Sequence record: PQ384582.1
Reading direction: 5' to 3' (one strand)
Source of the DNA: Escherichia phage EcoPhCCP1
Length of the DNA stretch: 44,482 nucleotides
The notes beneath the pieces were generated by a model. The model searched no databases and was not told where the DNA came from. It worked only from the letters and a program-made list of their open reading frames with translations. How positions within the stretch are numbered: the stretch's first letter is position 1; each line of letters begins with the position of its first letter. The translations under genes and the position numbers were made by a program. Positions 1 through 44,482 of the stretch are shown in pieces.

Positions 1-111
1 TCCTCTACCTCACCCATATTCGTTGTTACGATTTTACCCACAGGCTCCGCGACACTGAAAACAATCTCAGTCGGTGCTGTCTCTTCTGTAGATTCGACTG
101 GTTTCTCTTTG

Positions 112-265
112 CCTAACCCCAGCTTCGCGGCAGCAAACGTAGCAGAGATACCAGCAGCCCCTGTCTCGGTGAAATATGCCTCTTCCAGCCTAACCCCAGC
201 TTCGCGGCAGCAAACGTAGCAGAGATACCAGCAGCCCCTGTCTCGGTGAAATATGCCTCTTCCAG
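112..265. repeat. perfect 77-bp tandem direct repeat, two copies (112-188 and 189-265)
   Basis: Read directly: both copies are cctaaccccagcttcgcggcagcaaacgtagcagagataccagcagcccctgtctcggtgaaatatgcctcttccag; phase ambiguous by 1 nt. Confidence 0.95.
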
Positions 266-619
266 CGCCTGCGCCGTTTCCCAGGCTTCTGCAAATGCGG
301 GAATCTCGCGCAGCCACAGCTTAATAATCGGGATAGTGACGCCAATGTGTAAGGCGAAGCGGGCCAGTGATGGTGGTTTATCCTGAATCAGCGGGCGTTC
401 GTCACCCTTAGACGTGGGCACAAGCTCCCATGACGTGCGGTCGAAGAAACGAATCAATTCGTCGCAATAGTCCGGGTCCCACAACGCGGCGGAATTACGG
501 GATGATTGATAAAGGCTCTGTTTACCGCGCGGTCGTTTACGGCGACGGTTTGCGCTAACAGCTTCTTCATGTGCAGCTTGCACCACCTCTGGTGATGGCT
601 GCTTGAGTTTCAGCTTCAT
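113..619 (-). CDS. terS: terminase small subunit (C-terminus altered by the 77-bp duplication)
   Basis: Small-terminase-like motif pattern (PSLARFALHIGVT...W...AF); AAGGGGA SD 4 nt before ATG 617-619 (track ORF extends to 658); circularly adjacent to terL. Confidence 0.6.
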   Translation of the reverse strand: MKLKLKQPSPEVVQAAHEEAVSANRRRKRPRGKQSLYQSSRNSAALWDPDYCDELIRFFDRTSWELVPTSKGDERPLIQDKPPSLARFALHIGVTIPIIKLWLREIPAFAEAWETAQALEEAYFTETGAAGISATFAAAKLGLGWKRHISPRQGLLVSLLRLLPRSWG

Positions 620-636
620 AGAATCCCCTTGCGTAT

Positions 637-690
637 GCGTCTGACCATCAGAGCGCATCAGACGCGCCCTACGCGTCTAAATGGATTATA
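637..690 (-). promoter_or_regulatory. candidate promoter/leader upstream of terS: TATAAT (690-685) plus two overlapping, mutually exclusive dyads
   Basis: Dyads AGACGCG/CGCGTCT (660-666/672-678) and GCGTCTGA/TCAGACGC (637-644/658-665) share the CGCGTCT arm. Confidence 0.3.
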
Positions 691-711
691 TAAGGGGATT
701 AGGCAGGATGT

Positions 712-736
712 ACAGAAAAGCCCTCCGTAGAGGGCT
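712..736 (-). terminator. rho-independent terminator (minus strand)
   Basis: 7-bp GC stem AGCCCTC/GAGGGCT (719-725/730-736), loop CGTA, followed on minus strand by TTTCTGT. Confidence 0.5.
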
Positions 737-898
737 TGTGGTGTGACTATTCGGTTATATCGCCGCCGTCTACCAGTGCGATTGGTATTCTCACTTCTCC
801 GTTGAATGTTTCTGCGCACCAGAACTTCTCACACTGCGTTACACTGAAAACATCGAGTTCTGACGTAGCGCCTGTTTTCCAGTAGACAGTTAACTTTT

Positions 899-1159
899 TC
901 ACTCCTCACTCTCCTCTTTAGCAATGCGTTGCTCAGTTTTAGTGATACCGCGGCGAGTGAATAACACCGGGCTTGTCTTAACATGCGTCATAAGACGGTT
1001 GTTATAAATTACGTGGCGCTCGCAGTTAACGTCTTTGCGGTACTTTGCAATCGTCATTTCGTTGATGCCGGTTTGTCGGCATGTCTCAGCCATCGTGCCG
1101 TATTCTTTAATCAGGTTCGGAATGCTGGTAATCATCCTAAGAAATTCCTCGTTGTCCAC
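899..1159 (-). CDS. small HTH DNA-binding protein (hypothetical)
   Basis: ORF track; HTH-like segment AETCRQTGINEMTIAKYRK; start is non-ATG or the internal Met. Confidence 0.4.
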   Translation of the reverse strand: MDNEEFLRMITSIPNLIKEYGTMAETCRQTGINEMTIAKYRKDVNCERHVIYNNRLMTHVKTSPVLFTRRGITKTEQRIAKEESEE

Positions 1160-1317
1160 ATCGCATTCGGATATTTGTTATCACGGTCCTGCACTACGGC
1201 AATCATGTTTCCTCGTTGCACCAGGCAGAAATGCCGTTGTTGCTCGCCGTTGTATCGACGCCAGATTGCTTCTTCTATTGCGGCGTTGATGTCACTGAAC
1301 ATTAATATATACCCCAC
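1132..1317 (-). CDS. hypothetical protein
   Basis: ORF track; co-directional tiling with neighbours; GTG start, possible internal ATG at 1302. Confidence 0.3.
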   Translation of the reverse strand: MGYILMFSDINAAIEEAIWRRYNGEQQRHFCLVQRGNMIAVVQDRDNKYPNAMWTTRNFLG

Positions 1318-1389
1318 AGAAATCCAACCAATAACCCAATGAAGTAACTAAGACCGACCAGACCAATAACCACCTCAAGACTCATACTC

Positions 1390-1584
1390 TCACCCCACTA
1401 TCTCATCACCAAGCCACGCCGTTTCTCGTATATCGTCAACCACACAGGCGGCGTGTTCGCGGCTAATTGCAAAAATGTAGAAGCTGAACTTCTTCCCGTC
1501 GGCGTCGATGTGGTTAACCGAGTAAGGTTTCCACAGGACGCCATCAATAACTACCGGCTTAGGCGACTCCATACGCTTTACCAC
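1390..1584 (-). CDS. hypothetical protein
   Basis: ORF track; tiles with flanking minus-strand ORFs. Confidence 0.4.
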   Translation of the reverse strand: MVKRMESPKPVVIDGVLWKPYSVNHIDADGKKFSFYIFAISREHAACVVDDIRETAWLGDEIVG

Positions 1585-1804
1585 ATTTAACGCATGTCAC
1601 TCGATGTTCCCCATCAAAATGTATGTAGTAGTCGTGCTCGCAAGGCTTTTCATCCGCTTTCAACTTATCAAGAAGCAACTTAAACGCCTCCAGTTGAAAC
1701 TCACCGTTGATAGACAGTTGCCCGCCTAACGTCTGTTTCTCCGACTCAAGCACCAGAATACGGCGCTCGAGTGATGCGATTGTGATTTTAGGCATTGCCA
1801 TCAC
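1559..1804 (-). CDS. hypothetical protein with C-terminal zinc-ribbon-like tail
   Basis: C-terminus CEHDYYIHFDGEHRVTCVKCG matches the CxH...CxKCG tail seen in two other ORFs. Confidence 0.45.
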   Translation of the reverse strand: MMAMPKITIASLERRILVLESEKQTLGGQLSINGEFQLEAFKLLLDKLKADEKPCEHDYYIHFDGEHRVTCVKCGKAYGVA

Positions 1805-1991
1805 CTTTGTTCAGGTTAAATCGGTTAATCAGTTCACGGCGGCGTTCCATAAGGATGTCTACTTGCCGTAGGTAGCGCTCGATGTTGGCGTCAATCCACG
1901 CTATTTCAGATTCACCAGTAGCGGATTCGACGCTAAGTTTCTCGTATTCGTTGTTGGTCATTTTGTTTCCCCAGTGGCTTTTTGCACGCAA
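1788..1991 (-). CDS. hypothetical protein
   Basis: ORF track; overlaps neighbours by a few codons as in a coupled operon. Confidence 0.4.
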   Translation of the reverse strand: MRAKSHWGNKMTNNEYEKLSVESATGESEIAWIDANIERYLRQVDILMERRRELINRFNLNKGDGNA

Positions 1992-2137
1992 ATAGCATCG
2001 AAACCGCTATAATTTCTATTGAAAATTGCACTTATGCTTTTAGCCGCAGTTTCACACGCATCATGATTAGAAAACTCAGCCGTTGTTACCGCCGGCCCTT
2101 GATATGAGGCAACAATGATAAATAGAATCCATGTCAT
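1958..2137 (-). CDS. small protein with N-terminal signal/TM segment
   Basis: Start taken at ATG 2135-2137 (MTWILFIIVASYQ...), ATGA overlap with upstream ORF; paralog of 4354..4572. Confidence 0.45.
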   Translation of the reverse strand: MTWILFIIVASYQGPAVTTAEFSNHDACETAAKSISAIFNRNYSGFDAICVQKATGETK

Positions 2138-2289
2138 TTCTTCTCTCCCCACATGCGATTGAGATACCTGTTCTTGTCCGGCCCCTGGAAACTGTTACGT
2201 TTCATCAGTTCCTCGCGTGTCGGGAACGGGGTGTGACTGACTTTACGGCCTACGCGTAATGGTTGGCTTACTTGACCTTGTTCGCTCAT
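2134..2289 (-). CDS. hypothetical protein (51 aa, below ORF-track cutoff)
   Basis: Translated by hand: MSEQGQVSQPLRVGRKVSHTPFP...; AGGAGA SD 6 nt upstream; ATGA overlaps at both ends. Confidence 0.4.
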   Translation of the reverse strand: MSEQGQVSQPLRVGRKVSHTPFPTREELMKRNSFQGPDKNRYLNRMWGEKK

Positions 2290-2435
2290 TTCTTCTCTCC
2301 TGCATAAGCTGCTTTCAGTGCCTGCATCGCCGCGGACCAGAACGCGTCCGCAGGAATGCTTCCGCCTAGGTTACTAACGGCAATGCGTACCATCAGTTGT
2401 GCGTCTTCGAATGCTTCGATATCTGTGATTTTCAT
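2286..2435 (-). CDS. hypothetical protein (49 aa, below ORF-track cutoff)
   Basis: Translated by hand: MKITDIEAFEDAQLMVRIAVSNLGG...; stop/start ATGA overlaps with both neighbours. Confidence 0.35.
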   Translation of the reverse strand: MKITDIEAFEDAQLMVRIAVSNLGGSIPADAFWSAAMQALKAAYAGEKK

Positions 2436-2620
2436 TTAACATCTCCATAAAACGCCATAACCTGCTCAACAATAATCTCAAAATCGTCCAGGCTCACATT
2501 AACATTAGCCCATTCGTCACTATCACCGTCGGTGCAAGTTATAAGTAATGAACCATCCCTGCACTTCTCTATCTCCATGAAATCACCCCAGTCATCGGTA
2601 TGTTTAATCTTAGTCATCAT
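2432..2620 (-). CDS. hypothetical acidic protein
   Basis: ORF track; first gene after promoter 2655-2683; GGAG-type SD upstream. Confidence 0.45.
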   Translation of the reverse strand: MMTKIKHTDDWGDFMEIEKCRDGSLLITCTDGDSDEWANVNVSLDDFEIIVEQVMAFYGDVK

Positions 2621-2654
2621 TTCTCTCTACTCCGTTCTCGTTGTCAATGGAGTA

Positions 2655-2683
2655 AATATAATAGGGTCGATGGTAATAGTCAA
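2655..2683 (-). promoter_or_regulatory. sigma70-like promoter TTGACT-N17-TATATT (minus strand)
   Basis: -35 at 2683-2678 and -10 at 2660-2655 on the minus strand, immediately after terminator 2705-2737. Confidence 0.45.
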
Positions 2684-2704
2684 CTAGTCATTACAGAAAA
2701 TAGA

Positions 2705-2737
2705 TAAAAAAAAATCCCGGCTGGGTCAGGGCCGGGA
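2705..2737 (-). terminator. rho-independent terminator ending the lysis cassette
   Basis: Stem TCCCGGC/GCCGGGA (2715-2721/2731-2737) followed on minus strand by a run of 9 T. Confidence 0.7.
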
Positions 2738-2922
2738 TAAAACTGGAGAGCAGAGGGATGGAACAGGAGGTGATTTAAGTATCGTCGGATTAGTCTTAGG
2801 TGTCAACAGAGATTCTCCGGCACGCGTTACCGCACTTTGGCCCGACCTTGTTACAGGTCCGCGAGGGTGATGATACCCGGAGTGCCCTCAATGTTGTTTA
2901 ATCTTCTGTTGCCGTTAGTCTA

Positions 2923-3411
2923 TCAACCTTTAACCGCGCGTCCAATAGCCTCCGCCTCCTGCCACGGTTTGCCGTCGAACAGCGCCAGACGTCCTGCTGT
3001 ACGGCGACGCAGGCCGAGTAATGGCTTGCCATTCTGGTTGATGAACAACGCCAGCTTAGCCCGCAGCGTCGCAATATCGCCAGAACGCAGCGCCTTGCCC
3101 GTGCCAGTAGTAGCCGCAATCACGCCAGCACCCGCGTTATAGACCAGGTCACACACTGCATCGAACTGCGCCTGTGTCAATGAATAGTGTGCTGCCGCAT
3201 CAACCGCAGCTACAGCCTTAGCCATATCGCGATTCAGTAACAGCAAGCCTTGTCCAGGGGTGATGGTCTTACCCGGTGTTACGTCTGGACCGTAATGCCC
3301 GTAGCCTATGGTAAGGTACTTCTCGTTTGATGTAGCGCGGTACGCAGTTCCGCGGAATCCCTCAAACGCGGCACAGAAATGCAATCCATTATCTGAAATG
3401 TTTCGAGACAC
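2923..3411 (-). CDS. endolysin (GH24 T4-type lysozyme)
   Basis: Lysozyme motif FEGFRGTAYR...TIGYGH near the N-terminus; adjacent to holin-like genes. Confidence 0.8.
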   Translation of the reverse strand: MSRNISDNGLHFCAAFEGFRGTAYRATSNEKYLTIGYGHYGPDVTPGKTITPGQGLLLLNRDMAKAVAAVDAAAHYSLTQAQFDAVCDLVYNAGAGVIAATTGTGKALRSGDIATLRAKLALFINQNGKPLLGLRRRTAGRLALFDGKPWQEAEAIGRAVKG

Positions 3412-3661
3412 GCTTATGCCCTCCGTATGACAACCACGCCTGGCGAATCTGACGCAGCGCGACTAATGTGATTAACGTCTCAGGCAGCGTCGGCGACACG
3501 CTGCCCTGTAACAGGTGGATACATCCGGCGGCGCAGACGATAGCGGTCAGGATATAGAGCACCCGACCAAATAGCCCGTCGTCCACGCTGGAGTGGTATA
3601 CGTTAAACAGCGATGTGCCCCCGATTGCGAGCATACCGCCAAACCAGAATAACTCATTCAT
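3389..3661 (-). CDS. lysis-associated membrane protein (holin/antiholin-like)
   Basis: Start at internal ATG 3659-3661 (MNELFWFGG...) with GAGG SD; two hydrophobic segments; ATGAATGA junction with upstream gene. Confidence 0.45.
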   Translation of the reverse strand: MNELFWFGGMLAIGGTSLFNVYHSSVDDGLFGRVLYILTAIVCAAGCIHLLQGSVSPTLPETLITLVALRQIRQAWLSYGGHKRVSKHFR

Positions 3662-3962
3662 TGCCACCTCCGCGACGTGCGATGTATTCTCCGGCGACAA
3701 TGCCAGAGAGACGGGAATAAATCGGCATCCAGAGAATAGCAATGATGAACCCAAGGCCCGCTATTTCGCGTTCACCCGCGATACCGAACCATTGAGCGGC
3801 AAGAGGCGCGCCAAATACGGCGCACGCAAAGCCAGTGGCGAGAAAACATAGAGCATCGACAGGGCCGGTAATAGTGGCTTTATGTTGCCGTAGCCCGATT
3901 ACCCCGCCAGCTAGTGCGGCAGCCAGAAGCCAGCCTGTCACAGTTTCAGTAAATTTATCCAA
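3654..3962 (-). CDS. holin (three predicted TM segments)
   Basis: Three hydrophobic segments and a charged C-terminus; start proposed at TTG 3960-3962, 6 nt after GGAGGA (track ORF extends to 4094). Confidence 0.55.
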   Translation of the reverse strand: MDKFTETVTGWLLAAALAGGVIGLRQHKATITGPVDALCFLATGFACAVFGAPLAAQWFGIAGEREIAGLGFIIAILWMPIYSRLSGIVAGEYIARRGGGNE

Positions 3963-4014
3963 GATGAATCCTCCAGGTGCGTATTTAGTATGCTGTACCC
4001 GGAGGATACCACGG

Positions 4015-4182
4015 TTAGGAATTATCCGAATATCTCTTATTCCAATATTCAGCCAGTCGTTGCGCCGGTGTCTTCCGGCGCTCATGTAATTCAAGGTACG
4101 TCGGATGCGCGTTGAAATGTCTTTTACGTGGTGACAGCGGCGCTTTGCCGCTGTGTTTCAGGATGTCAGTTGCAAGTGTCAT
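4015..4182 (-). CDS. small basic protein (hypothetical)
   Basis: Start at internal ATG 4180-4182 (MTLATDIL...), ATGA overlap with upstream micro-ORF. Confidence 0.35.
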   Translation of the reverse strand: MTLATDILKHSGKAPLSPRKRHFNAHPTYLELHERRKTPAQRLAEYWNKRYSDNS

Positions 4183-4352
4183 TCCACCCCTTCCACATGT
4201 GTAACTGACCCACAGTTTGCGCACTCGACGTAATCCGGGAACTGGTCTTTGTATTTCTGTAACTCGGCTTCGAGTTTCACGTAGTCTTCGTACTCTACAA
4301 ATACTCCTACGTCATCAGGTTCTCTCGTATAATAGTTATATCTCTGTACCAT
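4179..4352 (-). CDS. hypothetical protein (57 aa, below ORF-track cutoff)
   Basis: Translated by hand: MVQRYNYYTREPDD...YVECANCGSVTHVEGVE; AGGAGA SD upstream. Confidence 0.4.
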   Translation of the reverse strand: MVQRYNYYTREPDDVGVFVEYEDYVKLEAELQKYKDQFPDYVECANCGSVTHVEGVE

Positions 4353-4353
4353 C

Positions 4354-4572
4354 TTATTTCTCCTGCTTAGCTAATCGTTTCGTTGAACATGTTGCGCGCA
4401 CCTCGGTATCAATTGGCTTATCCTGAAACAGGAAGTGCGTATTCTCTGCGTTGCGTGCCGCAGCCTGGCACGCCTCCATCGAATAAAACGTTTCGGATGC
4501 CGCCAGTTGCATCTGGCCTGCGGTCAACACCCAGATAAATAAGATGCTGGTCATTCGGTTATCCATCCACAT
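4354..4572 (-). CDS. small protein with N-terminal signal/TM segment
   Basis: MTSILFIWVLTAGQ...ACQAAA resembles MTWILFIIVASYQ...ACETAA of 1958..2137; start ambiguous. Confidence 0.45.
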   Translation of the reverse strand: MWMDNRMTSILFIWVLTAGQMQLAASETFYSMEACQAAARNAENTHFLFQDKPIDTEVRATCSTKRLAKQEK

Positions 4573-5024
4573 TTAATACAATGACGGTGTGCCCCGCTTT
4601 CAGGGTATATGTATTCAAAGTCGTGGCAGCACTCCTGCACATCTTCCTTACGGCAACCAGATTGCTCAGTGTTGGCTTCGCTTTTCCCAAGCGCGGCTAA
4701 CATCGAGTCATAAAACGCAACCTTAAGGATATTAAATTGCGCACCGTTAATAGGGCCTTTAGCCACTAAAGCATCATGTAATTTCCACGCGGCAGAGTTA
4801 ACGCTAGGACTCGCCTTAGATGGAATAGAAACACCTTTCTGCAACTCCTTAATCTGCGCCGAAGCATCACGTAACTGATTCTTGAGTGACAACACCTCGT
4901 GCGCCAGGTCTTCGCACTGTTGCTTGTATGGGTTGTTAGTTAACTGCTGCCGTAGTTGGTTAAGCAGGAACTCGATTACTTCGTTTTTGTTACTCATATT
5001 ATGTACTCCACCTTTTCTCCGCAT
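4551..5024 (-). CDS. coiled-coil protein with C-terminal zinc-ribbon-like tail
   Basis: C-terminus CHDFEYIYPESGAHRHCIKCG; likely start at internal MSNKNEV. Confidence 0.45.
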   Translation of the reverse strand: MRRKGGVHNMSNKNEVIEFLLNQLRQQLTNNPYKQQCEDLAHEVLSLKNQLRDASAQIKELQKGVSIPSKASPSVNSAAWKLHDALVAKGPINGAQFNILKVAFYDSMLAALGKSEANTEQSGCRKEDVQECCHDFEYIYPESGAHRHCIKCGWITE

Positions 5025-5305
5025 TTACTACACGTATACAGCTTGCCGGTTGTATGCTCTGCAAAGTCGACAATCACCCGATGCTCACATTCTTCCACTT
5101 CCGGGGGTTCCGGAATCTCCATCGGCATCCAGTGTGTCGCGTCTTTTATGACAAACTGGCATTCATCGTCGGAGAACCCTTTTTGACTCCGCGAGTACGC
5201 GACACCGTGAACTACGCCGTGTGTAGGCGAGAACACCCATAAATCATAATCGTACTCTTCTGGTAATTTCTCGGAGCATTTAACCCACGCACCATTAGTA
5301 TTCAT
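4994..5305 (-). CDS. DUF551-like protein with C-terminal zinc-ribbon-like tail
   Basis: N-terminal W.KCSEKLP...HWMPMEIPEPPEV (DUF551-like) and C-terminal CEHRVIVDFAEHTTGKLYTCSKCG. Confidence 0.5.
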   Translation of the reverse strand: MNTNGAWVKCSEKLPEEYDYDLWVFSPTHGVVHGVAYSRSQKGFSDDECQFVIKDATHWMPMEIPEPPEVEECEHRVIVDFAEHTTGKLYTCSKCGEKVEYII

Positions 5306-5423
5306 ATTCTTCGCTCACCCCGTTATAGACGCCGTTGTAATCTCCGTCGCAGATGAACGGGTAGAGCATATCTTCGTACTCGTCCTGCAACTCGCCTAAA
5401 GTTACTTCGCTATAATCTTTCAT
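5295..5423 (-). CDS. hypothetical acidic protein (42 aa, below cutoff)
   Basis: Translated by hand: MKDYSEVTLGELQDEYEDMLYPFICDGDYNGVYNGVSEEYEY; AGAGGAGAG SD; first ORF after promoter 5454-5482. Confidence 0.4.
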   Translation of the reverse strand: MKDYSEVTLGELQDEYEDMLYPFICDGDYNGVYNGVSEEYEY

Positions 5424-5453
5424 CTCTGTCTCTCCTCTCGTTTGTGTAAATGA

Positions 5454-5482
5454 ATAGTAGCCTATTCTATCTTAGTGTGCAA
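5454..5482 (-). promoter_or_regulatory. phage promoter family member TTGCAC-N17-TACTAT (minus strand)
   Basis: Same architecture as 6830-6858, 29301-29329 and 39188-39216. Confidence 0.5.
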
Positions 5483-5489
5483 GTAAATT

Positions 5490-5660
5490 TTATTGGTGTT
5501 TTAAAGATAATCGTTCACTGCGAATCCAGTAGTACCTCGGGCGTCGTGCCCACTGACGCCATCGCATAACACGGTACTTGTTGCCGTCTGACGCAACAAT
5601 AAGCCCGAATCGCTTTTCTCCGTTTCTACCAGTCCAGGTTACGATGTCATTCAGTTTCAT
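5490..5660 (-). CDS. hypothetical basic protein (56 aa, below cutoff)
   Basis: Translated by hand: MKLNDIVTWTGRNGEKRFGLIVASDGNKYRVMRWRQW...; GGAG upstream. Confidence 0.3.
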   Translation of the reverse strand: MKLNDIVTWTGRNGEKRFGLIVASDGNKYRVMRWRQWARRPRYYWIRSERLSLKHQ

Positions 5661-5794
5661 TGTCGCATCTCCCGCAATAGTCGCTTCGATTGTTTCGTTT
5701 GGTGGAAGTGTCGCTTTTTGACGACACTAATCTAAAGTTGTACGCTGCTGTGTAGCAGCGTAAGTCACTCAGTAAAATCCCAAACTATTGAACA

Positions 5795-6004
5795 TCACAC
5801 TTCCGGCGGCTCGGGTAACGGCATCCAGTGCGTGGGTTTCCACGAAGCCCCAGGAATTAGCCACCCATCATCAGCGTCAGGATGACCGGGGATATAAGTA
5901 GCCCACTTCATCCGCCAATCGCCTTTATGTCCAAACTCTGTAGCTACAAGAACGCCTGTCATTTTCGGCGGCATCCGCTCACTACACTTAATCCACTTAC
6001 ACAT
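5795..6004 (-). CDS. DUF551-like protein
   Basis: MCKWIKCSERMPP...PTHWMPLPEPPEV parallels the N-terminus of 4994..5305. Confidence 0.5.
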   Translation of the reverse strand: MCKWIKCSERMPPKMTGVLVATEFGHKGDWRMKWATYIPGHPDADDGWLIPGASWKPTHWMPLPEPPEV

Positions 6005-6173
6005 ATCTCACACCTCTTTCAATCAAGGATTGCACACCAGCTTTCCACGCCCGCCACGCGAGACGCGTCTTAACGTTCAGGTACTCTTTCTTTGAACCCT
6101 TGTTAACCTGCAGACCCTCGACGACGGCCCACCGTTCAAATGCTTCTCTCAAAATAAAGGTGCGGCTATTCAT
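5997..6173 (-). CDS. hypothetical protein (58 aa, below cutoff)
   Basis: Translated by hand: MNSRTFILREAFERWAVVEGLQVNKG...; start overlaps the stop of 6166..6411. Confidence 0.3.
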   Translation of the reverse strand: MNSRTFILREAFERWAVVEGLQVNKGSKKEYLNVKTRLAWRAWKAGVQSLIERGVRYV

Positions 6174-6411
6174 AACTAATAACTCCGATAACTTTAGATT
6201 TCTCGCGCCGGGTGCAACCGTGTTCGATGTAGTAACGCGCCTGCTTAACGCTTTCGCAACGGGTCAGAGTAACCCACCAGAAAAACCCGACCCGCATCTG
6301 CACGGCAGGTGTAATTCGTTTCTCCCCGAAGGCGGTAACCCACTCTTCGCTAACTATGCGGTATTTACTTAACACGGCAACCTCCCTCAGAGTCGTCGGC
6401 ACGAGCATCAT
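6166..6411 (-). CDS. hypothetical protein
   Basis: ORF track; tiles in minus-strand operon. Confidence 0.4.
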   Translation of the reverse strand: MMLVPTTLREVAVLSKYRIVSEEWVTAFGEKRITPAVQMRVGFFWWVTLTRCESVKQARYYIEHGCTRREKSKVIGVISYE

Positions 6412-6607
6412 GATTCGATGCCGTTGTGTATATTTCCGCTTCGGCCTTAGTTACTGGCACTTTGTAATGCCTGACCTTAATCCACCAGCCACCCTCACAG
6501 GAATCCAGTACATCGAAAATATCACCAATGTTTACGCCTATGTTTTCCAGAGTATCGTTAGTTGTTTCGTAGGTAACGGTGTTATCTGTAATTATGATTT
6601 GCATCAC
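6365..6607 (-). CDS. hypothetical acidic protein
   Basis: ORF track; start likely second Met (6604). Confidence 0.4.
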   Translation of the reverse strand: MMQIIITDNTVTYETTNDTLENIGVNIGDIFDVLDSCEGGWWIKVRHYKVPVTKAEAEIYTTASNHDARADDSEGGCRVK

Positions 6608-6804
6608 TTCTCCCCTTTGAATTTAAAATTGTTGCCAATGAGTTTTATCTCATTTGGCCGGCAATAGTATGCTGTTGATAACCCATCTCCGCATAGAGAA
6701 CGGATGATATAAGCCCCTGGATATACGGTAGACTCTTTTTCAACAACCCCATATATGCTGGCTTTCGTTTTCACCAACTGACCCTTCTTAAACATAACCC
6801 TCAC
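6604..6804 (-). CDS. hypothetical protein
   Basis: ORF track; AGGAG SD 8 nt before internal ATG (MFKKGQ...); first gene after promoter 6830-6858. Confidence 0.45.
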   Translation of the reverse strand: MRVMFKKGQLVKTKASIYGVVEKESTVYPGAYIIRSLCGDGLSTAYYCRPNEIKLIGNNFKFKGEK

Positions 6805-6829
6805 TCCTCTGTCTCGTTTCGATAAGTGA

Positions 6830-6858
6830 ATAGTATCCTATTATGTTGGGGTGTGCAA
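6830..6858 (-). promoter_or_regulatory. phage promoter family member TTGCAC-N17-TACTAT (minus strand)
   Basis: Reverse complement of 6826-6858 matches the 32-bp promoter at 29301 and 39188 with 2 mismatches. Confidence 0.55.
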
Positions 6859-6904
6859 GAGATTAGTTACGTTGCCGTTGTGATTCTTTCGTGTAATAGG
6901 ATAG

Positions 6905-6940
6905 CGAGCGAAACGAAACGAACGTGGTGCCGAAGGCACC
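6905..6940 (-). terminator. terminator-like hairpin (minus strand) ending repeat element copy 1
   Basis: GGUGC-C(UUCG)G-GCACC hairpin on the minus-strand RNA, followed by ACGUUCGUUUCGUUUCG. Confidence 0.35.
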
Positions 6941-7010
6941 AAGAGTGAGTGAGTGAGCTTGCGGTTCTGACCTACGGCAAATCAGTAACTTATATACTTA
7001 GGCGGGAATT

Positions 7011-7156
7011 ACAATAGACTATGGCCCTTCCGAATGCGCCAGCGAGACTCACTCCACACGTCGAGACGTGCTCGTTTCGCCTGCCGCGCACCGCGGTCGC
7101 TTGTTCATACTTCACAAGCTCAGGTCGAGCTTAGCATATTTCTTAGTAAAAGTCAA
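7011..7156. repeat. non-coding repeat element, copy 1 (paralog of 38980-39121)
   Basis: Direct alignment: about 80% identity overall with a 45-bp near-identical core (CGCGGTCGCTTGTTCATACTTCACAAGCTCAGGT.GAGCTTAGCA). Confidence 0.85.
7128..7156 (-). promoter_or_regulatory. promoter-like module in repeat copy 1: TTGACT-N17(TGn)-TAAGCT (minus strand)
   Basis: -35 TTGACT (7156-7151), 17-nt spacer, extended -10 TGcTAAGCT (to 7128); conserved in copy 2. Confidence 0.4.
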
Positions 7157-7203
7157 TACCTGTAGCATCTTTTGTATCTTAGTAACTTTGTGTGGTGTTT
7201 TGG

Positions 7204-7232
7204 TTGCTTTTACAAAGTTACCGCCTTATACT
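7204..7232 (+). promoter_or_regulatory. sigma70-like promoter TTGCTT-N17-TATACT for the plus-strand replication operon
   Basis: Hexamers at 7204-7209 and 7227-7232; GGAG SD and ATG 7262 downstream. Confidence 0.4.
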
Positions 7233-7261
7233 TCGGTACATCTTACATAGGAGAACGTGAA

Positions 7262-7432
7262 ATGACTATCAATGAAGTAGCTGAACGTATTGGGGTGACG
7301 CGCCAGACAATTAATAACTGGATTAAGAGTGGAAAGTTTCCTGATTGCAGCGTTAAAGTAATGGGTCGCCGGATGCCGGGGACATTTGACCGTAATAAAG
7401 TTGAAGCGTGGATTAAGGAGAACGTGAAATGA
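7262..7432 (+). CDS. HTH DNA-binding protein (AlpA/Xis/MerR-like)
   Basis: Internal ATG 7262 with GGAG SD; MTINEVAERIGVTRQTINNWIKSGKFP is a typical HTH. Confidence 0.6.
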   Translation: MTINEVAERIGVTRQTINNWIKSGKFPDCSVKVMGRRMPGTFDRNKVEAWIKENVK

Positions 7433-7641
7433 TTGGGTGTATGGGTTGTTACTTTGAAAACGGTAAAGTTAAATACTGGTTTAAGTTTGCGTCAGAAATT
7501 ACCGACAGCGGTTTCTACGCAGAAATATGTAAGCCTAATCATTTGTCGGAACCGACGCGCATTATTAAGATGCCAATCGAGGTGTTAAGTAAATGCCGTT
7601 TCTATACTTCGGAGCGTGCGTGGTTTGCCGGCGATAAATAA
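7429..7641 (+). CDS. hypothetical protein
   Basis: ORF track; ATGA overlap with upstream gene. Confidence 0.45.
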   Translation: MIGCMGCYFENGKVKYWFKFASEITDSGFYAEICKPNHLSEPTRIIKMPIEVLSKCRFYTSERAWFAGDK

Positions 7642-7709
7642 AAGAAACCCCAGCGCCAGAACGTCGGGGTCGAAGCACAAATCATCAAAGTAAGCACAAG
7701 GATTATACA

Positions 7710-7838
7710 ATGACGAAGTTAATAGTTCCACAGCTACGCCGCCAGAAACACGGCGCTGATTTCTTCGCACCGGTAAAGATGAACCGCGCAATGCGCCGTA
7801 TGCAGGAAGCCTTAGAACGTGCGGAGAAAAAGAAATGA
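7710..7838 (+). CDS. hypothetical protein (42 aa, below cutoff)
   Basis: Translated by hand: MTKLIVPQLRRQKHGADFFAPVKMNRAMRRMQEALERAEKKK; AAGGA SD; stop overlaps primase ATG. Confidence 0.4.
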   Translation: MTKLIVPQLRRQKHGADFFAPVKMNRAMRRMQEALERAEKKK

Positions 7839-10096
7839 ATATTGTTTTTGCAGCGCTGCGAAACACATTCGATAAAAACCCGGTAGCGCGTGAAATGCCG
7901 CTGGAGCAGTTCGTAGAGTATGTCTGTGATACGTCGAAGCGTTTATCTGTAGACCCGTCGTGGACTAAGGAAGAGTACGACGCAGCCAAGATTAAGCAGA
8001 AGGCTATCGCACCTGTTGGTGGTCGCCGTAAAAACGCGATTCTGGAAGACAGTGTGGTTAAGTTCGACTTTGACCATCTCAACCGTACTCAGTACCGCGA
8101 CCTGACACGCAAATTCAAGAACGCGCCGTTCTTCAATATTCTGCACACGACGGCGTCGCACCAGCACGCGTGTAAAAACGGTGACTACGCTTTCCGCGTT
8201 CTCGTACCGGCCCGCACGCCGTTTAACTCTAACGACGCGTGGATGGTGCAACGTGCTATTTGTGCTGAGTTAGAAATAGACGAAGCATTGCGCGACCACT
8301 GCACAGAAGATGGCAACCGCCTTATCTACCTGCCGCATAAAGAGTCGAAGATAACGGTTACAGAAGGGCGTGTTATCCGTGCCGAGCGGTACATCAAGAA
8401 AGCCGAAGAGATGGGGCTGCGTAAACGTGAAGCTAAGACGCTTGCTGCCGATGAGCACGGGCTTAACGCAGATATAGCTCATTTCTGCGAAGCCGAGCTG
8501 GGCCTTGACGCTTTATCTTCCGGCCGAGGGTATGAAGTGCCATGCCCTAATGAACATCTGCATACTGGCAAAGGCTCTACCAGCATCATGCTCGATGGTA
8601 AAGAAGTGCGCTTTGTATGCCAGCATACGAACAACGGCGCTTGTACCGAGCTTAACCGTCGGCAACATTTGGCCTTGCGTATGTGCGGCCTGCCCGACGA
8701 GCTTAACGTAGACAAGCAACCTATCAGTATTAACAGCATTCGTGCGGCTTTGCCTGACTTACCTGACGAAGAGATTGAAGAACTGCACCGCACAGAGAAC
8801 GAGGAGCCTGTAACTTGTACGCTGGAAGACCTCGAAGACGAGCCGGAAGTAGAAAAAGAACCTGCTTACTCCGTCGTAGATGGTCTTATGCAGACTAACG
8901 AATCATTCTACATTTGCGCAAAGTCCCACACCGGTAAGTCGACATTTAGTATGGCGATTGACGCCGCCATCACCGCCGAAAAAAGATATGCGTTCGGTGG
9001 CGCTGAGGTCGCAGAAGGTCATGCATTTATCTTCGCAGGCGAAGGTGCACAGTCGTTCGAGAGACATAAAAAATCTTTGCAGATTGCACTTGGCGATAGC
9101 CTCGACCGCTTACACATTATCGATTGTGTTGCTGAGGGGTGTAACTTACTTGACGAAGCGTGGCGACGTAAGGCGGTGAGAATGATGCGCCGTGTTGCCG
9201 GTGAAGAGAGAATTGTAAAGGTTACGTTTGATACCCTGCAAACCTGTATACCTGGCTTCGACGAAAACGACAACAGGTCAATGAAAGAAGCGGCGCAGGC
9301 GCTTAACGAAATAGCGTCTACGCTTAACGCCGCGGTAGGTGCTATGGTGCACCCGACTAAAAACATCGATGAAACTGTACCATCCGAGAACGGCATGATG
9401 CCGAAGGGCGGTAGTGATTTTCACAACTCCATCGATAACGGGATGTTCCTGCATAAACCAGACAACGACAATAACTTAGAGATAAACCTGTATCACATAA
9501 AGAACCGAAACGGAGAACGGCAGAAAGCCAGAGGATTCGTAATACAGAAGATTCAGATAGCGGAGCCACCGGAAAAGAAAGAACCAACTCACAACTTCAT
9601 GGGACTCCCGGAAGGGTACAGTAGTGACGATGTACGAGATTTTGACGCAGGAAATCCGCACATCGATGTCTTTGTTAACTTTAACGCCTTCTCTGTCTTC
9701 GTGAAGAAAGTAGAAGGTATGACCGACGAACAGAAGGAAGCCGTTAAAGAAAAAGTAGGCCAGTTCGAGAAACTGGACACCAAAGAGGCTACGGTTATTT
9801 ACGCATTAGGTAAATTGCAGGAGCAGGGCGACGACAAGCGAGGGTTTTCTATGTCCGCTATCGTCAAAGCGGCGAAAGAAGATAGTTACGGCGTACCGAT
9901 TAACGCTAATAACGACCTTCGAAAAAAACTGGAAGAGATGCACGAGGCGGGGGTTATCGTCTCGGGTCTGGATAACAACAACAGACCTATCCCTAAGCAA
10001 TACAGGTTGCCGTGGGGCATAAACGACAACAAGATTCCTAAGACAATATACGAACAGAATGAAATGCTTACAGTGACCGAGGAAGATTTGGAATAG
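7835..10096 (+). CDS. DNA primase/helicase (AEP-like primase N-domain, zinc-binding segment, P-loop NTPase C-domain)
   Basis: FDFDH and SHQH primase-like motifs, Cys/His cluster (CPNEHLHTG...CQHTNNGAC), Walker A AKSHTGKST. Confidence 0.7.
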   Translation: MNIVFAALRNTFDKNPVAREMPLEQFVEYVCDTSKRLSVDPSWTKEEYDAAKIKQKAIAPVGGRRKNAILEDSVVKFDFDHLNRTQYRDLTRKFKNAPFFNILHTTASHQHACKNGDYAFRVLVPARTPFNSNDAWMVQRAICAELEIDEALRDHCTEDGNRLIYLPHKESKITVTEGRVIRAERYIKKAEEMGLRKREAKTLAADEHGLNADIAHFCEAELGLDALSSGRGYEVPCPNEHLHTGKGSTSIMLDGKEVRFVCQHTNNGACTELNRRQHLALRMCGLPDELNVDKQPISINSIRAALPDLPDEEIEELHRTENEEPVTCTLEDLEDEPEVEKEPAYSVVDGLMQTNESFYICAKSHTGKSTFSMAIDAAITAEKRYAFGGAEVAEGHAFIFAGEGAQSFERHKKSLQIALGDSLDRLHIIDCVAEGCNLLDEAWRRKAVRMMRRVAGEERIVKVTFDTLQTCIPGFDENDNRSMKEAAQALNEIASTLNAAVGAMVHPTKNIDETVPSENGMMPKGGSDFHNSIDNGMFLHKPDNDNNLEINLYHIKNRNGERQKARGFVIQKIQIAEPPEKKEPTHNFMGLPEGYSSDDVRDFDAGNPHIDVFVNFNAFSVFVKKVEGMTDEQKEAVKEKVGQFEKLDTKEATVIYALGKLQEQGDDKRGFSMSAIVKAAKEDSYGVPINANNDLRKKLEEMHEAGVIVSGLDNNNRPIPKQYRLPWGINDNKIPKTIYEQNEMLTVTEEDLE

Positions 10097-10121
10097 GTAA
10101 AAAGAAAGGGGCGTTAAGCCC
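10097..10121 (-). terminator. rho-independent terminator (minus strand) at the end of the XRE gene
   Basis: GGGGC-GTTAA-GCCCC hairpin (10107-10121) followed on minus strand by TTTCTTTTTT. Confidence 0.5.
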
Positions 10122-10329
10122 CTTCACCGAACGCCAGCCACTTGGCGTCTACTTCCAGCACTTCTGCCAGTTTAAACAGCGTCGCCGGGCGGACATCCTG
10201 AGTTACACCGAGTGCCAGTTGGTTAATCGCGCCCTGGGAAACCCCAGCCAGAACAGCCAGACGGCGCTGGGAGATGCCGAGTTCTTTACGGCGTTGTTCT
10301 ACACGGATGCCTAGTTCAGATGGTTGCAT
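10114..10329 (-). CDS. XRE-family HTH transcriptional regulator (Cro/CI-like)
   Basis: LGISQRRLAVLAGVSQGAINQL is a classic XRE HTH; gene is antiparallel to the flanking replication genes. Confidence 0.75.
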   Translation of the reverse strand: MQPSELGIRVEQRRKELGISQRRLAVLAGVSQGAINQLALGVTQDVRPATLFKLAEVLEVDAKWLAFGEGA

Positions 10330-10393
10330 GTCAATTACTCCTTAGTCAGTTGATATGTGAATAGTACCATATTAATTATTTTAGGAAAGCCCA

Positions 10394-10423
10394 TTGACAT
10401 CATGAATAGTTAGCTATTATAGT
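10394..10423 (+). promoter_or_regulatory. sigma70-like promoter TTGACA-N18-TATAGT with AATAG-N4-CTATT dyad in the spacer
   Basis: Spacer TGAATAGTTAGCTATTATAGTT is identical to 13465-13486; back-to-back with the XRE promoter region. Confidence 0.55.
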
Positions 10424-10455
10424 TAGCACATACCAAACGAGAGGAGAGAAACAAA

Positions 10456-10632
10456 ATGGCTAAACGTAAAGATTATGATGCTAACTGGAAAGTGTGGTTT
10501 CCCAACGTCATCCTAGAAGGACGTGGGGATGTTGAAGGTATGATTACTCAGGCATTCCGTTTCTTACCCGAAAACATGCAGAAAGACATTCTTAAAGAAC
10601 TTAACAATATCGCCGAACAGGAGAACAAATAA
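10456..10632 (+). CDS. hypothetical protein (58 aa, below cutoff)
   Basis: Translated by hand: MAKRKDYDANWKVWFPNVILEGRGDVEGM...; GAGAGGAGAG SD; TAATG junction with next gene. Confidence 0.45.
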   Translation: MAKRKDYDANWKVWFPNVILEGRGDVEGMITQAFRFLPENMQKDILKELNNIAEQENK

Positions 10633-11159
10633 TGTTAGAGAAATTCTTAGTATTACTGGAACGTTTCGTAGTTGCGCATGAACTGATTGCTGCGAACAGT
10701 GTGAAACAACCGACTAATAAATCTGTAGGTGAATTGACCGTTGACGTCGCGGTAACGGGGGTAGAGACAGTTAAAAAAGAACTGGCTAAAGCACTTGAAG
10801 AAGTCGAGAAGGCGAAAGAAATCCCGGTTGAAGGTGAAGACGTCGTTGACACTAAACCGGCAGAAGATGAGAAGCCGAAACGCAAGCCTGGCAAATCAAA
10901 ACCAGCCCCTAAACCTGTAGAGGAACCAACACCGGAGCCGGAAGAAGAAGTCGATTACCAGTCTCTGCGTGACCAGATTCAGGCTATCGACGATGCGATT
11001 AACGAAGGTCCGAGCGATGCCGCGTGCGACGATTCCGATGAACTACTGGAAGAGTTCACCGGTAAGAAAATGAAGATTGCCGCGATTAAAGACGAAGACC
11101 TGGTTGAATATCTGGAACTCCTCACGGCAATCAAGAACAAGTATTTCGAAGAAGAATAA
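10632..11159 (+). CDS. acidic Pro/Glu/Lys-rich protein (hypothetical)
   Basis: ORF track; strongly acidic low-complexity central region (KPAPKPVEEPTPEPEEE). Confidence 0.5.
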   Translation: MLEKFLVLLERFVVAHELIAANSVKQPTNKSVGELTVDVAVTGVETVKKELAKALEEVEKAKEIPVEGEDVVDTKPAEDEKPKRKPGKSKPAPKPVEEPTPEPEEEVDYQSLRDQIQAIDDAINEGPSDAACDDSDELLEEFTGKKMKIAAIKDEDLVEYLELLTAIKNKYFEEE

Positions 11160-11172
11160 CTACTTAACTTAT

Positions 11173-11196
11173 GTTGCCCTCATACGTGAGGGCAAC
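11173..11196 (+). other. perfect 10-bp stem-loop GTTGCCCTCA-TACG-TGAGGGCAAC
   Basis: Read directly; no U-tract on either strand; lies just 5' of the SD (TGAGGGTCGG) of the next gene. Confidence 0.8.
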
Positions 11197-11214
11197 AAAC
11201 TGAGGGTCGGAATT

Positions 11215-11487
11215 ATGATTTACCAACTCTACCGAGCCGTAGACAGGCGGGATAGCACAGAGGCGTTATGGCTGTTGCGCGCGCCGTCCGGTGCGCACCA
11301 GATGGAAGAGATGGCGTACTTAGGCAAAGTACCACGGCCTAAAGATATAGGCCGTCACGTGTCGCAGATTAAGCGCACGACTTTCGCCAAGCCTGACTTT
11401 TATGTCTTCGAGTCGATGTATGGGTGGGCTATGCACTGCGAACATAAGACACGGCATTTAATTGACCAGTGGGAGAACAGGGTATGA
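11215..11487 (+). CDS. hypothetical protein
   Basis: Internal ATG 11215 with GAGGG SD, in frame with track ORF 11077..11487. Confidence 0.45.
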   Translation: MIYQLYRAVDRRDSTEALWLLRAPSGAHQMEEMAYLGKVPRPKDIGRHVSQIKRTTFAKPDFYVFESMYGWAMHCEHKTRHLIDQWENRV

Positions 11488-11981
11488 ATTGGCATGAAGT
11501 TTTTGACTACGACCCCGCTACAGGTAAATTATTTTGGAAAATAAGTCCGTCAAAATCTGTAAAAATAGGGCAAGAAGCTGGCAGTACGAGGGCGGACAAC
11601 GACGGGAGTGAATTTAAAATACTACGTTTTAACGGGACTACTAAACTTATCCACCACGTAGTTTGGGAGATGTTTAACGGGCCGATAGCGCCTGGGGAAG
11701 TAATTCGTCATAAAAATAAAGATAGAACTGATAACAGAATAGAAAATCTTATAAAAATGCGTCGGGGCAGTATCGCACACGGCACCAGCATACGGACGGA
11801 CAATACTTCAGGGGTTAAAGGTGTTGGGTTTCATAAACGCTATGGTAAGTGGGTCGCAAGAATTTATGTAGACGGCAGGCCGATTTATTTAGGGGCTTAC
11901 GATAAGTTAGAGAACGCGGCTAAGGCTCGCAGGCAAGCCGAGATTAAATACGGGTTTACAGTTAACGGAGCTGAGAAATGA
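11484..11981 (+). CDS. HNH homing endonuclease with AP2 DNA-binding domain
   Basis: HH...N...DNRIENL HNH core and AP2-like KGVGFHKRYGKWVARIYVDGRPIYLGAYDKLENAAKA. Confidence 0.75.
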   Translation: MNWHEVFDYDPATGKLFWKISPSKSVKIGQEAGSTRADNDGSEFKILRFNGTTKLIHHVVWEMFNGPIAPGEVIRHKNKDRTDNRIENLIKMRRGSIAHGTSIRTDNTSGVKGVGFHKRYGKWVARIYVDGRPIYLGAYDKLENAAKARRQAEIKYGFTVNGAEK

Positions 11982-13228
11982 TTCTAAAAGAACGCGGCGG
12001 CAATAATGACGTACACGCCTTACTGTCGCCGTCAGGTGCTAAAAAGTGGCTAAGCTGCGCCGCGTCACTGGCCTGTGAAAAAGATATTCCTAACACGTCA
12101 GGTAAAGCCGCGGTATTAGGCACAGCTATGCATACAATAGCCGAGGTCCATTTAAATCAGTACATCAAAGGCACTGCGCTGCCGTTAGAACGTGAAGTTG
12201 GCGCTTACGTGCTGGATGGGGGTAAAGGTCAGATTAAGGCGCTAATCAGCCCGATTAAAGGCGCGGTACTGATTACGGCGGATATGATTGAGCAGGTGCG
12301 TAAGTACACCGACTACTGCAAACCGATTATCGATGTAGCGACTTACGCCAAGCTCGAGATGCGCGTCAATCTTACTGAGGTATTGCATCCTGGCTACGAA
12401 GGTGTCGAGACGTTCGGAACTGCTGACCTTGTTGCCGTACAGGAACTGGCAAACACTGACGAGCACATGTTAATTATCGGCGACCTGAAAACTGGGCGGC
12501 ATCGTATCGAAGCGAAAGAAAACAAGCAGCTTATGCTCTATGCTCTCGGTGTTTATCGCCGACTCAAGAGACGTTATAACATCGCAGTTGTTCGTCTGGT
12601 CATCTTCCAGCCGTACGCTGGCGGGGCGTCGGAGTGGGACATCTCGGTTGAAGGTCTGGAACTGTTCGCTAAGTTCGCACAGAAACGTGCACTGTTGGCT
12701 CTTGATGCCTATTTCCGCGGTAAGAAGAACCTGAAAGCGTCGGACTTCAAGCCGTCTGTCGATGGTTGTCAGTGGTGCCGGTTCTCTGAACAGTGTGCTG
12801 CGCGTACAAAAACCGTTAACGCGGTACTGGCGGAAGAGCTGGAGGACGACTTTGCACTGGAACTGACGCCGGAGCAACTCGTAACTGAGTATGAGAAGCT
12901 GCCGTTGTTGCGCCAGCACATAGACAAGGTTGAGAAAGCGATGGCCGCCGCATTGCATTCAGGTAAGAAAGTGCCAGGGTACAAGCTGGTTGAAGGCCGT
13001 CCTGGTAATCGTGCGTGGAAAGACTCCGATGCGATTGAAGTGTCACACGGCGACATTCTCAAAAAAGAGGTATTGATGTCGCCCACGGAGGCAGCAAAAG
13101 TTCTTTCGGCGGACGAGATGGCAGCGCTTGAGCCGTTTATCACGCGTAAGCCGGGCGCACCATGTGTCGCATCGGCAGACGACAAGCGTCCTGAGTGGAA
13201 TCAGGTAACAGAGGAGGATTTAGAATGA
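11978..13228 (+). CDS. PD-(D/E)XK nuclease, Cas4/DUF2800-like
   Basis: N-terminal HALLSPSGAKKWLSCAAS, DLKTG motif and C-terminal Cys cluster (C.WCRF...C). Confidence 0.65.
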   Translation: MILKERGGNNDVHALLSPSGAKKWLSCAASLACEKDIPNTSGKAAVLGTAMHTIAEVHLNQYIKGTALPLEREVGAYVLDGGKGQIKALISPIKGAVLITADMIEQVRKYTDYCKPIIDVATYAKLEMRVNLTEVLHPGYEGVETFGTADLVAVQELANTDEHMLIIGDLKTGRHRIEAKENKQLMLYALGVYRRLKRRYNIAVVRLVIFQPYAGGASEWDISVEGLELFAKFAQKRALLALDAYFRGKKNLKASDFKPSVDGCQWCRFSEQCAARTKTVNAVLAEELEDDFALELTPEQLVTEYEKLPLLRQHIDKVEKAMAAALHSGKKVPGYKLVEGRPGNRAWKDSDAIEVSHGDILKKEVLMSPTEAAKVLSADEMAALEPFITRKPGAPCVASADDKRPEWNQVTEEDLE

Positions 13229-13461
13229 TTCGTAAAATGTTCAGAGTAATTGGCGGTTTTGTGGCGTTTTTAAGCTATCACTTTATGATGTTGCCGGTTT
13301 ATTCTTTGCTTTTTCCATTAATGGCTTATATTGCGGTTAAGTATAAAACTGTAGACCTGGAAGACTTAATGGAAGTTAATGAGATAAAGTTTGTTCAGAA
13401 TTTGGAGTGGCCTTTCGAATACGTACTGATAGTTGAGAAAATAACTGGCTGGAAGGGTTGA
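13225..13461 (+). CDS. small membrane protein
   Basis: Internal ATG 13225 with GGAGGA SD and ATGA overlap; two hydrophobic segments. Confidence 0.4.
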   Translation: MIRKMFRVIGGFVAFLSYHFMMLPVYSLLFPLMAYIAVKYKTVDLEDLMEVNEIKFVQNLEWPFEYVLIVEKITGWKG

Positions 13462-13486
13462 CACCTGAATAGTTAGCTATTATAGT
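13458..13486 (+). promoter_or_regulatory. sigma70-like promoter TTGACA-N17-TATAGT with AATAG-N4-CTATT dyad
   Basis: Consensus -35 at 13458-13463 and -10 at 13481-13486; spacer shared with the 10394 promoter. Confidence 0.6.
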
Positions 13487-13545
13487 TCTAATCACTGGCC
13501 GGGCAGCTTCCCGGAGTAAACGAAACTTAAAAGCGAGAAATCACG

Positions 13546-14175
13546 ATGGGCATTAAACTGAATCTGCGTAAAGTAAACACTGCTTGGGTTAATGTATTCG
13601 AACGTGCTGCCGACTCTGAGGACAAGAAAACCGGTAAACTGATTAAGGGTAAATATCAGGTTACTGTTCTTATGCAGCCCGACCACCCTCAAATCGACGC
13701 GCTTTACGACACAGCGCTAGAAGTTGTAACAGAGGCAATCGGGACCGCCGCCGCTGAAAAATGGATGAAGGCCAACTACGGCGAAGACCACCATGCAGAT
13801 AAATGCTGCGTCCGTGACCTGGCAATGCGCGACAACCCGATTGAGGATTTTGAAGAAGGTCTGTATTTCCGCGCTACTAACAACCGCCAACCGGTAATTA
13901 TGACCTCGGCTAAAGGCGAAAAACAAACCGAGCCTGATTTCAACATCGACGGGCAGGAAGTAGAAGGCGAGCAGGTATATAGCGGGTGCGTAGCAAACGT
14001 ATCTGTAGAGTTATGGTGGCACAAAGAATGGAAAAACCTGTGCGCCACCATCCTCGGCATCAAGTATGCTGGTGAAGGTAAACGCTTCGGCGGCTCCAGT
14101 GTAGTAGCGAGCACCGACGACCTGGAAGACGACGAAGAAGATGGAGCACCGCGCCGTGAACGCCGCCGTCGCTAA
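13546..14175 (+). CDS. ssDNA-binding protein (DUF2815-like)
   Basis: Sits between the DUF2800-like nuclease and the DNA polymerase; acidic C-terminal tail DDLEDDEEDG. Confidence 0.55.
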   Translation: MGIKLNLRKVNTAWVNVFERAADSEDKKTGKLIKGKYQVTVLMQPDHPQIDALYDTALEVVTEAIGTAAAEKWMKANYGEDHHADKCCVRDLAMRDNPIEDFEEGLYFRATNNRQPVIMTSAKGEKQTEPDFNIDGQEVEGEQVYSGCVANVSVELWWHKEWKNLCATILGIKYAGEGKRFGGSSVVASTDDLEDDEEDGAPRRERRRR

Positions 14176-14195
14176 TATCTGAATCAATTTAACTA

Positions 14196-14217
14196 AGGCC
14201 CTTCATTGGGCCTTTTT
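14196..14217 (+). terminator. terminator/attenuator hairpin between the SSB and polymerase genes
   Basis: AGGCCC-TTCATT-GGGCCT followed by TTTTT. Confidence 0.5.
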
Positions 14218-14234
14218 ACTAAGGGTCGAAAATA

Positions 14235-16436
14235 ATGAGTTACCTGTTCTTAGACTTTGAAACATTCTCCGAAGCTGATTTAAAGAAAGTCGGTTCCTAC
14301 GCTTACGCTGAACATCCAACTACCGAAGTGCTAATCTGTACCTATGCTTTTGACGACGAGCCTGTGCAGGTGTGGGATTGCACCGACGGCAGCGACATGC
14401 CTGGCGATTTGCACCGCGCGTTACGCCGTCTGGTTAAACCGAACAGCCGCATCAAGATGGTGTGGCACAACGGCTCAATGTTCGACCGCCTCATCATGAA
14501 ACACTGCTGGGGTTTTGATATTCCGGTAAGCAACACCATTGATACGATGATTTGGGCGTTCCGCCACGCGCTGCCGGGTTCACTTGATGCATTGTGCGAA
14601 GTGCTGGGTGTATCCGCAGATAATGCGAAAGATAAACGCGGCAAGGCGCTGATTCAGCGTTTCTCTAAACCCACTCCGAAGAACTACAAAATCCGCCGCT
14701 ACACCGCCGAGACGCACCCTGGCGAGTGGGCGCTGTTCATCAAGTACGCCGTGAGTGACATAACTGCGATGCGTGAAGTTTTCCATAAGCTACCGCGGTG
14801 GGGTAACTCTGAGTTCGAAGACCGTGTACTGGAACTGGACCAGTTAATCAATGACCGCGGGTTTAAGGTTGACGTTGCACTGGCGGAAGCCGCAATTGAA
14901 GCCGTGGAAAAACACAAAGCGCAGTTACAGGAAGAAGCCCAGCGCAAATACGGCGGCTCTCTTACTGGTAAAGACTTCCTGCCAATTCTACGCGAACTGG
15001 CTCCTGCGCACCGTATTCATAACGCACAGAAGTCTACGCTTAACGACCTGCTGGCGGACGATGATTTACCTGACGACGCCCGCGCGATTATAGAAATGCG
15101 CCTCGGGGCCGCATCCACCGCATCAACGAAATATAACCCGCTGTTGTTAGGCCGCTCTTCGGACGACCGCCGTCGAGGGTGTTTACAGTATGGCGGGGCA
15201 AAACGTACTCTGCGATGGGCGGGTAAAGGCTTCCAGCCGCAGAACCTGGCGCGCGGGTACTATCACGATGATGAACTGGATAAAGGCATTTCAGCGTTAC
15301 TTAAGGGCCGCGCGCACCGCCGTTTTGATGTCGCTAAATTAACGGCATCGACGGTGCGTAGCTGCATCATACCGGAAGCAGGACATAAGTTTGTTGTTGC
15401 CGATTATTCTAACGTCGAAGGTCGCGGTTTAGCGTGGCTGGCCGGTGAAGAAACCGCGCTCGATACGTTCCGCGCTGGCCTTGATATTTACTGCGTAACC
15501 GCGGGTAAGATGTTCGGCATGGACCCAGATGATATTAAGAAAAACTTCAAGGAAATCAGACAGATAGGCAAGGCTTGCGAACTGGGCCTCGGTTATGAGG
15601 GGGGTGTCGGAGCGTTCGTTACGTTCGCCAAAAACTTAGGCCTAGACCTTATTGAGATGGCAAAAACAATGGACGGGACTTTCCCCGACCACATCTGGGC
15701 TGCTACCGCACGTGGGTATGAGTGGGCGCGTATTCAGGAAGCCAAGCGACCGCCACATCCCGGTGAAAAGGATGACCGACCATCGTATATTCTTGATAAG
15801 AAAGTGTGGCGCACATGTGACGCTATCAAGCGTATGTGGCGTGAGTCTCACCCTGAAACAGTAGCGTTCTGGCGAGACCTTAAAGATGGAATTTTAGCCG
15901 CTGTTCGCAATCCTGGTCGTGAATTTTGGGCAGGAGCACACTTGCGCAAGAATGGTGAAAGGGCTATCCGCATATGGCGTACTGTTGAATTTGATTCGTC
16001 CGGTAGGAAGGTTCCTGGTTGGTGGTTGTGTATGGAGTTGCCGTCGGGTCGTATCCTCTCGTATCCGGGGATCGGCGTTAGCGTGACAAAGGAAACAGAC
16101 GAAGACGGACGGGTAAACACGAATGTGCGAATCAAGTACCAAGGCGAAAACCAGTTAACCCGCCAATGGACTACCCTGTACACACACGGTGGCAAAGCCT
16201 GCGAAAACATTGTCCAGGCGCTGTGCCGTGATTTACTCGCGTATGCGATGATTAATGTTGAGGGTGGCGGGTATCCAATCGTGCTTTCGGTACACGATGA
16301 ACTGGTATGTGAAACTCCAGACACCCCCGAGTATACGGTGGCTGAACTGGAAAAATTAATGTGTTCGCTGCCTGAGTGGGCCGAGGGGTTCCCTCTTGTA
16401 GCGGAAGGTCAGGAGTTAAAACGTTATGCTAAGTAA
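14235..16436 (+). CDS. DNA polymerase, family A, with 3'-5' exonuclease domain
   Basis: Exo motif LDFETFS; Pol A motif A VADYSNVEGR, motif B RQIGKACELGLGYEGG, motif C VHDE. Confidence 0.9.
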   Translation: MSYLFLDFETFSEADLKKVGSYAYAEHPTTEVLICTYAFDDEPVQVWDCTDGSDMPGDLHRALRRLVKPNSRIKMVWHNGSMFDRLIMKHCWGFDIPVSNTIDTMIWAFRHALPGSLDALCEVLGVSADNAKDKRGKALIQRFSKPTPKNYKIRRYTAETHPGEWALFIKYAVSDITAMREVFHKLPRWGNSEFEDRVLELDQLINDRGFKVDVALAEAAIEAVEKHKAQLQEEAQRKYGGSLTGKDFLPILRELAPAHRIHNAQKSTLNDLLADDDLPDDARAIIEMRLGAASTASTKYNPLLLGRSSDDRRRGCLQYGGAKRTLRWAGKGFQPQNLARGYYHDDELDKGISALLKGRAHRRFDVAKLTASTVRSCIIPEAGHKFVVADYSNVEGRGLAWLAGEETALDTFRAGLDIYCVTAGKMFGMDPDDIKKNFKEIRQIGKACELGLGYEGGVGAFVTFAKNLGLDLIEMAKTMDGTFPDHIWAATARGYEWARIQEAKRPPHPGEKDDRPSYILDKKVWRTCDAIKRMWRESHPETVAFWRDLKDGILAAVRNPGREFWAGAHLRKNGERAIRIWRTVEFDSSGRKVPGWWLCMELPSGRILSYPGIGVSVTKETDEDGRVNTNVRIKYQGENQLTRQWTTLYTHGGKACENIVQALCRDLLAYAMINVEGGGYPIVLSVHDELVCETPDTPEYTVAELEKLMCSLPEWAEGFPLVAEGQELKRYAK

Positions 16437-16557
16437 ACTGATTATCGCGGTACTGGCAGGATTTGCCGCCGGTGTCTACTGTCACGAGGGTCAATACGGC
16501 ATGATTGTCGCCGTGTTAGGCATGTTCATCGCAATTTATCTGTGGGTGCTGGAATGA
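16426..16557 (+). CDS. small membrane protein (43 aa, below cutoff)
   Basis: Translated by hand: MLSKLIIAVLAGFAAGVYCHEGQYGMIVAVLGMFIAIYLWVLE; ATGA overlap downstream. Confidence 0.35.
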   Translation: MLSKLIIAVLAGFAAGVYCHEGQYGMIVAVLGMFIAIYLWVLE

Positions 16558-16643
16558 AAATCTACTGGTTCTACGAAGAAGACTGTCGAATCTGTCCGCG
16601 CTGCGGGATTGAGCATACAAAACGAGAGTGGTGCGTATTATGA
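16554..16643 (+). CDS. small Cys-rich protein (29 aa, below cutoff)
   Basis: Translated by hand: MKIYWFYEEDCRICPRCGIEHTKREWCVL; ATGA overlaps on both sides. Confidence 0.3.
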   Translation: MKIYWFYEEDCRICPRCGIEHTKREWCVL

Positions 16644-16831
16644 AAGAAGAATGTTTTAGCAACACCAAAGCGTTAGTAGATATGCCGGAGTGGGAATTTA
16701 TCATGGTAATGGGCGATGGGTTCTTTAGCGATGCTTGCACCGGGTGTACGCACAAAGGTGTTTACTATTCAGAACACGACATCTATCAAGCGTACTTCCT
16801 GCGAAACCCAGATGCGGAGCCGTTGTTATGA
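16640..16831 (+). CDS. hypothetical protein
   Basis: Internal ATG 16640 in frame with track ORF 16628..16831; ATGA coupling. Confidence 0.4.
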   Translation: MKEECFSNTKALVDMPEWEFIMVMGDGFFSDACTGCTHKGVYYSEHDIYQAYFLRNPDAEPLL

Positions 16832-16980
16832 CAATGTTTGTATTTTGGACGATAGTAACCATGCTCGCACTGTTACTCGGCGCTGGAATAGCTGCGATGT
16901 TCTGTTATGGCCTGTTCTTTAAGTTTTTCGGTGTTGCCGTTCTCGGTGGAGCTTTCCTTACTTGGATTCTGCGGTCGTGA
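16828..16980 (+). CDS. small membrane protein
   Basis: ATG 16828 (MTMFVFWTIVTMLALLLGAGIAAMF...), two hydrophobic segments. Confidence 0.4.
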   Translation: MTMFVFWTIVTMLALLLGAGIAAMFCYGLFFKFFGVAVLGGAFLTWILRS

Positions 16981-17261
16981 CTAAAGAGGGCCGCGTACAG
17001 AAATACGCAAAAGAGCGATTCGAGGCCATTGGCGGCCTCGTTCGTAAACTGTCTTATGAGGGGCGTTCCGGCGCCCCTGACCTGCTGGTAATTCTCCCCG
17101 GGGGCATCGTCTGGTTCGTCGAGGTGAAGAAAGACGAAAACACGAAGCCAGACCCGCACCAGTTACGGGAACACGGGCGGATGCGTAAACGCGGTGCAAA
17201 TGTTTTTGTCGTTGGTTCGTTTAAACAGGTTGACGACCTAATAGCGAACTATTATAGTTAA
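16962..17261 (+). CDS. VRR-NUC domain nuclease
   Basis: PDLLVILPGG...VWFVEVKK matches the VRR-NUC (PD-(D/E)XK) pattern; non-ATG start (TTG 16962 or GTG 16977). Confidence 0.6.
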   Translation: MDSAVVTKEGRVQKYAKERFEAIGGLVRKLSYEGRSGAPDLLVILPGGIVWFVEVKKDENTKPDPHQLREHGRMRKRGANVFVVGSFKQVDDLIANYYS

Positions 17262-17291
17262 GCACACACCAACAATATAAGGAATTGAGAA

Positions 17292-17483
17292 ATGAAACAC
17301 GAATATGATCGCAAACCAGCACGTGACATCGTACCTGGCGACATGATTTTCAACGTTAAGACTCGCCGTCCTGTTGCCGTTGATACGGTGTTCGTCGAGT
17401 CGAACGGTAAACTGGTTATCGAAGATGTAACGGGAAACGTTACGGCGTTCGGGCGTAAAGAGTTAGTTCTGGTGCTGAAATGA
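17292..17483 (+). CDS. hypothetical protein
   Basis: ORF track; ATGA overlap with the methyltransferase start. Confidence 0.45.
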   Translation: MKHEYDRKPARDIVPGDMIFNVKTRRPVAVDTVFVESNGKLVIEDVTGNVTAFGRKELVLVLK

Positions 17484-18403
17484 ACTATTACAACGAATGG
17501 GATAAAGGCGCAGCCGCGTGGCTGCGCGAATTAATAAAACAGGGTCTCATACCTTTTGGAGTTGTAGATGAAAGAAGCATTACCGAAATTAGACCAGAAG
17601 ACCTTGACGGGTTCACCCAGTGTCATTTTTTCGCTGGTATCGGCGGCTGGCCTCTCGCGCTCAGACTTGCGGGAGTTTCGGAAGATACGCCTCTCTGGAC
17701 GGGAAGCCCGCCTTGCCAACCGTTTAGCGCGGCAGGAAAACAACTCGGACAGTTCGACCCGAGACACCTCGCGCCAGTCTTCCTCGACCTCATCAGCGAG
17801 TGCCGCCCTCCAGTCCTCTTTGGGGAACAGGTTGCGCCAGCAATTGCAAAATCGTGGATGTGCGATTTACAAACTCACCTGGAAGGAGAAGACTACGCCG
17901 TCGGGTTTGCCGTACTCCCAGCTTGTGGCGTCGGCGCACCGCATAAAAGAGAGCGACTCTTCTTTGGTGCGTACCAACTGGCCGACACCGACAGCGAACG
18001 ATTACAAAGGGAGCGGAGAGACAGTGATTCGCAAGGACGGGAAGGACAGAACATTCGACAGGCTGGACTACTCAACGGAGCAGGGACTGAAAGCGGCATG
18101 GGGGACGCCGACGGTTCAGAATTCGCGTCACGGCAGCTACAGCGAGGCGGAAACAAAAAGAGACCCGAACAATCTGCACAATCAATGCTACCTCGTGGTG
18201 GCAATCCGAATCGCAGCTTCTGGTCGGATGCTGACTGGCTCGGATGCCGTGACGGAAAATTTAGGCCAGTTGAACCCGGCACATTCCCGCTGGCTAATGG
18301 GATACCCGCCAGAGTGGGACGATTGCGCGGTTACGGCAATGCTATCGTCCCGCAAGTAGCTGCCGAATTTATAAAGGCGTTTATGGGGGCCATAAATGAG
18401 TAA
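17480..18403 (+). CDS. DNA (cytosine-5)-methyltransferase, apparently frameshifted
   Basis: Frame of 17480: motif I FAGIGG, IV PPCQPFS, VIII HKRERLFF, X GYGNAIVPQVA; frame of 17568: WPTPTANDYKGSG, WGTPT and LNPAHSRWLMGYPPEWDD. Confidence 0.7.
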   Translation: MNYYNEWDKGAAAWLRELIKQGLIPFGVVDERSITEIRPEDLDGFTQCHFFAGIGGWPLALRLAGVSEDTPLWTGSPPCQPFSAAGKQLGQFDPRHLAPVFLDLISECRPPVLFGEQVAPAIAKSWMCDLQTHLEGEDYAVGFAVLPACGVGAPHKRERLFFGAYQLADTDSERLQRERRDSDSQGREGQNIRQAGLLNGAGTESGMGDADGSEFASRQLQRGGNKKRPEQSAQSMLPRGGNPNRSFWSDADWLGCRDGKFRPVEPGTFPLANGIPARVGRLRGYGNAIVPQVAAEFIKAFMGAINE

Positions 18404-19820
18404 GTTTCAAAGGCGCGAGTACCAGAAGCTCATGACCTCGTTCATGTTGCAACACCATCGCTGCAACATATGGGCAAGCATGGGCGCTGGGAAGACTGGC
18501 AGCGTACTGTGGGCATTAAACCGACTGTTCCGCAACGGCCAACTTAATGATGACGACCGCGTGTTAATACTCGCCCCGCTGCGCGTTGCGTCCGGCACAT
18601 GGCCCGCAGAACAAGAGAAATGGCGATTCCCGTGTCTGAGTGTCGTAGATGCGACCGGTTCAGAGAAGCGCCGCATCGCGGCGCTGGAGTCGGACGCTAA
18701 CGTGGTGTGCACCAACTACGAAGTTATCGAGTGGCTGATTGACTACTATGGCAAAGACGACTGGCCTTTTACGGTCATCGTTGCCGATGAGAGCACGAAA
18801 CTGAAATCATTCCGCAGCCGTTCAGGTGGTAGTAAGAGGGCGAAGGCGCTCAGTAAGGTGGCATTTGGAAAGGTTAAGCGTTTTATTAACCTGACGGGAA
18901 CGCCGTCACCGAACGGCCTCAAAGACTTGTGGGGTCAGAACTGGTTTATCGACGCGGGCGAGCGACTCGGGTCTTCTTACACAGCATTCACCGACCGCTG
19001 GTTCAACTCGGTACAGAAAGGAAAATCGGCTATGGCGCGCGAGTATCACGCCCGCCCGGGTGCAGATACTGAGATTCACCAGAAGATGAAGGACATTAGT
19101 CTCACGATTGACGCTGCTGAGTGGTTTGGGTGTGAAGCCCCGATTATTGTACCGGTTGAAATCGACCTGCCGAAGAAAGCGCGTCAGGCTTACATCGATA
19201 TGGAGGAGAAGTTATTCGCGGAACTGGAGAGCGGAGAAGTTGAAGCGGCTAACGCGGCGGCGAAGACGTCGAAGTGTTTGCAGATTGCGTCTGGTGCCGT
19301 GTATGTGTCGGGGCCTGATGGCGAAGCAACGAAAGACTGGGAGAAGGTGCACGACACGAAACTGGATGCGCTTGAGTCCATTGTTGAGGAGTTGCAGGGT
19401 GCGCCATTACTGGTAGCCTATCAGTTCAAGCACGAACTGGAGCGCATCCTTAAGCGATTCCCGCAGGCGCAGGCGTTTGCCAAAGGTGCTAAGGGTAATA
19501 AGCAGATGGACGCGTGGAACCGCGGCGAGATAGAGATTTTGTGTGTACATCCTGCGTCAGCCGGGCATGGTTTGAATTTACAGGACGGCGGACACCATCT
19601 GGCGTTTATTTCGCAAGGCTGGAACCTTGAACACTATTTGCAGGTTGTTGAGCGTATAGGCCCAGTGCGCCAGAAGCAGGCCGGGCATGGGCGCCCTGTG
19701 TTCCTGTATCACATAGTCGCTAAAGACACGCTGGACGAGGTTGTTGCCGCGCGTACGGACGAGAAGAAATCGGTACAGGAAGAGTTGCTTAATTACATGA
19801 AGAGAAGGAGTAAGAAATGA
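18396..19820 (+). CDS. SNF2-family (DEXH-box) helicase
   Basis: Walker A GAGKTG, DEST box, LTGTPSPNGLKDLW (motif III) and C-terminal GHGLNLQ / QVVERIGPVRQ helicase motifs. Confidence 0.8.
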   Translation: MSKFQRREYQKLMTSFMLQHHRCNIWASMGAGKTGSVLWALNRLFRNGQLNDDDRVLILAPLRVASGTWPAEQEKWRFPCLSVVDATGSEKRRIAALESDANVVCTNYEVIEWLIDYYGKDDWPFTVIVADESTKLKSFRSRSGGSKRAKALSKVAFGKVKRFINLTGTPSPNGLKDLWGQNWFIDAGERLGSSYTAFTDRWFNSVQKGKSAMAREYHARPGADTEIHQKMKDISLTIDAAEWFGCEAPIIVPVEIDLPKKARQAYIDMEEKLFAELESGEVEAANAAAKTSKCLQIASGAVYVSGPDGEATKDWEKVHDTKLDALESIVEELQGAPLLVAYQFKHELERILKRFPQAQAFAKGAKGNKQMDAWNRGEIEILCVHPASAGHGLNLQDGGHHLAFISQGWNLEHYLQVVERIGPVRQKQAGHGRPVFLYHIVAKDTLDEVVAARTDEKKSVQEELLNYMKRRSKK

Positions 19821-20002
19821 AACTTAATGTTGGCGATGAAATATACAGCATACACTCATTCAATACTTTCACCATCGAGTACATATCAAAAGACGGTAAC
19901 AGCTTTGTTTTGGTAAGCTCGAACGGTAAATACGAAAAGTCACGATGCTACACGCTGTCGGACATAAAGCGCAGTTTCAAGAAAAGAGAAGGTAAGAAAT
20001 GA
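19817..20002 (+). CDS. hypothetical protein
   Basis: ORF track; ATGA coupling at both ends. Confidence 0.45.
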   Translation: MKLNVGDEIYSIHSFNTFTIEYISKDGNSFVLVSSNGKYEKSRCYTLSDIKRSFKKREGKK

Positions 20003-20136
20003 ACATCATAGCCCCGATTCCAGCTTTGCAAAAACGTATCAAGGAACTTGAGGAGGAGGTTCTACGACTACGGCAGCAGAGAGACGCCGCTAATGCGCAA
20101 CTGTCGTTTGTACTGGAGAAGTTATCCGAAGAGTAG
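19999..20136 (+). CDS. small coiled-coil protein (45 aa, below cutoff)
   Basis: Translated by hand: MNIIAPIPALQKRIKELEEEVLRLRQQRDAANAQLSFVLEKLSEE; followed by terminator. Confidence 0.35.
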   Translation: MNIIAPIPALQKRIKELEEEVLRLRQQRDAANAQLSFVLEKLSEE

Positions 20137-20140
20137 AGAA

Positions 20141-20167
20141 AAGGCCCCAAACGGGGCCTTAGTTTTA
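20141..20167. terminator. bidirectional rho-independent terminator between the replication and tail operons
   Basis: AAAAGGCCCC-AAAC-GGGGCCTT with T-runs on both strands. Confidence 0.75.
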
Positions 20168-22156
20168 CAGGGCCGCCATAATAAAACAAAGAAGTTCCTC
20201 ATAGCGCACGCCGAAGTTTTCACCTGCCTCTAAGGTGCATCTCTTTTCCCCGGTGTCGTACTCTTCCTCGACTTCAATCGTCTTAGTGGTAGTAATAGTT
20301 TTGCCGGTTAGGTCGTCTATTTCCGTTACTTCTTGGTCCTTAAGTACGGTACGCTTAGCCATGATTGGCTCATACTTAGCGTCCCAGGTATCGTGGCAGT
20401 AGAAAGCGTACATTTCAGGGTCCAGTCCATGCTTACGCAAAATTTTACCTATAGATTGCGCACCTACGCCAAAATGGTATCTGGCATCGTTGCCTTTCTC
20501 GGAGATAGCATCTTTGAATCTAAATTTCCATATGTCATTCTTTATTTCCATGGCCGCGGCACGTTCGGCTTCAAGTATCTTATCCCGTACTTTGAGGTCT
20601 TCATTTGATGTGTTTATCGCCCCGGTTCCCGCGTATACCACAGACCACCGACGAGACGCGGTGCCATTCGATATGGTATTGTCCGTAGAGGGCCTTATGT
20701 TGGCGGCGGCTATGACTTCGGTAGAAGCATTAAGCTGAATAACACCCGCGTTAACCCCATAAGTGCCTTGCCCGGAAGACGACGCCCCGCCGCTAACTAC
20801 AACCCTTGCATCATAATCGTTAGGGTTTCCGCTTGAGTGAAAGTCTATGTATGCTGTACCTGAGGCTGTGGTGCTTCCCAGTCCGATAGCAGACCCAGAA
20901 GCGCTCATGATTAATTTATCGTTCTGTAAATTAACGTCTCCGGATGTTAAAATAGTAGTTGAGCACTTTGGTATCTCGAACCCAGATGCGATCGACGTCA
21001 CATCGGTAAACGCTACAAGTATTTTGCTGTCCGATGCCAACGCGTGTCCCCCATTCATGTTCCCTATACGAAAGGCGTTTCTCCATCGGACCGTAGCTGT
21101 CGAAAGATTCGACAAGGCAACCCCAACGTCTACGGCGCTCCCTCGTACAGCCCCACCACCAATGACCTGAATCCCTGACCTATACCATACAGACGACCCT
21201 TCGGAGGCTACTGTGTTAAACTCACATGCGGTCACGTTATATACACCAACGGCGGATGGGCTCAAACTACCGTACATATTCCCGCCAAAGTACCCACCTT
21301 TGAATGTGCTCGGGGACGTTGATACTGCCCCTCCGTCGCCATTTTGCGACACTGCCAACCCAACCACACCCACATAGTTACGGTCCGGGTTGTCGGCACT
21401 GGTAGGTGATTTATGGGTAGATACAAATTCTGCCGCGTGCCTGCCACCTTTGGCTGCGGTGCCGCCGAAAACATGGTTTACCTGTAGCCCGTCAACTTTT
21501 GTCCCGGCCGTTAAATCGTCAACAGCATTAACCTGGTCGTCTATGATAGCAAGGTAGTTAAATTTTGCAGTGCCGGCGTTGGGTATAGTGCCAGTGATAG
21601 GGTCCGTAAGGATAACTCCTATCCCATATGTCATACCATCGTTTTGATACTCCCCGGTTCTCCCTTGCATGATAGAAAACTTATCGTTTCCGCGGGACAT
21701 TACACCTGGACCAATCAATGATGCTCCACCAAAAGCAGCCAGGTCCTGTCGTAAAATAACACCTCCAACCGACAACCATGCGCCGTCGCCTACACCGCCT
21801 GAGGTTGACGGTGTTGACGCCGCGGGGATAGTCTTCGGTAAACTACCAGCCCAATAGTACCAATCCCCATCCCCCCCATCAGTCGAAGGCCACAGCACCG
21901 CCTTGTTTCTATCGTCCGTAGTTAATGTTCCACCAGTTGTGAAATCAAAAGATGCTGGGGCTAGGCCCAAGCTACGCAACACCGCGGGTAGCGTCTTCTG
22001 ATTCTGCCCTGTAACCTGGTTTGTCGCGTAATCAATATCTGCACCCCCGGCTACTCCGCCAGATTTACCGGTAATTACCTCTGCTTCGAAAATCTGGTGT
22101 TTCTTGGCGGTTTGTAAATCCGCCAGGCTTAAAACATCACCGCATCCGCTTGACAT
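20165..22156 (-). CDS. tail fibre/tailspike with C-terminal intramolecular chaperone (peptidase S74-like) domain
   Basis: Gly-rich beta-helix-like middle; C-terminal SNEDLKVRDKILEAERAAAMEIKNDIWKFRFKD...ARYHFGVGAQ...EMYAFYCHDTWD. Confidence 0.7.
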   Translation of the reverse strand: MSSGCGDVLSLADLQTAKKHQIFEAEVITGKSGGVAGGADIDYATNQVTGQNQKTLPAVLRSLGLAPASFDFTTGGTLTTDDRNKAVLWPSTDGGDGDWYYWAGSLPKTIPAASTPSTSGGVGDGAWLSVGGVILRQDLAAFGGASLIGPGVMSRGNDKFSIMQGRTGEYQNDGMTYGIGVILTDPITGTIPNAGTAKFNYLAIIDDQVNAVDDLTAGTKVDGLQVNHVFGGTAAKGGRHAAEFVSTHKSPTSADNPDRNYVGVVGLAVSQNGDGGAVSTSPSTFKGGYFGGNMYGSLSPSAVGVYNVTACEFNTVASEGSSVWYRSGIQVIGGGAVRGSAVDVGVALSNLSTATVRWRNAFRIGNMNGGHALASDSKILVAFTDVTSIASGFEIPKCSTTILTSGDVNLQNDKLIMSASGSAIGLGSTTASGTAYIDFHSSGNPNDYDARVVVSGGASSSGQGTYGVNAGVIQLNASTEVIAAANIRPSTDNTISNGTASRRWSVVYAGTGAINTSNEDLKVRDKILEAERAAAMEIKNDIWKFRFKDAISEKGNDARYHFGVGAQSIGKILRKHGLDPEMYAFYCHDTWDAKYEPIMAKRTVLKDQEVTEIDDLTGKTITTTKTIEVEEEYDTGEKRCTLEAGENFGVRYEELLCFIMAAL

Positions 22157-22168
22157 ATAGAGTCCTCT

Positions 22169-24715
22169 TTAATTAAAACCATTGCTGAATCCGTCGGAGA
22201 AACCGCGGCCTAAAGGTGCGACGCCGTCGTATTTATAGAATCCGTCGTCATAGTTGTAGCCAGTAATCTTGACCGTGCGGTCATCGCCCGGGTCTATTGA
22301 AGAAACAACTATCTTCTGAGCATTATGCCTTGCTTCGTTGCCGAATGAAAACTCAGTTTTTAGCGCGCTATTCCCCGTGTAGATTGCCTCCTCCGGCGCG
22401 GAGAGCATAACCACTTCGCGGTCATGACTTCCTTTGATAACGGAGATACTCTGTACGGAGCCGTCGCGCTTCTTAAGAATGATGGAGTGGTCGTCTCCGG
22501 GGGTAAACGTAACAGGCTGGGACAATGTCAGTGTAAGCCCATTAACGGCAACAACATAACCATCTTGCGGCGCAATGCGAGAGCCTTTAACAACGCTGAT
22601 TACCCCGCCGGGGGTGGCGAGCGCACCTTCTTCCGTAGCTTCAAACTCTACGACAACTTTACTTAACGTGTTGCGCTGGTAGCGGCGCCACGCCAGCCAG
22701 TACGCCTGCTGGTAGTTGCGCACCCCCTTCGATTCGTACTCCTCGGTGTTTGCGCCGAGTTCTTCCGGGATATAAATCGTTTCCTGTACGTTAGTATCAG
22801 GGTCAATGTACGAGAACGACAGGCTATCGTAGGTTGTCGAATCGTTGAACGTGCGGGTCCATTTCTCCGTACCAGTTGTCTTACTGCGGTGGGTGAATAC
22901 CATTTCAGGCCCCGCGACAGGACGGTCGAATCGCAGCATAATATCCGCGCCTTTACGGTACGCAGTACAGAACACGGCTTCCGCTATGGTCTGAACGATG
23001 TCCTGCATCGTGGTGTCGTAGTCGTCGAACGTGTAGCAGAACTGCCCCGCTAATTCACTTCCGAAATAGGACTCGATTTCTTCCTGCACGGATAGTAACT
23101 TATCCATGTTTGCCGTTGTCAGTTCCAGATTACCCACCGCTGGGTCGCGCGCCAGCCTGATTAGCGACTGCACGGCCTGAGTGTTTGGTGTCATTACCGT
23201 ATCGAATACCCCATTGCCTAAGTATTTGTAGCACATCTCGGTCGCGATCATGCGCAGTTCAGGGTTATCGATACTGGCAGCGCGCGGCGTCTGTTTACGG
23301 GCACAATGTACGGTAGTTCGGTTGCCGTAGTGTGGGGTTGTGTCCAGTGACTGCCCGTACAGGTTGATGAAGGTTATCTCGTCACTTACCGTCCCGTCGT
23401 AGTCCTTGTCGAAATTCGTTACGCGGCGCATGCGGGCACGGAAACGAGACGCTGTCGGCAATTGGCCATAGATAGACGTACCGACGTAATCCGTATTGTT
23501 GCCTGTAATTGTAGCCTGTACCGTGTAAATATCGCCCAACGGGTTACGCTGAGAGTCAATCATCTGATACTGGAGTTCTACGGTTACGCTGGTACGGTTA
23601 TAGCCGCCGTCGTATTTGTAGAGGCCGTTCTGCCCGGCAACGTTAGCAAGTACCCGGTCAACTTCTCCGCGTACCATGTAATACCAGTCCGTAAGAGATA
23701 CGTCATAGGTGTTGCTCGGGCCGATAAACGTATCTGAACGCTCTGTTAGCGTGTACGTCTGTCCGCTGGTCAACGCGGCCCAGTTAGACGCACCGTTTAC
23801 GGCTAATCTTACTTCGAAGTCGTCAACGTATAAAACCTCAAACGAGCCGTTCAGGTTAGTGACATCAGCAACGTCAAAGTTGCTCAGCACCGCCACATCA
23901 CCGACGCTAAGAAACTCAGAAAAAGCAGAGTCTCCTGACGGGTCATAGATGTAGCCGGTGTTTGAAATACGTTTAGCGGTGCCGTCGGCGCTTGGGTTGG
24001 CCCCGATGTCGTTCGGCGCTTTCAGTACAATACCGTCAACGTCGTCGTTGGAGTACGTCACATAGAGTTTCTGGTCAATGACGTCGCCGATTTGTAGTTG
24101 CGGGGTAGTTGTATTGTTTGGTGATGTATAGGGGGCGTACACGGCAACAGAAGAACCTGTGATGTCGCTTATCAGGGTGTCGCCTTCCGTGACGCCATCA
24201 GCCTCAATATGCAGATGCCCGCGACCAGCGTCATAGTACGAATACTCCAGCAAAGCACCAGTGGAGTTGAACGCCTTGTACGTCTGCATAAGGTCGTTAG
24301 GGATTGTCTGCACAGTCCCGCATATGTCATAAGAGCGCTCGTAAGGACGCGGCTTGTTGGAGCGGTCTGTTAGGCTGTTATTAGCGGATTTTGCTTGGTT
24401 ATTTGTCGCTGTTACCGCCAGACTCGGTTTCTTAGTTAGTAAAACCGTAGCCGCAACGACGACCAAAGCAACAAGCGCACCTACTACAAGCGCACCTCCA
24501 CCAGCTCCTTCTACTATGTGATACACCGCGTCTTCGTCTTTAAGCGCGTCGAAGTCGTCAGTGATATCGGTGTCGTCACCAATCTCACCGAGATATACGC
24601 GCACAGGAACGCCGTCAGGGATATGGTTGACAACAAACTCCATTGGCATCCCGACGTGTTTTGTACGGTCGAAAACACCGTTAGCATTTCGCGTGTAGTG
24701 CAGGATTATCGCCAA
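22169..24715 (-). CDS. tail tip / host-specificity protein (gpJ-like central fibre)
   Basis: 848 aa directly downstream of the tape measure and minor tail genes; N-terminal ~100 aa has a Gly-rich hydrophobic segment and may be a fused upstream ORF. Confidence 0.55.
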   Translation of the reverse strand: MAIILHYTRNANGVFDRTKHVGMPMEFVVNHIPDGVPVRVYLGEIGDDTDITDDFDALKDEDAVYHIVEGAGGGALVVGALVALVVVAATVLLTKKPSLAVTATNNQAKSANNSLTDRSNKPRPYERSYDICGTVQTIPNDLMQTYKAFNSTGALLEYSYYDAGRGHLHIEADGVTEGDTLISDITGSSVAVYAPYTSPNNTTTPQLQIGDVIDQKLYVTYSNDDVDGIVLKAPNDIGANPSADGTAKRISNTGYIYDPSGDSAFSEFLSVGDVAVLSNFDVADVTNLNGSFEVLYVDDFEVRLAVNGASNWAALTSGQTYTLTERSDTFIGPSNTYDVSLTDWYYMVRGEVDRVLANVAGQNGLYKYDGGYNRTSVTVELQYQMIDSQRNPLGDIYTVQATITGNNTDYVGTSIYGQLPTASRFRARMRRVTNFDKDYDGTVSDEITFINLYGQSLDTTPHYGNRTTVHCARKQTPRAASIDNPELRMIATEMCYKYLGNGVFDTVMTPNTQAVQSLIRLARDPAVGNLELTTANMDKLLSVQEEIESYFGSELAGQFCYTFDDYDTTMQDIVQTIAEAVFCTAYRKGADIMLRFDRPVAGPEMVFTHRSKTTGTEKWTRTFNDSTTYDSLSFSYIDPDTNVQETIYIPEELGANTEEYESKGVRNYQQAYWLAWRRYQRNTLSKVVVEFEATEEGALATPGGVISVVKGSRIAPQDGYVVAVNGLTLTLSQPVTFTPGDDHSIILKKRDGSVQSISVIKGSHDREVVMLSAPEEAIYTGNSALKTEFSFGNEARHNAQKIVVSSIDPGDDRTVKITGYNYDDGFYKYDGVAPLGRGFSDGFSNGFN

Positions 24716-25071
24716 AATTCAATCTCCGTGTACAAGTCTCTTAGGTCAACAAGCCTGTCAAGCCGTACCTGACGGGAGGCCATTTCGCAATGACTAACCA
24801 TTCCGTCAAAGTAGACCCCGGCGTGCCACACGATTCTGCCGCCGCGGCGCCTACCCATAAGAACCGCGCACAAGTTTTCAGGCTTATCAATTTTCGTAAG
24901 CCCCTTCGTGTCACGATGGCCTTCATCAAACGCTTCGTTAATTGCCGTTGGGCTTGTAGCGTCGAACGCCGGGGTTGCTAACCCGGCATCCGCACGGACA
25001 ATACGCACATGATGCCAGCAATTGCGTTTGCGAAAGTCGTAAGGTATTCCCGTGTAGTCGTTAATGTTCAT
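24706..25071 (-). CDS. tail assembly protein, NlpC/P60-like (gpK-like)
   Basis: GIPYDFRKRNCWHHV...H pattern resembles NlpC/P60 Cys-His; position in tail tip cluster. Confidence 0.45.
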   Translation of the reverse strand: MNINDYTGIPYDFRKRNCWHHVRIVRADAGLATPAFDATSPTAINEAFDEGHRDTKGLTKIDKPENLCAVLMGRRRGGRIVWHAGVYFDGMVSHCEMASRQVRLDRLVDLRDLYTEIEFWR

Positions 25072-25598
25072 GTGATTAACAGACCGCGTAATAACGGTAT
25101 CTCTTTAGGTGTCATAAGTATACCAGTGCTTCGTTGGTTCAGCATAGGCGTCCCTAAATTAGCAGAGAACCGCCCCTTGTCCTGAGCTATGGTCTGCACC
25201 TCATATACCACGGGGCCATCTGCCGGGTATGACAGGTCGGTGCTGACATAACGGCGAAATATGAACTTCGGCAACTCAGTGCTATCCATCGGAATATTAT
25301 CCAGCTCATCGTCCAGTAAATTTCCGACGTCAGGAAGGGTAAACGTCGTCGTCTGGTCCATGTCGTTATTGTTAGCGGCCCCCGACGCCTCCATCGGGGT
25401 TGGTTCGAACGTGATTGTTTCGCCTGTCTCCAGCGTTGCCGTAAGTTCCTGCAGTCCGCGCACAAGATAGTACGTCTTTGACAGCAACGGGTGGCTGACT
25501 TGCAACGTGATGTAGTCCATCTCGCCGTCGGGATTTGAGGCCAGCTTACGGCGATAGGCGGCTTCTACTGATTCCTGGCTCATTGCATCGGGTCCCAA
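25068..25598 (-). CDS. minor tail protein (gpL-like by position)
   Basis: Position between tape measure and tip genes; no motif recognised. Confidence 0.4.
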   Translation of the reverse strand: MGPDAMSQESVEAAYRRKLASNPDGEMDYITLQVSHPLLSKTYYLVRGLQELTATLETGETITFEPTPMEASGAANNNDMDQTTTFTLPDVGNLLDDELDNIPMDSTELPKFIFRRYVSTDLSYPADGPVVYEVQTIAQDKGRFSANLGTPMLNQRSTGILMTPKEIPLLRGLLIT

Positions 25599-26080
25599 AT
25601 TCGTGGAAACGTTGATTGCGCGGTTCCGTAGGCTTTAAGGAAACATCCCAGCCCATCACCATAGCAACCATACAAGTCCGGCAGATTGTTAACAAGGCAC
25701 TGGTTCTCAAGGTTCTGGAACGGCGATTTCTCTGCGGTTGCCGTGAAAGTAATAGTCCAGTTGACCCCGTCTTCGGTGGACTCGGCGATGGTTGACGTGA
25801 TTGTTACCTGATAATCCTCAATACCCATTCCGAAGTCATGCGCCATCCAGAAACTTGACGCACCGCCATCGACTTTCTCGAGGAACGACAGAAACGCCTG
25901 CCGCCCTAGTGCTGAGGTAATCAGGGTTACGCTTATTGGGAACACGTCGTAATACGTGTCGCGACCCTGACGCACCCCGCCACCGGCTAAATCAACGCTC
26001 CAGACGTTGTTACGTCTGGTCATTGAGTAGCCTTTTGACACCACCGGCTTAAGGCTACGTGGAAAAAATAAGTCAGTCAT
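25580..26080 (-). CDS. minor tail protein (gpM-like by position)
   Basis: Immediately downstream of the tape measure gene. Confidence 0.4.
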   Translation of the reverse strand: MTDLFFPRSLKPVVSKGYSMTRRNNVWSVDLAGGGVRQGRDTYYDVFPISVTLITSALGRQAFLSFLEKVDGGASSFWMAHDFGMGIEDYQVTITSTIAESTEDGVNWTITFTATAEKSPFQNLENQCLVNNLPDLYGCYGDGLGCFLKAYGTAQSTFPRIWDPMQ

Positions 26081-28419
26081 TATTTGAACCCCGGCGCATT
26101 TCTTGTGGCCTTTCGGGCCTTGCTAATCTTACTGTTGCTGTTCTGCAAAGAGGCAGCCACTTGCTCTTCGATGATGATACGCAAACGGCCTTCATCATCT
26201 TGTTCAGTGGATACGTTGCCAATCTGACTCGATGTGTTATTTACGATGGTAACATTAGATGTGCCAGAAGAAGACCCGTTTTGCCCCATAATTTCTTTCA
26301 TCTGCTGCGCGGTACGAACACGCGATGCCCCAGCGGGCATGATAACTTCGGGTTTACCACGTTCCGCGATGGTGGAAGCCTGCCCTGCGGATAACTGACC
26401 ACCCTGTTCACGCGCAGACCTGATAGCGGAAACCTGCGCCATACCTGCCCCAACGGCAGCAGCAGCAGCTACCGGTGCAAGGAACGGTCCGACAACCGGG
26501 ATAGCAGCAGTTGACTTATATGCCTCAATAGCTGCGGTGTACGTAGCGATAGTGGCTTGTACGATAGCGAACGCTTTATAAGCGCCAGATGCTTCACCTA
26601 ACGCGGACCCAATGTTGGATGCCATATTGCCAAAAGCTGTTGCCGTTGCGTCAGCACGCTTGGTTGCGTACTGTTCGTTGATGGCGTTAAGCGCAGCCTG
26701 GTATTGTTCTTCATTAATAAGACCCTGTTCCCGGTACTTATCCGCTACCGCCAGTTTCTGCTGTTCCTGAATATCCAGAAGCTCAAGCTCGGTGGCATTC
26801 TGGCCCATAATCTGAGCCATGAAATCGTCACCTTTCTGTTGCTTTTCCTGGGCCTCCTTCCTTTTCTTGTCCAGTTCTTCCTGGCGGGCCTGCTCAGCGG
26901 ATAACATAATCTGCGTCTTGGCGTTTTCGTATTGCTGGTCGCTAAGAAGCTTATTGCTATAGAAATCCTGCAACTTAGACAGTTGCTCTTCCTGGTTAGC
27001 TTCTATTTTCTGGAATACGTCATCATTAAGATGGATTGACTGATAGTAGAAGTCTTCCGCCGCTTTTTTCTGGCGCTCGAACGCGTCCGCTGCTTTCTTA
27101 GCGGCTTTTGCGGAGGACCCGTCATCGTCAGAACCGCCACCAGTTCCGGTTACCTTAAATTTGTTTAACCCCTCAGCTTTTGCGGATTCCTTATCGATGT
27201 CATATGCCGCGCGTTTTAACGCTACAATATCCTGTTGAGCTTCTACCTGTTCGCGGAAACTTTTACGCGTAACGTCGGCGACATCGCGCTGGGTATCCAA
27301 AGCCAAGCCAAGCTGGAAGTTGATATTTTTAGCTACGTCTACTGATTCCCCGGGGGTGAAAGCGGCTCGTACAAGACGGCCCGCGTCCTGCGCACCTTTA
27401 ACCATATCTTCAAAGAATCTCTCCATCGCGGTGAACTCTTCCGCGATGAAGTCAAGCGCATCGGCAGCGGATTCCGCGATGGTGGTAGCTGTTTGTCCTC
27501 CGCTATCGGTAATACTCTTGCTGCTGAAATCCCACAGTTCATTAAGCCCGTTGATGGCGTCGCCGACAAAGCCAAACGCAGCGTCGAATGACATCTCGAT
27601 AGCGCTTCCTACTTCCGACGCGATGTCGCCCCACATCTGCATTTCAGCGGCTAATTCACCGGAAGCAACAGACGCGTTTAATTCCTGAATCAAGTCATCG
27701 ATATACCTGATAGGTTCAGCAAGTGCGCCAACATCAAGACTGGTGGCAAGCGTCATTTTTAGCTGCGACCATGAGTCACTGGCACTCGCGATAGCGCCAT
27801 TAAGGGTGTTGGCTTGGTCCGCCATAGCCCCCGCAAAATTTACGTTACCAATATTGAGTAAATACTGCTCGATATCGGCAGCGCTTTTCTTAACTACCGT
27901 TGTCGTTCCCTGGAACGTAAACTCTACGTCGTTTTTGTTCTGCTTGGCTTTGATGCCGAATTCTTTGAGGCGTTCGAACTCGAACGTACTGGCGTCGGCT
28001 ACCGCCTCAATCATCTGATTAAGGTCCTTACCCATAGCCGATGCGGTATTGCCGTAGGACCGCAACGCCTCCTCGGATGGGGTAAGGCCCAGAGCCACCA
28101 GCTTACGGAAGCCTTCCACCGCCTGCTCAAGCCCGTATGGGGTGTCGCGCGCAAAATCTTGCAGGATACTAAGCGCCTGTTTAGCGCCCTGGGTACTTCC
28201 GGTTAAGGTCTTCAAACTAGCGGACATCTTGTCCAGTTGCCGCTGTGAGTCAACCAGTTCTTGCGCGGCTTTATATGCGGTAGCCGCTACGATAGAAGCA
28301 AGGCCTGCTACAGCGGCCCCCGCTACTTTTGCGGACTTTGAAAGGTTGTCAAGACGGTCTGACGTGGCTTTCGCGCCTTGCTCTGATACTTTTACGACTA
28401 AACTAGCTACATCAGCCAT
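26080..28419 (-). CDS. tail tape measure protein
   Basis: 779 aa, Ala/Gln/Glu-rich helical protein downstream of the chaperone pair. Confidence 0.8.
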   Translation of the reverse strand: MADVASLVVKVSEQGAKATSDRLDNLSKSAKVAGAAVAGLASIVAATAYKAAQELVDSQRQLDKMSASLKTLTGSTQGAKQALSILQDFARDTPYGLEQAVEGFRKLVALGLTPSEEALRSYGNTASAMGKDLNQMIEAVADASTFEFERLKEFGIKAKQNKNDVEFTFQGTTTVVKKSAADIEQYLLNIGNVNFAGAMADQANTLNGAIASASDSWSQLKMTLATSLDVGALAEPIRYIDDLIQELNASVASGELAAEMQMWGDIASEVGSAIEMSFDAAFGFVGDAINGLNELWDFSSKSITDSGGQTATTIAESAADALDFIAEEFTAMERFFEDMVKGAQDAGRLVRAAFTPGESVDVAKNINFQLGLALDTQRDVADVTRKSFREQVEAQQDIVALKRAAYDIDKESAKAEGLNKFKVTGTGGGSDDDGSSAKAAKKAADAFERQKKAAEDFYYQSIHLNDDVFQKIEANQEEQLSKLQDFYSNKLLSDQQYENAKTQIMLSAEQARQEELDKKRKEAQEKQQKGDDFMAQIMGQNATELELLDIQEQQKLAVADKYREQGLINEEQYQAALNAINEQYATKRADATATAFGNMASNIGSALGEASGAYKAFAIVQATIATYTAAIEAYKSTAAIPVVGPFLAPVAAAAAVGAGMAQVSAIRSAREQGGQLSAGQASTIAERGKPEVIMPAGASRVRTAQQMKEIMGQNGSSSGTSNVTIVNNTSSQIGNVSTEQDDEGRLRIIIEEQVAASLQNSNSKISKARKATRNAPGFK

Positions 28420-28771
28420 CGTTTCTACCCTCGAAAATAGCGTCTAAGCTCATGATGATGTCAGATTCAAACATGCCTATATTCTGGCCCGAAACGGTGC
28501 TGTACGCCACTAAATCCGACCATCGTAACTGTTCGCGCGGGTACATCTTGATGTCGTCGTCATCTACTCGGCGGGTAAATTTGATTTCCCGGTACTTCTC
28601 GAAGGTGGTTAATAGCTCAGGGGGACATTCCGGCCCGGTGTCCTGCGTTGCTTCCGGCGCGTCTTGCATAACCCCCATAGCAATTAGCGCGGCTTTATGC
28701 CCGTCGGCGATACTGTCAAATTCCCGCCGTTTGTGGCGGGTTATGAAGTTCCAACGAGCGAACTGGAGCAA
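28412..28771 (-). CDS. tail assembly chaperone, frameshift-extension part (gpT-like)
   Basis: Open in the -1 frame relative to 28777..29193 across a 32-nt overlap window (28777-28810). Confidence 0.45.
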   Translation of the reverse strand: MLQFARWNFITRHKRREFDSIADGHKAALIAMGVMQDAPEATQDTGPECPPELLTTFEKYREIKFTRRVDDDDIKMYPREQLRWSDLVAYSTVSGQNIGMFESDIIMSLDAIFEGRNDG

Positions 28772-28776
28772 CGCGT

Positions 28777-29193
28777 CTACTTTTCCTGTAACTGGCGCAG
28801 TTGTTCGTTATGAAACACAACAACAAGTTCCGCGAGTCGTTTATATTGCGTCAGGAGTGTGTTCAGATTCTCTTTATTGAATTCGTCGTCCAGGCTCCAC
28901 CCGTTAACCAATTCAATTGCTAACTGTCGGTTAAGGTCCGTGGCCGCATCTTCCATCTTCAGGTTGTATTCAGAGAAATCTTTCATCTCTTCGCACTTAT
29001 CACGAAGCGGTTTTAATTTCCCTAACACTGCCCGGTATGCAAGGGTGAACGCGCGCATAGCCTTAACGGCAACGTCTGCCTCAGGAGAAACAACATTAAG
29101 CCATTCCCCAGAATCGGTACCGTCTTTTAACGGTATCGGCATACGCGCACCCTTTTCGGCTTCAGCTTCGTAATAAAAATCAGAAAGTTTCAT
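28777..29193 (-). CDS. tail assembly chaperone (gpG-like)
   Basis: Acidic 138-aa protein directly upstream of the tape measure gene. Confidence 0.55.
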   Translation of the reverse strand: MKLSDFYYEAEAEKGARMPIPLKDGTDSGEWLNVVSPEADVAVKAMRAFTLAYRAVLGKLKPLRDKCEEMKDFSEYNLKMEDAATDLNRQLAIELVNGWSLDDEFNKENLNTLLTQYKRLAELVVVFHNEQLRQLQEK

Positions 29194-29300
29194 TCTTTAA
29201 TCCTTTGGTTAAGAGGTTACTGGTTAAAGGAAATGCGCCAGACGGGAACCACCCGCTTTTCGTGTGCGACACTAGGCGCAAAATTATTCTAACACACTAC

Positions 29301-29329
29301 TTGCACACCCCAATATAATAGGGTACTAT
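29301..29329 (+). promoter_or_regulatory. phage promoter family member TTGCAC-N17-TACTAT (plus strand) driving the moron island
   Basis: 32 bp (29301-29332) identical to 39188-39219. Confidence 0.6.
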
Positions 29330-29360
29330 TCACTTACACCAACAATGGAGGGGTTTTAAG

Positions 29361-29552
29361 ATGTCCAGTTTACCAATTTCCTTAATTCTGTTCGCACTGC
29401 TTGCTTATTTCGCACCTTTCCTGGTTGCGTACTTCCGTAATCATAAAGCGAAGTTAGCGATATTCATGGCTAACTTATTTCTTGGGTGGGTTCTGTTGCC
29501 GTGGGTATTCATTTTAATCTGGGCTTGTAACTCGAACGTGAAAGAGAAGTGA
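29361..29552 (+). CDS. small two-TM membrane protein, superinfection-immunity-like
   Basis: YFAPFLVAYFRNH...NLFLGWVLLPWVFILIWA resembles the Imm_superinfect pattern; GGAGGGG SD. Confidence 0.5.
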   Translation: MSSLPISLILFALLAYFAPFLVAYFRNHKAKLAIFMANLFLGWVLLPWVFILIWACNSNVKEK

Positions 29553-29590
29553 GCTACTATAGGACAAATCCTAAACACGAGGAAGTAAGC

Positions 29591-30721
29591 ATGGCCCGGA
29601 AGAAAATAACCGACGAACAGTTACAGGAAGAATTGAACGCCGGGGTTAAAACTATCGATATAGCCCGTAAATATGGCATCTCAGACCGCGTTATTCGTAT
29701 CCGTAAAGCGAAGCTGGCGAAGAAAGGCGTGGGTCATGGGCGTGACGTTAGCCACCTTGTGCCGGACGGCTACAAGATTAAAGGAACATCGTCACTTGTG
29801 GACGAGTTCGGCAACACTAAGTTGCAATGGGTTAAGACCGATACCGATGCCGAACGTCAGGTCGAATTGATGAAAGCCGTAATCGAGGGCATGAAGTCAG
29901 AGATTACTCCAGTTGCGCCTGTTAAAGCCGCCCGCACCAAACGCGACGACAAGCTGCTCAATCTTTACACGGTATCTGATTTCCATCTCGGTATGCTGGC
30001 CTGGGCTGACGAGAGCGGCGACGACTGGGATATGAAGATTGCGGAAGACCTGTTTTCTCGCTGGTTCGATGCGGCGTTTCAGAAAGCACCAGATGCGGGA
30101 ACCGGGGTTATTAACCTGCTGGGTGACTTTGCTCACTTCGATAGCCTGGACGCCGTTACACCTGAGTCGCGCCATGTGTTGGACGCCGATACTCGCTATC
30201 AGAAACTGGTTCGCTACATGATTCGTATGGTGCGCCGTGTTGTTGATATGGCGCTTGTTAAACATAAAACCGTTCGCTTGCTTATCGTGCAAGGGAACCA
30301 CGACGAAAGCGGAATGATTTGGTTGGCTGAGATGTTCAGTACGCTGTACGACAACGAGCCGCGTGTGTTCGTCGATACGTCGCCGGATGTGTACAAGATG
30401 GTGCGACACGGCAAAACGACGCTGTTCTTCACACATGGTCATAAATGCCGGTTTGAGGTGGTCGAACCAATTATGATATCTAAGTTCAGAAAAGCATTCG
30501 GGGAAAGCGAGTACAGCTACGCTCACGTAGGCCACCTGCATCACCAGAAAATTGTAGAAAGCCGTAACATGATTGTTGAGCAACACCGCACCTTAGCGGC
30601 TAAAGATGCCTACGCCTCTCGTGGCGGATGGATGTCAGGACGCAGTGCAAATGTAATTACTTATAGCGCCGAATACGGCGAGGTCGCACGTTTAACTATT
30701 TCACCGGAGATGCTGGGATGA
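29591..30721 (+). CDS. calcineurin-like metallophosphoesterase with N-terminal HTH
   Basis: Motifs SDFHLG, LLGDFAHFD, VQGNHDE, THGH, VGHLHH; ATG 29591 with GGAAG SD (track ORF starts at GTG 29549). Confidence 0.6.
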   Translation: MARKKITDEQLQEELNAGVKTIDIARKYGISDRVIRIRKAKLAKKGVGHGRDVSHLVPDGYKIKGTSSLVDEFGNTKLQWVKTDTDAERQVELMKAVIEGMKSEITPVAPVKAARTKRDDKLLNLYTVSDFHLGMLAWADESGDDWDMKIAEDLFSRWFDAAFQKAPDAGTGVINLLGDFAHFDSLDAVTPESRHVLDADTRYQKLVRYMIRMVRRVVDMALVKHKTVRLLIVQGNHDESGMIWLAEMFSTLYDNEPRVFVDTSPDVYKMVRHGKTTLFFTHGHKCRFEVVEPIMISKFRKAFGESEYSYAHVGHLHHQKIVESRNMIVEQHRTLAAKDAYASRGGWMSGRSANVITYSAEYGEVARLTISPEMLG

Positions 30722-31203
30722 AAGATATTGTAATTTTCGATTTAGATGGAACATTGGCAGATGGTATGCATCGTTTACACCTGCTGCCGAAAGATAACTA
30801 CAACGAAACATGGGCGTGGAAACCCTTTAACATGGCGTGCAAAGATGATGAACCAATTAGAGATAACATCGAACTGTGTAACGCCCTTAATCGTCGCTAC
30901 GCCGTTATTATTTTAACTGGTCGCAGTGATGATGCAGAAAAAGAAACCAGAATGTGGTTGCAGCGCCACCGCGTCGAATTTTATCAGTTAATCATGCGCA
31001 GCAAACACGACAACAGAAAAGACATCGTAATTAAAGAAGAGGTGTTACGCGCTATCGGGCTGGAAAGAATATTGTGCGCATTCGACGACTCTCCGGCGGT
31101 AATAAAGCATTTCCGCGGACTCGGTATAACCACTCACGCGGTTACTGAATACGACTGTAACGGGAATTCTACACACTTAAAATCACACGGGAGCGATAAA
31201 TAA
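30718..31203 (+). CDS. HAD-superfamily phosphatase / 5'-nucleotidase-like
   Basis: HAD motif I FDLDGTLAD at the N-terminus. Confidence 0.6.
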   Translation: MKDIVIFDLDGTLADGMHRLHLLPKDNYNETWAWKPFNMACKDDEPIRDNIELCNALNRRYAVIILTGRSDDAEKETRMWLQRHRVEFYQLIMRSKHDNRKDIVIKEEVLRAIGLERILCAFDDSPAVIKHFRGLGITTHAVTEYDCNGNSTHLKSHGSDK

Positions 31204-31772
31204 TGGCTAAGGTAATTATTCTTAATGGCCCGGCGGGTTGTGGGAAAGACACACTTGCTATGGTGCTGGTAGAAATGGGCTTTGCGAAGGGTGCTACCAG
31301 TTTCAAAAATCCAATGTTCAATATTGCTCTGGCAGCGTTAGGTCCGGATGCGTACCACGAGTTTCTCGACGGCTACGACGACCGGGCGCGGAAAGAAAAG
31401 CCAGAGGGTTTCCTTAATGGTTTGTCTCGTCGTCAGTTCATGATTGCCATTTCTGAGCAATTCATTAAACCGGTTCTCGGCGGCGATTATTTCGGTAAGT
31501 ATCTTGCTGAAAACTTGCCCGACGGCGATGACGTTTTTGTAGTGTCAGACGGTGGATTCGCCAGTGAAGTGTCCCCTATCGTCGCCGCAGGGCATGACGT
31601 AAAAATCGTTCGCTTGCGCAGAGACGGCTATACGTTTGACGGGGATAGTCGTGGTTACCTGTACGGTATTGATGGTGCGGTATGTCATGACGTTGTGGCC
31701 ATCCCAGGCGAGATTACATTAACAGCAGCTGCGATTGCTAATAGAATCCTGGGGATTTATCCAAATGCGTGA
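31203..31772 (+). CDS. P-loop kinase, dNMP-kinase-like
   Basis: Walker A NGPAGCGKDT (GKDT variant as in T4 gp1-type dNMP kinases). Confidence 0.55.
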   Translation: MAKVIILNGPAGCGKDTLAMVLVEMGFAKGATSFKNPMFNIALAALGPDAYHEFLDGYDDRARKEKPEGFLNGLSRRQFMIAISEQFIKPVLGGDYFGKYLAENLPDGDDVFVVSDGGFASEVSPIVAAGHDVKIVRLRRDGYTFDGDSRGYLYGIDGAVCHDVVAIPGEITLTAAAIANRILGIYPNA

Positions 31773-31941
31773 ATGTACAATGGGGACAATATTTGTAATC
31801 CGCGTATATGACGAAGAATGGGATGAGTGGGTTGATATTTATGCTGTTGGTAGTAAGGAAGAGGCCGCAAAAGAGATGACAGAACGGAGTGACAGAGGTC
31901 AGTTAACTAACTTCTACGAAATGCCATTCAAAAGTGAGTGA
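31765..31941 (+). CDS. hypothetical protein
   Basis: ATG 31765 in frame with track ORF 31735..31941; ends at the terminator. Confidence 0.35.
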   Translation: MRECTMGTIFVIRVYDEEWDEWVDIYAVGSKEEAAKEMTERSDRGQLTNFYEMPFKSE

Positions 31942-31946
31942 GTGAG

Positions 31947-31976
31947 AAAAAGGCCCCGAAAGGGGCCTTAGTTTTA
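31947..31976. terminator. bidirectional rho-independent terminator
   Basis: AAAAAGGCCCC-GAAA-GGGGCCTT flanked by A-run and T-run. Confidence 0.75.
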
Positions 31977-33146
31977 TGCGTAGGTGATACGCTGGATAAC
32001 AATAGACGACTGGTATTGATTGCCTGTGGACTGCCCTTCTATGCTCTGGGTAATTGATTCAGGTCCGCCAATCTCTGGCGTAACCGCCGTGAGTTCTGCG
32101 CGTTTCAGACTGAAAGACATAGCCCCGTTTACCCCCGCCAGAATAGAGTTAATCTCTACCTGCTGTTCGTTGATAAACTTCTGAATCATCGCCATGTCAT
32201 ACAGCTTACCGGAGATGGAGAAGGTGTTAGCCGCGCGGCTACGTTCCACAAACGCTACGTTAGTGTTGCCGAGTTCGAACTGTGCGGACGCGCTGTTATC
32301 GTTGGTGATGGTCAGGCTGTCGCAGCGCAACGGCGTAGAGCCATCGAACACAGAAACGTCAACCGAGGAGAACGGCTCATCAGTGAACGTAACAGAGGAG
32401 AAGTCGGAACCAGACGGCGCCGCGGTAAGAATCTCCTGGCTGCGCCCGATGAACGGGAAGCTGCCCGTCACCATCGCGTTAACGGTCTGTTCAACAGTGA
32501 AACCAGAAACTTCCACGCCTTTGGTAAGCGTGTACGCGTCTGTCCCGCCGCACTGGCCCTTGTACCAGGTGAGAATAGAGAACGTCTTACACTGGCTGCC
32601 GGTTTCCAGTTTGTCGCCGGTCTTAGCCGCGGTAGTAGCAGTCTCGGTGATCAGAGTGTGTTGAATACCCGCACCAGTTACCACCAGTGCCTCTACCGCA
32701 GTAACAATAAACGGTTTAGCGTTATCGCCGGTTAAGTCAGTAAACGCAATCAGGTCGCCTACTTCCACACCGTCAGTAATAAAGCTACCTCCGGCACGGG
32801 TGAACGTCTTGTCCACCGGTGCGACGGTAATCGACAGCCCCGACAGAGAAACACCGGATTGCCACGTAGAGCCTAAAGCACCCGCCAGCCAGTCGTCCTG
32901 GCTTTTAGAGCTAAGCTCGACCGCGTATTCACCGCTAACCTGTTTGTTACCGGTTCGGATGGATGTAGTTTCACGGCTGCCGTCCAGTTCGTTGGAGGTC
33001 AGCGTGTCGCGGGTGATAGCAGGAACGCCACCTGTGTTACGCAACGGTGACCAGACCGGGTTAGTCGGTGTTACGCCCGGGGTAGTTTCCGCCACATAGA
33101 ATTGCGCGGTAGTCGCGCCCTTAAAAGGAGTTGTAGCCATATTCAC
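31974..33146 (-). CDS. major tail protein (by position)
   Basis: 390-aa Thr/Ser-rich protein downstream of connector/terminator genes; no motif recognised. Confidence 0.5.
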   Translation of the reverse strand: MNMATTPFKGATTAQFYVAETTPGVTPTNPVWSPLRNTGGVPAITRDTLTSNELDGSRETTSIRTGNKQVSGEYAVELSSKSQDDWLAGALGSTWQSGVSLSGLSITVAPVDKTFTRAGGSFITDGVEVGDLIAFTDLTGDNAKPFIVTAVEALVVTGAGIQHTLITETATTAAKTGDKLETGSQCKTFSILTWYKGQCGGTDAYTLTKGVEVSGFTVEQTVNAMVTGSFPFIGRSQEILTAAPSGSDFSSVTFTDEPFSSVDVSVFDGSTPLRCDSLTITNDNSASAQFELGNTNVAFVERSRAANTFSISGKLYDMAMIQKFINEQQVEINSILAGVNGAMSFSLKRAELTAVTPEIGGPESITQSIEGQSTGNQYQSSIVIQRITYA

Positions 33147-33556
33147 AGCCTCTTGGTGAATGCAATAAAGTTAATTGACAATGGTCGTTTGGCCCATCCG
33201 TTTTCTACAATCAGCGGCCCCAGGCTAACCGATTGAACCTCGGCGCAGATGTCGTTACGTGAAAATGACTTGCCTGCTTTAAACGCCGTATTAAGTAAGT
33301 CTGCCATTTTATTGATTGGCGCGCTACCTTTCGCCGATGCGTAGTTAATGTCGACCTGATAGATACCAGAGCGTTGCTCGGTGAAGAACAAATCCGCCTG
33401 TTCCGTATCCGCCAGCAACATGTAACTCGCCAGATACGGCGTATCTGTTGACGTCGGCGCGTCGATGTTTTCAAACGCAACCTTGATGCCGTTTGCGTTC
33501 CCGAAGGCTACCAACGGCACATCAAACGCTTTGGTTAAGTCCTCAAAGTAGCCCAT
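33143..33556 (-). CDS. tail terminator/completion protein (by position)
   Basis: Gene order only. Confidence 0.4.
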   Translation of the reverse strand: MGYFEDLTKAFDVPLVAFGNANGIKVAFENIDAPTSTDTPYLASYMLLADTEQADLFFTEQRSGIYQVDINYASAKGSAPINKMADLLNTAFKAGKSFSRNDICAEVQSVSLGPLIVENGWAKRPLSINFIAFTKRL

Positions 33557-33951
33557 TATTTCACCTTGTTGGCTTCTTCATTAATGAGTTGCTGGAAGCG
33601 AGACACGTTAGTCCTGACCATCCCGGCGGGCGCTTGCTGCGACCAACCATACTCCAGTCGTTGTGCATACGGCAGATTATTTGTCAGCGTGAACTCGCGC
33701 CAGTCGGCGGCTTTCAATACGAAACCTGTAGCGTTTCCGATTGCTATGTTTCCTGATTTATCCGTAGCGTCCGTAATCCCGGAAGCAGGAGTACCGCCAG
33801 ATGCCATCCAGTTCATACGAAATCGGCCTGTATCTACCGGACTCGCCTTTATAATAGCGGAAAACAGCTTGATAGACACCTGACGCATCACCTTCTCTGG
33901 GTTCTTCTTCGCCTTTTCCACGAACTTAGAGACATCAAGCGCGAAACTCAT
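33556..33951 (-). CDS. HK97 gp10-like tail component
   Basis: PVDTGRFRMNW resembles the gp10 family motif (PxDTGxLRxS). Confidence 0.5.
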   Translation of the reverse strand: MSFALDVSKFVEKAKKNPEKVMRQVSIKLFSAIIKASPVDTGRFRMNWMASGGTPASGITDATDKSGNIAIGNATGFVLKAADWREFTLTNNLPYAQRLEYGWSQQAPAGMVRTNVSRFQQLINEEANKVK

Positions 33952-34388
33952 TTTCTCACCTGGATAAAGTATGCCACGACATCATCGTTAACCATCTTCT
34001 TCTCAATGGCTACGACAGACCATTGCTCGCCGCCGAATTGCACCTTGTCTTCCATCTTCGGTACAACACTGCAATCCGCTTTAACAATCATGTCGCCAGC
34101 CTGAATCGTCGTACCGTTTACCAGCCCCGCGTTTACCGGAACCGGAACCGCCTTCAACGGCAACACTTCATCCGCAGACCAGACGTACTCACCGAGAACT
34201 TCATCCCACACTTTCGAGCCAGCGCGAACAAGAGATACCGTGCTACCGAATTTGGTTAGCAGGCGTGTACCGACGCCTTGCATACGTTTACTGAAAGCGG
34301 TGCTCATTTTAGCACCTCTTGCAACGTCAAAAGAACACCGTAACTGTGCAAGACTACCGCGGTAAGAAAACCAAAAACTACACCACAT
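33948..34388 (-). CDS. head-tail joining protein (by position; start uncertain)
   Basis: Gene order; likely starts at internal Met (MSTAFSKRMQ). Confidence 0.35.
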   Translation of the reverse strand: MWCSFWFSYRGSLAQLRCSFDVARGAKMSTAFSKRMQGVGTRLLTKFGSTVSLVRAGSKVWDEVLGEYVWSADEVLPLKAVPVPVNAGLVNGTTIQAGDMIVKADCSVVPKMEDKVQFGGEQWSVVAIEKKMVNDDVVAYFIQVRK

Positions 34389-34401
34389 GTGAACTTATTC
34401 A

Positions 34402-35016
34402 TCAGGCGGCCTCCAGTCTCGAAATAACCAGTAGTGCGGAAGGCGCTGTACCCCATGCGGCTACAGTAGCCGCTTGCGGGTATACGCCACCGAAGTTGCT
34501 TCCGGCGCTATCCCGCATAATCTGCACGGAAAACGTCTGACCTGCGGTAGGATTGATAACGACGCGAGATTCAATCGGGATTGTGGTGTCCGCGCTTACC
34601 AGTTTCGTGGCGGCGGGTGAGCCGTACTGGGCGCCGTTAAGGAGAATGCGTGATAAAAGGATTGATGTACCACTCGCCCCTGTGCGACCCGCCTGTAACT
34701 TGATGCGAACGGCGTAGTTACCAGCGGTGTTGAATGTAACAAGCCCCGCGGCATTAATCATTACCGGGTCTGACGCGCTACCCTGCGCGGAGCCGAAAGT
34801 TAACTGCAACGCCGTATCTACTGCGGAAGGCGCTTGTACTACGGTAGACGCAGCGCGGAGAACTTCAACCTCTTTAACACCCGGAGTGGCGTAAATAGGC
34901 GAGTCGGCCATCTGCGTCATTACCTCGCGTAGCTTCGCGGGTGTGATAAGCCCGGTCGTGTTATCGGGAAGATTTGCACCGATAAGCGTAAGCATTTCTG
35001 ATTTAGTCTTCGCCAT
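34402..35016 (-). CDS. hypothetical structural protein
   Basis: ORF track; within structural operon. Confidence 0.4.
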   Translation of the reverse strand: MAKTKSEMLTLIGANLPDNTTGLITPAKLREVMTQMADSPIYATPGVKEVEVLRAASTVVQAPSAVDTALQLTFGSAQGSASDPVMINAAGLVTFNTAGNYAVRIKLQAGRTGASGTSILLSRILLNGAQYGSPAATKLVSADTTIPIESRVVINPTAGQTFSVQIMRDSAGSNFGGVYPQAATVAAWGTAPSALLVISRLEAA

Positions 35017-35018
35017 TT

Positions 35019-35531
35019 TTAACCCCGGTACACGTTAAACGAGAAGCCATTGTTAAGACCGCCACACAGTAACGGGCGTAAGGCGTCGTCGGCAGCGGTA
35101 ATGGCAGTTGTAGCGCCACTGTTACCGTTGTTGAAGTATGTCACCGTCACCGCACCCTCCACACGCTCGGTCTGCACAGAGCGCCCATCGGAGTTAGCCC
35201 GCACTTCCGTACCTGCGCCATAAGTAGTGGCAGCGATCACCTGCGCAAGAATTATCTGTTTCGGGATAACACTGTTCGCTACAGGGAAGCCATTTAACGT
35301 TACGCCGGTGCGAGGATACGCAAGAGACTGTTCTGCCGACACGCGTCTACCGCACATCTGCGGTTCTGCAAGCCCGACATAAGTAGCACCGTTGCGCAGG
35401 GCCACCTCTGCGGCGGTATCATCTGCCGGTAACTCAAGGCCATAATTAGCCGCTAACGCGCGGGCGTCAGCCAGGCTAATGTAACTGTCAGCGCCAGGTA
35501 CTATTGACCCATCTTCCACGATTAGCGGCAT
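35019..35531 (-). CDS. head-tail adaptor/connector protein (by position)
   Basis: Gene order downstream of capsid/decoration genes. Confidence 0.4.
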   Translation of the reverse strand: MPLIVEDGSIVPGADSYISLADARALAANYGLELPADDTAAEVALRNGATYVGLAEPQMCGRRVSAEQSLAYPRTGVTLNGFPVANSVIPKQIILAQVIAATTYGAGTEVRANSDGRSVQTERVEGAVTVTYFNNGNSGATTAITAADDALRPLLCGGLNNGFSFNVYRG

Positions 35532-35534
35532 AAA

Positions 35535-35714
35535 TTATTCCTCTGACTTACGGCGGCGACGCTTAGTACCACCACCGTTGTTGTGCGCTTCTTCGCTGTC
35601 CGGTTGAACCGCTACCAGTTCATCCGCTTCTACCGCACCGCGAACAGGCATCACCTGACCGTCAACAATATCAACGTGGGTGTACTTTTCACGGATTACA
35701 TAATTATCTGCCAT
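35535..35714 (-). CDS. hypothetical protein (59 aa, below cutoff)
   Basis: Translated by hand: MADNYVIREKYTHVDIVDGQVMPVRGAVEADELVAVQPDSEEAHNNGGGTKRRRRKSEE; AAGGAAAGG SD. Confidence 0.4.
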   Translation of the reverse strand: MADNYVIREKYTHVDIVDGQVMPVRGAVEADELVAVQPDSEEAHNNGGGTKRRRRKSEE

Positions 35715-35750
35715 GACCTTTCCTTATTACGGCCCCGAAGGGCCGTTGCA

Positions 35751-36095
35751 TTAAGACACAGTTGCTACGGTGCTACTGGAGATAATATTACCATATACAT
35801 CGTGAACAACCACTTTATACGTGCCGGAGTCGGCAGACGCGACAGTGGTGGCTTTGGTGTAGGTAGCCGCAGTAGCGCCCGCGATAGCGTTGTTGTTCTT
35901 GTACCACTGGTAAGTGTACGGAGCCAGACCGCCAGTTACGGTTACAGTAAGGGTTAGCGCGCCAGGTGGGCTTACTGTGGTAGTCGCCGCGAGTGGGGTG
36001 GAAAAAGATGCAGGGGCGATATTCGCCATATCGATTTTAGCGCCTACGGTATCTGCGGACACACCGGTAATACGACGTTTGATTACATCAACCAT
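35751..36095 (-). CDS. Ig-like domain protein (putative head decoration)
   Basis: YTYQWYKNN...GTYKVVVHDVYGN is an Ig-like (I-set/Big) pattern. Confidence 0.5.
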   Translation of the reverse strand: MVDVIKRRITGVSADTVGAKIDMANIAPASFSTPLAATTTVSPPGALTLTVTVTGGLAPYTYQWYKNNNAIAGATAATYTKATTVASADSGTYKVVVHDVYGNIISSSTVATVS

Positions 36096-36106
36096 TTTTA
36101 ATCTCC

Positions 36107-36478
36107 TCAGGATGCGATGATTTTAGCGGCACGAAGCTGCGCCAGAAGTTCGTTTAGTTTAGTGCCTACCGTGTTAACCGCGGTCTGTGCGGACGTAGCG
36201 ACCGCGGCGGCCTCTTCACCAGTAACGGTCTGCGCGCCGGCGTCTGTAACCGCAGCACCCTGGACGAACTTATTCCCGGCCATCGCGGTAGTCGAAGTTG
36301 TTCCGATCACAAGGCTTGACGTACCCGCACCAATAGCGGTACGTGCCGCCTCTTGGGTCGCCCCCGCGGCGATTGCCGCCGGTTTACCTGTTACTTCTTC
36401 CCAGCCTACGCTGATATCCAAGTCGCCGAAGTCGACATTCTGAAGGCTGCGCGGCAAGCCTTTTCCGGTCTTAGCCAT
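36107..36478 (-). CDS. hypothetical structural protein
   Basis: Ala/Thr/Gly-rich 123-aa ORF immediately downstream of the capsid gene. Confidence 0.4.
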   Translation of the reverse strand: MAKTGKGLPRSLQNVDFGDLDISVGWEEVTGKPAAIAAGATQEAARTAIGAGTSSLVIGTTSTTAMAGNKFVQGAAVTDAGAQTVTGEEAAAVATSAQTAVNTVGTKLNELLAQLRAAKIIAS

Positions 36479-36537
36479 AAATTACCTCTTAGTAAATGAA
36501 AAGAGGGACCGAAGTCCCTCTCGATTATATATTAACC

Positions 36538-37587
36538 TTAAGCACCGACACCAGTTACCAGAAATGCAATCGGTACATGCTTACGATCAACAACGCGGTT
36601 CCAGTTGGAGGCGTTCGCCAGGTCCTGCCAGGAGGCAGAACGTGCGACAGTCTCGGTGCCGTTGCCGGTGATTACCGCGCTGGTGAAGCTGTAACCAAAC
36701 GGGTGCAGCAACCATGTCTTACGGGTCCACAGGGTTTCGACGCCGCCGCCGTTACCACGAGACGCTTCGCGTTCGTATTCCAGCGGGTTAGACGGATTGC
36801 CTTCACCATAACCGATAGCTCCGTTGCCGAAGATGATGGAGATGAACTTGCGGCTCGGGCCAGTTCCGACCACGGTCATGCTGTCGTCAACAATCACACG
36901 GTAGCCCTGGTAGGTGGCGAACAAGGTGTCGTTGTCGGCGTCTTTGATGAAGTCGATAAGTTGCTGCTTACGCGCCTGCGCATAAACGAAGCTGTGCATC
37001 GCGATAGCGCCCAGCACTTCACCGCCGTTGCCCATCAGCGCATCGCCCATAGTCTGGGTAGCGTCGATGAATGCGCCCGCGTCGAAGCCCAGAGAAGCAG
37101 ACACGTCGATAACCATATCGTTCTGCGTATGGTATTCATCGGTAGCGGCTACGTTGTCGTTGTACAGACCGAGCGCGGTAGCAATCAGACGGCGTTGCGC
37201 CTGGCGCTGCCAGAAGTTATCCAGACGGGCCGCTACGGAGCGCAGCGGCTGCTGACTGGTCAGTTCGACGGTCAAATCCGCCTGGCCGAAACCTTCGTTC
37301 AGGTAAGCTACACGAACATCCATCTCACCGGTCTGCACGTTACGCGGGGTAGCGATGTCCTGGTATACGTCGTTCGAGTAGTTCGGCTCGATAGAGGTGT
37401 CAATCGCTTTCCAGTACGGCAGAACCGCTTTGTTGGACGGGCCGTTAGCGATAGCAGCGGCGTACGGAGTCTGGGTCAGAATACCGGACTGGAAGAACGC
37501 GGTTTTTTCTACCGGGTCCTCGGTCATGTAAGACAGAATTACCGATTCTTTACCAGTTACGATATCGCCAATAGTAGTAATTGCCAT
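36538..37587 (-). CDS. major capsid protein
   Basis: 349-aa ORF immediately downstream of the scaffold-like gene. Confidence 0.7.
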   Translation of the reverse strand: MAITTIGDIVTGKESVILSYMTEDPVEKTAFFQSGILTQTPYAAAIANGPSNKAVLPYWKAIDTSIEPNYSNDVYQDIATPRNVQTGEMDVRVAYLNEGFGQADLTVELTSQQPLRSVAARLDNFWQRQAQRRLIATALGLYNDNVAATDEYHTQNDMVIDVSASLGFDAGAFIDATQTMGDALMGNGGEVLGAIAMHSFVYAQARKQQLIDFIKDADNDTLFATYQGYRVIVDDSMTVVGTGPSRKFISIIFGNGAIGYGEGNPSNPLEYEREASRGNGGGVETLWTRKTWLLHPFGYSFTSAVITGNGTETVARSASWQDLANASNWNRVVDRKHVPIAFLVTGVGA

Positions 37588-38345
37588 TATTTTTTCCTCA
37601 GGGCTTTAAGTTGCCGTTCAAATTCGGCAGGGTTCGATTCGTACAGAGCGATACGCTCCGCTTCACTCATGTCTTTAAACGCTGGTGCGGCCCCGCCGCC
37701 TTTGCCACCGGAAGCCCCGCCGCCGGAAGCTGCATTTGCTTTAATCAAATGCGAAAACGCTTTGTGTTCACGCAGATATTTGCGGAACTGTTCCGGGTCA
37801 GTCGTGATTACGTTGCCGTCTGCACCAACAAACTTAGTAACCACATCATCGCCTTCGAACTCAGTCTTAACGAACGGTGCAAGAATGTCCACTGCTTCAG
37901 GGGTGATGAAGTCACCTGCGAAAGAGCCTAACACCGCTTTACGTTCGCTGCCGAGGATGCGCTCTGCCATTCTGGAGATGCAACCATCTTTCTCGGCCAG
38001 CACCGGGTCATACTGGCTACGAATCGTTTTTTCGAACTCGTCCATCTTACCGGCGGCTTTTAGTGCCTCCTGGTGCGCGCGCTGCCGTTCTTCTTCGGCC
38101 TCTTTTGCTTTACGAGCGGCTTCTTTCTTCTCCGCCAGCAATGCTTCCTGATTAGCCTTAAGACCGGCGACTTCTTTCTCAATCAGCGCCTGAACTTCTT
38201 CGGCTGTGAACATTTTTGGCGCGTCACCGCCACCAGCTTTATCTTCTGCCCCAGCTTCTTCCTGGAACGGATAACGTAAAAAACGATTCATAGTCAGTAT
38301 GTCCCCTGGACGTTGGAACCCGGGCCACCCGGATTTACATGTCAA
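37587..38345 (-). CDS. capsid scaffolding protein
   Basis: Helical, charged, Ala/Glu/Lys-rich; immediately upstream of the capsid gene; true start probably an internal Met. Confidence 0.6.
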   Translation of the reverse strand: MTCKSGWPGFQRPGDILTMNRFLRYPFQEEAGAEDKAGGGDAPKMFTAEEVQALIEKEVAGLKANQEALLAEKKEAARKAKEAEEERQRAHQEALKAAGKMDEFEKTIRSQYDPVLAEKDGCISRMAERILGSERKAVLGSFAGDFITPEAVDILAPFVKTEFEGDDVVTKFVGADGNVITTDPEQFRKYLREHKAFSHLIKANAASGGGASGGKGGGAAPAFKDMSEAERIALYESNPAEFERQLKALRKK

Positions 38346-38373
38346 GAATAAATTATTCCAACATGCAAGGCAA

Positions 38374-38637
38374 CTATTCCAGAATATTCCTCACGTAATC
38401 CTGCAACATGAACACTTTCAGCCTCAGCTGCCGTACGCATTCGGCGTTCTGGACGTCGATAGCTAAATCCTCGTCAGCGTCGCTACTTGGCGGCGCCAGT
38501 TTGCACGGAGGCTGCATCATTGTCGTATCCGGGGATGGAATTGGCGTTTGCGACGGCGCGGGACTTGAGCAGGACGCGAGCATCGTCGAAAGTGCACACG
38601 CTGCGGCCAGGCGTTTTAATGTACTTAACGACTTCAC
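38374..38637 (-). CDS. o-spanin (Rz1-like outer-membrane lipoprotein)
   Basis: Signal peptide with lipobox LASC, Pro-rich mature region; starts inside the i-spanin gene in another frame. Confidence 0.7.
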   Translation of the reverse strand: MKSLSTLKRLAAACALSTMLASCSSPAPSQTPIPSPDTTMMQPPCKLAPPSSDADEDLAIDVQNAECVRQLRLKVFMLQDYVRNILE

Positions 38638-38869
38638 GGGTAATCACCTCTGATTTCGTCTTGCCTTCGTTGTCGGCGGCTGCGGCCTTCGATTCATCTT
38701 GCTGCTGCCGTTGTGTTTTCTTCGCTAACTCAGCCTGTGCTTTCTGCTGTTGCTGCGAAACGAGATTCGCCCGGCCTTCGTTCCAGCCGCTGTGATACTG
38801 GTAGATGCCGTGTGCGTAAGCCAGGATGGTGAAACATGCTCCTGCTACGACAGTTGCTTTAAGATTCAT
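38483..38869 (-). CDS. i-spanin (Rz-like)
   Basis: N-terminal TM segment, Gln/Lys-rich coiled coil; AAGGAG SD; overlapped gene architecture with Rz1. Confidence 0.7.
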   Translation of the reverse strand: MNLKATVVAGACFTILAYAHGIYQYHSGWNEGRANLVSQQQQKAQAELAKKTQRQQQDESKAAAADNEGKTKSEVITREVVKYIKTPGRSVCTFDDARVLLKSRAVANANSIPGYDNDAASVQTGAAK

Positions 38870-38883
38870 GTTTCTCCTTTCTC

Positions 38884-38913
38884 GATAAGTAAAGCCCCGC
38901 CATAAAGCGGGGC
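38884..38913 (-). terminator. terminator/attenuator hairpin (minus strand) just upstream of the spanin RBS
   Basis: GCCCCGC-UUUAUG-GCGGGGC followed by UUUACUUAUC on the minus-strand RNA. Confidence 0.45.
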
Positions 38914-38979
38914 GCTAGTCCTTATCATTTAAACATAGAAACGGCGTAATCTCAGTAAACCAGTTACTTTTTACACAAG

Positions 38980-39121
38980 CAATAGAGTATGGCCCTTCCG
39001 AACGCGTCAGCGTAACTACACTCGGGACTTACGTCCGGCTCCGTTACCTGCCGCGCCGCGGTCGCTTGTTCATACTTCACAAGCTCAGGTGGAGCTTAGC
39101 ACATTTTCAGTGAAAAGTCAA
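38980..39121. repeat. non-coding repeat element, copy 2 (paralog of 7011-7156)
   Basis: Direct alignment with copy 1; conserved ends and core, variable middle with a 2-nt indel. Confidence 0.85.
39093..39121 (-). promoter_or_regulatory. promoter-like module in repeat copy 2: TTGACT-N17(TGn)-TAAGCT (minus strand)
   Basis: -35 TTGACT (39121-39116), 17-nt spacer, TGcTAAGCT; same architecture as 7128-7156. Confidence 0.4.
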
Positions 39122-39134
39122 CTATTCGAATAGT
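39121..39134. promoter_or_regulatory. perfect 14-bp palindrome ACTATTCGAATAGT abutting the -35 of the repeat-copy-2 promoter
   Basis: Read directly; half-sites related to the AATAG/CTATT dyad found in other promoters. Confidence 0.6.
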
Positions 39135-39187
39135 TTATTCCAACATTTACAATTCGGCGGAATACCTGGAATAGGTAAATAAATTGT

Positions 39188-39216
39188 TTGCACACCCCAA
39201 TATAATAGGGTACTAT
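39188..39216 (+). promoter_or_regulatory. phage promoter family member TTGCAC-N17-TACTAT (plus strand)
   Basis: 32 bp identical to 29301-29332. Confidence 0.6.
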
Positions 39217-39265
39217 TCATCTCAGCATACAACATGTTTAACCCATTAAATCGGGAGTATCTAAA

Positions 39266-39391
39266 ATGAACTACGCACCTCTTAAAAATAAATGTCGAGC
39301 TGCGGTTATCCGTAAAGCGTGGAGAGACGCTCCTGACTCACGTATTAAAAAGGTGATGCTTGAGTGGGCCGAAAGACTCAGCTTAACATAA
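39266..39391 (+). CDS. small basic protein (41 aa, below cutoff), moron
   Basis: Translated by hand: MNYAPLKNKCRAAVIRKAWRDAPDSRIKKVMLEWAERLSLT; GGGAG SD; own promoter and terminator. Confidence 0.4.
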   Translation: MNYAPLKNKCRAAVIRKAWRDAPDSRIKKVMLEWAERLSLT

Positions 39392-39395
39392 AACT

Positions 39396-39420
39396 AAGGC
39401 CCCGTTACGGGGCCTTTTAT
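39396..39420. terminator. bidirectional rho-independent terminator
   Basis: AGGCCCC-GTTAC-GGGGCCT followed by TTTT. Confidence 0.7.
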
Positions 39421-39881
39421 CATTCTGGCTTCGTAACCTTCGCCGCTTTACTTACGGCCTCTACACCATCGGCATCGGTAACCTTGACGAAGTATTCACC
39501 GACTGCATTAACTGTCAGAGACAGAGCTTCTTCTGGAGCGTTTACCACTTCCTTCCCGTCTTTGTACCAGGTCAAGGTATACGGTGCTTTGCCCGCCTTA
39601 ACTTCGACAGTGATAGTTGCGCTGCCGTCCACCAGTTCAGCGTCTTTTGGTTGCGCCGAGAAATACACGTCGCCAGCGTCCGCCAGATACGGAATCTCGT
39701 AAAGCATACCAGCCGCGGGGAGTGCAATACCGGTTTTATCTGCAAACGGCATGTCGTCTACTGGCGTACCTAGTACACTTTCATCTCCAATAAACACCAC
39801 GTTCTCGCCGGAGCCAGACACGCGAGCATACTGGACTACGCGACGCGACGGTACGTCAGTTACTTTGAAAAAGCCCATCAT
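39420..39881 (-). CDS. Ig-like domain structural protein
   Basis: C-terminal Ig-like pattern (YTLTWYKDGKEV...GEYFVKVTDADG). Confidence 0.5.
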   Translation of the reverse strand: MMGFFKVTDVPSRRVVQYARVSGSGENVVFIGDESVLGTPVDDMPFADKTGIALPAAGMLYEIPYLADAGDVYFSAQPKDAELVDGSATITVEVKAGKAPYTLTWYKDGKEVVNAPEEALSLTVNAVGEYFVKVTDADGVEAVSKAAKVTKPE

Positions 39882-40924
39882 TAATCCCCTTTCAGATAAT
39901 CAGCAACACGTTTATCGAGTTCCGCCATCTGCTTAAGCGTGAGCGGATTCCCGAAACCATCTACAGATATTACGCGAAACTCTTCCGGCGATATACCGCT
40001 GTTACGGAAAATCTTACCGCGAACAGGACCTAGCGCCTGGTCCTGAAACCATGCCGGTTGTTGTTTAAGGAACTCGTAATAGGTGGTGTCTGCGCTTACC
40101 TGAGTACCACCTTCTGCGCCCTTAGCCGCGCGTTTTGCGCCCTTATCCAGGAAATCGAACTCGGAACTGATTACGGGCGCACTGGTGCTTCGACAGCCAA
40201 AATGCGCGGGGGGCATCGGCCCTTTACCGATTTCCCACGTCATTCCATCCCTAGCTCTACAAATTGTGCTGGTACGGCTGTCCAACGTCGATACCCATTC
40301 GTACTTCTCGATGATGTCGTCGTTCTGGCGGTACGTCTCGTTGCGGGCTTCGTTAGATACATGCGACAGCGCAGTGTGGATTACCGTAGCCGCGTTGCGT
40401 TCAGAGATGTCAGCCAGTCCGCCAGCGCCTACGACATTCTTAACAATCTGCCGTGTGGTTTGACCTTGTACGAAACCAATCTTAACGCCTGTTATCAGGC
40501 GCGCGACCTCCGTTTCACCCCAGCCCGACATCAGCTTAGTGAAGTCGACTGGTTTGTCGCTTAATGATAACGGTTGAAACGCGGCAGCAGCCCACACCTG
40601 CTCAGCGGTGGGCGTAACAAATTCCGCGTTAACGTTGGCGTTAAGTGTCTTTACGTTCCACTCCGCCTCGTACGCCGCCAGTTCCTTAAGGTCTTCTGTC
40701 AGCTTTGTCTGCCAGTCGCCTGTAATCCCCGCCAGTGCTTCTCCAAGGTCGCGTAACAGCTTATTCAGACGCGCGGTGCTTCGCCCGTCGTCACCGAATA
40801 ACAGAACCTGCCGTTTGATTTCGTTCCGCATTTCCTGAATGAATGGTGCGAGGTCTTTTACTTCACCGGATGCGGCGCGTTGCAGCCAAATCTGGTGGCT
40901 GATTAGAGATGTCAGTAAGCTCAT
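39881..40924 (-). CDS. head morphogenesis protein (Mu F / SPP1 gp7-like minor head protein)
   Basis: TICRARDGMTW...HFGCRST motif pattern; positioned after the portal gene. Confidence 0.7.
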   Translation of the reverse strand: MSLLTSLISHQIWLQRAASGEVKDLAPFIQEMRNEIKRQVLLFGDDGRSTARLNKLLRDLGEALAGITGDWQTKLTEDLKELAAYEAEWNVKTLNANVNAEFVTPTAEQVWAAAAFQPLSLSDKPVDFTKLMSGWGETEVARLITGVKIGFVQGQTTRQIVKNVVGAGGLADISERNAATVIHTALSHVSNEARNETYRQNDDIIEKYEWVSTLDSRTSTICRARDGMTWEIGKGPMPPAHFGCRSTSAPVISSEFDFLDKGAKRAAKGAEGGTQVSADTTYYEFLKQQPAWFQDQALGPVRGKIFRNSGISPEEFRVISVDGFGNPLTLKQMAELDKRVADYLKGD

Positions 40925-41009
40925 ATACCCTCCTGTTTCGATATGACAATCATATCAGTCGGTAACGTATTGGCATAATCATTCGCATTTAAGGTTAAAA
41001 AGAGCTTGA

Positions 41010-41039
41010 TTAAATTCTACATTTGAATGTAGAATTTAA
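41010..41039. promoter_or_regulatory. 30-bp dyad TTAAATTCTACAT-TTGA-ATGTAGAATTTAA upstream of the KilA-N gene (candidate operator)
   Basis: Read directly: perfect 13-bp arms with a 4-nt centre, 28 bp before ATG 41067. Confidence 0.7.
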
Positions 41040-41066
41040 ACGTACACTTAAACAGGAGAAATACGC

Positions 41067-41720
41067 ATGAAACTGCAAACATTAGAGTTCCCTTATGGAG
41101 AAATCACTTTTGACCGTGAAAACTTTATTAACGTAAACGAGCTGGTTGACCAGATGAACCGTTGGCGTTTAGACAACGGCATGGGGACAAGAGAGCTTCG
41201 CCAGGTCATGGCAACGGATGGCTTCAAGATTTTCAAGGAGGAATGCGAAAAACAACTCGGAATCGAGAATGCCATAAGGGCGACGAAAGGCCGAAACGGT
41301 CGCACCTTTGCATGTCTCCATCTGGCAGTATATATTGCTGAGCAATACAGCGCCTATTTCCATTTCCTCGTTATCGACCGCTTTATCACACAACGGCAGG
41401 TAGAACTACGAAACATTGGCGCGGTGAGCTTTGTCGAGCTTAACGCTGCCGTTAGTCGAATGATTGAGCGCACGGAGGGAAGAATTGGCCACAGTGGACA
41501 CTTCATACAGGTGGCTAAAGCGGTAAAGGAATCCGTAGATATCCGCGACGTAACGGGTTTCGATACATGGGACTCTCAGGATGCGAAGACCAATCAGTTG
41601 CGAAGTGACATCCAGAAAGCTCTGGTGACACTTCTTGACATGGAGGCCGTTAATACATGGGGTGAACTGAAAGAGGCGATACCTCGGGTTGTGCGTAAAT
41701 GTGCGGCTAATATACGTTAA
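41067..41720 (+). CDS. KilA-N domain protein (moron)
   Basis: GRNGRTFACLHLAVYIAEQYSAYFHFLVIDRF resembles the KilA-N/APSES core; opposite strand to the flanking structural genes. Confidence 0.55.
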   Translation: MKLQTLEFPYGEITFDRENFINVNELVDQMNRWRLDNGMGTRELRQVMATDGFKIFKEECEKQLGIENAIRATKGRNGRTFACLHLAVYIAEQYSAYFHFLVIDRFITQRQVELRNIGAVSFVELNAAVSRMIERTEGRIGHSGHFIQVAKAVKESVDIRDVTGFDTWDSQDAKTNQLRSDIQKALVTLLDMEAVNTWGELKEAIPRVVRKCAANIR

Positions 41721-41724
41721 AGCT

Positions 41725-41750
41725 AAGGCCCCTAGCGGGGCCTTTCTATT
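41725..41750. terminator. rho-independent terminator after the KilA-N gene
   Basis: AGGCCCC-TAGC-GGGGCCT followed by TTCTATTT. Confidence 0.65.
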
Positions 41751-43219
41751 TACTCCTGTTGTTGCGCCGACTGCGGAATATCCCCCGCTACCTGAGTATT
41801 TACACCCAACGGCAGCGGTGCGTCCTCAATAGCGTTCTGAATGTCCTCATCGGTCCAGTCGGTTACGCCAGCCTTACGCAGAGCGGCGTAGTAAGCAGTA
41901 GCTGGTAACAAGCCAGCGTTAATATCCGCCATCCACTGAGAACGGTCCTGAGCTGTCATCGGTTGCAGGAAGAACTCCATATTCAGCTTGAACTCAATCT
42001 CTGTGCCTTCACGCAGCCCTAGCATCGCAGCCACCCAGCGCAATGCATCGGTGTACGCCATGCTTACGTTACGTGCGATTGTCGCCATAACAGACGTATC
42101 CGCTCCGCGTTGCAGGCGGGCCGATTCCGCGGTGATTTGCTGCGTCGGGGTGATAAGCTGCGCCCCAATCTGGATGGCCTGATTCTCTTTATCGAGCATG
42201 TTCTGTTTGGCAAGGTTGTTCTCCCCAGCCTGGACCAGAAACGCATTGCCGCCGTAACCGATGTTATGGCCCGAACGCGACCCCATGCGCACGCCGTGTG
42301 GGTTAGCCTCTTTCCACTGTTCCATGCTCATGTTCTCGCCGGGGGCGATAAACAGCGTGGGCTGGCCTACAACGAAGCTCGACTCCTCATTGTCCGCGCT
42401 GTTACGGAAATGCCCGATATTGAGCTCAGCCAACGGCAGCAAAGGGGCATCGTCGATGGTCGCATCGTTGTTGCTCGCCCCGATGAACGTGAACGGGATT
42501 TTACCGCGCAACTGTTCGCCGAGTTCCGGGTATATTTCGATTACTTCATCCTGTTCGCCACCTTCGGCATCGAAGCGATAAATGCGCTGGCGATAACGAC
42601 CGTCAATCAGGTCAAGGACACGGTATTGCTCACCAAACTTGGTTTCGAACTCTGCGCCAGGTTCCGAGTATTCCCATACTTCGCGCAGCACGACCATTGT
42701 CACACGGTTAACCGAACCGATGCGGGTCAGTCGCCAGTTGATAATGTTCTCCGCGGTGTAGAATGCGATGACTGGGTTTAACAACCCCGCGTTCTGTTCT
42801 GCCGCTGTTGCCGCGGCTGTCTCCGGGGCGTCCACCAGCAACCCGCCACGGCCTACCGAGTCAATCTCCATCAAAGTGTCCTGCGCGTGCTGCCACAGCC
42901 CGACACCGGAGCCATCCGCATTGCGTAACAGGTACTCCATTTCAGGCGGGATAATCTGCTCTGGGTCTTTGCGCATCACCGACCCCACCATCCCGGCCAG
43001 GGTACGTTTAGTGAAGTTGTAGCAAATAGCGCCGTTCTCGTATTCTTCCTGACGCTGGGCTGCGTAGACCGGGTCAGGTTCGTTCTTACCGACGTTGCGA
43101 AGATAGCGGATAAGGTCGCCCTCCAGCGCGTGGCGTACCTTCTGCCATTTATCGAAGTGATGCAGCCATTCCCGGTGTTTTGTCTTAACACCCTGATTCT
43201 GACCGTTCATAGTTAGCAT
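41750..43219 (-). CDS. portal protein
   Basis: 489-aa ORF immediately downstream of terL; no motif recognised. Confidence 0.65.
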   Translation of the reverse strand: MLTMNGQNQGVKTKHREWLHHFDKWQKVRHALEGDLIRYLRNVGKNEPDPVYAAQRQEEYENGAICYNFTKRTLAGMVGSVMRKDPEQIIPPEMEYLLRNADGSGVGLWQHAQDTLMEIDSVGRGGLLVDAPETAAATAAEQNAGLLNPVIAFYTAENIINWRLTRIGSVNRVTMVVLREVWEYSEPGAEFETKFGEQYRVLDLIDGRYRQRIYRFDAEGGEQDEVIEIYPELGEQLRGKIPFTFIGASNNDATIDDAPLLPLAELNIGHFRNSADNEESSFVVGQPTLFIAPGENMSMEQWKEANPHGVRMGSRSGHNIGYGGNAFLVQAGENNLAKQNMLDKENQAIQIGAQLITPTQQITAESARLQRGADTSVMATIARNVSMAYTDALRWVAAMLGLREGTEIEFKLNMEFFLQPMTAQDRSQWMADINAGLLPATAYYAALRKAGVTDWTDEDIQNAIEDAPLPLGVNTQVAGDIPQSAQQQE

Positions 43220-43231
43220 TGAATAATCCTC

Positions 43232-44482
43232 TTAAAGTGCGAAAGTCACCGGGATGTTGATTACTGGTTTAACCACTGGCATCTCGTAAACTACAGGATA
43301 GCCGAGAGCATCCGCCATATGGTCGATGATGCCGTCTTTGGATGGCTCCCCGTTATCGTCGTATGCCTGCTGCTCCAGCGTCTTGGCTATCTCAGGACAT
43401 AAGTGGTCGTTGACCCACAGCTTACCTTTTTCCAGCGCGGTATTCACGGCTAAAACACGGTCTTTAACCGGGGGGTTGGCGGATTTAGCGCGAACATCGA
43501 ACCCGGCCTGCTGGAGTAACGCGATATCAGAGATTGACGCCGAGTTGGTTTTGCGGTTCTTACCGCTGGCGTCCGGGTACACGACGATGCGATGGCCTTG
43601 CGACTTCCACTTCTCAGTAATCACTCTCACCGTGTCCGGCGTATCGAACAGGCCTTTCAGTTCGGCAACCGCGTGCCAGCCGTCTTTACGTTGCACATAC
43701 ACGGCGCTGGCGTTCTTCGTAACGTTGAAGTCTTGCCCGATGTACAGTGTATCGCCTGGCTGAATTGTCTCTTTGCTGCGGTGTTTGCGACGGTCATACG
43801 CATAATACACGCTGCCGGATGTCAGGTTAACGAACTCACCGTTCAGATACGCGTTAATCAGTTGCGCGGGGTAAGTCTCGGTCAGCGAGCTGATGTAATC
43901 CGGCGGCAGGAATCTCGCGTTCTCGTGTGTGGAAGCCTGCACCATAGAGTAACTCGGCGTCGGATTCTCTTTGAACTTGGCATAGACGAACTTAAACCCT
44001 TCCGGCGTCGTGGTGACGGAGATGTGGTTAGTTACGCCCGGGATAACCAGACGCATACGGGCTACGATTTTGTTCCACGCCAGCTCAGCTTTCTCGCGGC
44101 TCAATACGTCCAGCTCATCCACGACCGCAGCCGCGATTTTGAAGCCGACTATCGAGCCGGGGTTATCCATCGAGCGGCAGATAACAGTTCCGAGCACCGT
44201 CTTACCGCGGGTAACAACGACTTCTTTGTCGCCTGATTTAACCAGCACATCGAGGCCAAGCAGGTTAGCCGCTTCCTCGAATGTCGGATAGAAGATGTCA
44301 CGGATTGCAGGGTATGTGGGGCCGAAGTATCCAAGGCGTGTGCCGGGGTGCTTGAGCATAAACGTGAGCAGGTCCAGACATCCGACAAACGTCTTGCCGC
44401 TGCCGAATCCCCCGACATAGGCTTTGTATTTGTTATTGCAATTCAGGAACAGTGCCTGTGGTGCGGATAGCTGAATACTCAT
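43232..44482 (-). CDS. terL: terminase large subunit
   Basis: Walker A VGGFGSGKT near the N-terminus; window ends exactly at its ATG. Confidence 0.9.
   Translation of the reverse strand: MSIQLSAPQALFLNCNNKYKAYVGGFGSGKTFVGCLDLLTFMLKHPGTRLGYFGPTYPAIRDIFYPTFEEAANLLGLDVLVKSGDKEVVVTRGKTVLGTVICRSMDNPGSIVGFKIAAAVVDELDVLSREKAELAWNKIVARMRLVIPGVTNHISVTTTPEGFKFVYAKFKENPTPSYSMVQASTHENARFLPPDYISSLTETYPAQLINAYLNGEFVNLTSGSVYYAYDRRKHRSKETIQPGDTLYIGQDFNVTKNASAVYVQRKDGWHAVAELKGLFDTPDTVRVITEKWKSQGHRIVVYPDASGKNRKTNSASISDIALLQQAGFDVRAKSANPPVKDRVLAVNTALEKGKLWVNDHLCPEIAKTLEQQAYDDNGEPSKDGIIDHMADALGYPVVYEMPVVKPVINIPVTFAL

Follow-up and report, generated by a model that had tools for sequence, protein, structure and literature searches.

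The window analysed here is the whole 44,482-nt (44.5-kb) sequence of Escherichia phage EcoPhCCP1 (PQ384582.1), a near-complete Kagunavirus genome (subfamily Guernseyvirinae) that is collinear, at ~86-90% nucleotide identity, with many phages, among them Escherichia phages UTEC10, K1G and Golestan. Small early, lysis and packaging genes form a leftward block that runs from 6804 down to 113 and resumes at the window end, and a rightward replication block occupies 7172-20002. The structural genes form leftward blocks (29193-20165, 38869-31974 and 44482-39420), with short rightward islands among them at 29361-31772, 39266-39391 and 41067-41720. Every convergent strand-block junction in the window carries a member of one bidirectional terminator family, AAAGGCCCC-N4-GGGGCCTT flanked by T/A runs (at 14188, 20139, 31948, 39389 and 41718). 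The small-terminase gene contains an exact 77-bp tandem duplication (111-187 = 188-264) that frameshifts its 3′ end; with one copy removed, TerS matches UTEC10 to the last residue and its stop overlaps the terL start across the window ends. An artefact of k=77 assembly, in a contig that was circularised and rotated, very likely accounts for the duplication.

The first rightward island encodes a superinfection-immunity protein (29361-29549, Pfam Imm_superinfect), a metallophosphoesterase and kinases, and lies downstream of a predicted promoter at 29301-29332 (+) composed of a -35 element TTGCAC (29301-29306), a 17-bp spacer and a -10 element TACTAT (29324-29329). The initial annotation reported that this 32-mer, TTGCACACCCCAATATAATAGGGTACTATTCA, recurs identically at 39188, and the second copy is indeed exact (39188-39219, +). 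A third copy, placed by that annotation at 6826-6858, has the two mismatches and the reverse-strand orientation described, its correct coordinates being 6827-6858 (-). The diverged copy noted at 5454-5482 was also found, as 5451-5482 (-) with the sequence TTGCACACTAAGATAGAATAGGCTACTATTCA, which has 6/32 mismatches and keeps TTGCAC-N17-TACTATTCA exactly. The 32-mer had a chance expectation of 0.00 (100 shuffles). The bare hexamer pattern with up to two mismatches occurred eight times where 3.2 were expected and is not significant alone, so only the four exact copies were counted. All four are intergenic, and a Shine-Dalgarno sequence and a start codon follow each on the matching strand within 28-50 nt: GGAGG and ATG at 29361, GGGAG and ATG at 39266, GAGGAG and ATG at 6795-6793 (the ORF list starts the same ORF at GTG 6804), and GAGGAGAG and ATG at 5423. 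A fifth copy of TACTATTCA, at 10358-10373 (-) before a 71-aa ORF, had been missed.

We term these promoters A type. The copy at 39188 would serve a 41-aa ORF (39266-39391) that ends at the bidirectional terminator 39389-39420, the copy at 6827-6858 heads the leftward block of small early genes, and the copy at 5451-5482 precedes a 42-aa ORF at 5423. The predicted promoter of the 71-aa gene, which encodes a helix-turn-helix (HTH) protein, spans 10358-10389 (-) and has a weak -35 (CTTTCC/TTTCCT) and a -10 TACTAT at 10361-10366. TTGCAC-N17-TACTAT matches sigma-70 at 7/12 positions, with TTG and TA...T kept. The left spacer is unlike between A copies (ACCCCAATAT vs ACTAAGATAG) and drifts among relatives. 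In UTEC10 the counterparts of the 29301 and 39188 copies read TTGCAGgcccc and TTGCGGacacc and thus differ in the -35-proximal spacer; the perfect identity is specific to the EcoPhCCP1 genome, and because the UTEC10 copies differ we ascribe it to probable paralogy or recent exchange. One A sub-family and the A promoters of Jerseyvirus conserve a sequence CCAAYAT to the left of the core (29309-29316, 39196-39203 and 6843-6850), which is absent from the 5451 copy.

Where four members had been proposed, repeat finding and motif searches gave at least eight, in two geometries. The second geometry, B type, is near-consensus sigma-70 (10-11/12 matches) and is represented by three predicted promoters on the + strand: TTGACA-N18-TATAGT at 10394-10423 (11/12 matches), divergent from the HTH gene and heading the replication block; TTGACA-N17-TATAGT at 13458-13486 (11/12 matches), upstream of a 209-aa ORF at 13546 and the DNA polymerase; and TTGACG-N17-TATAGT at 17230-17258, upstream of 17292 and the helicase block. 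Both types keep their hexamers 16-18 bp apart, the sigma-70 range, and 8/8 sites are intergenic and face a downstream gene with a ribosome-binding site. The promoter character claimed for the A copies is likewise borne out by their 17-bp spacing, layout, intergenic place and orientation, and from these features we infer promoter activity and the corresponding transcription starts; the sites are very probably promoters.

The only element beyond TTG and TA...T that is common to the A and B types is a dyad, AATAG-N4-CTATT. It occurs in seven exact copies where 0.03 are expected, making it the most frequent 5+5 palindrome in the genome, and 7/7 exact copies are intergenic, inside promoters and oriented toward genes. 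When extended it covers ~18 bp, (A/T)(T/G)AATAG-N4-CTATT(C/A)(A/T). In the A promoters it lies at 29317-29330 (AATAGGGTACTATT), 39204-39217, 6829-6842 and 5452-5467 (GAATAGGCTACTATTC, 6-bp arms), and in the B promoters at 10405-10418, 13468-13481 and 17239-17254 (TAATAGCGAACTATTA). The HTH-gene promoter carries an imperfect form at 10360-10373 (-) (AATAGTACCATATT, one mismatch, conserved as such). In the A type the dyad sits over the -10 hexamer, at about -19 to -6, with its right arm overlapping the -10; in B promoters it occupies the spacer (about -25 to -12), and the -10 hexamer begins with its final base. Between the types the 5-4-5 spacing stays constant and the register to the -35 and -10 shifts by 6 bp, and an element present in two registers, as the sole extra one shared, is hard to explain by polymerase contacts alone.

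Two further occurrences fall outside this set. A promoter TTGACT-N17-TATATT at 2655-2688 (-), directly after a terminator (2707-2752) and conserved in SETP7, has only a one-mismatch dyad, over its -35, and a CCCTATTATAT half that resembles the A core. Some relatives carry an extra exact dyad, AATAGGTTACTATT, that is absent from the window (5396-5409 in L001; ~14.6 kb in L008, L014, L015, L020, L023, L031 and L034); it has no obvious -35/-10 and is located after two direct repeats GGTGTAACAGGT and before a hairpin.

To follow the dyad across relatives, 38 Kagunavirus and 13 Jerseyvirus loci were fetched around the HTH gene, and orthologous promoters were aligned on BLAST anchors, not on the motif, with 26-46 loci per site. 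The mean column entropy was 0.036 bits in the left arm and 0.016 bits in the right arm, compared with 0.43 bits in the central 4 bp, 0.40 bits in the remaining spacer, 0.18 bits in the -35 hexamer and 0.2-0.3 bits in the flanks. The initial annotation had described the whole spacer as conserved; the constrained part is the 14-bp dyad overlapping the -10, and the spacer drifts. The same pattern was seen at single promoters: the arms had an entropy of 0.000 bits at 6827-6858 (orthologues in 26 Kagunavirus loci), they were conserved at 5451-5482 beside a left spacer varying at 0.55 bits (27 loci), and at 17230-17258 they reached 0.03-0.06 bits around a centre of 0.98 bits (33 Kagunavirus and 13 Jerseyvirus loci). 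The HTH-gene promoter at 10358 was conserved in 38 Kagunavirus loci, and the dyad at 29317-29330 was exact at the same position in 20/20 relatives (the fetched loci L057-L075 and L077, upstream of the tail-chaperone gene). Jerseyvirus has the form TAATAG-N4-CTATTA, and Serratia phage Smarc3 carries the dyad in its B-type replication promoters, not beside its HTH gene. Cornellvirus FSL SP-031, SenTO17 and Klebsiella phage VLCpiS11a lack it and their homologous promoters remain; in Cornellvirus, TTGCAC-N17-TATAGT stands next to the HTH gene. As these Cornellvirus promoters persist, the dyad seems dispensable for promoter function.

These data bear on the simplest alternative, that the sites are plain sigma-70 promoters with no dedicated regulator and that the palindrome is a by-product of promoter duplication and of a -10-like sequence readable on two strands (TATTAT/TACTAT/TATAAT). 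Both strands of the arms do contain -10-like hexamers, paralogy of the copies is clear from their 32-bp identity and common 5′ UTR motifs (such as AAACGAGAGGAG), and the Cornellvirus promoters do without the dyad altogether; moreover, some of the right arm's conservation reflects promoter function, since this arm coincides in part with -10-like sequence (TACTAT, TATTAT). Against this, the left arm of B promoters is less variable than the -35 although it falls entirely within the spacer, a region that sigma-70 does not contact base-specifically; the 5-4-5 spacing stays fixed although the register moves by 6 bp; and the central 4 bp drift freely in orthologues in which both arms are fixed. We therefore regard plain promoters as an unlikely account of the sites. 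A role as nucleic-acid structure was also considered and rejected: the dyad hairpin reaches only -1.8 to -3.7 kcal/mol with z-scores unremarkable for 3/4 sequences, and an Rfam search of the sites gave no match, and with so little hairpin energy and no Rfam match such a role is unlikely. Fixed arms, a free centre, two registers and dispensability instead point to a site for a dimeric protein laid over host-type promoters, and the dyad is probably a protein operator. The suggestion that a dedicated factor or coordinated regulation is involved thus gains ground, as the constraint beyond the hexamers points to an extra factor that may control early, replication and moron genes jointly.

The motif has been listed before, as PHIRE-detected 'phage promoters', in the genome papers of Golestan (PMC7203180), fBC-Eco01 (PMC9825357; OM272052.1) and SGP-C (PMC8790156). 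Supplementary Table S4 of the Golestan paper gives seven sites, including TAATAGGGTACTATTCATTA, TAATAGGATACTATTCACTT, GAATAGGCTACTATTCATTT and TAATATGGTACTATTCACAT, and lists the HTH-gene promoter site as 'before ORF48' (PMC7203180). In the fBC-Eco01 paper the sites number seven and have the consensus tgAATAGTa-ccTATTat-T, and OM272052.1 annotates them as promoters (PMC9825357); the SGP-C motif is TAATAGTACCCTATTATGTT (PMC8790156). The EcoPhCCP1 motif matches these published 20-mers and consensus at orthologous positions. A search for the motif in related phages, which the initial annotation had proposed, placed the 39-mer around 29301 at 434 places in 208 records, all of them Escherichia, Salmonella, Raoultella, Klebsiella or Shigella phages of the same group. 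The repeat is real and statistically solid, though ordinary, and as a motif it had been described before. The PHIRE reports list only repeat-detected 20-mers, and as far as we found, the PHIRE genome papers make no mention of two geometries, of symmetry in the dyad, of how conservation is distributed or of a link to the HTH protein. What is added here is a reinterpretation: a 14-bp operator-like dyad common to two host-type architectures and probably read by a 434-Cro-like protein.

The fBC-Eco01 paper ascribes the sites to a phage RNA polymerase (PMC9825357), in keeping with the PHIRE label 'phage-specific promoter'. Promoters of T7/SP6-type single-subunit polymerases do resemble the sites in forming multiple near-identical copies of ~20-30 bp before genes. 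They differ in that the sites here come with no polymerase gene and have -35/-10 hexamers 17 bp apart and dyad symmetry, so that we do not count them as members of that class. No RNA polymerase or sigma factor is annotated in the collinear relatives UTEC10, SETP7 and fBC-Eco01, the window ORFs above 650 aa are the helicase-primase, DNA polymerase, tailspike, tail protein and tape measure, and PHIRE detects repeats, not polymerase specificity. The published attribution is thus not supported by the gene content of the relatives, and we hold a phage-encoded polymerase to be highly improbable. The term 'phage-specific', used also in the initial annotation, does not apply in the sense of a non-host polymerase, given sigma-70-like hexamers and no polymerase or sigma factor in the collinear relatives. 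Reading TTGCAC as a T4 MotA-type or sigma-54-type element was rejected as well: no fitting second element was seen, and the Jerseyvirus -35 varies (TTGTGT, TTGACG, TTGGCA).

Two of the A promoters stand before variable genes. In lambdoid and HK97-like phages, moron cassettes consist of a promoter, a gene and a terminator inserted between conserved genes. Both the 39188 cassette and the 29361-31772 island have this make-up, with a promoter, cargo and a terminator, and vary between conserved genes. The 39188 promoter with its cargo is a presence/absence insertion bounded by the bidirectional terminator; L103, L116 and all Jerseyvirus loci carry a terminator instead, and in other Kagunavirus relatives the same promoter precedes different cargo. 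The 29361-31772 island, with its superinfection-immunity gene, ends at the terminator 31948-31976 and is absent from Cornellvirus, SenTO17 and the Serratia relatives (L003, L004, L005). Unlike lambdoid and HK97-like morons, those of EcoPhCCP1 have promoters that share the operator of the phage's own early and replication promoters, and for this reason they appear to be wired into the phage programme and not expressed autonomously from a prophage.

This mobility raises the alternative that the near-identical 32-mers serve mainly as short homology patches for the movement of moron cassettes, with promoter activity secondary. The 39188 copy travels with variable cargo and is absent, as is that cargo, from some relatives, UTEC10 has a further copy at 40825 with different genes downstream, and the 39-mer recurs at its 434 places in the 208 phage records; but the copies preceding early and replication core genes lie away from cassette borders, and the orientation always fits the downstream gene. 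As the main function of the repeat, homology patches seem improbable to us, and because a cassette needs a promoter anyway, this explanation complements that of operator-bearing promoters and does not replace it.

The 29301 site seems, from its sequence, to be bidirectional. An alignment upstream of the tail-assembly-chaperone gene, comprising 17 distinct relatives and the SETP7 context, suggested an opposite-strand promoter at 29315-29342 (-) that uses the same dyad, with TTGGTG (complement of 29337-29342), a 16-bp spacer and TATTAT (complement of 29315-29320); its Jerseyvirus counterpart is TTGACG-N17-TATTAA. A second opposite-strand candidate at 29301 is TTGGGG-N16-TAGAAT. Taking the spacer CCCCAA as an opposite-strand -35 (TTGGGG) is plausible only here (TAGAAT, 16 bp) and not at 39188 or 6827, and was discarded for the family. 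The opposite strand faces a conserved int-alpA-like leader and the tail operon, and since the site is apparently two-way, the operator set may not be confined to early genes.

The leader, which matches Rfam int-alpA RNA with 36.6 bits (cut-off 35.8), lies at 29218-29282 (-), back to back with the 29301 promoter and 25 nt upstream of the tail-assembly-chaperone gene. Relatives with protein identities as low as 43% have the element in the same position (28-33 bits). Its inner hairpin shows compensatory changes between Kagunavirus and Jerseyvirus (GTGT/ACAC vs CGGT/ACCG). The outer stem with its U-rich run is terminator-like, and the element may be a late-operon leader or attenuator.

Control elements of other kinds were also noticed in the structural region. 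At 38870-39121 (-) a conserved promoter-like TTGACT-N17-TAAGCT (TAGACT-N17-TACGCT in Jerseyvirus) has downstream of it a conserved leader, ~150-200 nt long, in which some pairs covary, and the first gene of the 38869 structural operon has a terminator hairpin directly upstream. An ~80% identical copy of the region lies at 6925-7157 (-), upstream of the A promoter at 6858. The region looks like a late-operon control region, possibly one for antitermination. A second palindrome, GAATA-N3-TATTC, occurs upstream of the late-type promoter (39128-39140) and of the scaffold gene (38346-38358). Cornellvirus FSL SP-031 and SenTO17 have three occurrences of the motif in their corresponding late region, and it may serve the whole subfamily as a late-activator site. 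The palindrome is adjoined by a perfect 16-bp palindrome, AACTATTCGAATAGTT, at 39121-39136. The amidase-like gene of the third rightward island (41067-41720, PHROG 6095) has a different promoter, TTGATT-N18-TAGAAT, within 40996-41066. The spacer of this promoter is an inverted repeat with 11-bp arms, AAATTCTACAT-TTGA-ATGTAGAATTT, and the island thus appears to have a separate operator.

The candidate binder of the dyad is the 71-aa XRE/Cro-type HTH protein encoded at 10114-10329 (-) (Pfam HTH_3 PF01381, 47.2 bits, cut-off 23). It belongs to PHROG transcriptional regulator/repressor families and relatives' annotations call it repressor/DicA. Among solved proteins it is closest to phage 434 Cro, likewise of 71 aa (E 5.4e-7, residues 6-68 vs 4-64), which makes it an almost full-length relative. 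Upstream of 10329, the divergent region holds the imperfect dyad of the gene's own putative promoter and the exact dyad at 10405-10418, a layout that is typical of autoregulation. The arrangement is like that of 434 Cro/cI in several respects: the sites lie across core promoter elements and, in the divergent region, beside the regulator gene, and a 14-bp dyad with the outer 5 bp conserved and the central 4 bp free has its parallel in phage Huey, a distant match in which the protein in the Cro position is identical to 434 Cro and the immunity region has 14-bp operators of 5-N4-5 layout, such as ACAAGAAAGTTTGT. It is unlike 434 in its half-site, AATAG here and ACAAG there, which differ at positions 2-3, and in that binding here is a candidate interaction only. 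EcoPhCCP1 also lacks the three tandem operators, the cI partner, the integrase and the lysogeny module, and its sites lie over at least eight promoters of a virulent-type genome, whereas those of 434 form one immunity region. In the collinear relatives no integrase or second XRE repressor is annotated; the window adds only an HTH_17 protein.

The recognition helices allow a closer comparison. The first glutamine is common to 434 Cro (VKQQSIQ) and the 71-aa protein (VSQGAIN) and the next residue differs; this difference alongside that at operator positions 2-3, judged by the 434 complexes, is suggestive only. Within the group, the Kagunavirus helix (SQGAINQ) differs from that of Jerseyvirus (SQSLITH) and the operator core is unchanged between them; indeed, Kagunavirus, Jerseyvirus and Smarc3 share the dyad core despite their recognition-helix differences. 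Cornellvirus, SenTO17 and VLCpiS11a keep an HTH homologue that is 40-43% identical, and no replacement operator was found beside the gene in these three phages. When all window ORFs were profiled against four relatives, no candidate with clean protein-dyad co-occurrence emerged. Weighing homology and layout, we put the chances that the 71-aa protein binds the dyad at about even.

The dyad could instead be the operator of another protein, either a host factor or the excisionase/AlpA-like HTH_17 protein encoded at 7172-7432 (+). This second HTH protein (Pfam HTH_17, E 4e-9) heads the rightward operon and occurs in the two genera that have both promoter types, Kagunavirus and Jerseyvirus; Smarc3, which carries the dyad, gave no detectable homologue, and for that reason the HTH_17 protein is the weaker candidate. 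HTH_17/Xis-type proteins usually bind direct or irregular repeats, unlike the 14-bp dyad, and it is the XRE protein that has the Cro-type size, the homology and the adjacent dyads. An operator for a protein other than the 71-aa regulator is, in our judgement, fairly unlikely.

From the geometry and conservation of the sites and the homology of the regulator, we infer that the dyad is bound, that the effect is repression, and which protein binds. The 32-mers would be host sigma-70-type promoters, part of a set of at least eight that would serve the small early and replication genes, the gene for the regulator itself and the two moron islands. Each embeds the 14-bp dyad; a dimeric phage HTH protein bound there would block RNA polymerase, and all promoters of the set, including the regulator's own, would be turned down together. 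Taken as a whole, this reading of host-type promoters with a dyad operator for a dimeric phage HTH protein, likeliest the 71-aa 434-Cro-like one, is slightly favoured. A literature search on Guernseyvirinae found no transcription-start mapping or binding study and one RNA-seq study, at gene level. In these data, from K1B4 (to 120 min, with a 30-min latent period), the superinfection-immunity and DNA polymerase genes were classed as 'late', which does not fit a simple early shut-off, in a design that makes interpretation hard.

Since the promoter-operator arrangement is a standard one, the value of the finding is practical, not conceptual. Kagunavirus and Jerseyvirus phages are among the most commonly isolated candidates for therapy and biocontrol of E. 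coli and Salmonella and are also small engineering chassis, for which a correct promoter and operator map would indicate sites for payload genes and their timing; such a map also sets right the published view that the sites belong to a phage RNA polymerase. For the biology of the group, we raise tentatively that most transcription in a virulent-type siphovirus family may be governed by one Cro-like protein and one 14-bp operator, present at eight or more promoters, with morons wired in by the same cassette. It is conceivable, at a similarly speculative level, that a single repressor acts from three operator registers, namely over the -10, inside the spacer, and at the core of the back-to-back pair at 29301 that faces the tail operon. 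For Jerseyvirus SGP-C, an episomal 'lysogen-like' carrier state with superinfection immunity has been claimed (PMC8790156). If true, a genome-wide single-repressor regulon could be the early-to-late switch of these phages and could underlie such a carrier state, and if one small repressor silences all early promoters, this would bear on the debated 'strictly lytic' status of the group.

Follow-up and report, generated by a model that had tools for sequence, protein, structure and literature searches.

An HTH-fused calcineurin-like metallophosphoesterase widespread in phages: a possible stand-alone nuclease of the Mre11 branch in Escherichia phage EcoPhCCP1

The nucleases Mre11, SbcD and T4 gp47 are metallophosphoesterases acting on DNA. 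Enzymes of this type have a Rad50, SbcC or gp46 partner and a capping domain, and in true Mre11 enzymes, whose motif II reads GDLFH, both influence DNA specificity. The annotation of the T4 record states that gp46/47 is required for recombination and host-DNA degradation, and T4 salvages host DNA along a route leading from DNA to dNMPs and on to dNDPs, which involves endonucleases II and IV, gp46/47 and the dNMP kinase gp1. A metallophosphoesterase that works alone has been described in mycobacteriophage A10ZJ24, where Gp48 has phosphodiesterase and DNase activity in vitro, breaks down the host genome in vivo and aids phage replication (PMC12287305).

In this study, we analysed a metallophosphoesterase gene of Escherichia phage EcoPhCCP1 within a 44,482-nt window, the whole stretch of DNA under analysis, which is a Kagunavirus-like genome in its entirety. 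This gene and the parts of its product are as follows.

29591-30721, + strand: HTH-metallophosphoesterase gene, 376 aa, PHROG 704 (ORF, RBS and full-length PHROG match)
29612-29722, + strand: three-helix HTH of sigma-70 region 4 / LuxR-GerE type, residues 8-44 (AF2; Pfam matches of relatives)
29723-29770, + strand: flexible linker, residues 45-60 (pLDDT 66-67)
29771-29902, + strand: family-specific module of a beta-hairpin (residues 61-85) and a helix (residues 87-104) (AF2 secondary structure)
29945-30718, + strand: metallophosphoesterase core with motifs I-V and without a capping domain, residues 119-376
29975-29992, + strand: motif I, SDFHLG, residues 129-134
30122-30142, + strand: motif II, GDFAHFD, residues 178-184
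30293-30307, + strand: motif III, GNHDE, residues 235-239
30434-30442, + strand: motif IV, HGH, residues 282-284
30530-30544, + strand: motif V, GHLHH, residues 314-318

The ORF runs from ATG 29591 to the TGA at 30719-30721. An in-frame GTG at 29549 is an unlikely start, because GAGGAAG sits 8 nt upstream of ATG 29591 and the close homologues are nearly all 376 aa long with an N-terminus reading MA(R/Q)KKITDEQ. The protein matched PHROG 704 ('DNA repair exonuclease') with E=1.3e-164, residues 4-375 aligning with profile positions 2-389/390, and homologues from Campylobacter and Ruegeria phages are assigned to the same PHROG. Proteins 94-97% identical to it are carried by phage contigs of about 44 kb and number in the hundreds in databases; in the Kagunavirus relatives this protein identity is accompanied by a nucleotide identity of about 88-91%. 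GenBank labels the homologues 'DNA repair exonuclease' or 'metallophosphoesterase', while the NCBI pipeline calls close ones 'winged helix-turn-helix domain-containing protein'. The word-indexed protein search returned near-identical proteins only, and divergent relatives came from a search of representatives at 50% identity. The sequence-only reading had called such a gene unusual and had placed it in a moron. It is not unusual, and it does not behave like a moron gene: tblastn found it in 2,039 phage records, relatives occur in 4,642 clusters at 50% identity, and it is a persistent gene present in 508 of 522 Drexlerviridae (PMC13164509), which speaks against sporadic spread; it is, rather, the neighbours that vary. 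The gene is thus common in phages, already catalogued and an ordinary part of phage DNA metabolism. The literature on escape mutants, on a transposon essentiality screen, on the BASEL phages and on STAND-sensor triggers yielded no functional data on the PHROG 704-type family.

Conservation was assessed in 56 relatives of 31-50% identity. The HTH expected in the first 60 residues is real and is occupied in 98% of the aligned relatives; it is shorter than had been proposed, with AF2 helices at residues 8-16, 21-28 and 32-44 followed by a lower-confidence linker. Single relatives match Sigma70_r4_2 (1.5e-9), GerE (2.4e-8) and HTH_8 (2.6e-7), and the N-terminal 60 residues carry a net charge of +6. 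The linker has the family motif G-x-S-P-E-H-D-M-T-H-x-V-P-D-G, which appears as GVGHGRDVSHLVPDG in the EcoPhCCP1 protein, and its G46, P58 and G60 are kept in 48, 45 and 38 of the 56 relatives, respectively. In the hairpin module W80 (55/56), K82 (51/56) and G74 (51/56) are near-invariant.

The five calcineurin-like motifs reported earlier are all present between residues 129 and 318. They follow the correct order of the two-metal site (DxH / GD / GNH(D/E) / H / GxH), and the protein has the beta-sandwich phosphoesterase fold; together with the AF2 helices and the occupancy of the HTH, the motifs bear out the description of an HTH-fused calcineurin-like metallophosphoesterase. D130, H132, D179, N236, H237, H282 and H317 are invariant in the 56 diverged relatives, and H182, H284 and H315 nearly so. 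Given this conservation of the catalytic residues, the protein is, as judged from its sequence, an active enzyme under selection. Pfam scores fell below the curated gathering thresholds (Metallophos_2, PF12850, 24.6 bits against 27; Metallophos, PF00149, 20.1 against 21.5), with matches at E<=0.01 in just 9-10 of the 56 relatives, and assignment to the superfamily therefore rests on the motifs and the fold. By these scores the family is a divergent calcineurin-like branch barely reached by the Pfam models. A PDB sequence search with the 376-aa protein alone gave no match, and with the family profile it gave marginal ones only (GerE, E=0.11; SbcD/Mre11, 0.2-0.5; 'Nuclease MPE', 0.6).

Profile alignment with T4 gp47 gave 79% probability (E=1.6e-5) over 187 columns extending from motif I to the segment after motif V, TLAAKDAYASRGGW, which the two have in common. 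The other alignments were far lower, at 3.1% for E. coli SbcD, 13.6% for Bxb1 gp47 and 1.5% for E. coli CpdA, the last over motif V only. The nuclease domain of the EcoPhCCP1 protein is closer to Mre11, SbcD and T4 gp47 than to other metallophosphoesterase branches, and the GDFxH of its motif II is comparable to the GDLFH of Mre11. Of the two likenesses noted at the outset, that to Mre11/SbcD nucleases is favoured over that to CpdA. Several differences from T4 gp47, SbcD and Mre11 accompany this affinity. The EcoPhCCP1 protein stops about 59-60 residues past motif V with a tail of two short strand pairs only; it lacks their capping domain, and nothing in it corresponds to gp47 residues 222-339. 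They lack, in turn, its N-terminal HTH and beta-hairpin module. T4 gp47 belongs to PHROG 100 rather than 704. No Rad50/SbcC/gp46-type ATPase was found in the whole phage genome when ORFs of at least 450 aa were checked: these were assigned to primase-helicase, PolA, helicase, tail, tailspike and portal proteins, a tape measure protein (by position and sequence) and a 551-aa ORF on the strand opposite the capsid gene. Likewise, the homologues in TLS, phiEa1H, ECBP5, JLBYU37, K81 and F356 have no SMC-like ATPase gene as a neighbour.

Given this affinity, the 376-aa protein probably acts on DNA as a nuclease. The HTH, universal in the family and basic, speaks for this reading as a likely DNA tether, as do the precedents of T4 gp46/47 and Gp48 and the gene context in other phages given below. 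Against it stand the missing capping domain and Rad50-type partner, the acidic catalytic core (net charge -6) and the fact that EcoPhCCP1 already has a PD-(D/E)XK exonuclease (11978-13228) and a gp2.5-like annealing protein.

The main competitor by chemistry is a phosphodiesterase or pyrophosphatase of small molecules, which would weaken host defence or alter nucleotide pools by acting on cyclic mono- or oligonucleotide immune signals (CBASS, Pycsar, type III CRISPR, Thoeris), dNTP/dNDP, Ap4A or alarmones. We consider it improbable. Nothing was found in support of a role on nucleotide second messengers, and there is no specific affinity to CpdA, Icc or Rv0805 above other branches. The class III cyclic-nucleotide phosphodiesterases CpdA and Rv0805 have no HTH and rank under the nuclease branch, and the insert VTPxSxHxLDxD between motifs II and III is specific to the family rather than a CpdA feature. 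The cyclic-nucleotide reading is accordingly not favoured over the nuclease reading.

Other metallophosphoesterases of known function were also compared. Archaeal PolD DP1, a 3'-5' proofreading exonuclease, shares 13% sequence identity with the protein. To our knowledge, T1-like phages encode no DNA polymerase. We rejected a role as a DP1-like proofreading subunit because the DP2 partner is missing, PolA of EcoPhCCP1 seems to hold its own exonuclease region (a weak PHROG 403 match), and the locus in the T1-like phage TLS has a primase and a helicase with no DNA polymerase gene near the metallophosphoesterase. The Pseudomonas putida MPE nuclease (Lhr-MPE, PDB 6nvo) is structurally far more distant than Mre11 or DP1, has no HTH and stands in another gene context. 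The Cluster A mycobacteriophage metallophosphoesterase (Gp48; Bxb1 gp47) is the best functional precedent, being a stand-alone phage enzyme with the five motifs. It differs in belonging to PHROG 221, in its length of 255 aa and in having no HTH, and no Mycobacterium phage is among the 2,039 tblastn records. Membership of the Gp48 family was rejected on the difference in PHROG and on the hhalign result, in which the 13.6% probability covered motifs III-V only.

Bxb1 gp47 has a metallophosphoesterase fold and a non-catalytic role. By analogy, the protein might mainly be a regulator with a phosphoesterase fold of secondary importance, either an HTH transcription factor or an accessory factor of recombination directionality, or else a protein phosphatase, which we find barely plausible. 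HTHs of the sigma-70 region 4 / LuxR type usually read specific DNA sequences, and the NCBI name of the close homologues points the same way. However, the metal and phosphate ligands are invariant across deep divergence, the phage is virulent with no integrase seen in its genome map, and Bxb1 gp47 is only weakly related. The signature GDxHG - GDxVDRG - GNHE of PPP Ser/Thr protein phosphatases of the lambda phosphatase type is absent.

The gene lies in a + strand cassette flanked by - strand tail genes, whose other elements are as follows.

29361-29552, + strand: T4 Imm-like superinfection immunity membrane protein, 63 aa, first gene of the unit (PF14373, E=7.5e-13; PHROG 1039, E=1.5e-22)
30718-31203, + strand: HAD polynucleotide 3'-phosphatase of Pnkp type, 161 aa, co-transcribed and translationally coupled, in ATGA overlap with the metallophosphoesterase stop
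31203-31772, + strand: P-loop kinase of T4 gp1 dNMP-kinase type, 189 aa, co-transcribed and translationally coupled; optional partner
31947-31977 (scan 31950-31969), no strand assigned: bidirectional intrinsic terminator AAAAAGGCCCCGAAAGGGGCCTTAGTTTTAT, 8-bp stem with 6 GC pairs

The terminator, which was called strong, closes both the cassette and the converging major-tail gene. Upstream of 29361 the scan found no sigma-70 promoter; by eye, a perfect TATAAT is present at 29314-29319 with a poor -35. The phosphatase has its DxDxT nucleophile motif as DLDGT at residues 8-12, scores 68.9 bits against PF25109 HAD_PNKP (cut-off 27.6), and has Pnkp1 (2e-6) and the T4 Pnkp phosphatase domain as best PDB sequence matches. 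The kinase has a P-loop kinase fold closest to gp1 and an intact Walker A motif. Among related loci the Imm, phosphatase, kinase and homing-endonuclease neighbours vary around the metallophosphoesterase, the Imm-like gene being found in some and the phosphatase, an optional partner, in a subset; these loci were all retrieved via their metallophosphoesterase, so its own constancy is not deducible from them, and the single-protein scan used is biased to close relatives. None of the four cassette proteins had a PADLOC defence-system match, and a defence-system component was rejected on this basis.

The metallophosphoesterase, HAD phosphatase and dNMP kinase recur as a trio in three phage families, and the trio is the commonest arrangement after the metallophosphoesterase in Drexlerviridae without SH3 (PMC13164509). 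In the podophages phiEa1H and ECBP5 it follows an exonuclease and endonuclease VII and precedes a DNA ligase; in Campylobacter phage F356 an HTH-less homologue follows a DNA ligase near a resolvase, and in TLS the gene ends the replication/recombination module. These positions also speak for a nuclease serving the phage's own DNA, which would act with endonuclease VII, exonuclease, 3'-phosphatase and ligase to resect or open DNA ends, hairpins and stalled intermediates when the phage replicates through recombination or repairs its DNA, with no degradation of host DNA for nucleotides. The similarity to T4 gp47, the PHROG label and the Pnkp-type 3'-phosphatase, a classic end-healing enzyme, agree with it. 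We regard it as unlikely while giving it real weight, for the adjoining kinase is of the dNMP type and not a polynucleotide 5'-kinase, so that the cassette is an incomplete end-healing kit, and no DNA ligase is present in the EcoPhCCP1 genome. Moreover, in Kagunavirus the gene lies away from the replication module, within the tail gene block, and T7-like phages cluster all class II DNA-metabolism genes anyway, which makes synteny weak evidence.

A split Pnkp-like system for end healing and sealing (metallophosphoesterase, HAD phosphatase and P-loop kinase, with ligase in the podophages) was dropped as the lead because the kinase model matches T4 dNMP kinase and not polynucleotide kinases. RNA end healing, in which a 2',3'-cyclic phosphodiesterase and the HAD phosphatase would mend tRNAs after cleavage by host anticodon nucleases, in the manner of the bacterial Pnkp phosphatase module or lambda phosphatase, seems to us very improbable. 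In its favour, the best PDB sequence match of the HAD protein, Pnkp1, comes from an RNA-repair system, and in Clostridium thermocellum Pnkp the 2',3'-cyclic phosphodiesterase work falls to the metallophosphoesterase module (PMC3675462).

Taking the enzyme together with its neighbours, our leading explanation, held tentatively at a little under even chances, is that the protein, working alone and tethered by its HTH, is a DNA nuclease of the Mre11 branch that degrades or processes DNA and supplies nucleotide salvage. The analysis shows its fold, invariant catalytic residues, HTH and gp47 affinity, along with the identities of the neighbours, the coupling of the genes and their recurrent synteny; we infer its substrate, direction of attack, target, metal and physiological role as follows. 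The enzyme would be a two-metal nuclease, probably using Mn2+, of the Mre11 / SbcD / T4 gp47 / PolD-DP1 branch, with the basic HTH replacing the Rad50/SbcC partner and keeping it on DNA. During lytic growth it would attack DNA ends or single-stranded regions and release 5'-dNMPs, most likely from the host chromosome and possibly also from phage recombination intermediates, as T4 gp46/47 does. The Pnkp-type phosphatase would remove blocking 3'-phosphate ends, the gp1-like kinase would turn the freed dNMPs into dNDPs, and the cassette would jointly recycle DNA to precursors for phage replication. This full salvage scenario is possible, and somewhat less secure than the leading explanation. All three components, gp47-like nuclease, gp1-like kinase and Pnkp-phosphatase-like HAD protein, have T4 counterparts. 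In contrast to the T4 route, the EcoPhCCP1 set is a single compact cassette of translationally coupled genes. Its nuclease lacks a Rad50 partner, its phosphatase is a protein separate from any polynucleotide kinase, unlike that of T4 Pnkp, and close relatives may lack either downstream gene. Most genomes with the metallophosphoesterase have neither phosphatase nor kinase (Jerseyvirus-like loci, Dhillonvirus, the T1-like TLS and many Kagunavirus loci), so coupling to salvage cannot be the core function of the metallophosphoesterase; its synteny with ligase and resolvase genes agrees just as well with recombination or repair.

Instead of a housekeeping nuclease, the protein might be a counter-defence weapon, either shredding the host chromosome as Gp48 does or destroying immune nucleotide signals, which we judge rather improbable. 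Early loss of the host chromosome would leave inducible defence genes unable to be expressed, and with either mode of action the dNMP kinase and 3'-phosphatase would help to restore dNTP pools against nucleotide-depletion defences. In that event, thousands of T1-like, Dhillonvirus, Kagunavirus and Jerseyvirus therapy phages would share a general factor for immune evasion, based on an Mre11 scaffold that does without Rad50.

The family persists in several coliphage, Klebsiella and Salmonella phage groups that are among those isolated most often (Drexlerviridae, Dhillonvirus, Guernseyvirinae), and many of these phages serve in phage therapy. The protein resembles an Mre11/gp47 nuclease with an HTH in place of Rad50 and the capping domain, and it is accompanied by a dNMP kinase and a 3'-phosphatase in three phage families; this offers a testable prediction about nucleotide supply or the processing of DNA ends in small virulent siphophages. 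The analysis also corrects inconsistent labels, among them 'DNA polymerase II small subunit', 'proof-reading exonuclease', 'oxidoreductase' and, on the HAD gene, 'polynucleotide kinase'. A 229-aa ORF on the - strand (29897-30586), antisense within the metallophosphoesterase gene, was taken as spurious because all conservation belongs to the + strand frame.

PHROG scans of the other large ORFs showed that the window holds a complete small siphophage genome, with structural genes (terminase, portal, head and tail genes, tailspike) and DNA genes for a replicative primase-helicase, an HNH endonuclease, a PD-(D/E)XK exonuclease, a gp2.5-like SSB/annealing protein, PolA, a methyltransferase and a helicase; neither a ligase nor a Rad50/SbcC-like ATPase was found in these scans. 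Megablast of the region matched 266 phage records at ~88-91% nucleotide identity, including K1G, K1ind1-3, ST20, RP180 and several 'Kagunavirus' entries. The metallophosphoesterase gene lies in a plus-strand cassette set among minus-strand tail genes, with the tape measure/chaperones on one side and the major tail protein on the other.

29361-29552, +, gene 1, Imm-like superinfection immunity gene (63-aa membrane protein, T4 Imm family; PF14373, E=7.5e-13; PHROG 1039)
29591-30721, +, gene 2, metallophosphoesterase
30718-31203, +, gene 3, Pnkp-type HAD phosphatase
31203-31772, +, gene 4, P-loop kinase
31773-31941, +, last in the cassette, small acidic ORF (…MGTIFVIRVYDEEWDEWVDIYAVGSKEEA…)
31947-31977, strong bidirectional terminator closing the cassette

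Genes 2-4 are translationally coupled, as their ends overlap: ATGA contains the metallophosphoesterase stop and the HAD start, and TAATG the HAD stop and the kinase start. The small acidic ORF gave no PHROG match; it recurs in relatives even without the HAD and kinase genes (e.g., the related viral loci L022 and L028).

The metallophosphoesterase ORF runs from ATG 29591 to TGA 30719-30721 (+) and encodes 376 aa, with a GAGGAAG ribosome-binding site 8 nt 5′ of the ATG. Close homologues are nearly all 376 aa long with the N-terminus MA(R/Q)KKITDEQ, which places the start at ATG 29591 and not at the upstream GTG 29549. The domains below come from an AlphaFold2 model made from an alignment of 56 relatives (mean pLDDT 92.2), the motifs from the protein sequence.

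Residues 8-44, three N-terminal helices
Residues 45-60, lower-confidence linker
Residues 61-104, beta-hairpin plus helix
Residues 119-376, phosphoesterase core
Residues 129-134, motif SDFHLG
Residues 178-184, motif GDFAHFD
Residues 235-239, motif GNHDE
Residues 282-284, motif HGH
Residues 314-318, motif GHLHH

All five metallophosphoesterase motifs claimed in the sequence-only reading are thus present (residues 129-318), confirming the identity with the caveat that the protein falls just under the curated Pfam thresholds. Among the 56 relatives (31-50% identical to the window protein, drawn from 1.84 billion representative proteins searched exhaustively), D130, H132, G178, D179, N236, H237, H282 and H317 never vary; conservation is 90% or more at H182, D184, D238, G283 and H315. 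The same reading had assigned the N-terminal 60 residues to an HTH. The HTH exists, in helices 8-44, and individual relatives matched Sigma70_r4_2, GerE and HTH_8 there, but residues 45-60 form the linker. Of the aligned relatives, 98% have the HTH region, and the net charge is +6 for the first 60 residues and -6 for the core.

A motif shared across the family, G-(aromatic)-S-P-E-H-D-M-T-H-x-V-P-D-G (GVGHGRDVSHLVPDG in this protein), lies in the linker (29723-29770), a low-confidence stretch of the model that is probably flexible. One homologue (L061:6001-7155) is a mosaic: over the HTH and linker (its first 60 residues) it hardly differs from the window protein, yet overall identity is only 61%, suggesting recombination where the HTH meets the catalytic part.

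Along its entire length the protein fits PHROG 704 ('DNA repair exonuclease'; E=1.3e-164), and many database proteins share 94-97% identity with the window copy. A tblastn search of 50,697 phage records located the gene in 2,039, with a copy at least 80% complete in 1,958 of these; the hits include Guernseyvirinae, Drexlerviridae, Dhillonvirus, the Autographiviridae phages phiEa1H and ECBP5, and Vibrio, Rhodobacter, Ruegeria and Flavobacterium phages; T4-like Campylobacter phages carry HTH-less copies. In the representative protein library, 4,642 clusters match at E<=0.001, and a 2026 Drexlerviridae pangenome lists the gene as persistent (508/522 genomes; PMC13164509). Its neighbours vary across 74 related viral contigs, each retrieved through its metallophosphoesterase: only a subset of Kagunavirus loci and none of the Jerseyvirus-like or Dhillonvirus-like loci in this survey have the HAD and kinase pair, and the Imm-like gene comes and goes, being found in some close relatives only. 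Between the metallophosphoesterase and the major tail gene lies a variable cargo slot (window 30722-31973), which in relatives (L005, L010, L014, L020, L022, L028, L029 and L061) holds the HAD and dNMP-kinase pair, HNH homing-endonuclease-like ORFs (157-166 aa; MTWNDVYEYENG..., MDWSEVFSYKNG...) or small ORFs (66-76 aa; MKDMYECTDV..., MTSKYNRTMTN...). Given this wide distribution and these changing surroundings, the earlier labels 'unusual' and 'moron' do not fit the metallophosphoesterase, which is the stable anchor of a variable locus.

Sequence comparison against the PDB was uninformative, so placement within the superfamily was based on structure. Foldseek gave Mre11 as the best match, with E-values that fail to separate the branches; below the top of the structural ranking came LpxH (13.9), MJ0936 (13.6) and further Mre11 structures (13.0-13.5), and lower down Rv0805 (12.1) and the Ser/Thr phosphatase PP5 (~9). 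The family profile was also compared by hhalign with single sequences under identical conditions.

T4 gp47, probability 79%, E=1.6e-5, 187 columns from motif I to past motif V
Bxb1 gp47, probability 13.6%, motifs III-V only
E. coli SbcD, probability 3.1%, motif III only
E. coli CpdA, probability 1.5%, motif V only

Past motif V, the family segment TLAAxDAYAxRGGW aligned to T4 gp47 TLTAGDENDPRGFW. The structural ranking and the hhalign results place the modelled protein nearest the Mre11/gp47/DP1 nuclease branch, not as a canonical member. Of the two resemblances proposed in the sequence-only reading, the profile alignments favour the nuclease side (T4 gp47) over CpdA. In contrast to proteins of the nuclease branch, the window protein has no capping domain and adds an HTH plus hairpin module; neither the window nor the surroundings of the inspected homologues encode a Rad50-type partner. 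Since LpxH, MJ0936 and Rv0805 follow closely in structure, the protein might instead be a small-molecule phosphodiesterase or pyrophosphatase, immune-signal degradation included, but the universal HTH, the T4 gp47 alignment, the persistence of the gene across whole families, and the failure to find PADLOC matches or a literature link make this improbable.

With 68.9 bits, the HAD protein clears the Pfam cut-off of 27.6 for the Pnkp phosphatase domain; it contains a DxDxT motif and has the Pnkp1 and T4 Pnkp phosphatase domains as its best PDB sequence matches. The nuclease-phosphatase-kinase order recurs in the podophages phiEa1H and ECBP5, flanked by exonuclease/endonuclease VII and DNA ligase, and is the commonest arrangement after the metallophosphoesterase gene in SH3-less Drexlerviridae (PMC13164509); the kinase alone was counted in 1,434 phage records. 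In Campylobacter phage F356, a DNA ligase gene precedes the HTH-less homologue. The recurrent partners of the family are a dNMP kinase and a 3′-phosphatase, not a polynucleotide kinase. The synteny with ligase and resolvase genes would suit the same nuclease chemistry acting on the phage's own recombination or repair intermediates, although the adjacent kinase is of the dNMP type and the window phage has no ligase, and we consider this unlikely. RNA end healing is far less credible, and a mainly regulatory or protein-phosphatase role less so again; both are made less likely by how the structures rank, by the type of kinase and by the invariance of the active site.

Each of the three coupled genes has a counterpart in T4: gp47 for the metallophosphoesterase, the phosphatase domain of Pnkp for the HAD protein, and gp1 for the kinase. 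The T4 record describes gp46/47 as needed for recombination and host-DNA degradation; the conversion of dNMP to dNDP that comes next is the work of gp1. Among other phage metallophosphoesterases, Gp48 of a mycobacteriophage is a DNase that degrades the host genome (PMC12287305). For the window protein, the analysis shows the fold, catalytic residues, HTH, synteny and gene coupling. From the T4 counterparts and the Gp48 precedent we infer the substrate, polarity, target and physiological role of the window protein: it is probably a DNA nuclease, which would be a stand-alone two-metal enzyme tethered to DNA via its basic HTH and would release 5′-dNMPs from DNA ends or single-stranded regions. 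In the window phage, the 3′-phosphatase would clear blocking 3′-phosphates and the dNMP kinase would return the products to the precursor pool, a full salvage scenario that we put forward tentatively.

The family is already catalogued and widely, though inconsistently, annotated. Our addition is modest: placing it beside T4 gp47 by sequence and structure, describing it as a version without Rad50 and capping domain in which the HTH is universal, and identifying its recurrent partners. Phage groups used in therapy include several in which the gene is persistent.

Public records label homologues 'DNA polymerase II small subunit', 'proof-reading exonuclease', 'oxidoreductase', 'DNA adenine methyltransferase', 'winged helix-turn-helix domain-containing protein' or 'hypothetical protein'. 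The HAD phosphatase is commonly called 'polynucleotide kinase', though it lacks a kinase domain, and the dNMP kinase is in some records 'replication factor C large subunit' or 'GTP-binding protein era'. Two long antisense ORFs, one within the metallophosphoesterase gene (29897-30586, -, 229 aa) and one opposite the major head gene (36496-38151, +, 551 aa), are in all likelihood non-coding and only mirror sense frames that are strongly conserved. In the PolA-type DNA polymerase (14235-16436, +, 733 aa), residues 445-538 match the 'endonuclease' phrog_93 (E=7.5e-15) and could be an inserted homing-endonuclease-like domain; in phiEa1H, the annotation splits the polymerase gene into two parts, and an HNH DNase-like gene comes after them.

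Follow-up and report, generated by a model that had tools for sequence, protein, structure and literature searches.

The 44,482-nucleotide stretch of sequence record PQ384582.1 that was analyzed here (the window) is a complete, circularly permuted genome of a Kagunavirus (subfamily Guernseyvirinae), and it is reversed relative to that of phage Bas70. On its minus strand the genes for terminase, portal, a head-morphogenesis protein and a Hoc-like protein (39881-39420) run up to a terminator at 39416-39396, and beyond a small ORF on the plus strand lie the leader element that is our subject and then Rz/Rz1, the scaffold and the major capsid protein, followed by the other head and tail genes. Two terminators are located further into or at the end of the Rz operon (36522-36501 and 31976-31949). 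The element occurs twice in the window, and we refer to the version upstream of Rz as copy 2 and to the other, near position 7,000, as copy 1. The features are as follows.

39416-39396, minus strand: strong terminator that closes the preceding operon
39173-39159, minus strand: direct repeats TATTCCAGGTATTCC upstream of the promoter, candidate regulator binding sites
39141-39128, minus strand: palindrome GGAATA-AAC-TATTC, which ends 6 nt upstream of the -35
39121-39093, minus strand: promoter P_el2, with -35 TTGACT (39121-39116), a 17-nt spacer with TGc (39101-39099) and -10 TAAGCT (39098-39093)
39086-39085, minus strand: predicted transcription start G39086, 6 nt past the -10 in an invariant CTGA context, placed by promoter geometry and the invariant columns C5-A8 of alignment A1
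39084-39064, minus strand: H1, 5'-terminal hairpin GCUUGU(G)-loop-(A)ACAAGC, 1-2 nt from the predicted 5' end
39061-38998, minus strand: H2, long irregular hairpin with a basal stem, a middle stem, an asymmetric internal loop and an apical stem
38997-38980, minus strand: conserved single-stranded tail AAGGGCC-AUACUC-UAUUG, the end of the module common to both copies
38979-38928, minus strand: linker with the Jersey-shared blocks AAGAUU(A)CGCCGU and AUGUUUA
38927-38883, minus strand: 3' domain, an extended hairpin with lower stem UGAUAAG/CUUAUCG and a 3-nt bulge
38913-38894, minus strand: GC apex, which with the tail UUUACUUAUC makes up the terminator-like part of the 3' domain
38879-38867, minus strand: Rz Shine-Dalgarno AAGGAG (38879-38874) and Rz start codon ATG (38869-38867)
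7156-7012, minus strand: copy 1, consisting of P_el1 (7156-7128) and H1, H2 and tail (7127-7012); 107 bits
6941-6925, minus strand: hairpin downstream of copy 1, UGGUGCC-UUC-GGCACCA, without an adjacent U run; terminator score -40

Some other observations concern the late region as a whole. The hairpin at 36501-36522 (minus strand) is terminator-like and lies directly 3' of the major capsid gene, within the operon that the element heads. Near-identical bidirectional terminators of the form AAGGCCCC-N3/4-GGGGCCTT are located at 20139-20167, 31948-31976, 39392-39419 and 41721-41751 and border reverse-strand insertions that break the late gene array, among them a KilA-N-like gene (41067-41720) that separates the portal gene from the one for head morphogenesis. 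The small-terminase ORF contains a perfect 77-bp tandem duplication (111-187, 188-264) that adjoins the point where the large-terminase ORF begins at the opposite end of the window, and this duplication (111-264) looks like an artefact of assembly or circularization. A replication origin at the element was considered and rejected, as GC skew turns at ~7 kb and ~20 kb together with the direction of transcription and shows nothing at 39 kb.

The promoter and its upstream sites

A promoter-like TTGACT-N17-TAAGCT had been proposed at 39121-39093 on the minus strand in an earlier note on this DNA, and the sequence does contain it, in the form of a sigma-70 promoter of the extended -10 type (TTGACT-N14-TGc-TAAGCT). 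The pattern TTGACT-N14-TGN-TAAGCT has exactly two sites in the window (39121 and 7156), against zero expected from 100 shuffles. Comparison of 74 distinct instances in related phages shows conservation of both hexamers and the TG, with a spacer that is free in sequence and constant in length, and the homology of copies 1 and 2 starts precisely at the -35. These three lines of sequence comparison lead us to conclude that TTGACT-N14-TGc-TAAGCT is a genuine extended -10 promoter, with a predicted transcription start near 39086. A generic promoter scanner missed P_el2 because TAAGCT agrees with TATAAT at only three of the six positions.

The sites that lie upstream of the promoter are also conserved. 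The repeat array ATTCCAGTTATTCC is kept upstream of the copy-2 promoters in the Kagunavirus and Jersey lineages and is absent from copy 1. A search of the window for the GGAATA-N3-TATTC palindrome with at most one mismatch gave seven matches (0.58 expected), made up of the late-region palindromic sites at 39128-39141 and 38346-38359, a match at a ribosome binding site and start codon (35528) and a stray match (12077). Phage Jersey has GGAATA-CTT-TATTC at the identical distance of 6 nt from its -35, and the TATTCC repeats and the palindrome are both conserved in position in the two lineages and missing at copy 1. Most promoters of the Jersey type have a degraded -35 (TAGACT or TAGATT), which would fit dependence on a bound activator. 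The conserved upstream repeats, taken together with the degraded Jersey -35, suggest that late timing could be set at initiation, and control through the TATTCC/GGAATA repeats could thus be an alternative route to it.

Related sites are found elsewhere in the window. The second GGAATA-N3-TATTC palindrome (38346-38359, minus strand) adjoins a TTGACA hexamer between Rz1 and the scaffold gene, and the region around it (38330-38380, minus strand) contains more GGAATA repeats and a TGTAAAT, resembling the array upstream of the element promoter. No convincing -10 follows the TTGACA at 38346-38359, and the region may serve either as a binding site for a regulator or as a promoter within the operon that depends on an activator. 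A 32-nt repeat at 39188-39219 was considered as a minus-strand promoter feeding the element and was rejected, as the hexamers and the downstream genes at all four copies show the opposite strand. It is a plus-strand promoter, TTGCAC-17-TACTAT, with an AATAG-N4-CTATT operator, and it serves the small divergent plus-strand ORF and not the leader. The ORF itself (39266-39391, plus strand) encodes a basic product of 41 aa, MNYAPLKNKCRAAVIRKAWRDAPDSRIKKVMLEWAERLSLT, with no Pfam or PHROG match, and its slot is occupied in other members by different insertions (sliding clamp, methylase, RusA). Two promoter families have the AATAG-N4-CTATT palindrome in common, namely TTGCAC-17-TACTAT, present four times with the palindrome over the -10, at 5454-5482, 6830-6858 (minus), 29301-29329 and 39188-39216 (plus), and TTGACA-17-TATAGT, present three times with the palindrome in the spacer, at 10393, 13456 and 17228 (plus). 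Both families are probably under one common repressor or regulator, for which the divergently transcribed 71-aa HTH_3 protein (10114-10329) is a candidate.

The folded leader RNA

The leader is a folded, untranslated RNA of ~215 bases, the first ~105 nt of which form the H1 and H2 domain. Separate MFE folds of 11 sequence types have the same H1/H2 architecture. In alignment A2, which holds 43 distinct sequences, 93% of the cells are paired compared with 29-42% for slid partners, 15 of the 30 pairs are changed on both sides, which was reached by none of 500 shuffles, and the covariation score is 0.256 versus 0.095 in shuffles; A2 was fitted to the covariance model, which biases the pair counts upward, and its variation comes mostly from a few lineages, so that there are fewer independent events than the cell counts suggest. 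In H1 (helix 1) the variants replace U-A with U-G and G.A with G-C. Helices 2 and 3, both in H2, are 96% and 90% paired, with 12 of their 23 pairs altered on both sides, and the internal loop of H2 (GGAG / AGUGUA) is conserved while its 6-bp apical stem with tetraloop is variable. A covariance model built from Kagunaviruses only recovers the Jersey type, in which the middle stem is rebuilt, at E about 1e-9, and the AAGGGYC and UAUUGCUU of the tail are common to the two lineages. The frequent G-U pairs identify the minus as the functional strand, the sense of the late genes. Folding of the H1-H2 domain as RNA is, by these comparisons, supported by covariation, and the conserved hairpin that the earlier note had recognized after the promoter, GCUUGU...ACAAGC, is present.

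Two further elements of that description fared less well. A uORF (MNKRPRRGR*), which has its AUG within the H1 loop, had been listed alongside the hairpin. It is not conserved, as its length differs in copy 1 and there is no AUG in other variants or in the Jersey lineage. What had been called a variable region does differ between copies 1 and 2, but among copy-2 leaders it is nearly invariant and has blocks in common with Jersey. We also note that the 5' arm of H1 is repeated after H2 (38975-38982 versus 39076-39082, minus strand; GCUUGUG in Kagunavirus) and that Jersey has such a repeat in its own sequence, GCUUUCAG (about 7296-7303 versus 7408-7415), the repeat changing along with H1 between lineages. 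This repeat, which is absent from copy 1, may provide an alternative pairing that encloses H2. The element has no match in Rfam at the gathering score, and with E values up to 10 the region 38850-39300 gave only five matches, of 15-16 bits, to unrelated families.

At the 3' end of the leader, the GC hairpin with a U-tract that had been reported at 38913-38884, 14 nt before the Rz Shine-Dalgarno, is present exactly so. Its stem (38913-38894) has eight pairs, seven of which are G-C, with a 4-nt loop and a short U run in a tail, TTTACTTATC, that extends to 38884, and the Rz ATG lies just 25 nt beyond the leader hairpin. On a d'Aubenton-Carafa-type score this hairpin reaches +17 and is the sole positive one among the hairpins of the two copies, compared with -3 for the Jersey hairpin and -32 and -40 for the two kinds of copy-1 hairpin. 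A hairpin that looks like a moderate intrinsic terminator thus lies between the promoter and the genes served in this phage (+17), whereas in the Jersey lineage (-3; 269 records) the GC hairpin is kept by compensatory changes and the U run has decayed to UUAGCGUAU. Since the Jersey hairpin is conserved but has a poor U run, termination cannot be the conserved function of the 3' domain.

In Kagunavirus and Jersey alike, the GC hairpin tops an extended stem made by the U-rich flank and an A-rich strand further upstream, and Jersey has the same architecture, including the 3-nt bulge, in other sequences (UAUACG/CGUAUA; GCCCGGC/GCCGGGC). RNAalifold on a MAFFT alignment of the 3' domain recovers the GC apex only, because the two lineages are out of register, and the lower stem rests on the separate folds. 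The 3' strand of the domain stops about 3 nt before the Rz Shine-Dalgarno, and in the MFE structure GUUUCU is additionally paired to an AGAAAC situated after the Shine-Dalgarno and before the AUG. An extended stem that takes in the U-rich flank would fit a post-transcriptional role at least as well. In four leaders from three lineages the pair probability of the terminator stem is at least 0.98, with no alternative partner above 0.05, and hence there is no sign of a riboswitch-like alternative fold in them.

Distribution and linkage to Rz

A total of 180 phage records contain the copy-2 leader, at 94-99% identity, and the diverged version in phage Jersey, with the same layout in the same place, is found in 269 further records. 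The Kagunavirus and Jersey types therefore lie directly upstream of Rz in 180 + 269 of about 448 Guernseyvirinae records, and the leader module is present in essentially every phage of the subfamily. Among copy-2 leaders there are 47 distinct sequences, every one of which runs directly up to the ribosome binding site of Rz, and their length is fixed in each lineage, with a distance from the -10 to the Rz start of 221-225 nt in Kagunavirus, 212 nt in one variant and 197-198 nt in Jerseyvirus. The proposal that the element is a leader directly upstream of Rz is borne out by this fixed distance, which holds in every instance of the copy-2 type.

Copies 1 and 2 are common only over the 5' 145 nt. 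The hairpin downstream of copy 1 is followed by a TTGCAC-17-TACTAT promoter (6858-6830) and then by the first gene of the leftward operon (ATG 6793). Copy 1 is confined to a subset of Kagunaviruses, where the module heads a second long operon. K1H (1880-2300) is without the copy-1 promoter/H1/H2 core and has instead TTGACA-16-TAAAAT and then a GCCCCGC/GCGGGGC hairpin, and its downstream segment is the one seen in other Kagunaviruses, which indicates modular exchange of promoter-leader cassettes. Replacement of the core in K1H, with retention of what lies downstream, implies that promoter, H1, H2 and tail are inherited together as one unit.

No related sequence was found in 5,426 complete E. 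coli genomes. The only plasmid match in PLSDB, CP088689.1 (44,086 bp), is a record for an E. coli isolate from blood, classed as a "non-mobilizable plasmid", and contains the leader twice at 96.8% identity; it is probably a phage (Kagunavirus) genome, present through carriage or contamination. In metagenomic contigs, the model search left only those of Guernseyvirinae, and a GC-rich pattern scan gave mostly chance matches. A repeat search of the phage genome revealed no inverted repeat, direct repeat or complementary site of the leader besides copy 1. A full-text literature search on Kagunavirus/Jerseyvirinae promoters and terminators and on Guernseyvirinae transcriptomics turned up no description of the leader, and in the one time-course transcriptome (K1B4, PMC12645636) non-coding regions were not resolved. 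The leader is currently unannotated or lies under spurious "hypothetical protein" calls.

Proposed mechanism and its alternatives

No other promoter was found between the terminator at 39416-39396 and Rz. With a strong terminator upstream and no other promoter, Rz transcripts should pass the hairpin at 38913-38894, and the transcripts of the scaffold and capsid genes pass it only if the TTGACA site before scaffold is not an internal promoter. We regard the conserved promoter, the RNA structure, the fixed linkage to Rz and the lack of any other evident Rz promoter as established, and we propose, tentatively and with a confidence that falls somewhat short of even, that the element is a cis-acting leader of the late operon with a leaky terminator and a 5' domain that aids read-through and/or stability. 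Its role is probably to set the amount of transcription, or of stable message, that reaches the late genes. Specifically, host RNA polymerase with sigma-70 would start at ~39086 from the extended -10 promoter, which probably also answers to a DNA-binding protein at the upstream TATTCC/GGAATA repeats. The first ~105 nt of the RNA would fold into H1 and H2, side by side at the 5' terminus, and, ~70 nt further on, the polymerase would meet the GC hairpin and its short U run, acting as a leaky intrinsic terminator. Part of the transcripts would end at this hairpin to give an RNA of ~200 nt and the rest would run into Rz, scaffold and capsid. The 5' domain is proposed to act in cis, by helping the elongation complex past the leader and later terminators in a put-like logic, and/or by shielding the 5' end of the long late mRNA. 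We infer both the partial termination and the effect of the 5' domain on read-through or stability. The earlier note had argued for regulated read-through of the late structural genes, and of this the read-through stands, in that Rz transcripts should pass the hairpin, but its regulation is not supported, as no alternative fold, no antiterminator family recognizable by sequence and no put match was found.

The put RNA of phage HK022, which that note cited as a precedent, is a factor-independent processive antiterminator RNA that acts through the beta' zinc-binding domain, and it is to our knowledge the main characterized phage example of the RNA-only antiterminators. In its predicted fold the element may resemble putL, whose RNA forms a pair of neighboring irregular stem-loops immediately downstream of its promoter, and in both systems two copies head two operons (in some genomes, in the case of the element); the phage studied here has no recognized antiterminator protein. 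However, put has ~70 nt and the element ~105 nt with different proportions (H1 21 nt, H2 64 nt), and put serves the early operons of a temperate phage while the element precedes late structural genes of virulent phages and its effect on polymerase is putative. A covariance model of putL and putR finds its own two members again with 93 and 87 bits, and with filters off it gives the element 7.6 bits (E about 7.6, at 39035-39097), which is the level of noise, so that no match to put in sequence or structure is seen. The location of HK022 putL in this analysis agrees with the residue numbering in PMC9378689. In both lineages the put model also has weak matches (E 0.05-1.3) before the start of the scaffold gene, which were judged to be noise because stem II is mispaired and overlaps the start codon. 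That H1-H2 is an independently evolved factor-independent processive antiterminator RNA, and so a second family after HK022 put, seems to us doubtful.

A purely post-transcriptional leader, in which termination is incidental, is the next most probable reading, although we hold it to be unlikely. H1 would block RppH/RNase E 5'-end-dependent decay, H2 and the 3' domain would be processing sites like those for RNase III in T7, or protective structures, and the 3' domain beside the Shine-Dalgarno would tune Rz translation. This is consistent with the position of H1 1-2 nt from the predicted start and its conserved distance from the promoter, with the retention of the 3' domain as an extended stem in two lineages even without a U run, with the end of its 3' strand about 3 nt before the Shine-Dalgarno and the GUUUCU/AGAAAC pairing, and with the different structured leader, also without a U run, of the tail operon. 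H1, within 1-2 nt of the predicted 5' end, is similar to the stabilizing hairpins of the ompA 5' UTR type, and the long hairpins with asymmetric internal loops between a promoter and highly expressed genes are similar to the RNase III sites of T7. In contrast to both of these, the element has conserved internal-loop sequences, a conserved single-stranded tail and its own promoter within the module, and a simple protective hairpin leaves unexplained the conservation of the H2 internal loop, the invariant AAGGGYC...UAUUG and the copying of promoter, H1 and H2 as a unit.

A free phage small RNA of ~200 nt that acts in trans or sequesters a host protein (for example, through GGA motifs), with its position before Rz a matter of genome economy, is in our view improbable. 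The element in this phage does have its own strong promoter and a terminator that scores, its 3' end would be fully paired by the extended stem, copy 1 lies upstream of another promoter and is not needed there as a leader, and the two copies are common only over the 5' 145 nt. On the other hand, in about 449 genomes the element is never found apart from Rz and its length as a leader is fixed, the Jersey lineage has no credible terminator, and the leader has neither a repeat in the phage genome besides copy 1 nor a relative in the 5,426 complete E. coli genomes. An Hfq-dependent sRNA would typically need a longer U run than the leader has.

Control of the lambda-Q/21Q/AlpA type, in which a protein loads on polymerase paused at a -10-like element and the RNA structure is secondary, appears very unlikely. 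The architecture does match that of lambda pR'-6S RNA-tR', with an unaided sigma-70 promoter, a ~200-nt leader, an intrinsic terminator and lysis and head genes that need read-through. As in the lambda Q, 21Q, 82Q and AlpA systems, there is also a possible -10-like echo near +1, the -10 hexamer recurring 3-5 nt downstream (TAAGCT..TGAGCT; TACGCT..TACGCT in Jersey) and AAGTAT lying at +10 to +15, and palindromes by the -35 are conserved. However, the echoed hexamer has a G at the critical second position in Kagunavirus and an A at position 2 is not conserved, the spacer, in which the lambda and AlpA binding elements lie, is not conserved, and Jersey-type leaders have a weak terminator or none. 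Q systems need no structured leader, whereas the leader here is a structured RNA with strong covariation, which is unexpected for a mechanism at the level of DNA. PHROGs and Pfam scans of 30 phage ORFs, at the sequence level, found no Q-, N- or other antiterminator family, and no RNA polymerase, late sigma factor or antiterminator is recognizable by sequence in these phages. The families that were seen are HTH_17 (56 aa, 7262-7432), HTH_3 (71 aa, 10114-10329), DUF551, KilA-N, HNH and HAD, and the HTH_17 and HTH_3 proteins are the only small regulators conserved with Jersey. Both of them are too small for the nozzle-plus-HTH fold that 21Q and AlpA have; the defining features of the Q family are those given in PMC9371919.

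Three candidates for such a factor were rejected. AlpA-type antitermination was set aside as the Xis/AlpA-like protein of the phage is the 56-aa HTH_17 domain, while AlpA of P. aeruginosa is an eight-helix protein with a 21Q-like fold (PMC9371919), and the link to the int-alpA RNA is a coincidence of names. The other two were candidate Q-like proteins: the 175-aa product of 10632-11159 is acidic and of low complexity, and Jersey has no conserved counterpart of the 157-aa, Cys-rich product of 4551-5024.

The least probable reading, to which we give hardly any weight, is an attenuator, riboswitch-like or protein-titrated, in which a ligand or protein on H2 and the tail picks the terminator or antiterminator fold: conserved internal-loop and junction nucleotides, the 5' UTR location and the downstream terminator suit it, but the terminator stem has no competing partner in the four leaders, ~70 nt lie between the conserved core and the terminator, Rfam gave nothing beyond noise at E up to 10, and the copy-1 and Jersey hairpins are not terminators. 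The probability left over from these readings belongs to something outside them.

The leader is of interest beyond this phage. It lies ahead of the capsid genes in about 450 sequenced Guernseyvirinae and represents an undescribed RNA family that is absent from Rfam, and its carriers include K1-capsule-specific coliphages and the Jersey-like Salmonella phages used in therapy and biocontrol. The promoter-leader-hairpin module, with its upstream regulator sites, is an obvious place to seek the control of late timing. If H1-H2 acts on polymerase, it would broaden the class of RNA-only antiterminators and the virulent Guernseyvirinae would read through the terminators that punctuate their late operons; if it is a stabilizer, it would be a compact and portable 5' UTR part.

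It should be noted that another structured 5' leader of this genome is built on an analogous principle, in that it follows closely on an extended -10 promoter. It resembles the int-alpA RNA (Rfam RF02996), with a sequence and fold other than those of the element, to which it is unrelated. The match (29218-29282, minus strand) is borderline, at 36.6 bits versus a gathering score of 35.8, and lies about 7 nt past TGtTAGAAT. The int-alpA-like leader (29218-29291) is without a U run and precedes the tail-assembly chaperone gene (ATG 29193), so that the tail operon also begins with a promoter-proximal structured leader. The Jersey homologue (about 7000-7050), which scores below the Rfam threshold, has kept both of the inner hairpins by compensatory changes.

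Follow-up and report, generated by a model that had tools for sequence, protein, structure and literature searches.

The 44,482-nucleotide stretch of DNA analysed here (the window) is a Kagunavirus (Guernseyvirinae) genome. The region around the palindrome that is the subject of this analysis is 94-97% identical to approximately 180 GenBank phages, which comprise Kagunavirus and related Guernseyvirinae Salmonella phages. As judged from the annotated relatives Bas70, phiWAO78-1 and Jersey, the palindrome belongs to the long stretch transcribed late, leftward as the window is written, with the head-morphogenesis and Hoc-like genes (39420-40924, minus strand) on one side and the spanin, scaffold and major capsid genes on the other. 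A small rightward gene with its own promoter (39188-39219) and a bidirectional terminator (39396-39416) is inserted just upstream of the palindrome region; many relatives lack this gene, yet the palindrome region is kept in them. The features of the locus, in the leftward direction, are:

39159-39173, minus strand: two direct TATTCC repeats (TATTCC-AGG-TATTCC), the distal part of a GAATA/TATTC motif array; nucleotide diversity 0.036
39145-39151, minus strand: conserved TGTAAAT box between the repeats and the dyad, at about -65 to -59, common to the Kagunavirus-type (K-type) and Jersey-type (J-type) alleles
39128-39140, minus strand: perfect GAATA-N3-TATTC dyad, GAATAAACTATTC, at -54 to -42, which includes the promoter-distal half of the palindrome
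39121-39134: perfect 14-bp palindrome ACTATTCGAATAGT, which reads as two everted GAATA/TATTC motifs
39113-39126, minus strand: one-mismatch dyad AATAG-TTGA-CTTTT across the -35 hexamer, at -40 to -27, inside the core of the predicted promoter P_L2
39116-39121, minus strand: -35 hexamer TTGACT of P_L2, the copy-2 leader promoter; diversity 0.010
39093-39101, minus strand: extended -10 element TGcTAAGCT of P_L2; the -10 is invariant in 32 relatives (diversity 0.000)
38991-39086, minus strand: structured leader RNA, copy 2, of about 96 nt, formed by a P1 hairpin and a long irregular stem-loop
38894-38913, minus strand: G+C-rich, terminator-like hairpin after the leader and ahead of the spanin start codon, with compensatory changes in relatives
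38483-38869: spanin gene, with its start codon at 38869
38345-38380, minus strand: predicted scaffold promoter GGAATAG-TTGCCT(-35)-N17-TATTCT(-10), with the -35 at 38373-38368 and the -10 at 38350-38345
37587-38291: scaffold gene

The core of P_L2, TTGACT-N17-TGcTAAGCT, has a -35 hexamer that matches five of the six consensus positions and an extended -10, from which the start is predicted at 39086 (G) or 39085 (A). Box diversity was calculated from 32 close relatives, and the 17-nt spacer between the conserved boxes has a neutral-like diversity of 0.100, a combination that reads as the classical footprint of a real promoter. The same 29-mer is the predicted host promoter HP1 of the Kagunavirus fBC-Eco01, a software prediction (PMC9825357, supplementary Table S2). 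Jersey-type phages carry a P_L2-type core with variants (T[T/A]GACT ... TGtTACGCT), and Cornellvirus-type phages have a different leader promoter, from which the GAATA array is absent. No rightward promoter using the array was found by plus-strand reading or by promoter scan.

Seven sequence variants of the leader downstream of P_L2 fold into the same architecture, in which a long-range helix (CCG.GGNGC/GCN'UUCGG) has three pair types at one position (UA 7, CG 5, AU 2) and the apical hairpin occurs in fully compensated versions (GGGAC/GUCCU, GGUGC/GCACU, GUGCC/GGCAC and CACGU/ACGUG, in relatives L051-L118). A search of Rfam with 38850-39250 returned nothing better than E = 0.7, all far below gathering scores. 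The leader could be put-like or attenuator-like, or could be a small RNA; the U-tract of the hairpin that follows it at 38894-38913 is interrupted. The 306-bp promoter-leader module (38880-39185) is at least 93% identical in 178 GenBank phage records. Among these are the Salmonella phages SETP13 and FSL SP-101, in which the neighbouring spanin has no more than 65-75% identity, a contrast that suggests exchange of the module between genera by recombination. This promoter-leader architecture is more unusual than the palindrome itself.

A second copy of the promoter and leader is present elsewhere in the window, and Jersey carries the late leader copy only. The features of copy 1 are:

7128-7156, minus strand: copy-1 promoter with the same core TTGACT-N17-TGcTAAGCT (-35 at 7156-7151), with no upstream palindrome or GAATA array
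7022-7121, minus strand: copy-1 counterpart of the leader

Neither a palindrome nor a GAATA motif was found in the region upstream of copy 1, in the window or in more than 20 sequences of relatives. The two promoter-leader copies thus differ only in the upstream module, and the proposal in the first-pass annotation that they could be regulated differently, copy 1 being without the palindrome, is supported at the sequence level. The copy-1 side has an inverted repeat of its own: 10-bp arms GTAACTTTGT and ACAAAGTTAC, separated by 20 nt, are located at 7167-7206 upstream of a gene for an HTH_17 protein, and the right arm falls in the spacer of a predicted promoter (TTGCTT-N17-TATACT, 7204-7232). 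This repeat is a possible candidate operator at the divergent copy-1/HTH_17 control region.

The 14-bp palindrome occurs once in the window, with the sequence and position first reported for it, and its full perfect symmetry in fact extends to 16 bp (AACTATTCGAATAGTT, 39120-39135). On the minus strand it occupies -35 to -48 of P_L2, with its centre at about -41.5, and shares 1-2 nt with the -35 hexamer. It had also been claimed that a perfect 14-bp palindrome is improbable by chance in 44 kb, which is contradicted by dinucleotide shuffles of the whole window: two palindromes of at least 14 bp were observed against 3.4 ± 1.9 expected, and one of at least 16 bp against 0.8 expected. The sole other long palindrome in the window is TAGCCGCGCGGCTA (32228-32241). 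Shorter perfect palindromes are strongly depleted: for minimum lengths of 6, 8, 10 and 12 bp the window contains 439, 108, 26 and 2, where 769, 195, 49 and 12.6 are expected, an avoidance that is consistent with selection against restriction sites. Because palindromes of 6-12 bp are so scarce in this genome, the site stands out mildly from its surroundings, by too little to carry an argument; the case for more than a chance occurrence lies in its conservation and context.

The 14-mer is unchanged in 33 of 37 K-type loci, and the variants are all single, one-sided substitutions, none of them compensatory. The nucleotide diversity of the palindrome is 0.022, compared, in the same genomes, with 0.131 for the third codon positions of the spanin gene next to it (P = 0.001, by resampling) and 0.113 in the inter-motif segment just upstream of it, and is 4-5 times below that of the flanking spacer and inter-motif segments of the same module (0.10-0.11), among K-type sequences that are closely related and recombining and are therefore not fully independent observations. 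These contrasts indicate that purifying selection acts on the palindrome. Among IMG/VR contigs, 33 of Kagunavirus type carry the exact 16-mer, at the P_L2 promoter in each, and its only other occurrences are four unrelated chance matches. The view that the site lies just upstream of a -35, where regulators typically bind, is borne out, in that a conserved site touches the hexamer.

Comparison of the alleles points to the motif array, rather than the palindrome, as the deeply conserved unit. The array has the layout [TATTCC x2]-N17-19-[GGAATA-N3-TATTC]-6 bp-[-35], which is kept in three diverged alleles, the K-type, the J-type and a third (D-type) allele, and the pair of TATTCC repeats is likewise present in the J-type and D-type alleles. 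The window contains exactly two perfect GAATA-N3-TATTC dyads (39128-39140 and 38346-38358), and Jersey likewise has exactly two, at the orthologous places (7256-7268 and 8012-8024); the dyad is also present in the D-type allele of L135, 6 bp from the -35. The distance from dyad to -35 is 6 bp in the K, J and D alleles, and because it is fixed in three diverged alleles, a role at the DNA level in initiation is suggested. The densest GAATA/TATTC clusters in the window are at 39123-39173 and 38346-38389, with five motifs per 60 bp each, a density that never exceeded four per 60 bp in 200 shuffles, and the top two clusters of Jersey are orthologous to these two. A third GAATA-N3-TATTC site at 35528-35540 (Jersey counterpart 10855) was rejected as a candidate, being an RBS-stop-start junction (GAGGAATAATTTATGCC) that is explained by translation signals.

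The 6 bp that link dyad and -35 read GAATAG in the Kagunavirus-type allele, AAAAAG in that of Jersey and CAAAAG in the D-type. Jersey-type phages have TTTATTCAAAAAGT at the position of the palindrome, in which the promoter-distal TATTC alone is retained. The third allele (IMG/VR L133, L135) consists of TATTCC-AAT-TATTCC, N19, GGAATAAATTATTCC, AAAAG and TGGACT ... TGaTAACCT, with unrelated inter-motif sequence and an unchanged layout. L028, the most diverged K-like locus, has lost the symmetry (CTATTCTAATGG) and kept the overlapping dyad and the repeats. As the linker is GAATAG in the Kagunavirus-type allele only, the palindrome is a derived state, in which the linker was turned into a fifth, extra copy of GAATA.

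The second cluster belongs to the scaffold promoter, where the perfect dyad GAATAATTTATTC (38346-38358) extends across the spacer and the -10. In Kagunavirus, Jerseyvirus, Cornellvirus and St162-like phages (the K, J, C and D lineages), this promoter has invariant boxes and a spacer that varies in its 5' part. The 9-mer GAATAGTTG is found at just two places in the window, -41 to -33 of P_L2 and the same interval of the scaffold promoter. The GAATAG-TTG junction that it contains abuts the scaffold promoter -35 in every lineage examined, and the promoter-proximal half of the palindrome reproduces this junction. A covarying hairpin (CCGGGTGGCCCGG) follows the scaffold promoter. Part of the cluster overlaps the end of the Rz1 coding sequence, and coding constraint contributes to conservation there.

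A perfect GAATAAATTATTC dyad falls on the o-spanin start codon (ATGAATAAATTATTCCTG) of Cornellvirus-like and D-type phages. It was found in L135, 460 nt upstream of the scaffold promoter of that locus, and in L134, L137, L140, L142 and L144. This dyad is either a third operator or a coding coincidence.

On balance, the palindrome is probably the promoter-proximal end of a composite upstream control region of P_L2, a leftward sigma70-type promoter, and this control region is predicted to be an array bound by a regulator. Transcription from P_L2 would cover first the structured leader, then spanin, scaffold, capsid and tail genes. Within the array, each copy of the 5-6 bp motif GAATA/TATTC(C) would be a functional unit, and a sequence-specific protein may occupy these copies as an oligomer. 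The change of the Kagunavirus-type linker to GAATAG would have created a fifth motif copy at -41 to -37, and only then the perfect palindrome. The bound protein would set the level or the timing of late transcription at copy 2 and not at copy 1. The site, its conservation, its geometry and the motif enrichment are read directly from the DNA, and from them we infer promoter activity, protein binding and the sign of regulation at P_L2.

The array-binding protein is most likely phage-encoded, with a host factor as the alternative; a by-eye comparison with the consensus sequences of the UP element, IHF, Fis, CRP, ArgR, RcsB, NarL and H-NS gave no convincing match. We lean towards positive control at P_L2, because the motif adjoins the -35 at about -41 and because the scaffold promoter that shares this motif has weak hexamers. 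An activator is not obviously needed, however, since TTGACT and an extended -10 should suffice and copy 1 has the same core without the array. The dyad over the -10 of the scaffold promoter is in a repressor-like position, and in C-type and D-type phages a dyad lies at the o-spanin start codon; the role of the dyad may not be uniform between sites.

A different reading, close to that of the first-pass annotation, takes the 14- or 16-bp palindrome itself as the operator of an HTH protein that binds as a symmetric dimer, such as the XRE-type protein (10114-10329), acting like a class II activator or a repressor at -41.5, with the likeness to other motifs secondary. The perfect 16-bp symmetry, a centre at about -41.5 of a predicted promoter and the low diversity of both halves agree with such an operator, as do the uniqueness of the site in the genome and its specificity to this promoter in IMG/VR; a length of 14 bp is typical of Cro/CI-type operators. 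The symmetry is lost, however, in the J-type and D-type alleles and in L028, in which the overlapping dyad and the repeats are kept, and the genome has no second copy within two mismatches, which would be unexpected of a dedicated regulator with more than one target. We regard this reading as rather unlikely.

The geometry on which it draws is that of class II activator sites and of lambda CI at OR2 activating PRM, which are dyads centred near -41.5 or -42 that abut the -35. The palindrome resembles them in being a dyad centred at about -41.5 that touches the -35 of a sigma70-type promoter, the value of -41.5 applying if +1 is 39086, a start predicted from the -10. P_L2 differs in its near-consensus -35 and extended -10, with which activator dependence is not evident, and the symmetric unit of the palindrome is lineage-specific.

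The palindrome had also been likened to a family of AATAG-N4-CTATT dyads at other promoters, which are located as follows:

5453, 6829, 10360, 10405, 13468, 17240, 29317 and 39204 (also 2675): AATAG-N4-CTATT dyads

This family is strongly enriched, with seven perfect and five one-mismatch sites in the window against 1.0 expected. Its members lie inside the core of approximately ten promoters in three registers, at about -19 to -6, at about -25 to -12 or across a -35, and the family is kept in Jersey. The pentamers CTATT and AATAG are indeed those of the palindrome, but membership of the family does not follow: with a matrix built from the eight best promoter dyads, the palindrome, which is everted (CTATT-CG-AATAG) with a 2-nt centre, scored -5.7 and ranked 705, and was rejected as a member.

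The dyad corresponds to the 'phage promoter' consensus tgAATAGTa-ccTATTat-T, which was obtained with PHIRE in fBC-Eco01 and assigned to a phage RNA polymerase (PMC9825357). No phage RNA polymerase is among the annotations of the annotated relatives examined, and because the dyads take three registers relative to the -35 and -10, they appear to fit operators of a global regulator rather than promoters of a phage polymerase. The gene for the XRE-type protein is flanked by two of the dyads (10360 and 10405), which makes this protein their natural candidate binder. With the PHIRE consensus of fBC-Eco01 (PMC9825357) the palindrome shares the pentamers AATAG/CTATT and the heptamer ACTATTC, and the overlapping register at 39113-39126 has the canonical 4-nt spacing with one mismatch. 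Members of that family are inside core promoters (-40 to -6), whereas the palindrome is upstream of the core.

The relevant site could accordingly be AATAG-TTGA-CTTTT (39113-39126), at which the regulator of the AATAG-N4-CTATT dyads, probably the XRE-type protein, would also repress P_L2, the palindrome being a by-product of the abutting GAATA dyad. This register is the best untrained matrix site in the genome, with a score of 15.4 against a mean null maximum of 12.4; the next-best untrained match, at 2675, also covers a -35. Dyads at three registers within core promoters are as expected for operators, and copy 1 is without the upstream half. The score nevertheless falls just short of 15.95, the 95th percentile of the maximum scores of shuffled genomes, and copy 1 also has the downstream half, CTTTT, which may simply be promoter sequence. 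The register is absent from the Jersey allele, whose score is 1.4 even though the family is kept elsewhere in Jersey, and the scaffold promoter has the GAATAG-TTG junction but not the dyad. Taken together, these results make repression through 39113-39126 improbable as the explanation of the site.

The palindrome may, alternatively, have no function of its own, being fortuitous, hitch-hiking on a recombining promoter-leader module, or forming part of A+T-rich upstream DNA or a host nucleoid-protein site. Chance alone would produce palindromes this long, the module is shared at 93% identity or more by 178 phages, among them Salmonella phages with a diverged spanin, and Jersey has an A-tract, CAAAAAG, at the same place. 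Neither chance nor hitch-hiking agrees with a diversity 4-5 times below that of flanking segments or with a proximal half that repeats the junction of the scaffold promoter, and no match to the UP-element consensus was seen in a reading by eye; lack of function is thus distinctly improbable. A hairpin or cruciform serving as a terminator, processing site, or replication or packaging signal is very improbable indeed, since against the perfect inverted symmetry and the U-run (GACUUUU) that follows on the minus strand stand an A+T-rich weak stem (RNA fold -5.2 kcal/mol, z = -1.4, with 21 of 200 shuffles as good; DNA fold -2.4 kcal/mol), variants in relatives that are single-sided and never compensatory, and a location far from terS and the replication genes. 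An intrinsic terminator at the palindrome was rejected separately, as the stem is A+T-rich and the terminator scan reports none there.

The preferred reading, a regulator-bound motif array, has parallels in other phages. P2 Cox, 186 Apl and lambda Xis are small phage HTH or winged-helix proteins that bind arrays of short repeats cooperatively. The P_L2 array resembles the P2 Cox boxes, the 186 Apl sites and the lambda Xis sites X1-X1.5-X2 in having several copies of a 5-6 bp motif, direct and inverted, at a spacing of 9-10 bp beside a promoter, and this phage encodes a 56-aa HTH_17/excisionase-like protein (7262-7432). The likeness is one of layout and may go no further, as the motifs of these systems have no sequence similarity to the GAATA array. 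The sites of phage Mu Mor and C are imperfect dyads centred at about -43.5 at middle and late promoters, and are alike in being the site of a small phage regulator that overlaps or abuts the -35 of late-function promoters. The -35 hexamers of Mu late promoters are poor, unlike that of P_L2, and no homologue of Mor or C was detected among the ORFs scanned.

The recognisable DNA-binding proteins of the window are the XRE-type protein (10114-10329), the HTH_17/excisionase-like protein and a NinH-like protein (899-1159), together with a weak KilA-N match at 41067-41720. A Pfam search of 20 further small ORFs returned no regulator beyond these. The first three had been named as possible binders of the palindrome, and none can be assigned to it from sequence. 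Because the window encodes an HTH_17 protein and lines up a promoter, a leader and a hairpin, a loading site of the AlpA/Q type was considered. It is not supported: the elements that AlpA and Q bind are located within or beside the core promoter and require a -10-like pause element, and no such element is conserved across alleles in the initially transcribed region. AlpA of P. aeruginosa is also much larger than the 56-aa protein, with contact residues up to H142 (PMC9371919).

The palindrome is therefore best described as a real, conserved and ordinary cis-regulatory site that is probably functional, its palindromic form being lineage-specific and secondary to the array. A regulator-binding palindrome beside a promoter is an ordinary kind of feature; what is defined here is a cis-regulatory module at two late promoters, with its motif, spacing and allelic variants. 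To our knowledge, the transcription programme of Kagunavirus and Jerseyvirus is essentially unstudied, published genome papers giving software-predicted promoters only, and the transcriptome paper on the Kagunavirus K1B4 has no promoter-level information. Kagunaviruses and Jerseyviruses are widely isolated as therapeutic or biocontrol phages.

A bolder conjecture, which we put forward tentatively and think unlikely, is that these sites belong to an undescribed late-gene circuit of the Guernseyvirinae. In such a circuit a single small regulator would bind GGAATA-N3-TATTC in front of the leader promoter, over the scaffold -10 and, in some lineages, at the o-spanin start. It would act with the novel leader RNA and the downstream hairpin, in a manner like lambda PR'/6S or put, to time the expression of lysis and head genes, and the extra half-site of Kagunavirus would alter copy 2 relative to copy 1.

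Two further features were observed in other parts of the window. A match to the Rfam int-alpA RNA (29218-29282, minus strand) scored 36.6 bits against a gathering score of 35.8 (E = 0.00047) and lies immediately upstream of a rightward promoter (29301-29332). Inside a terminase small-subunit-like ORF (113-658, minus strand) near the beginning of the window, 77 nt are duplicated exactly and in tandem (111-187 and 188-264); the duplication could be an artefact of assembly or circular permutation, or a real in-frame-breaking repeat.
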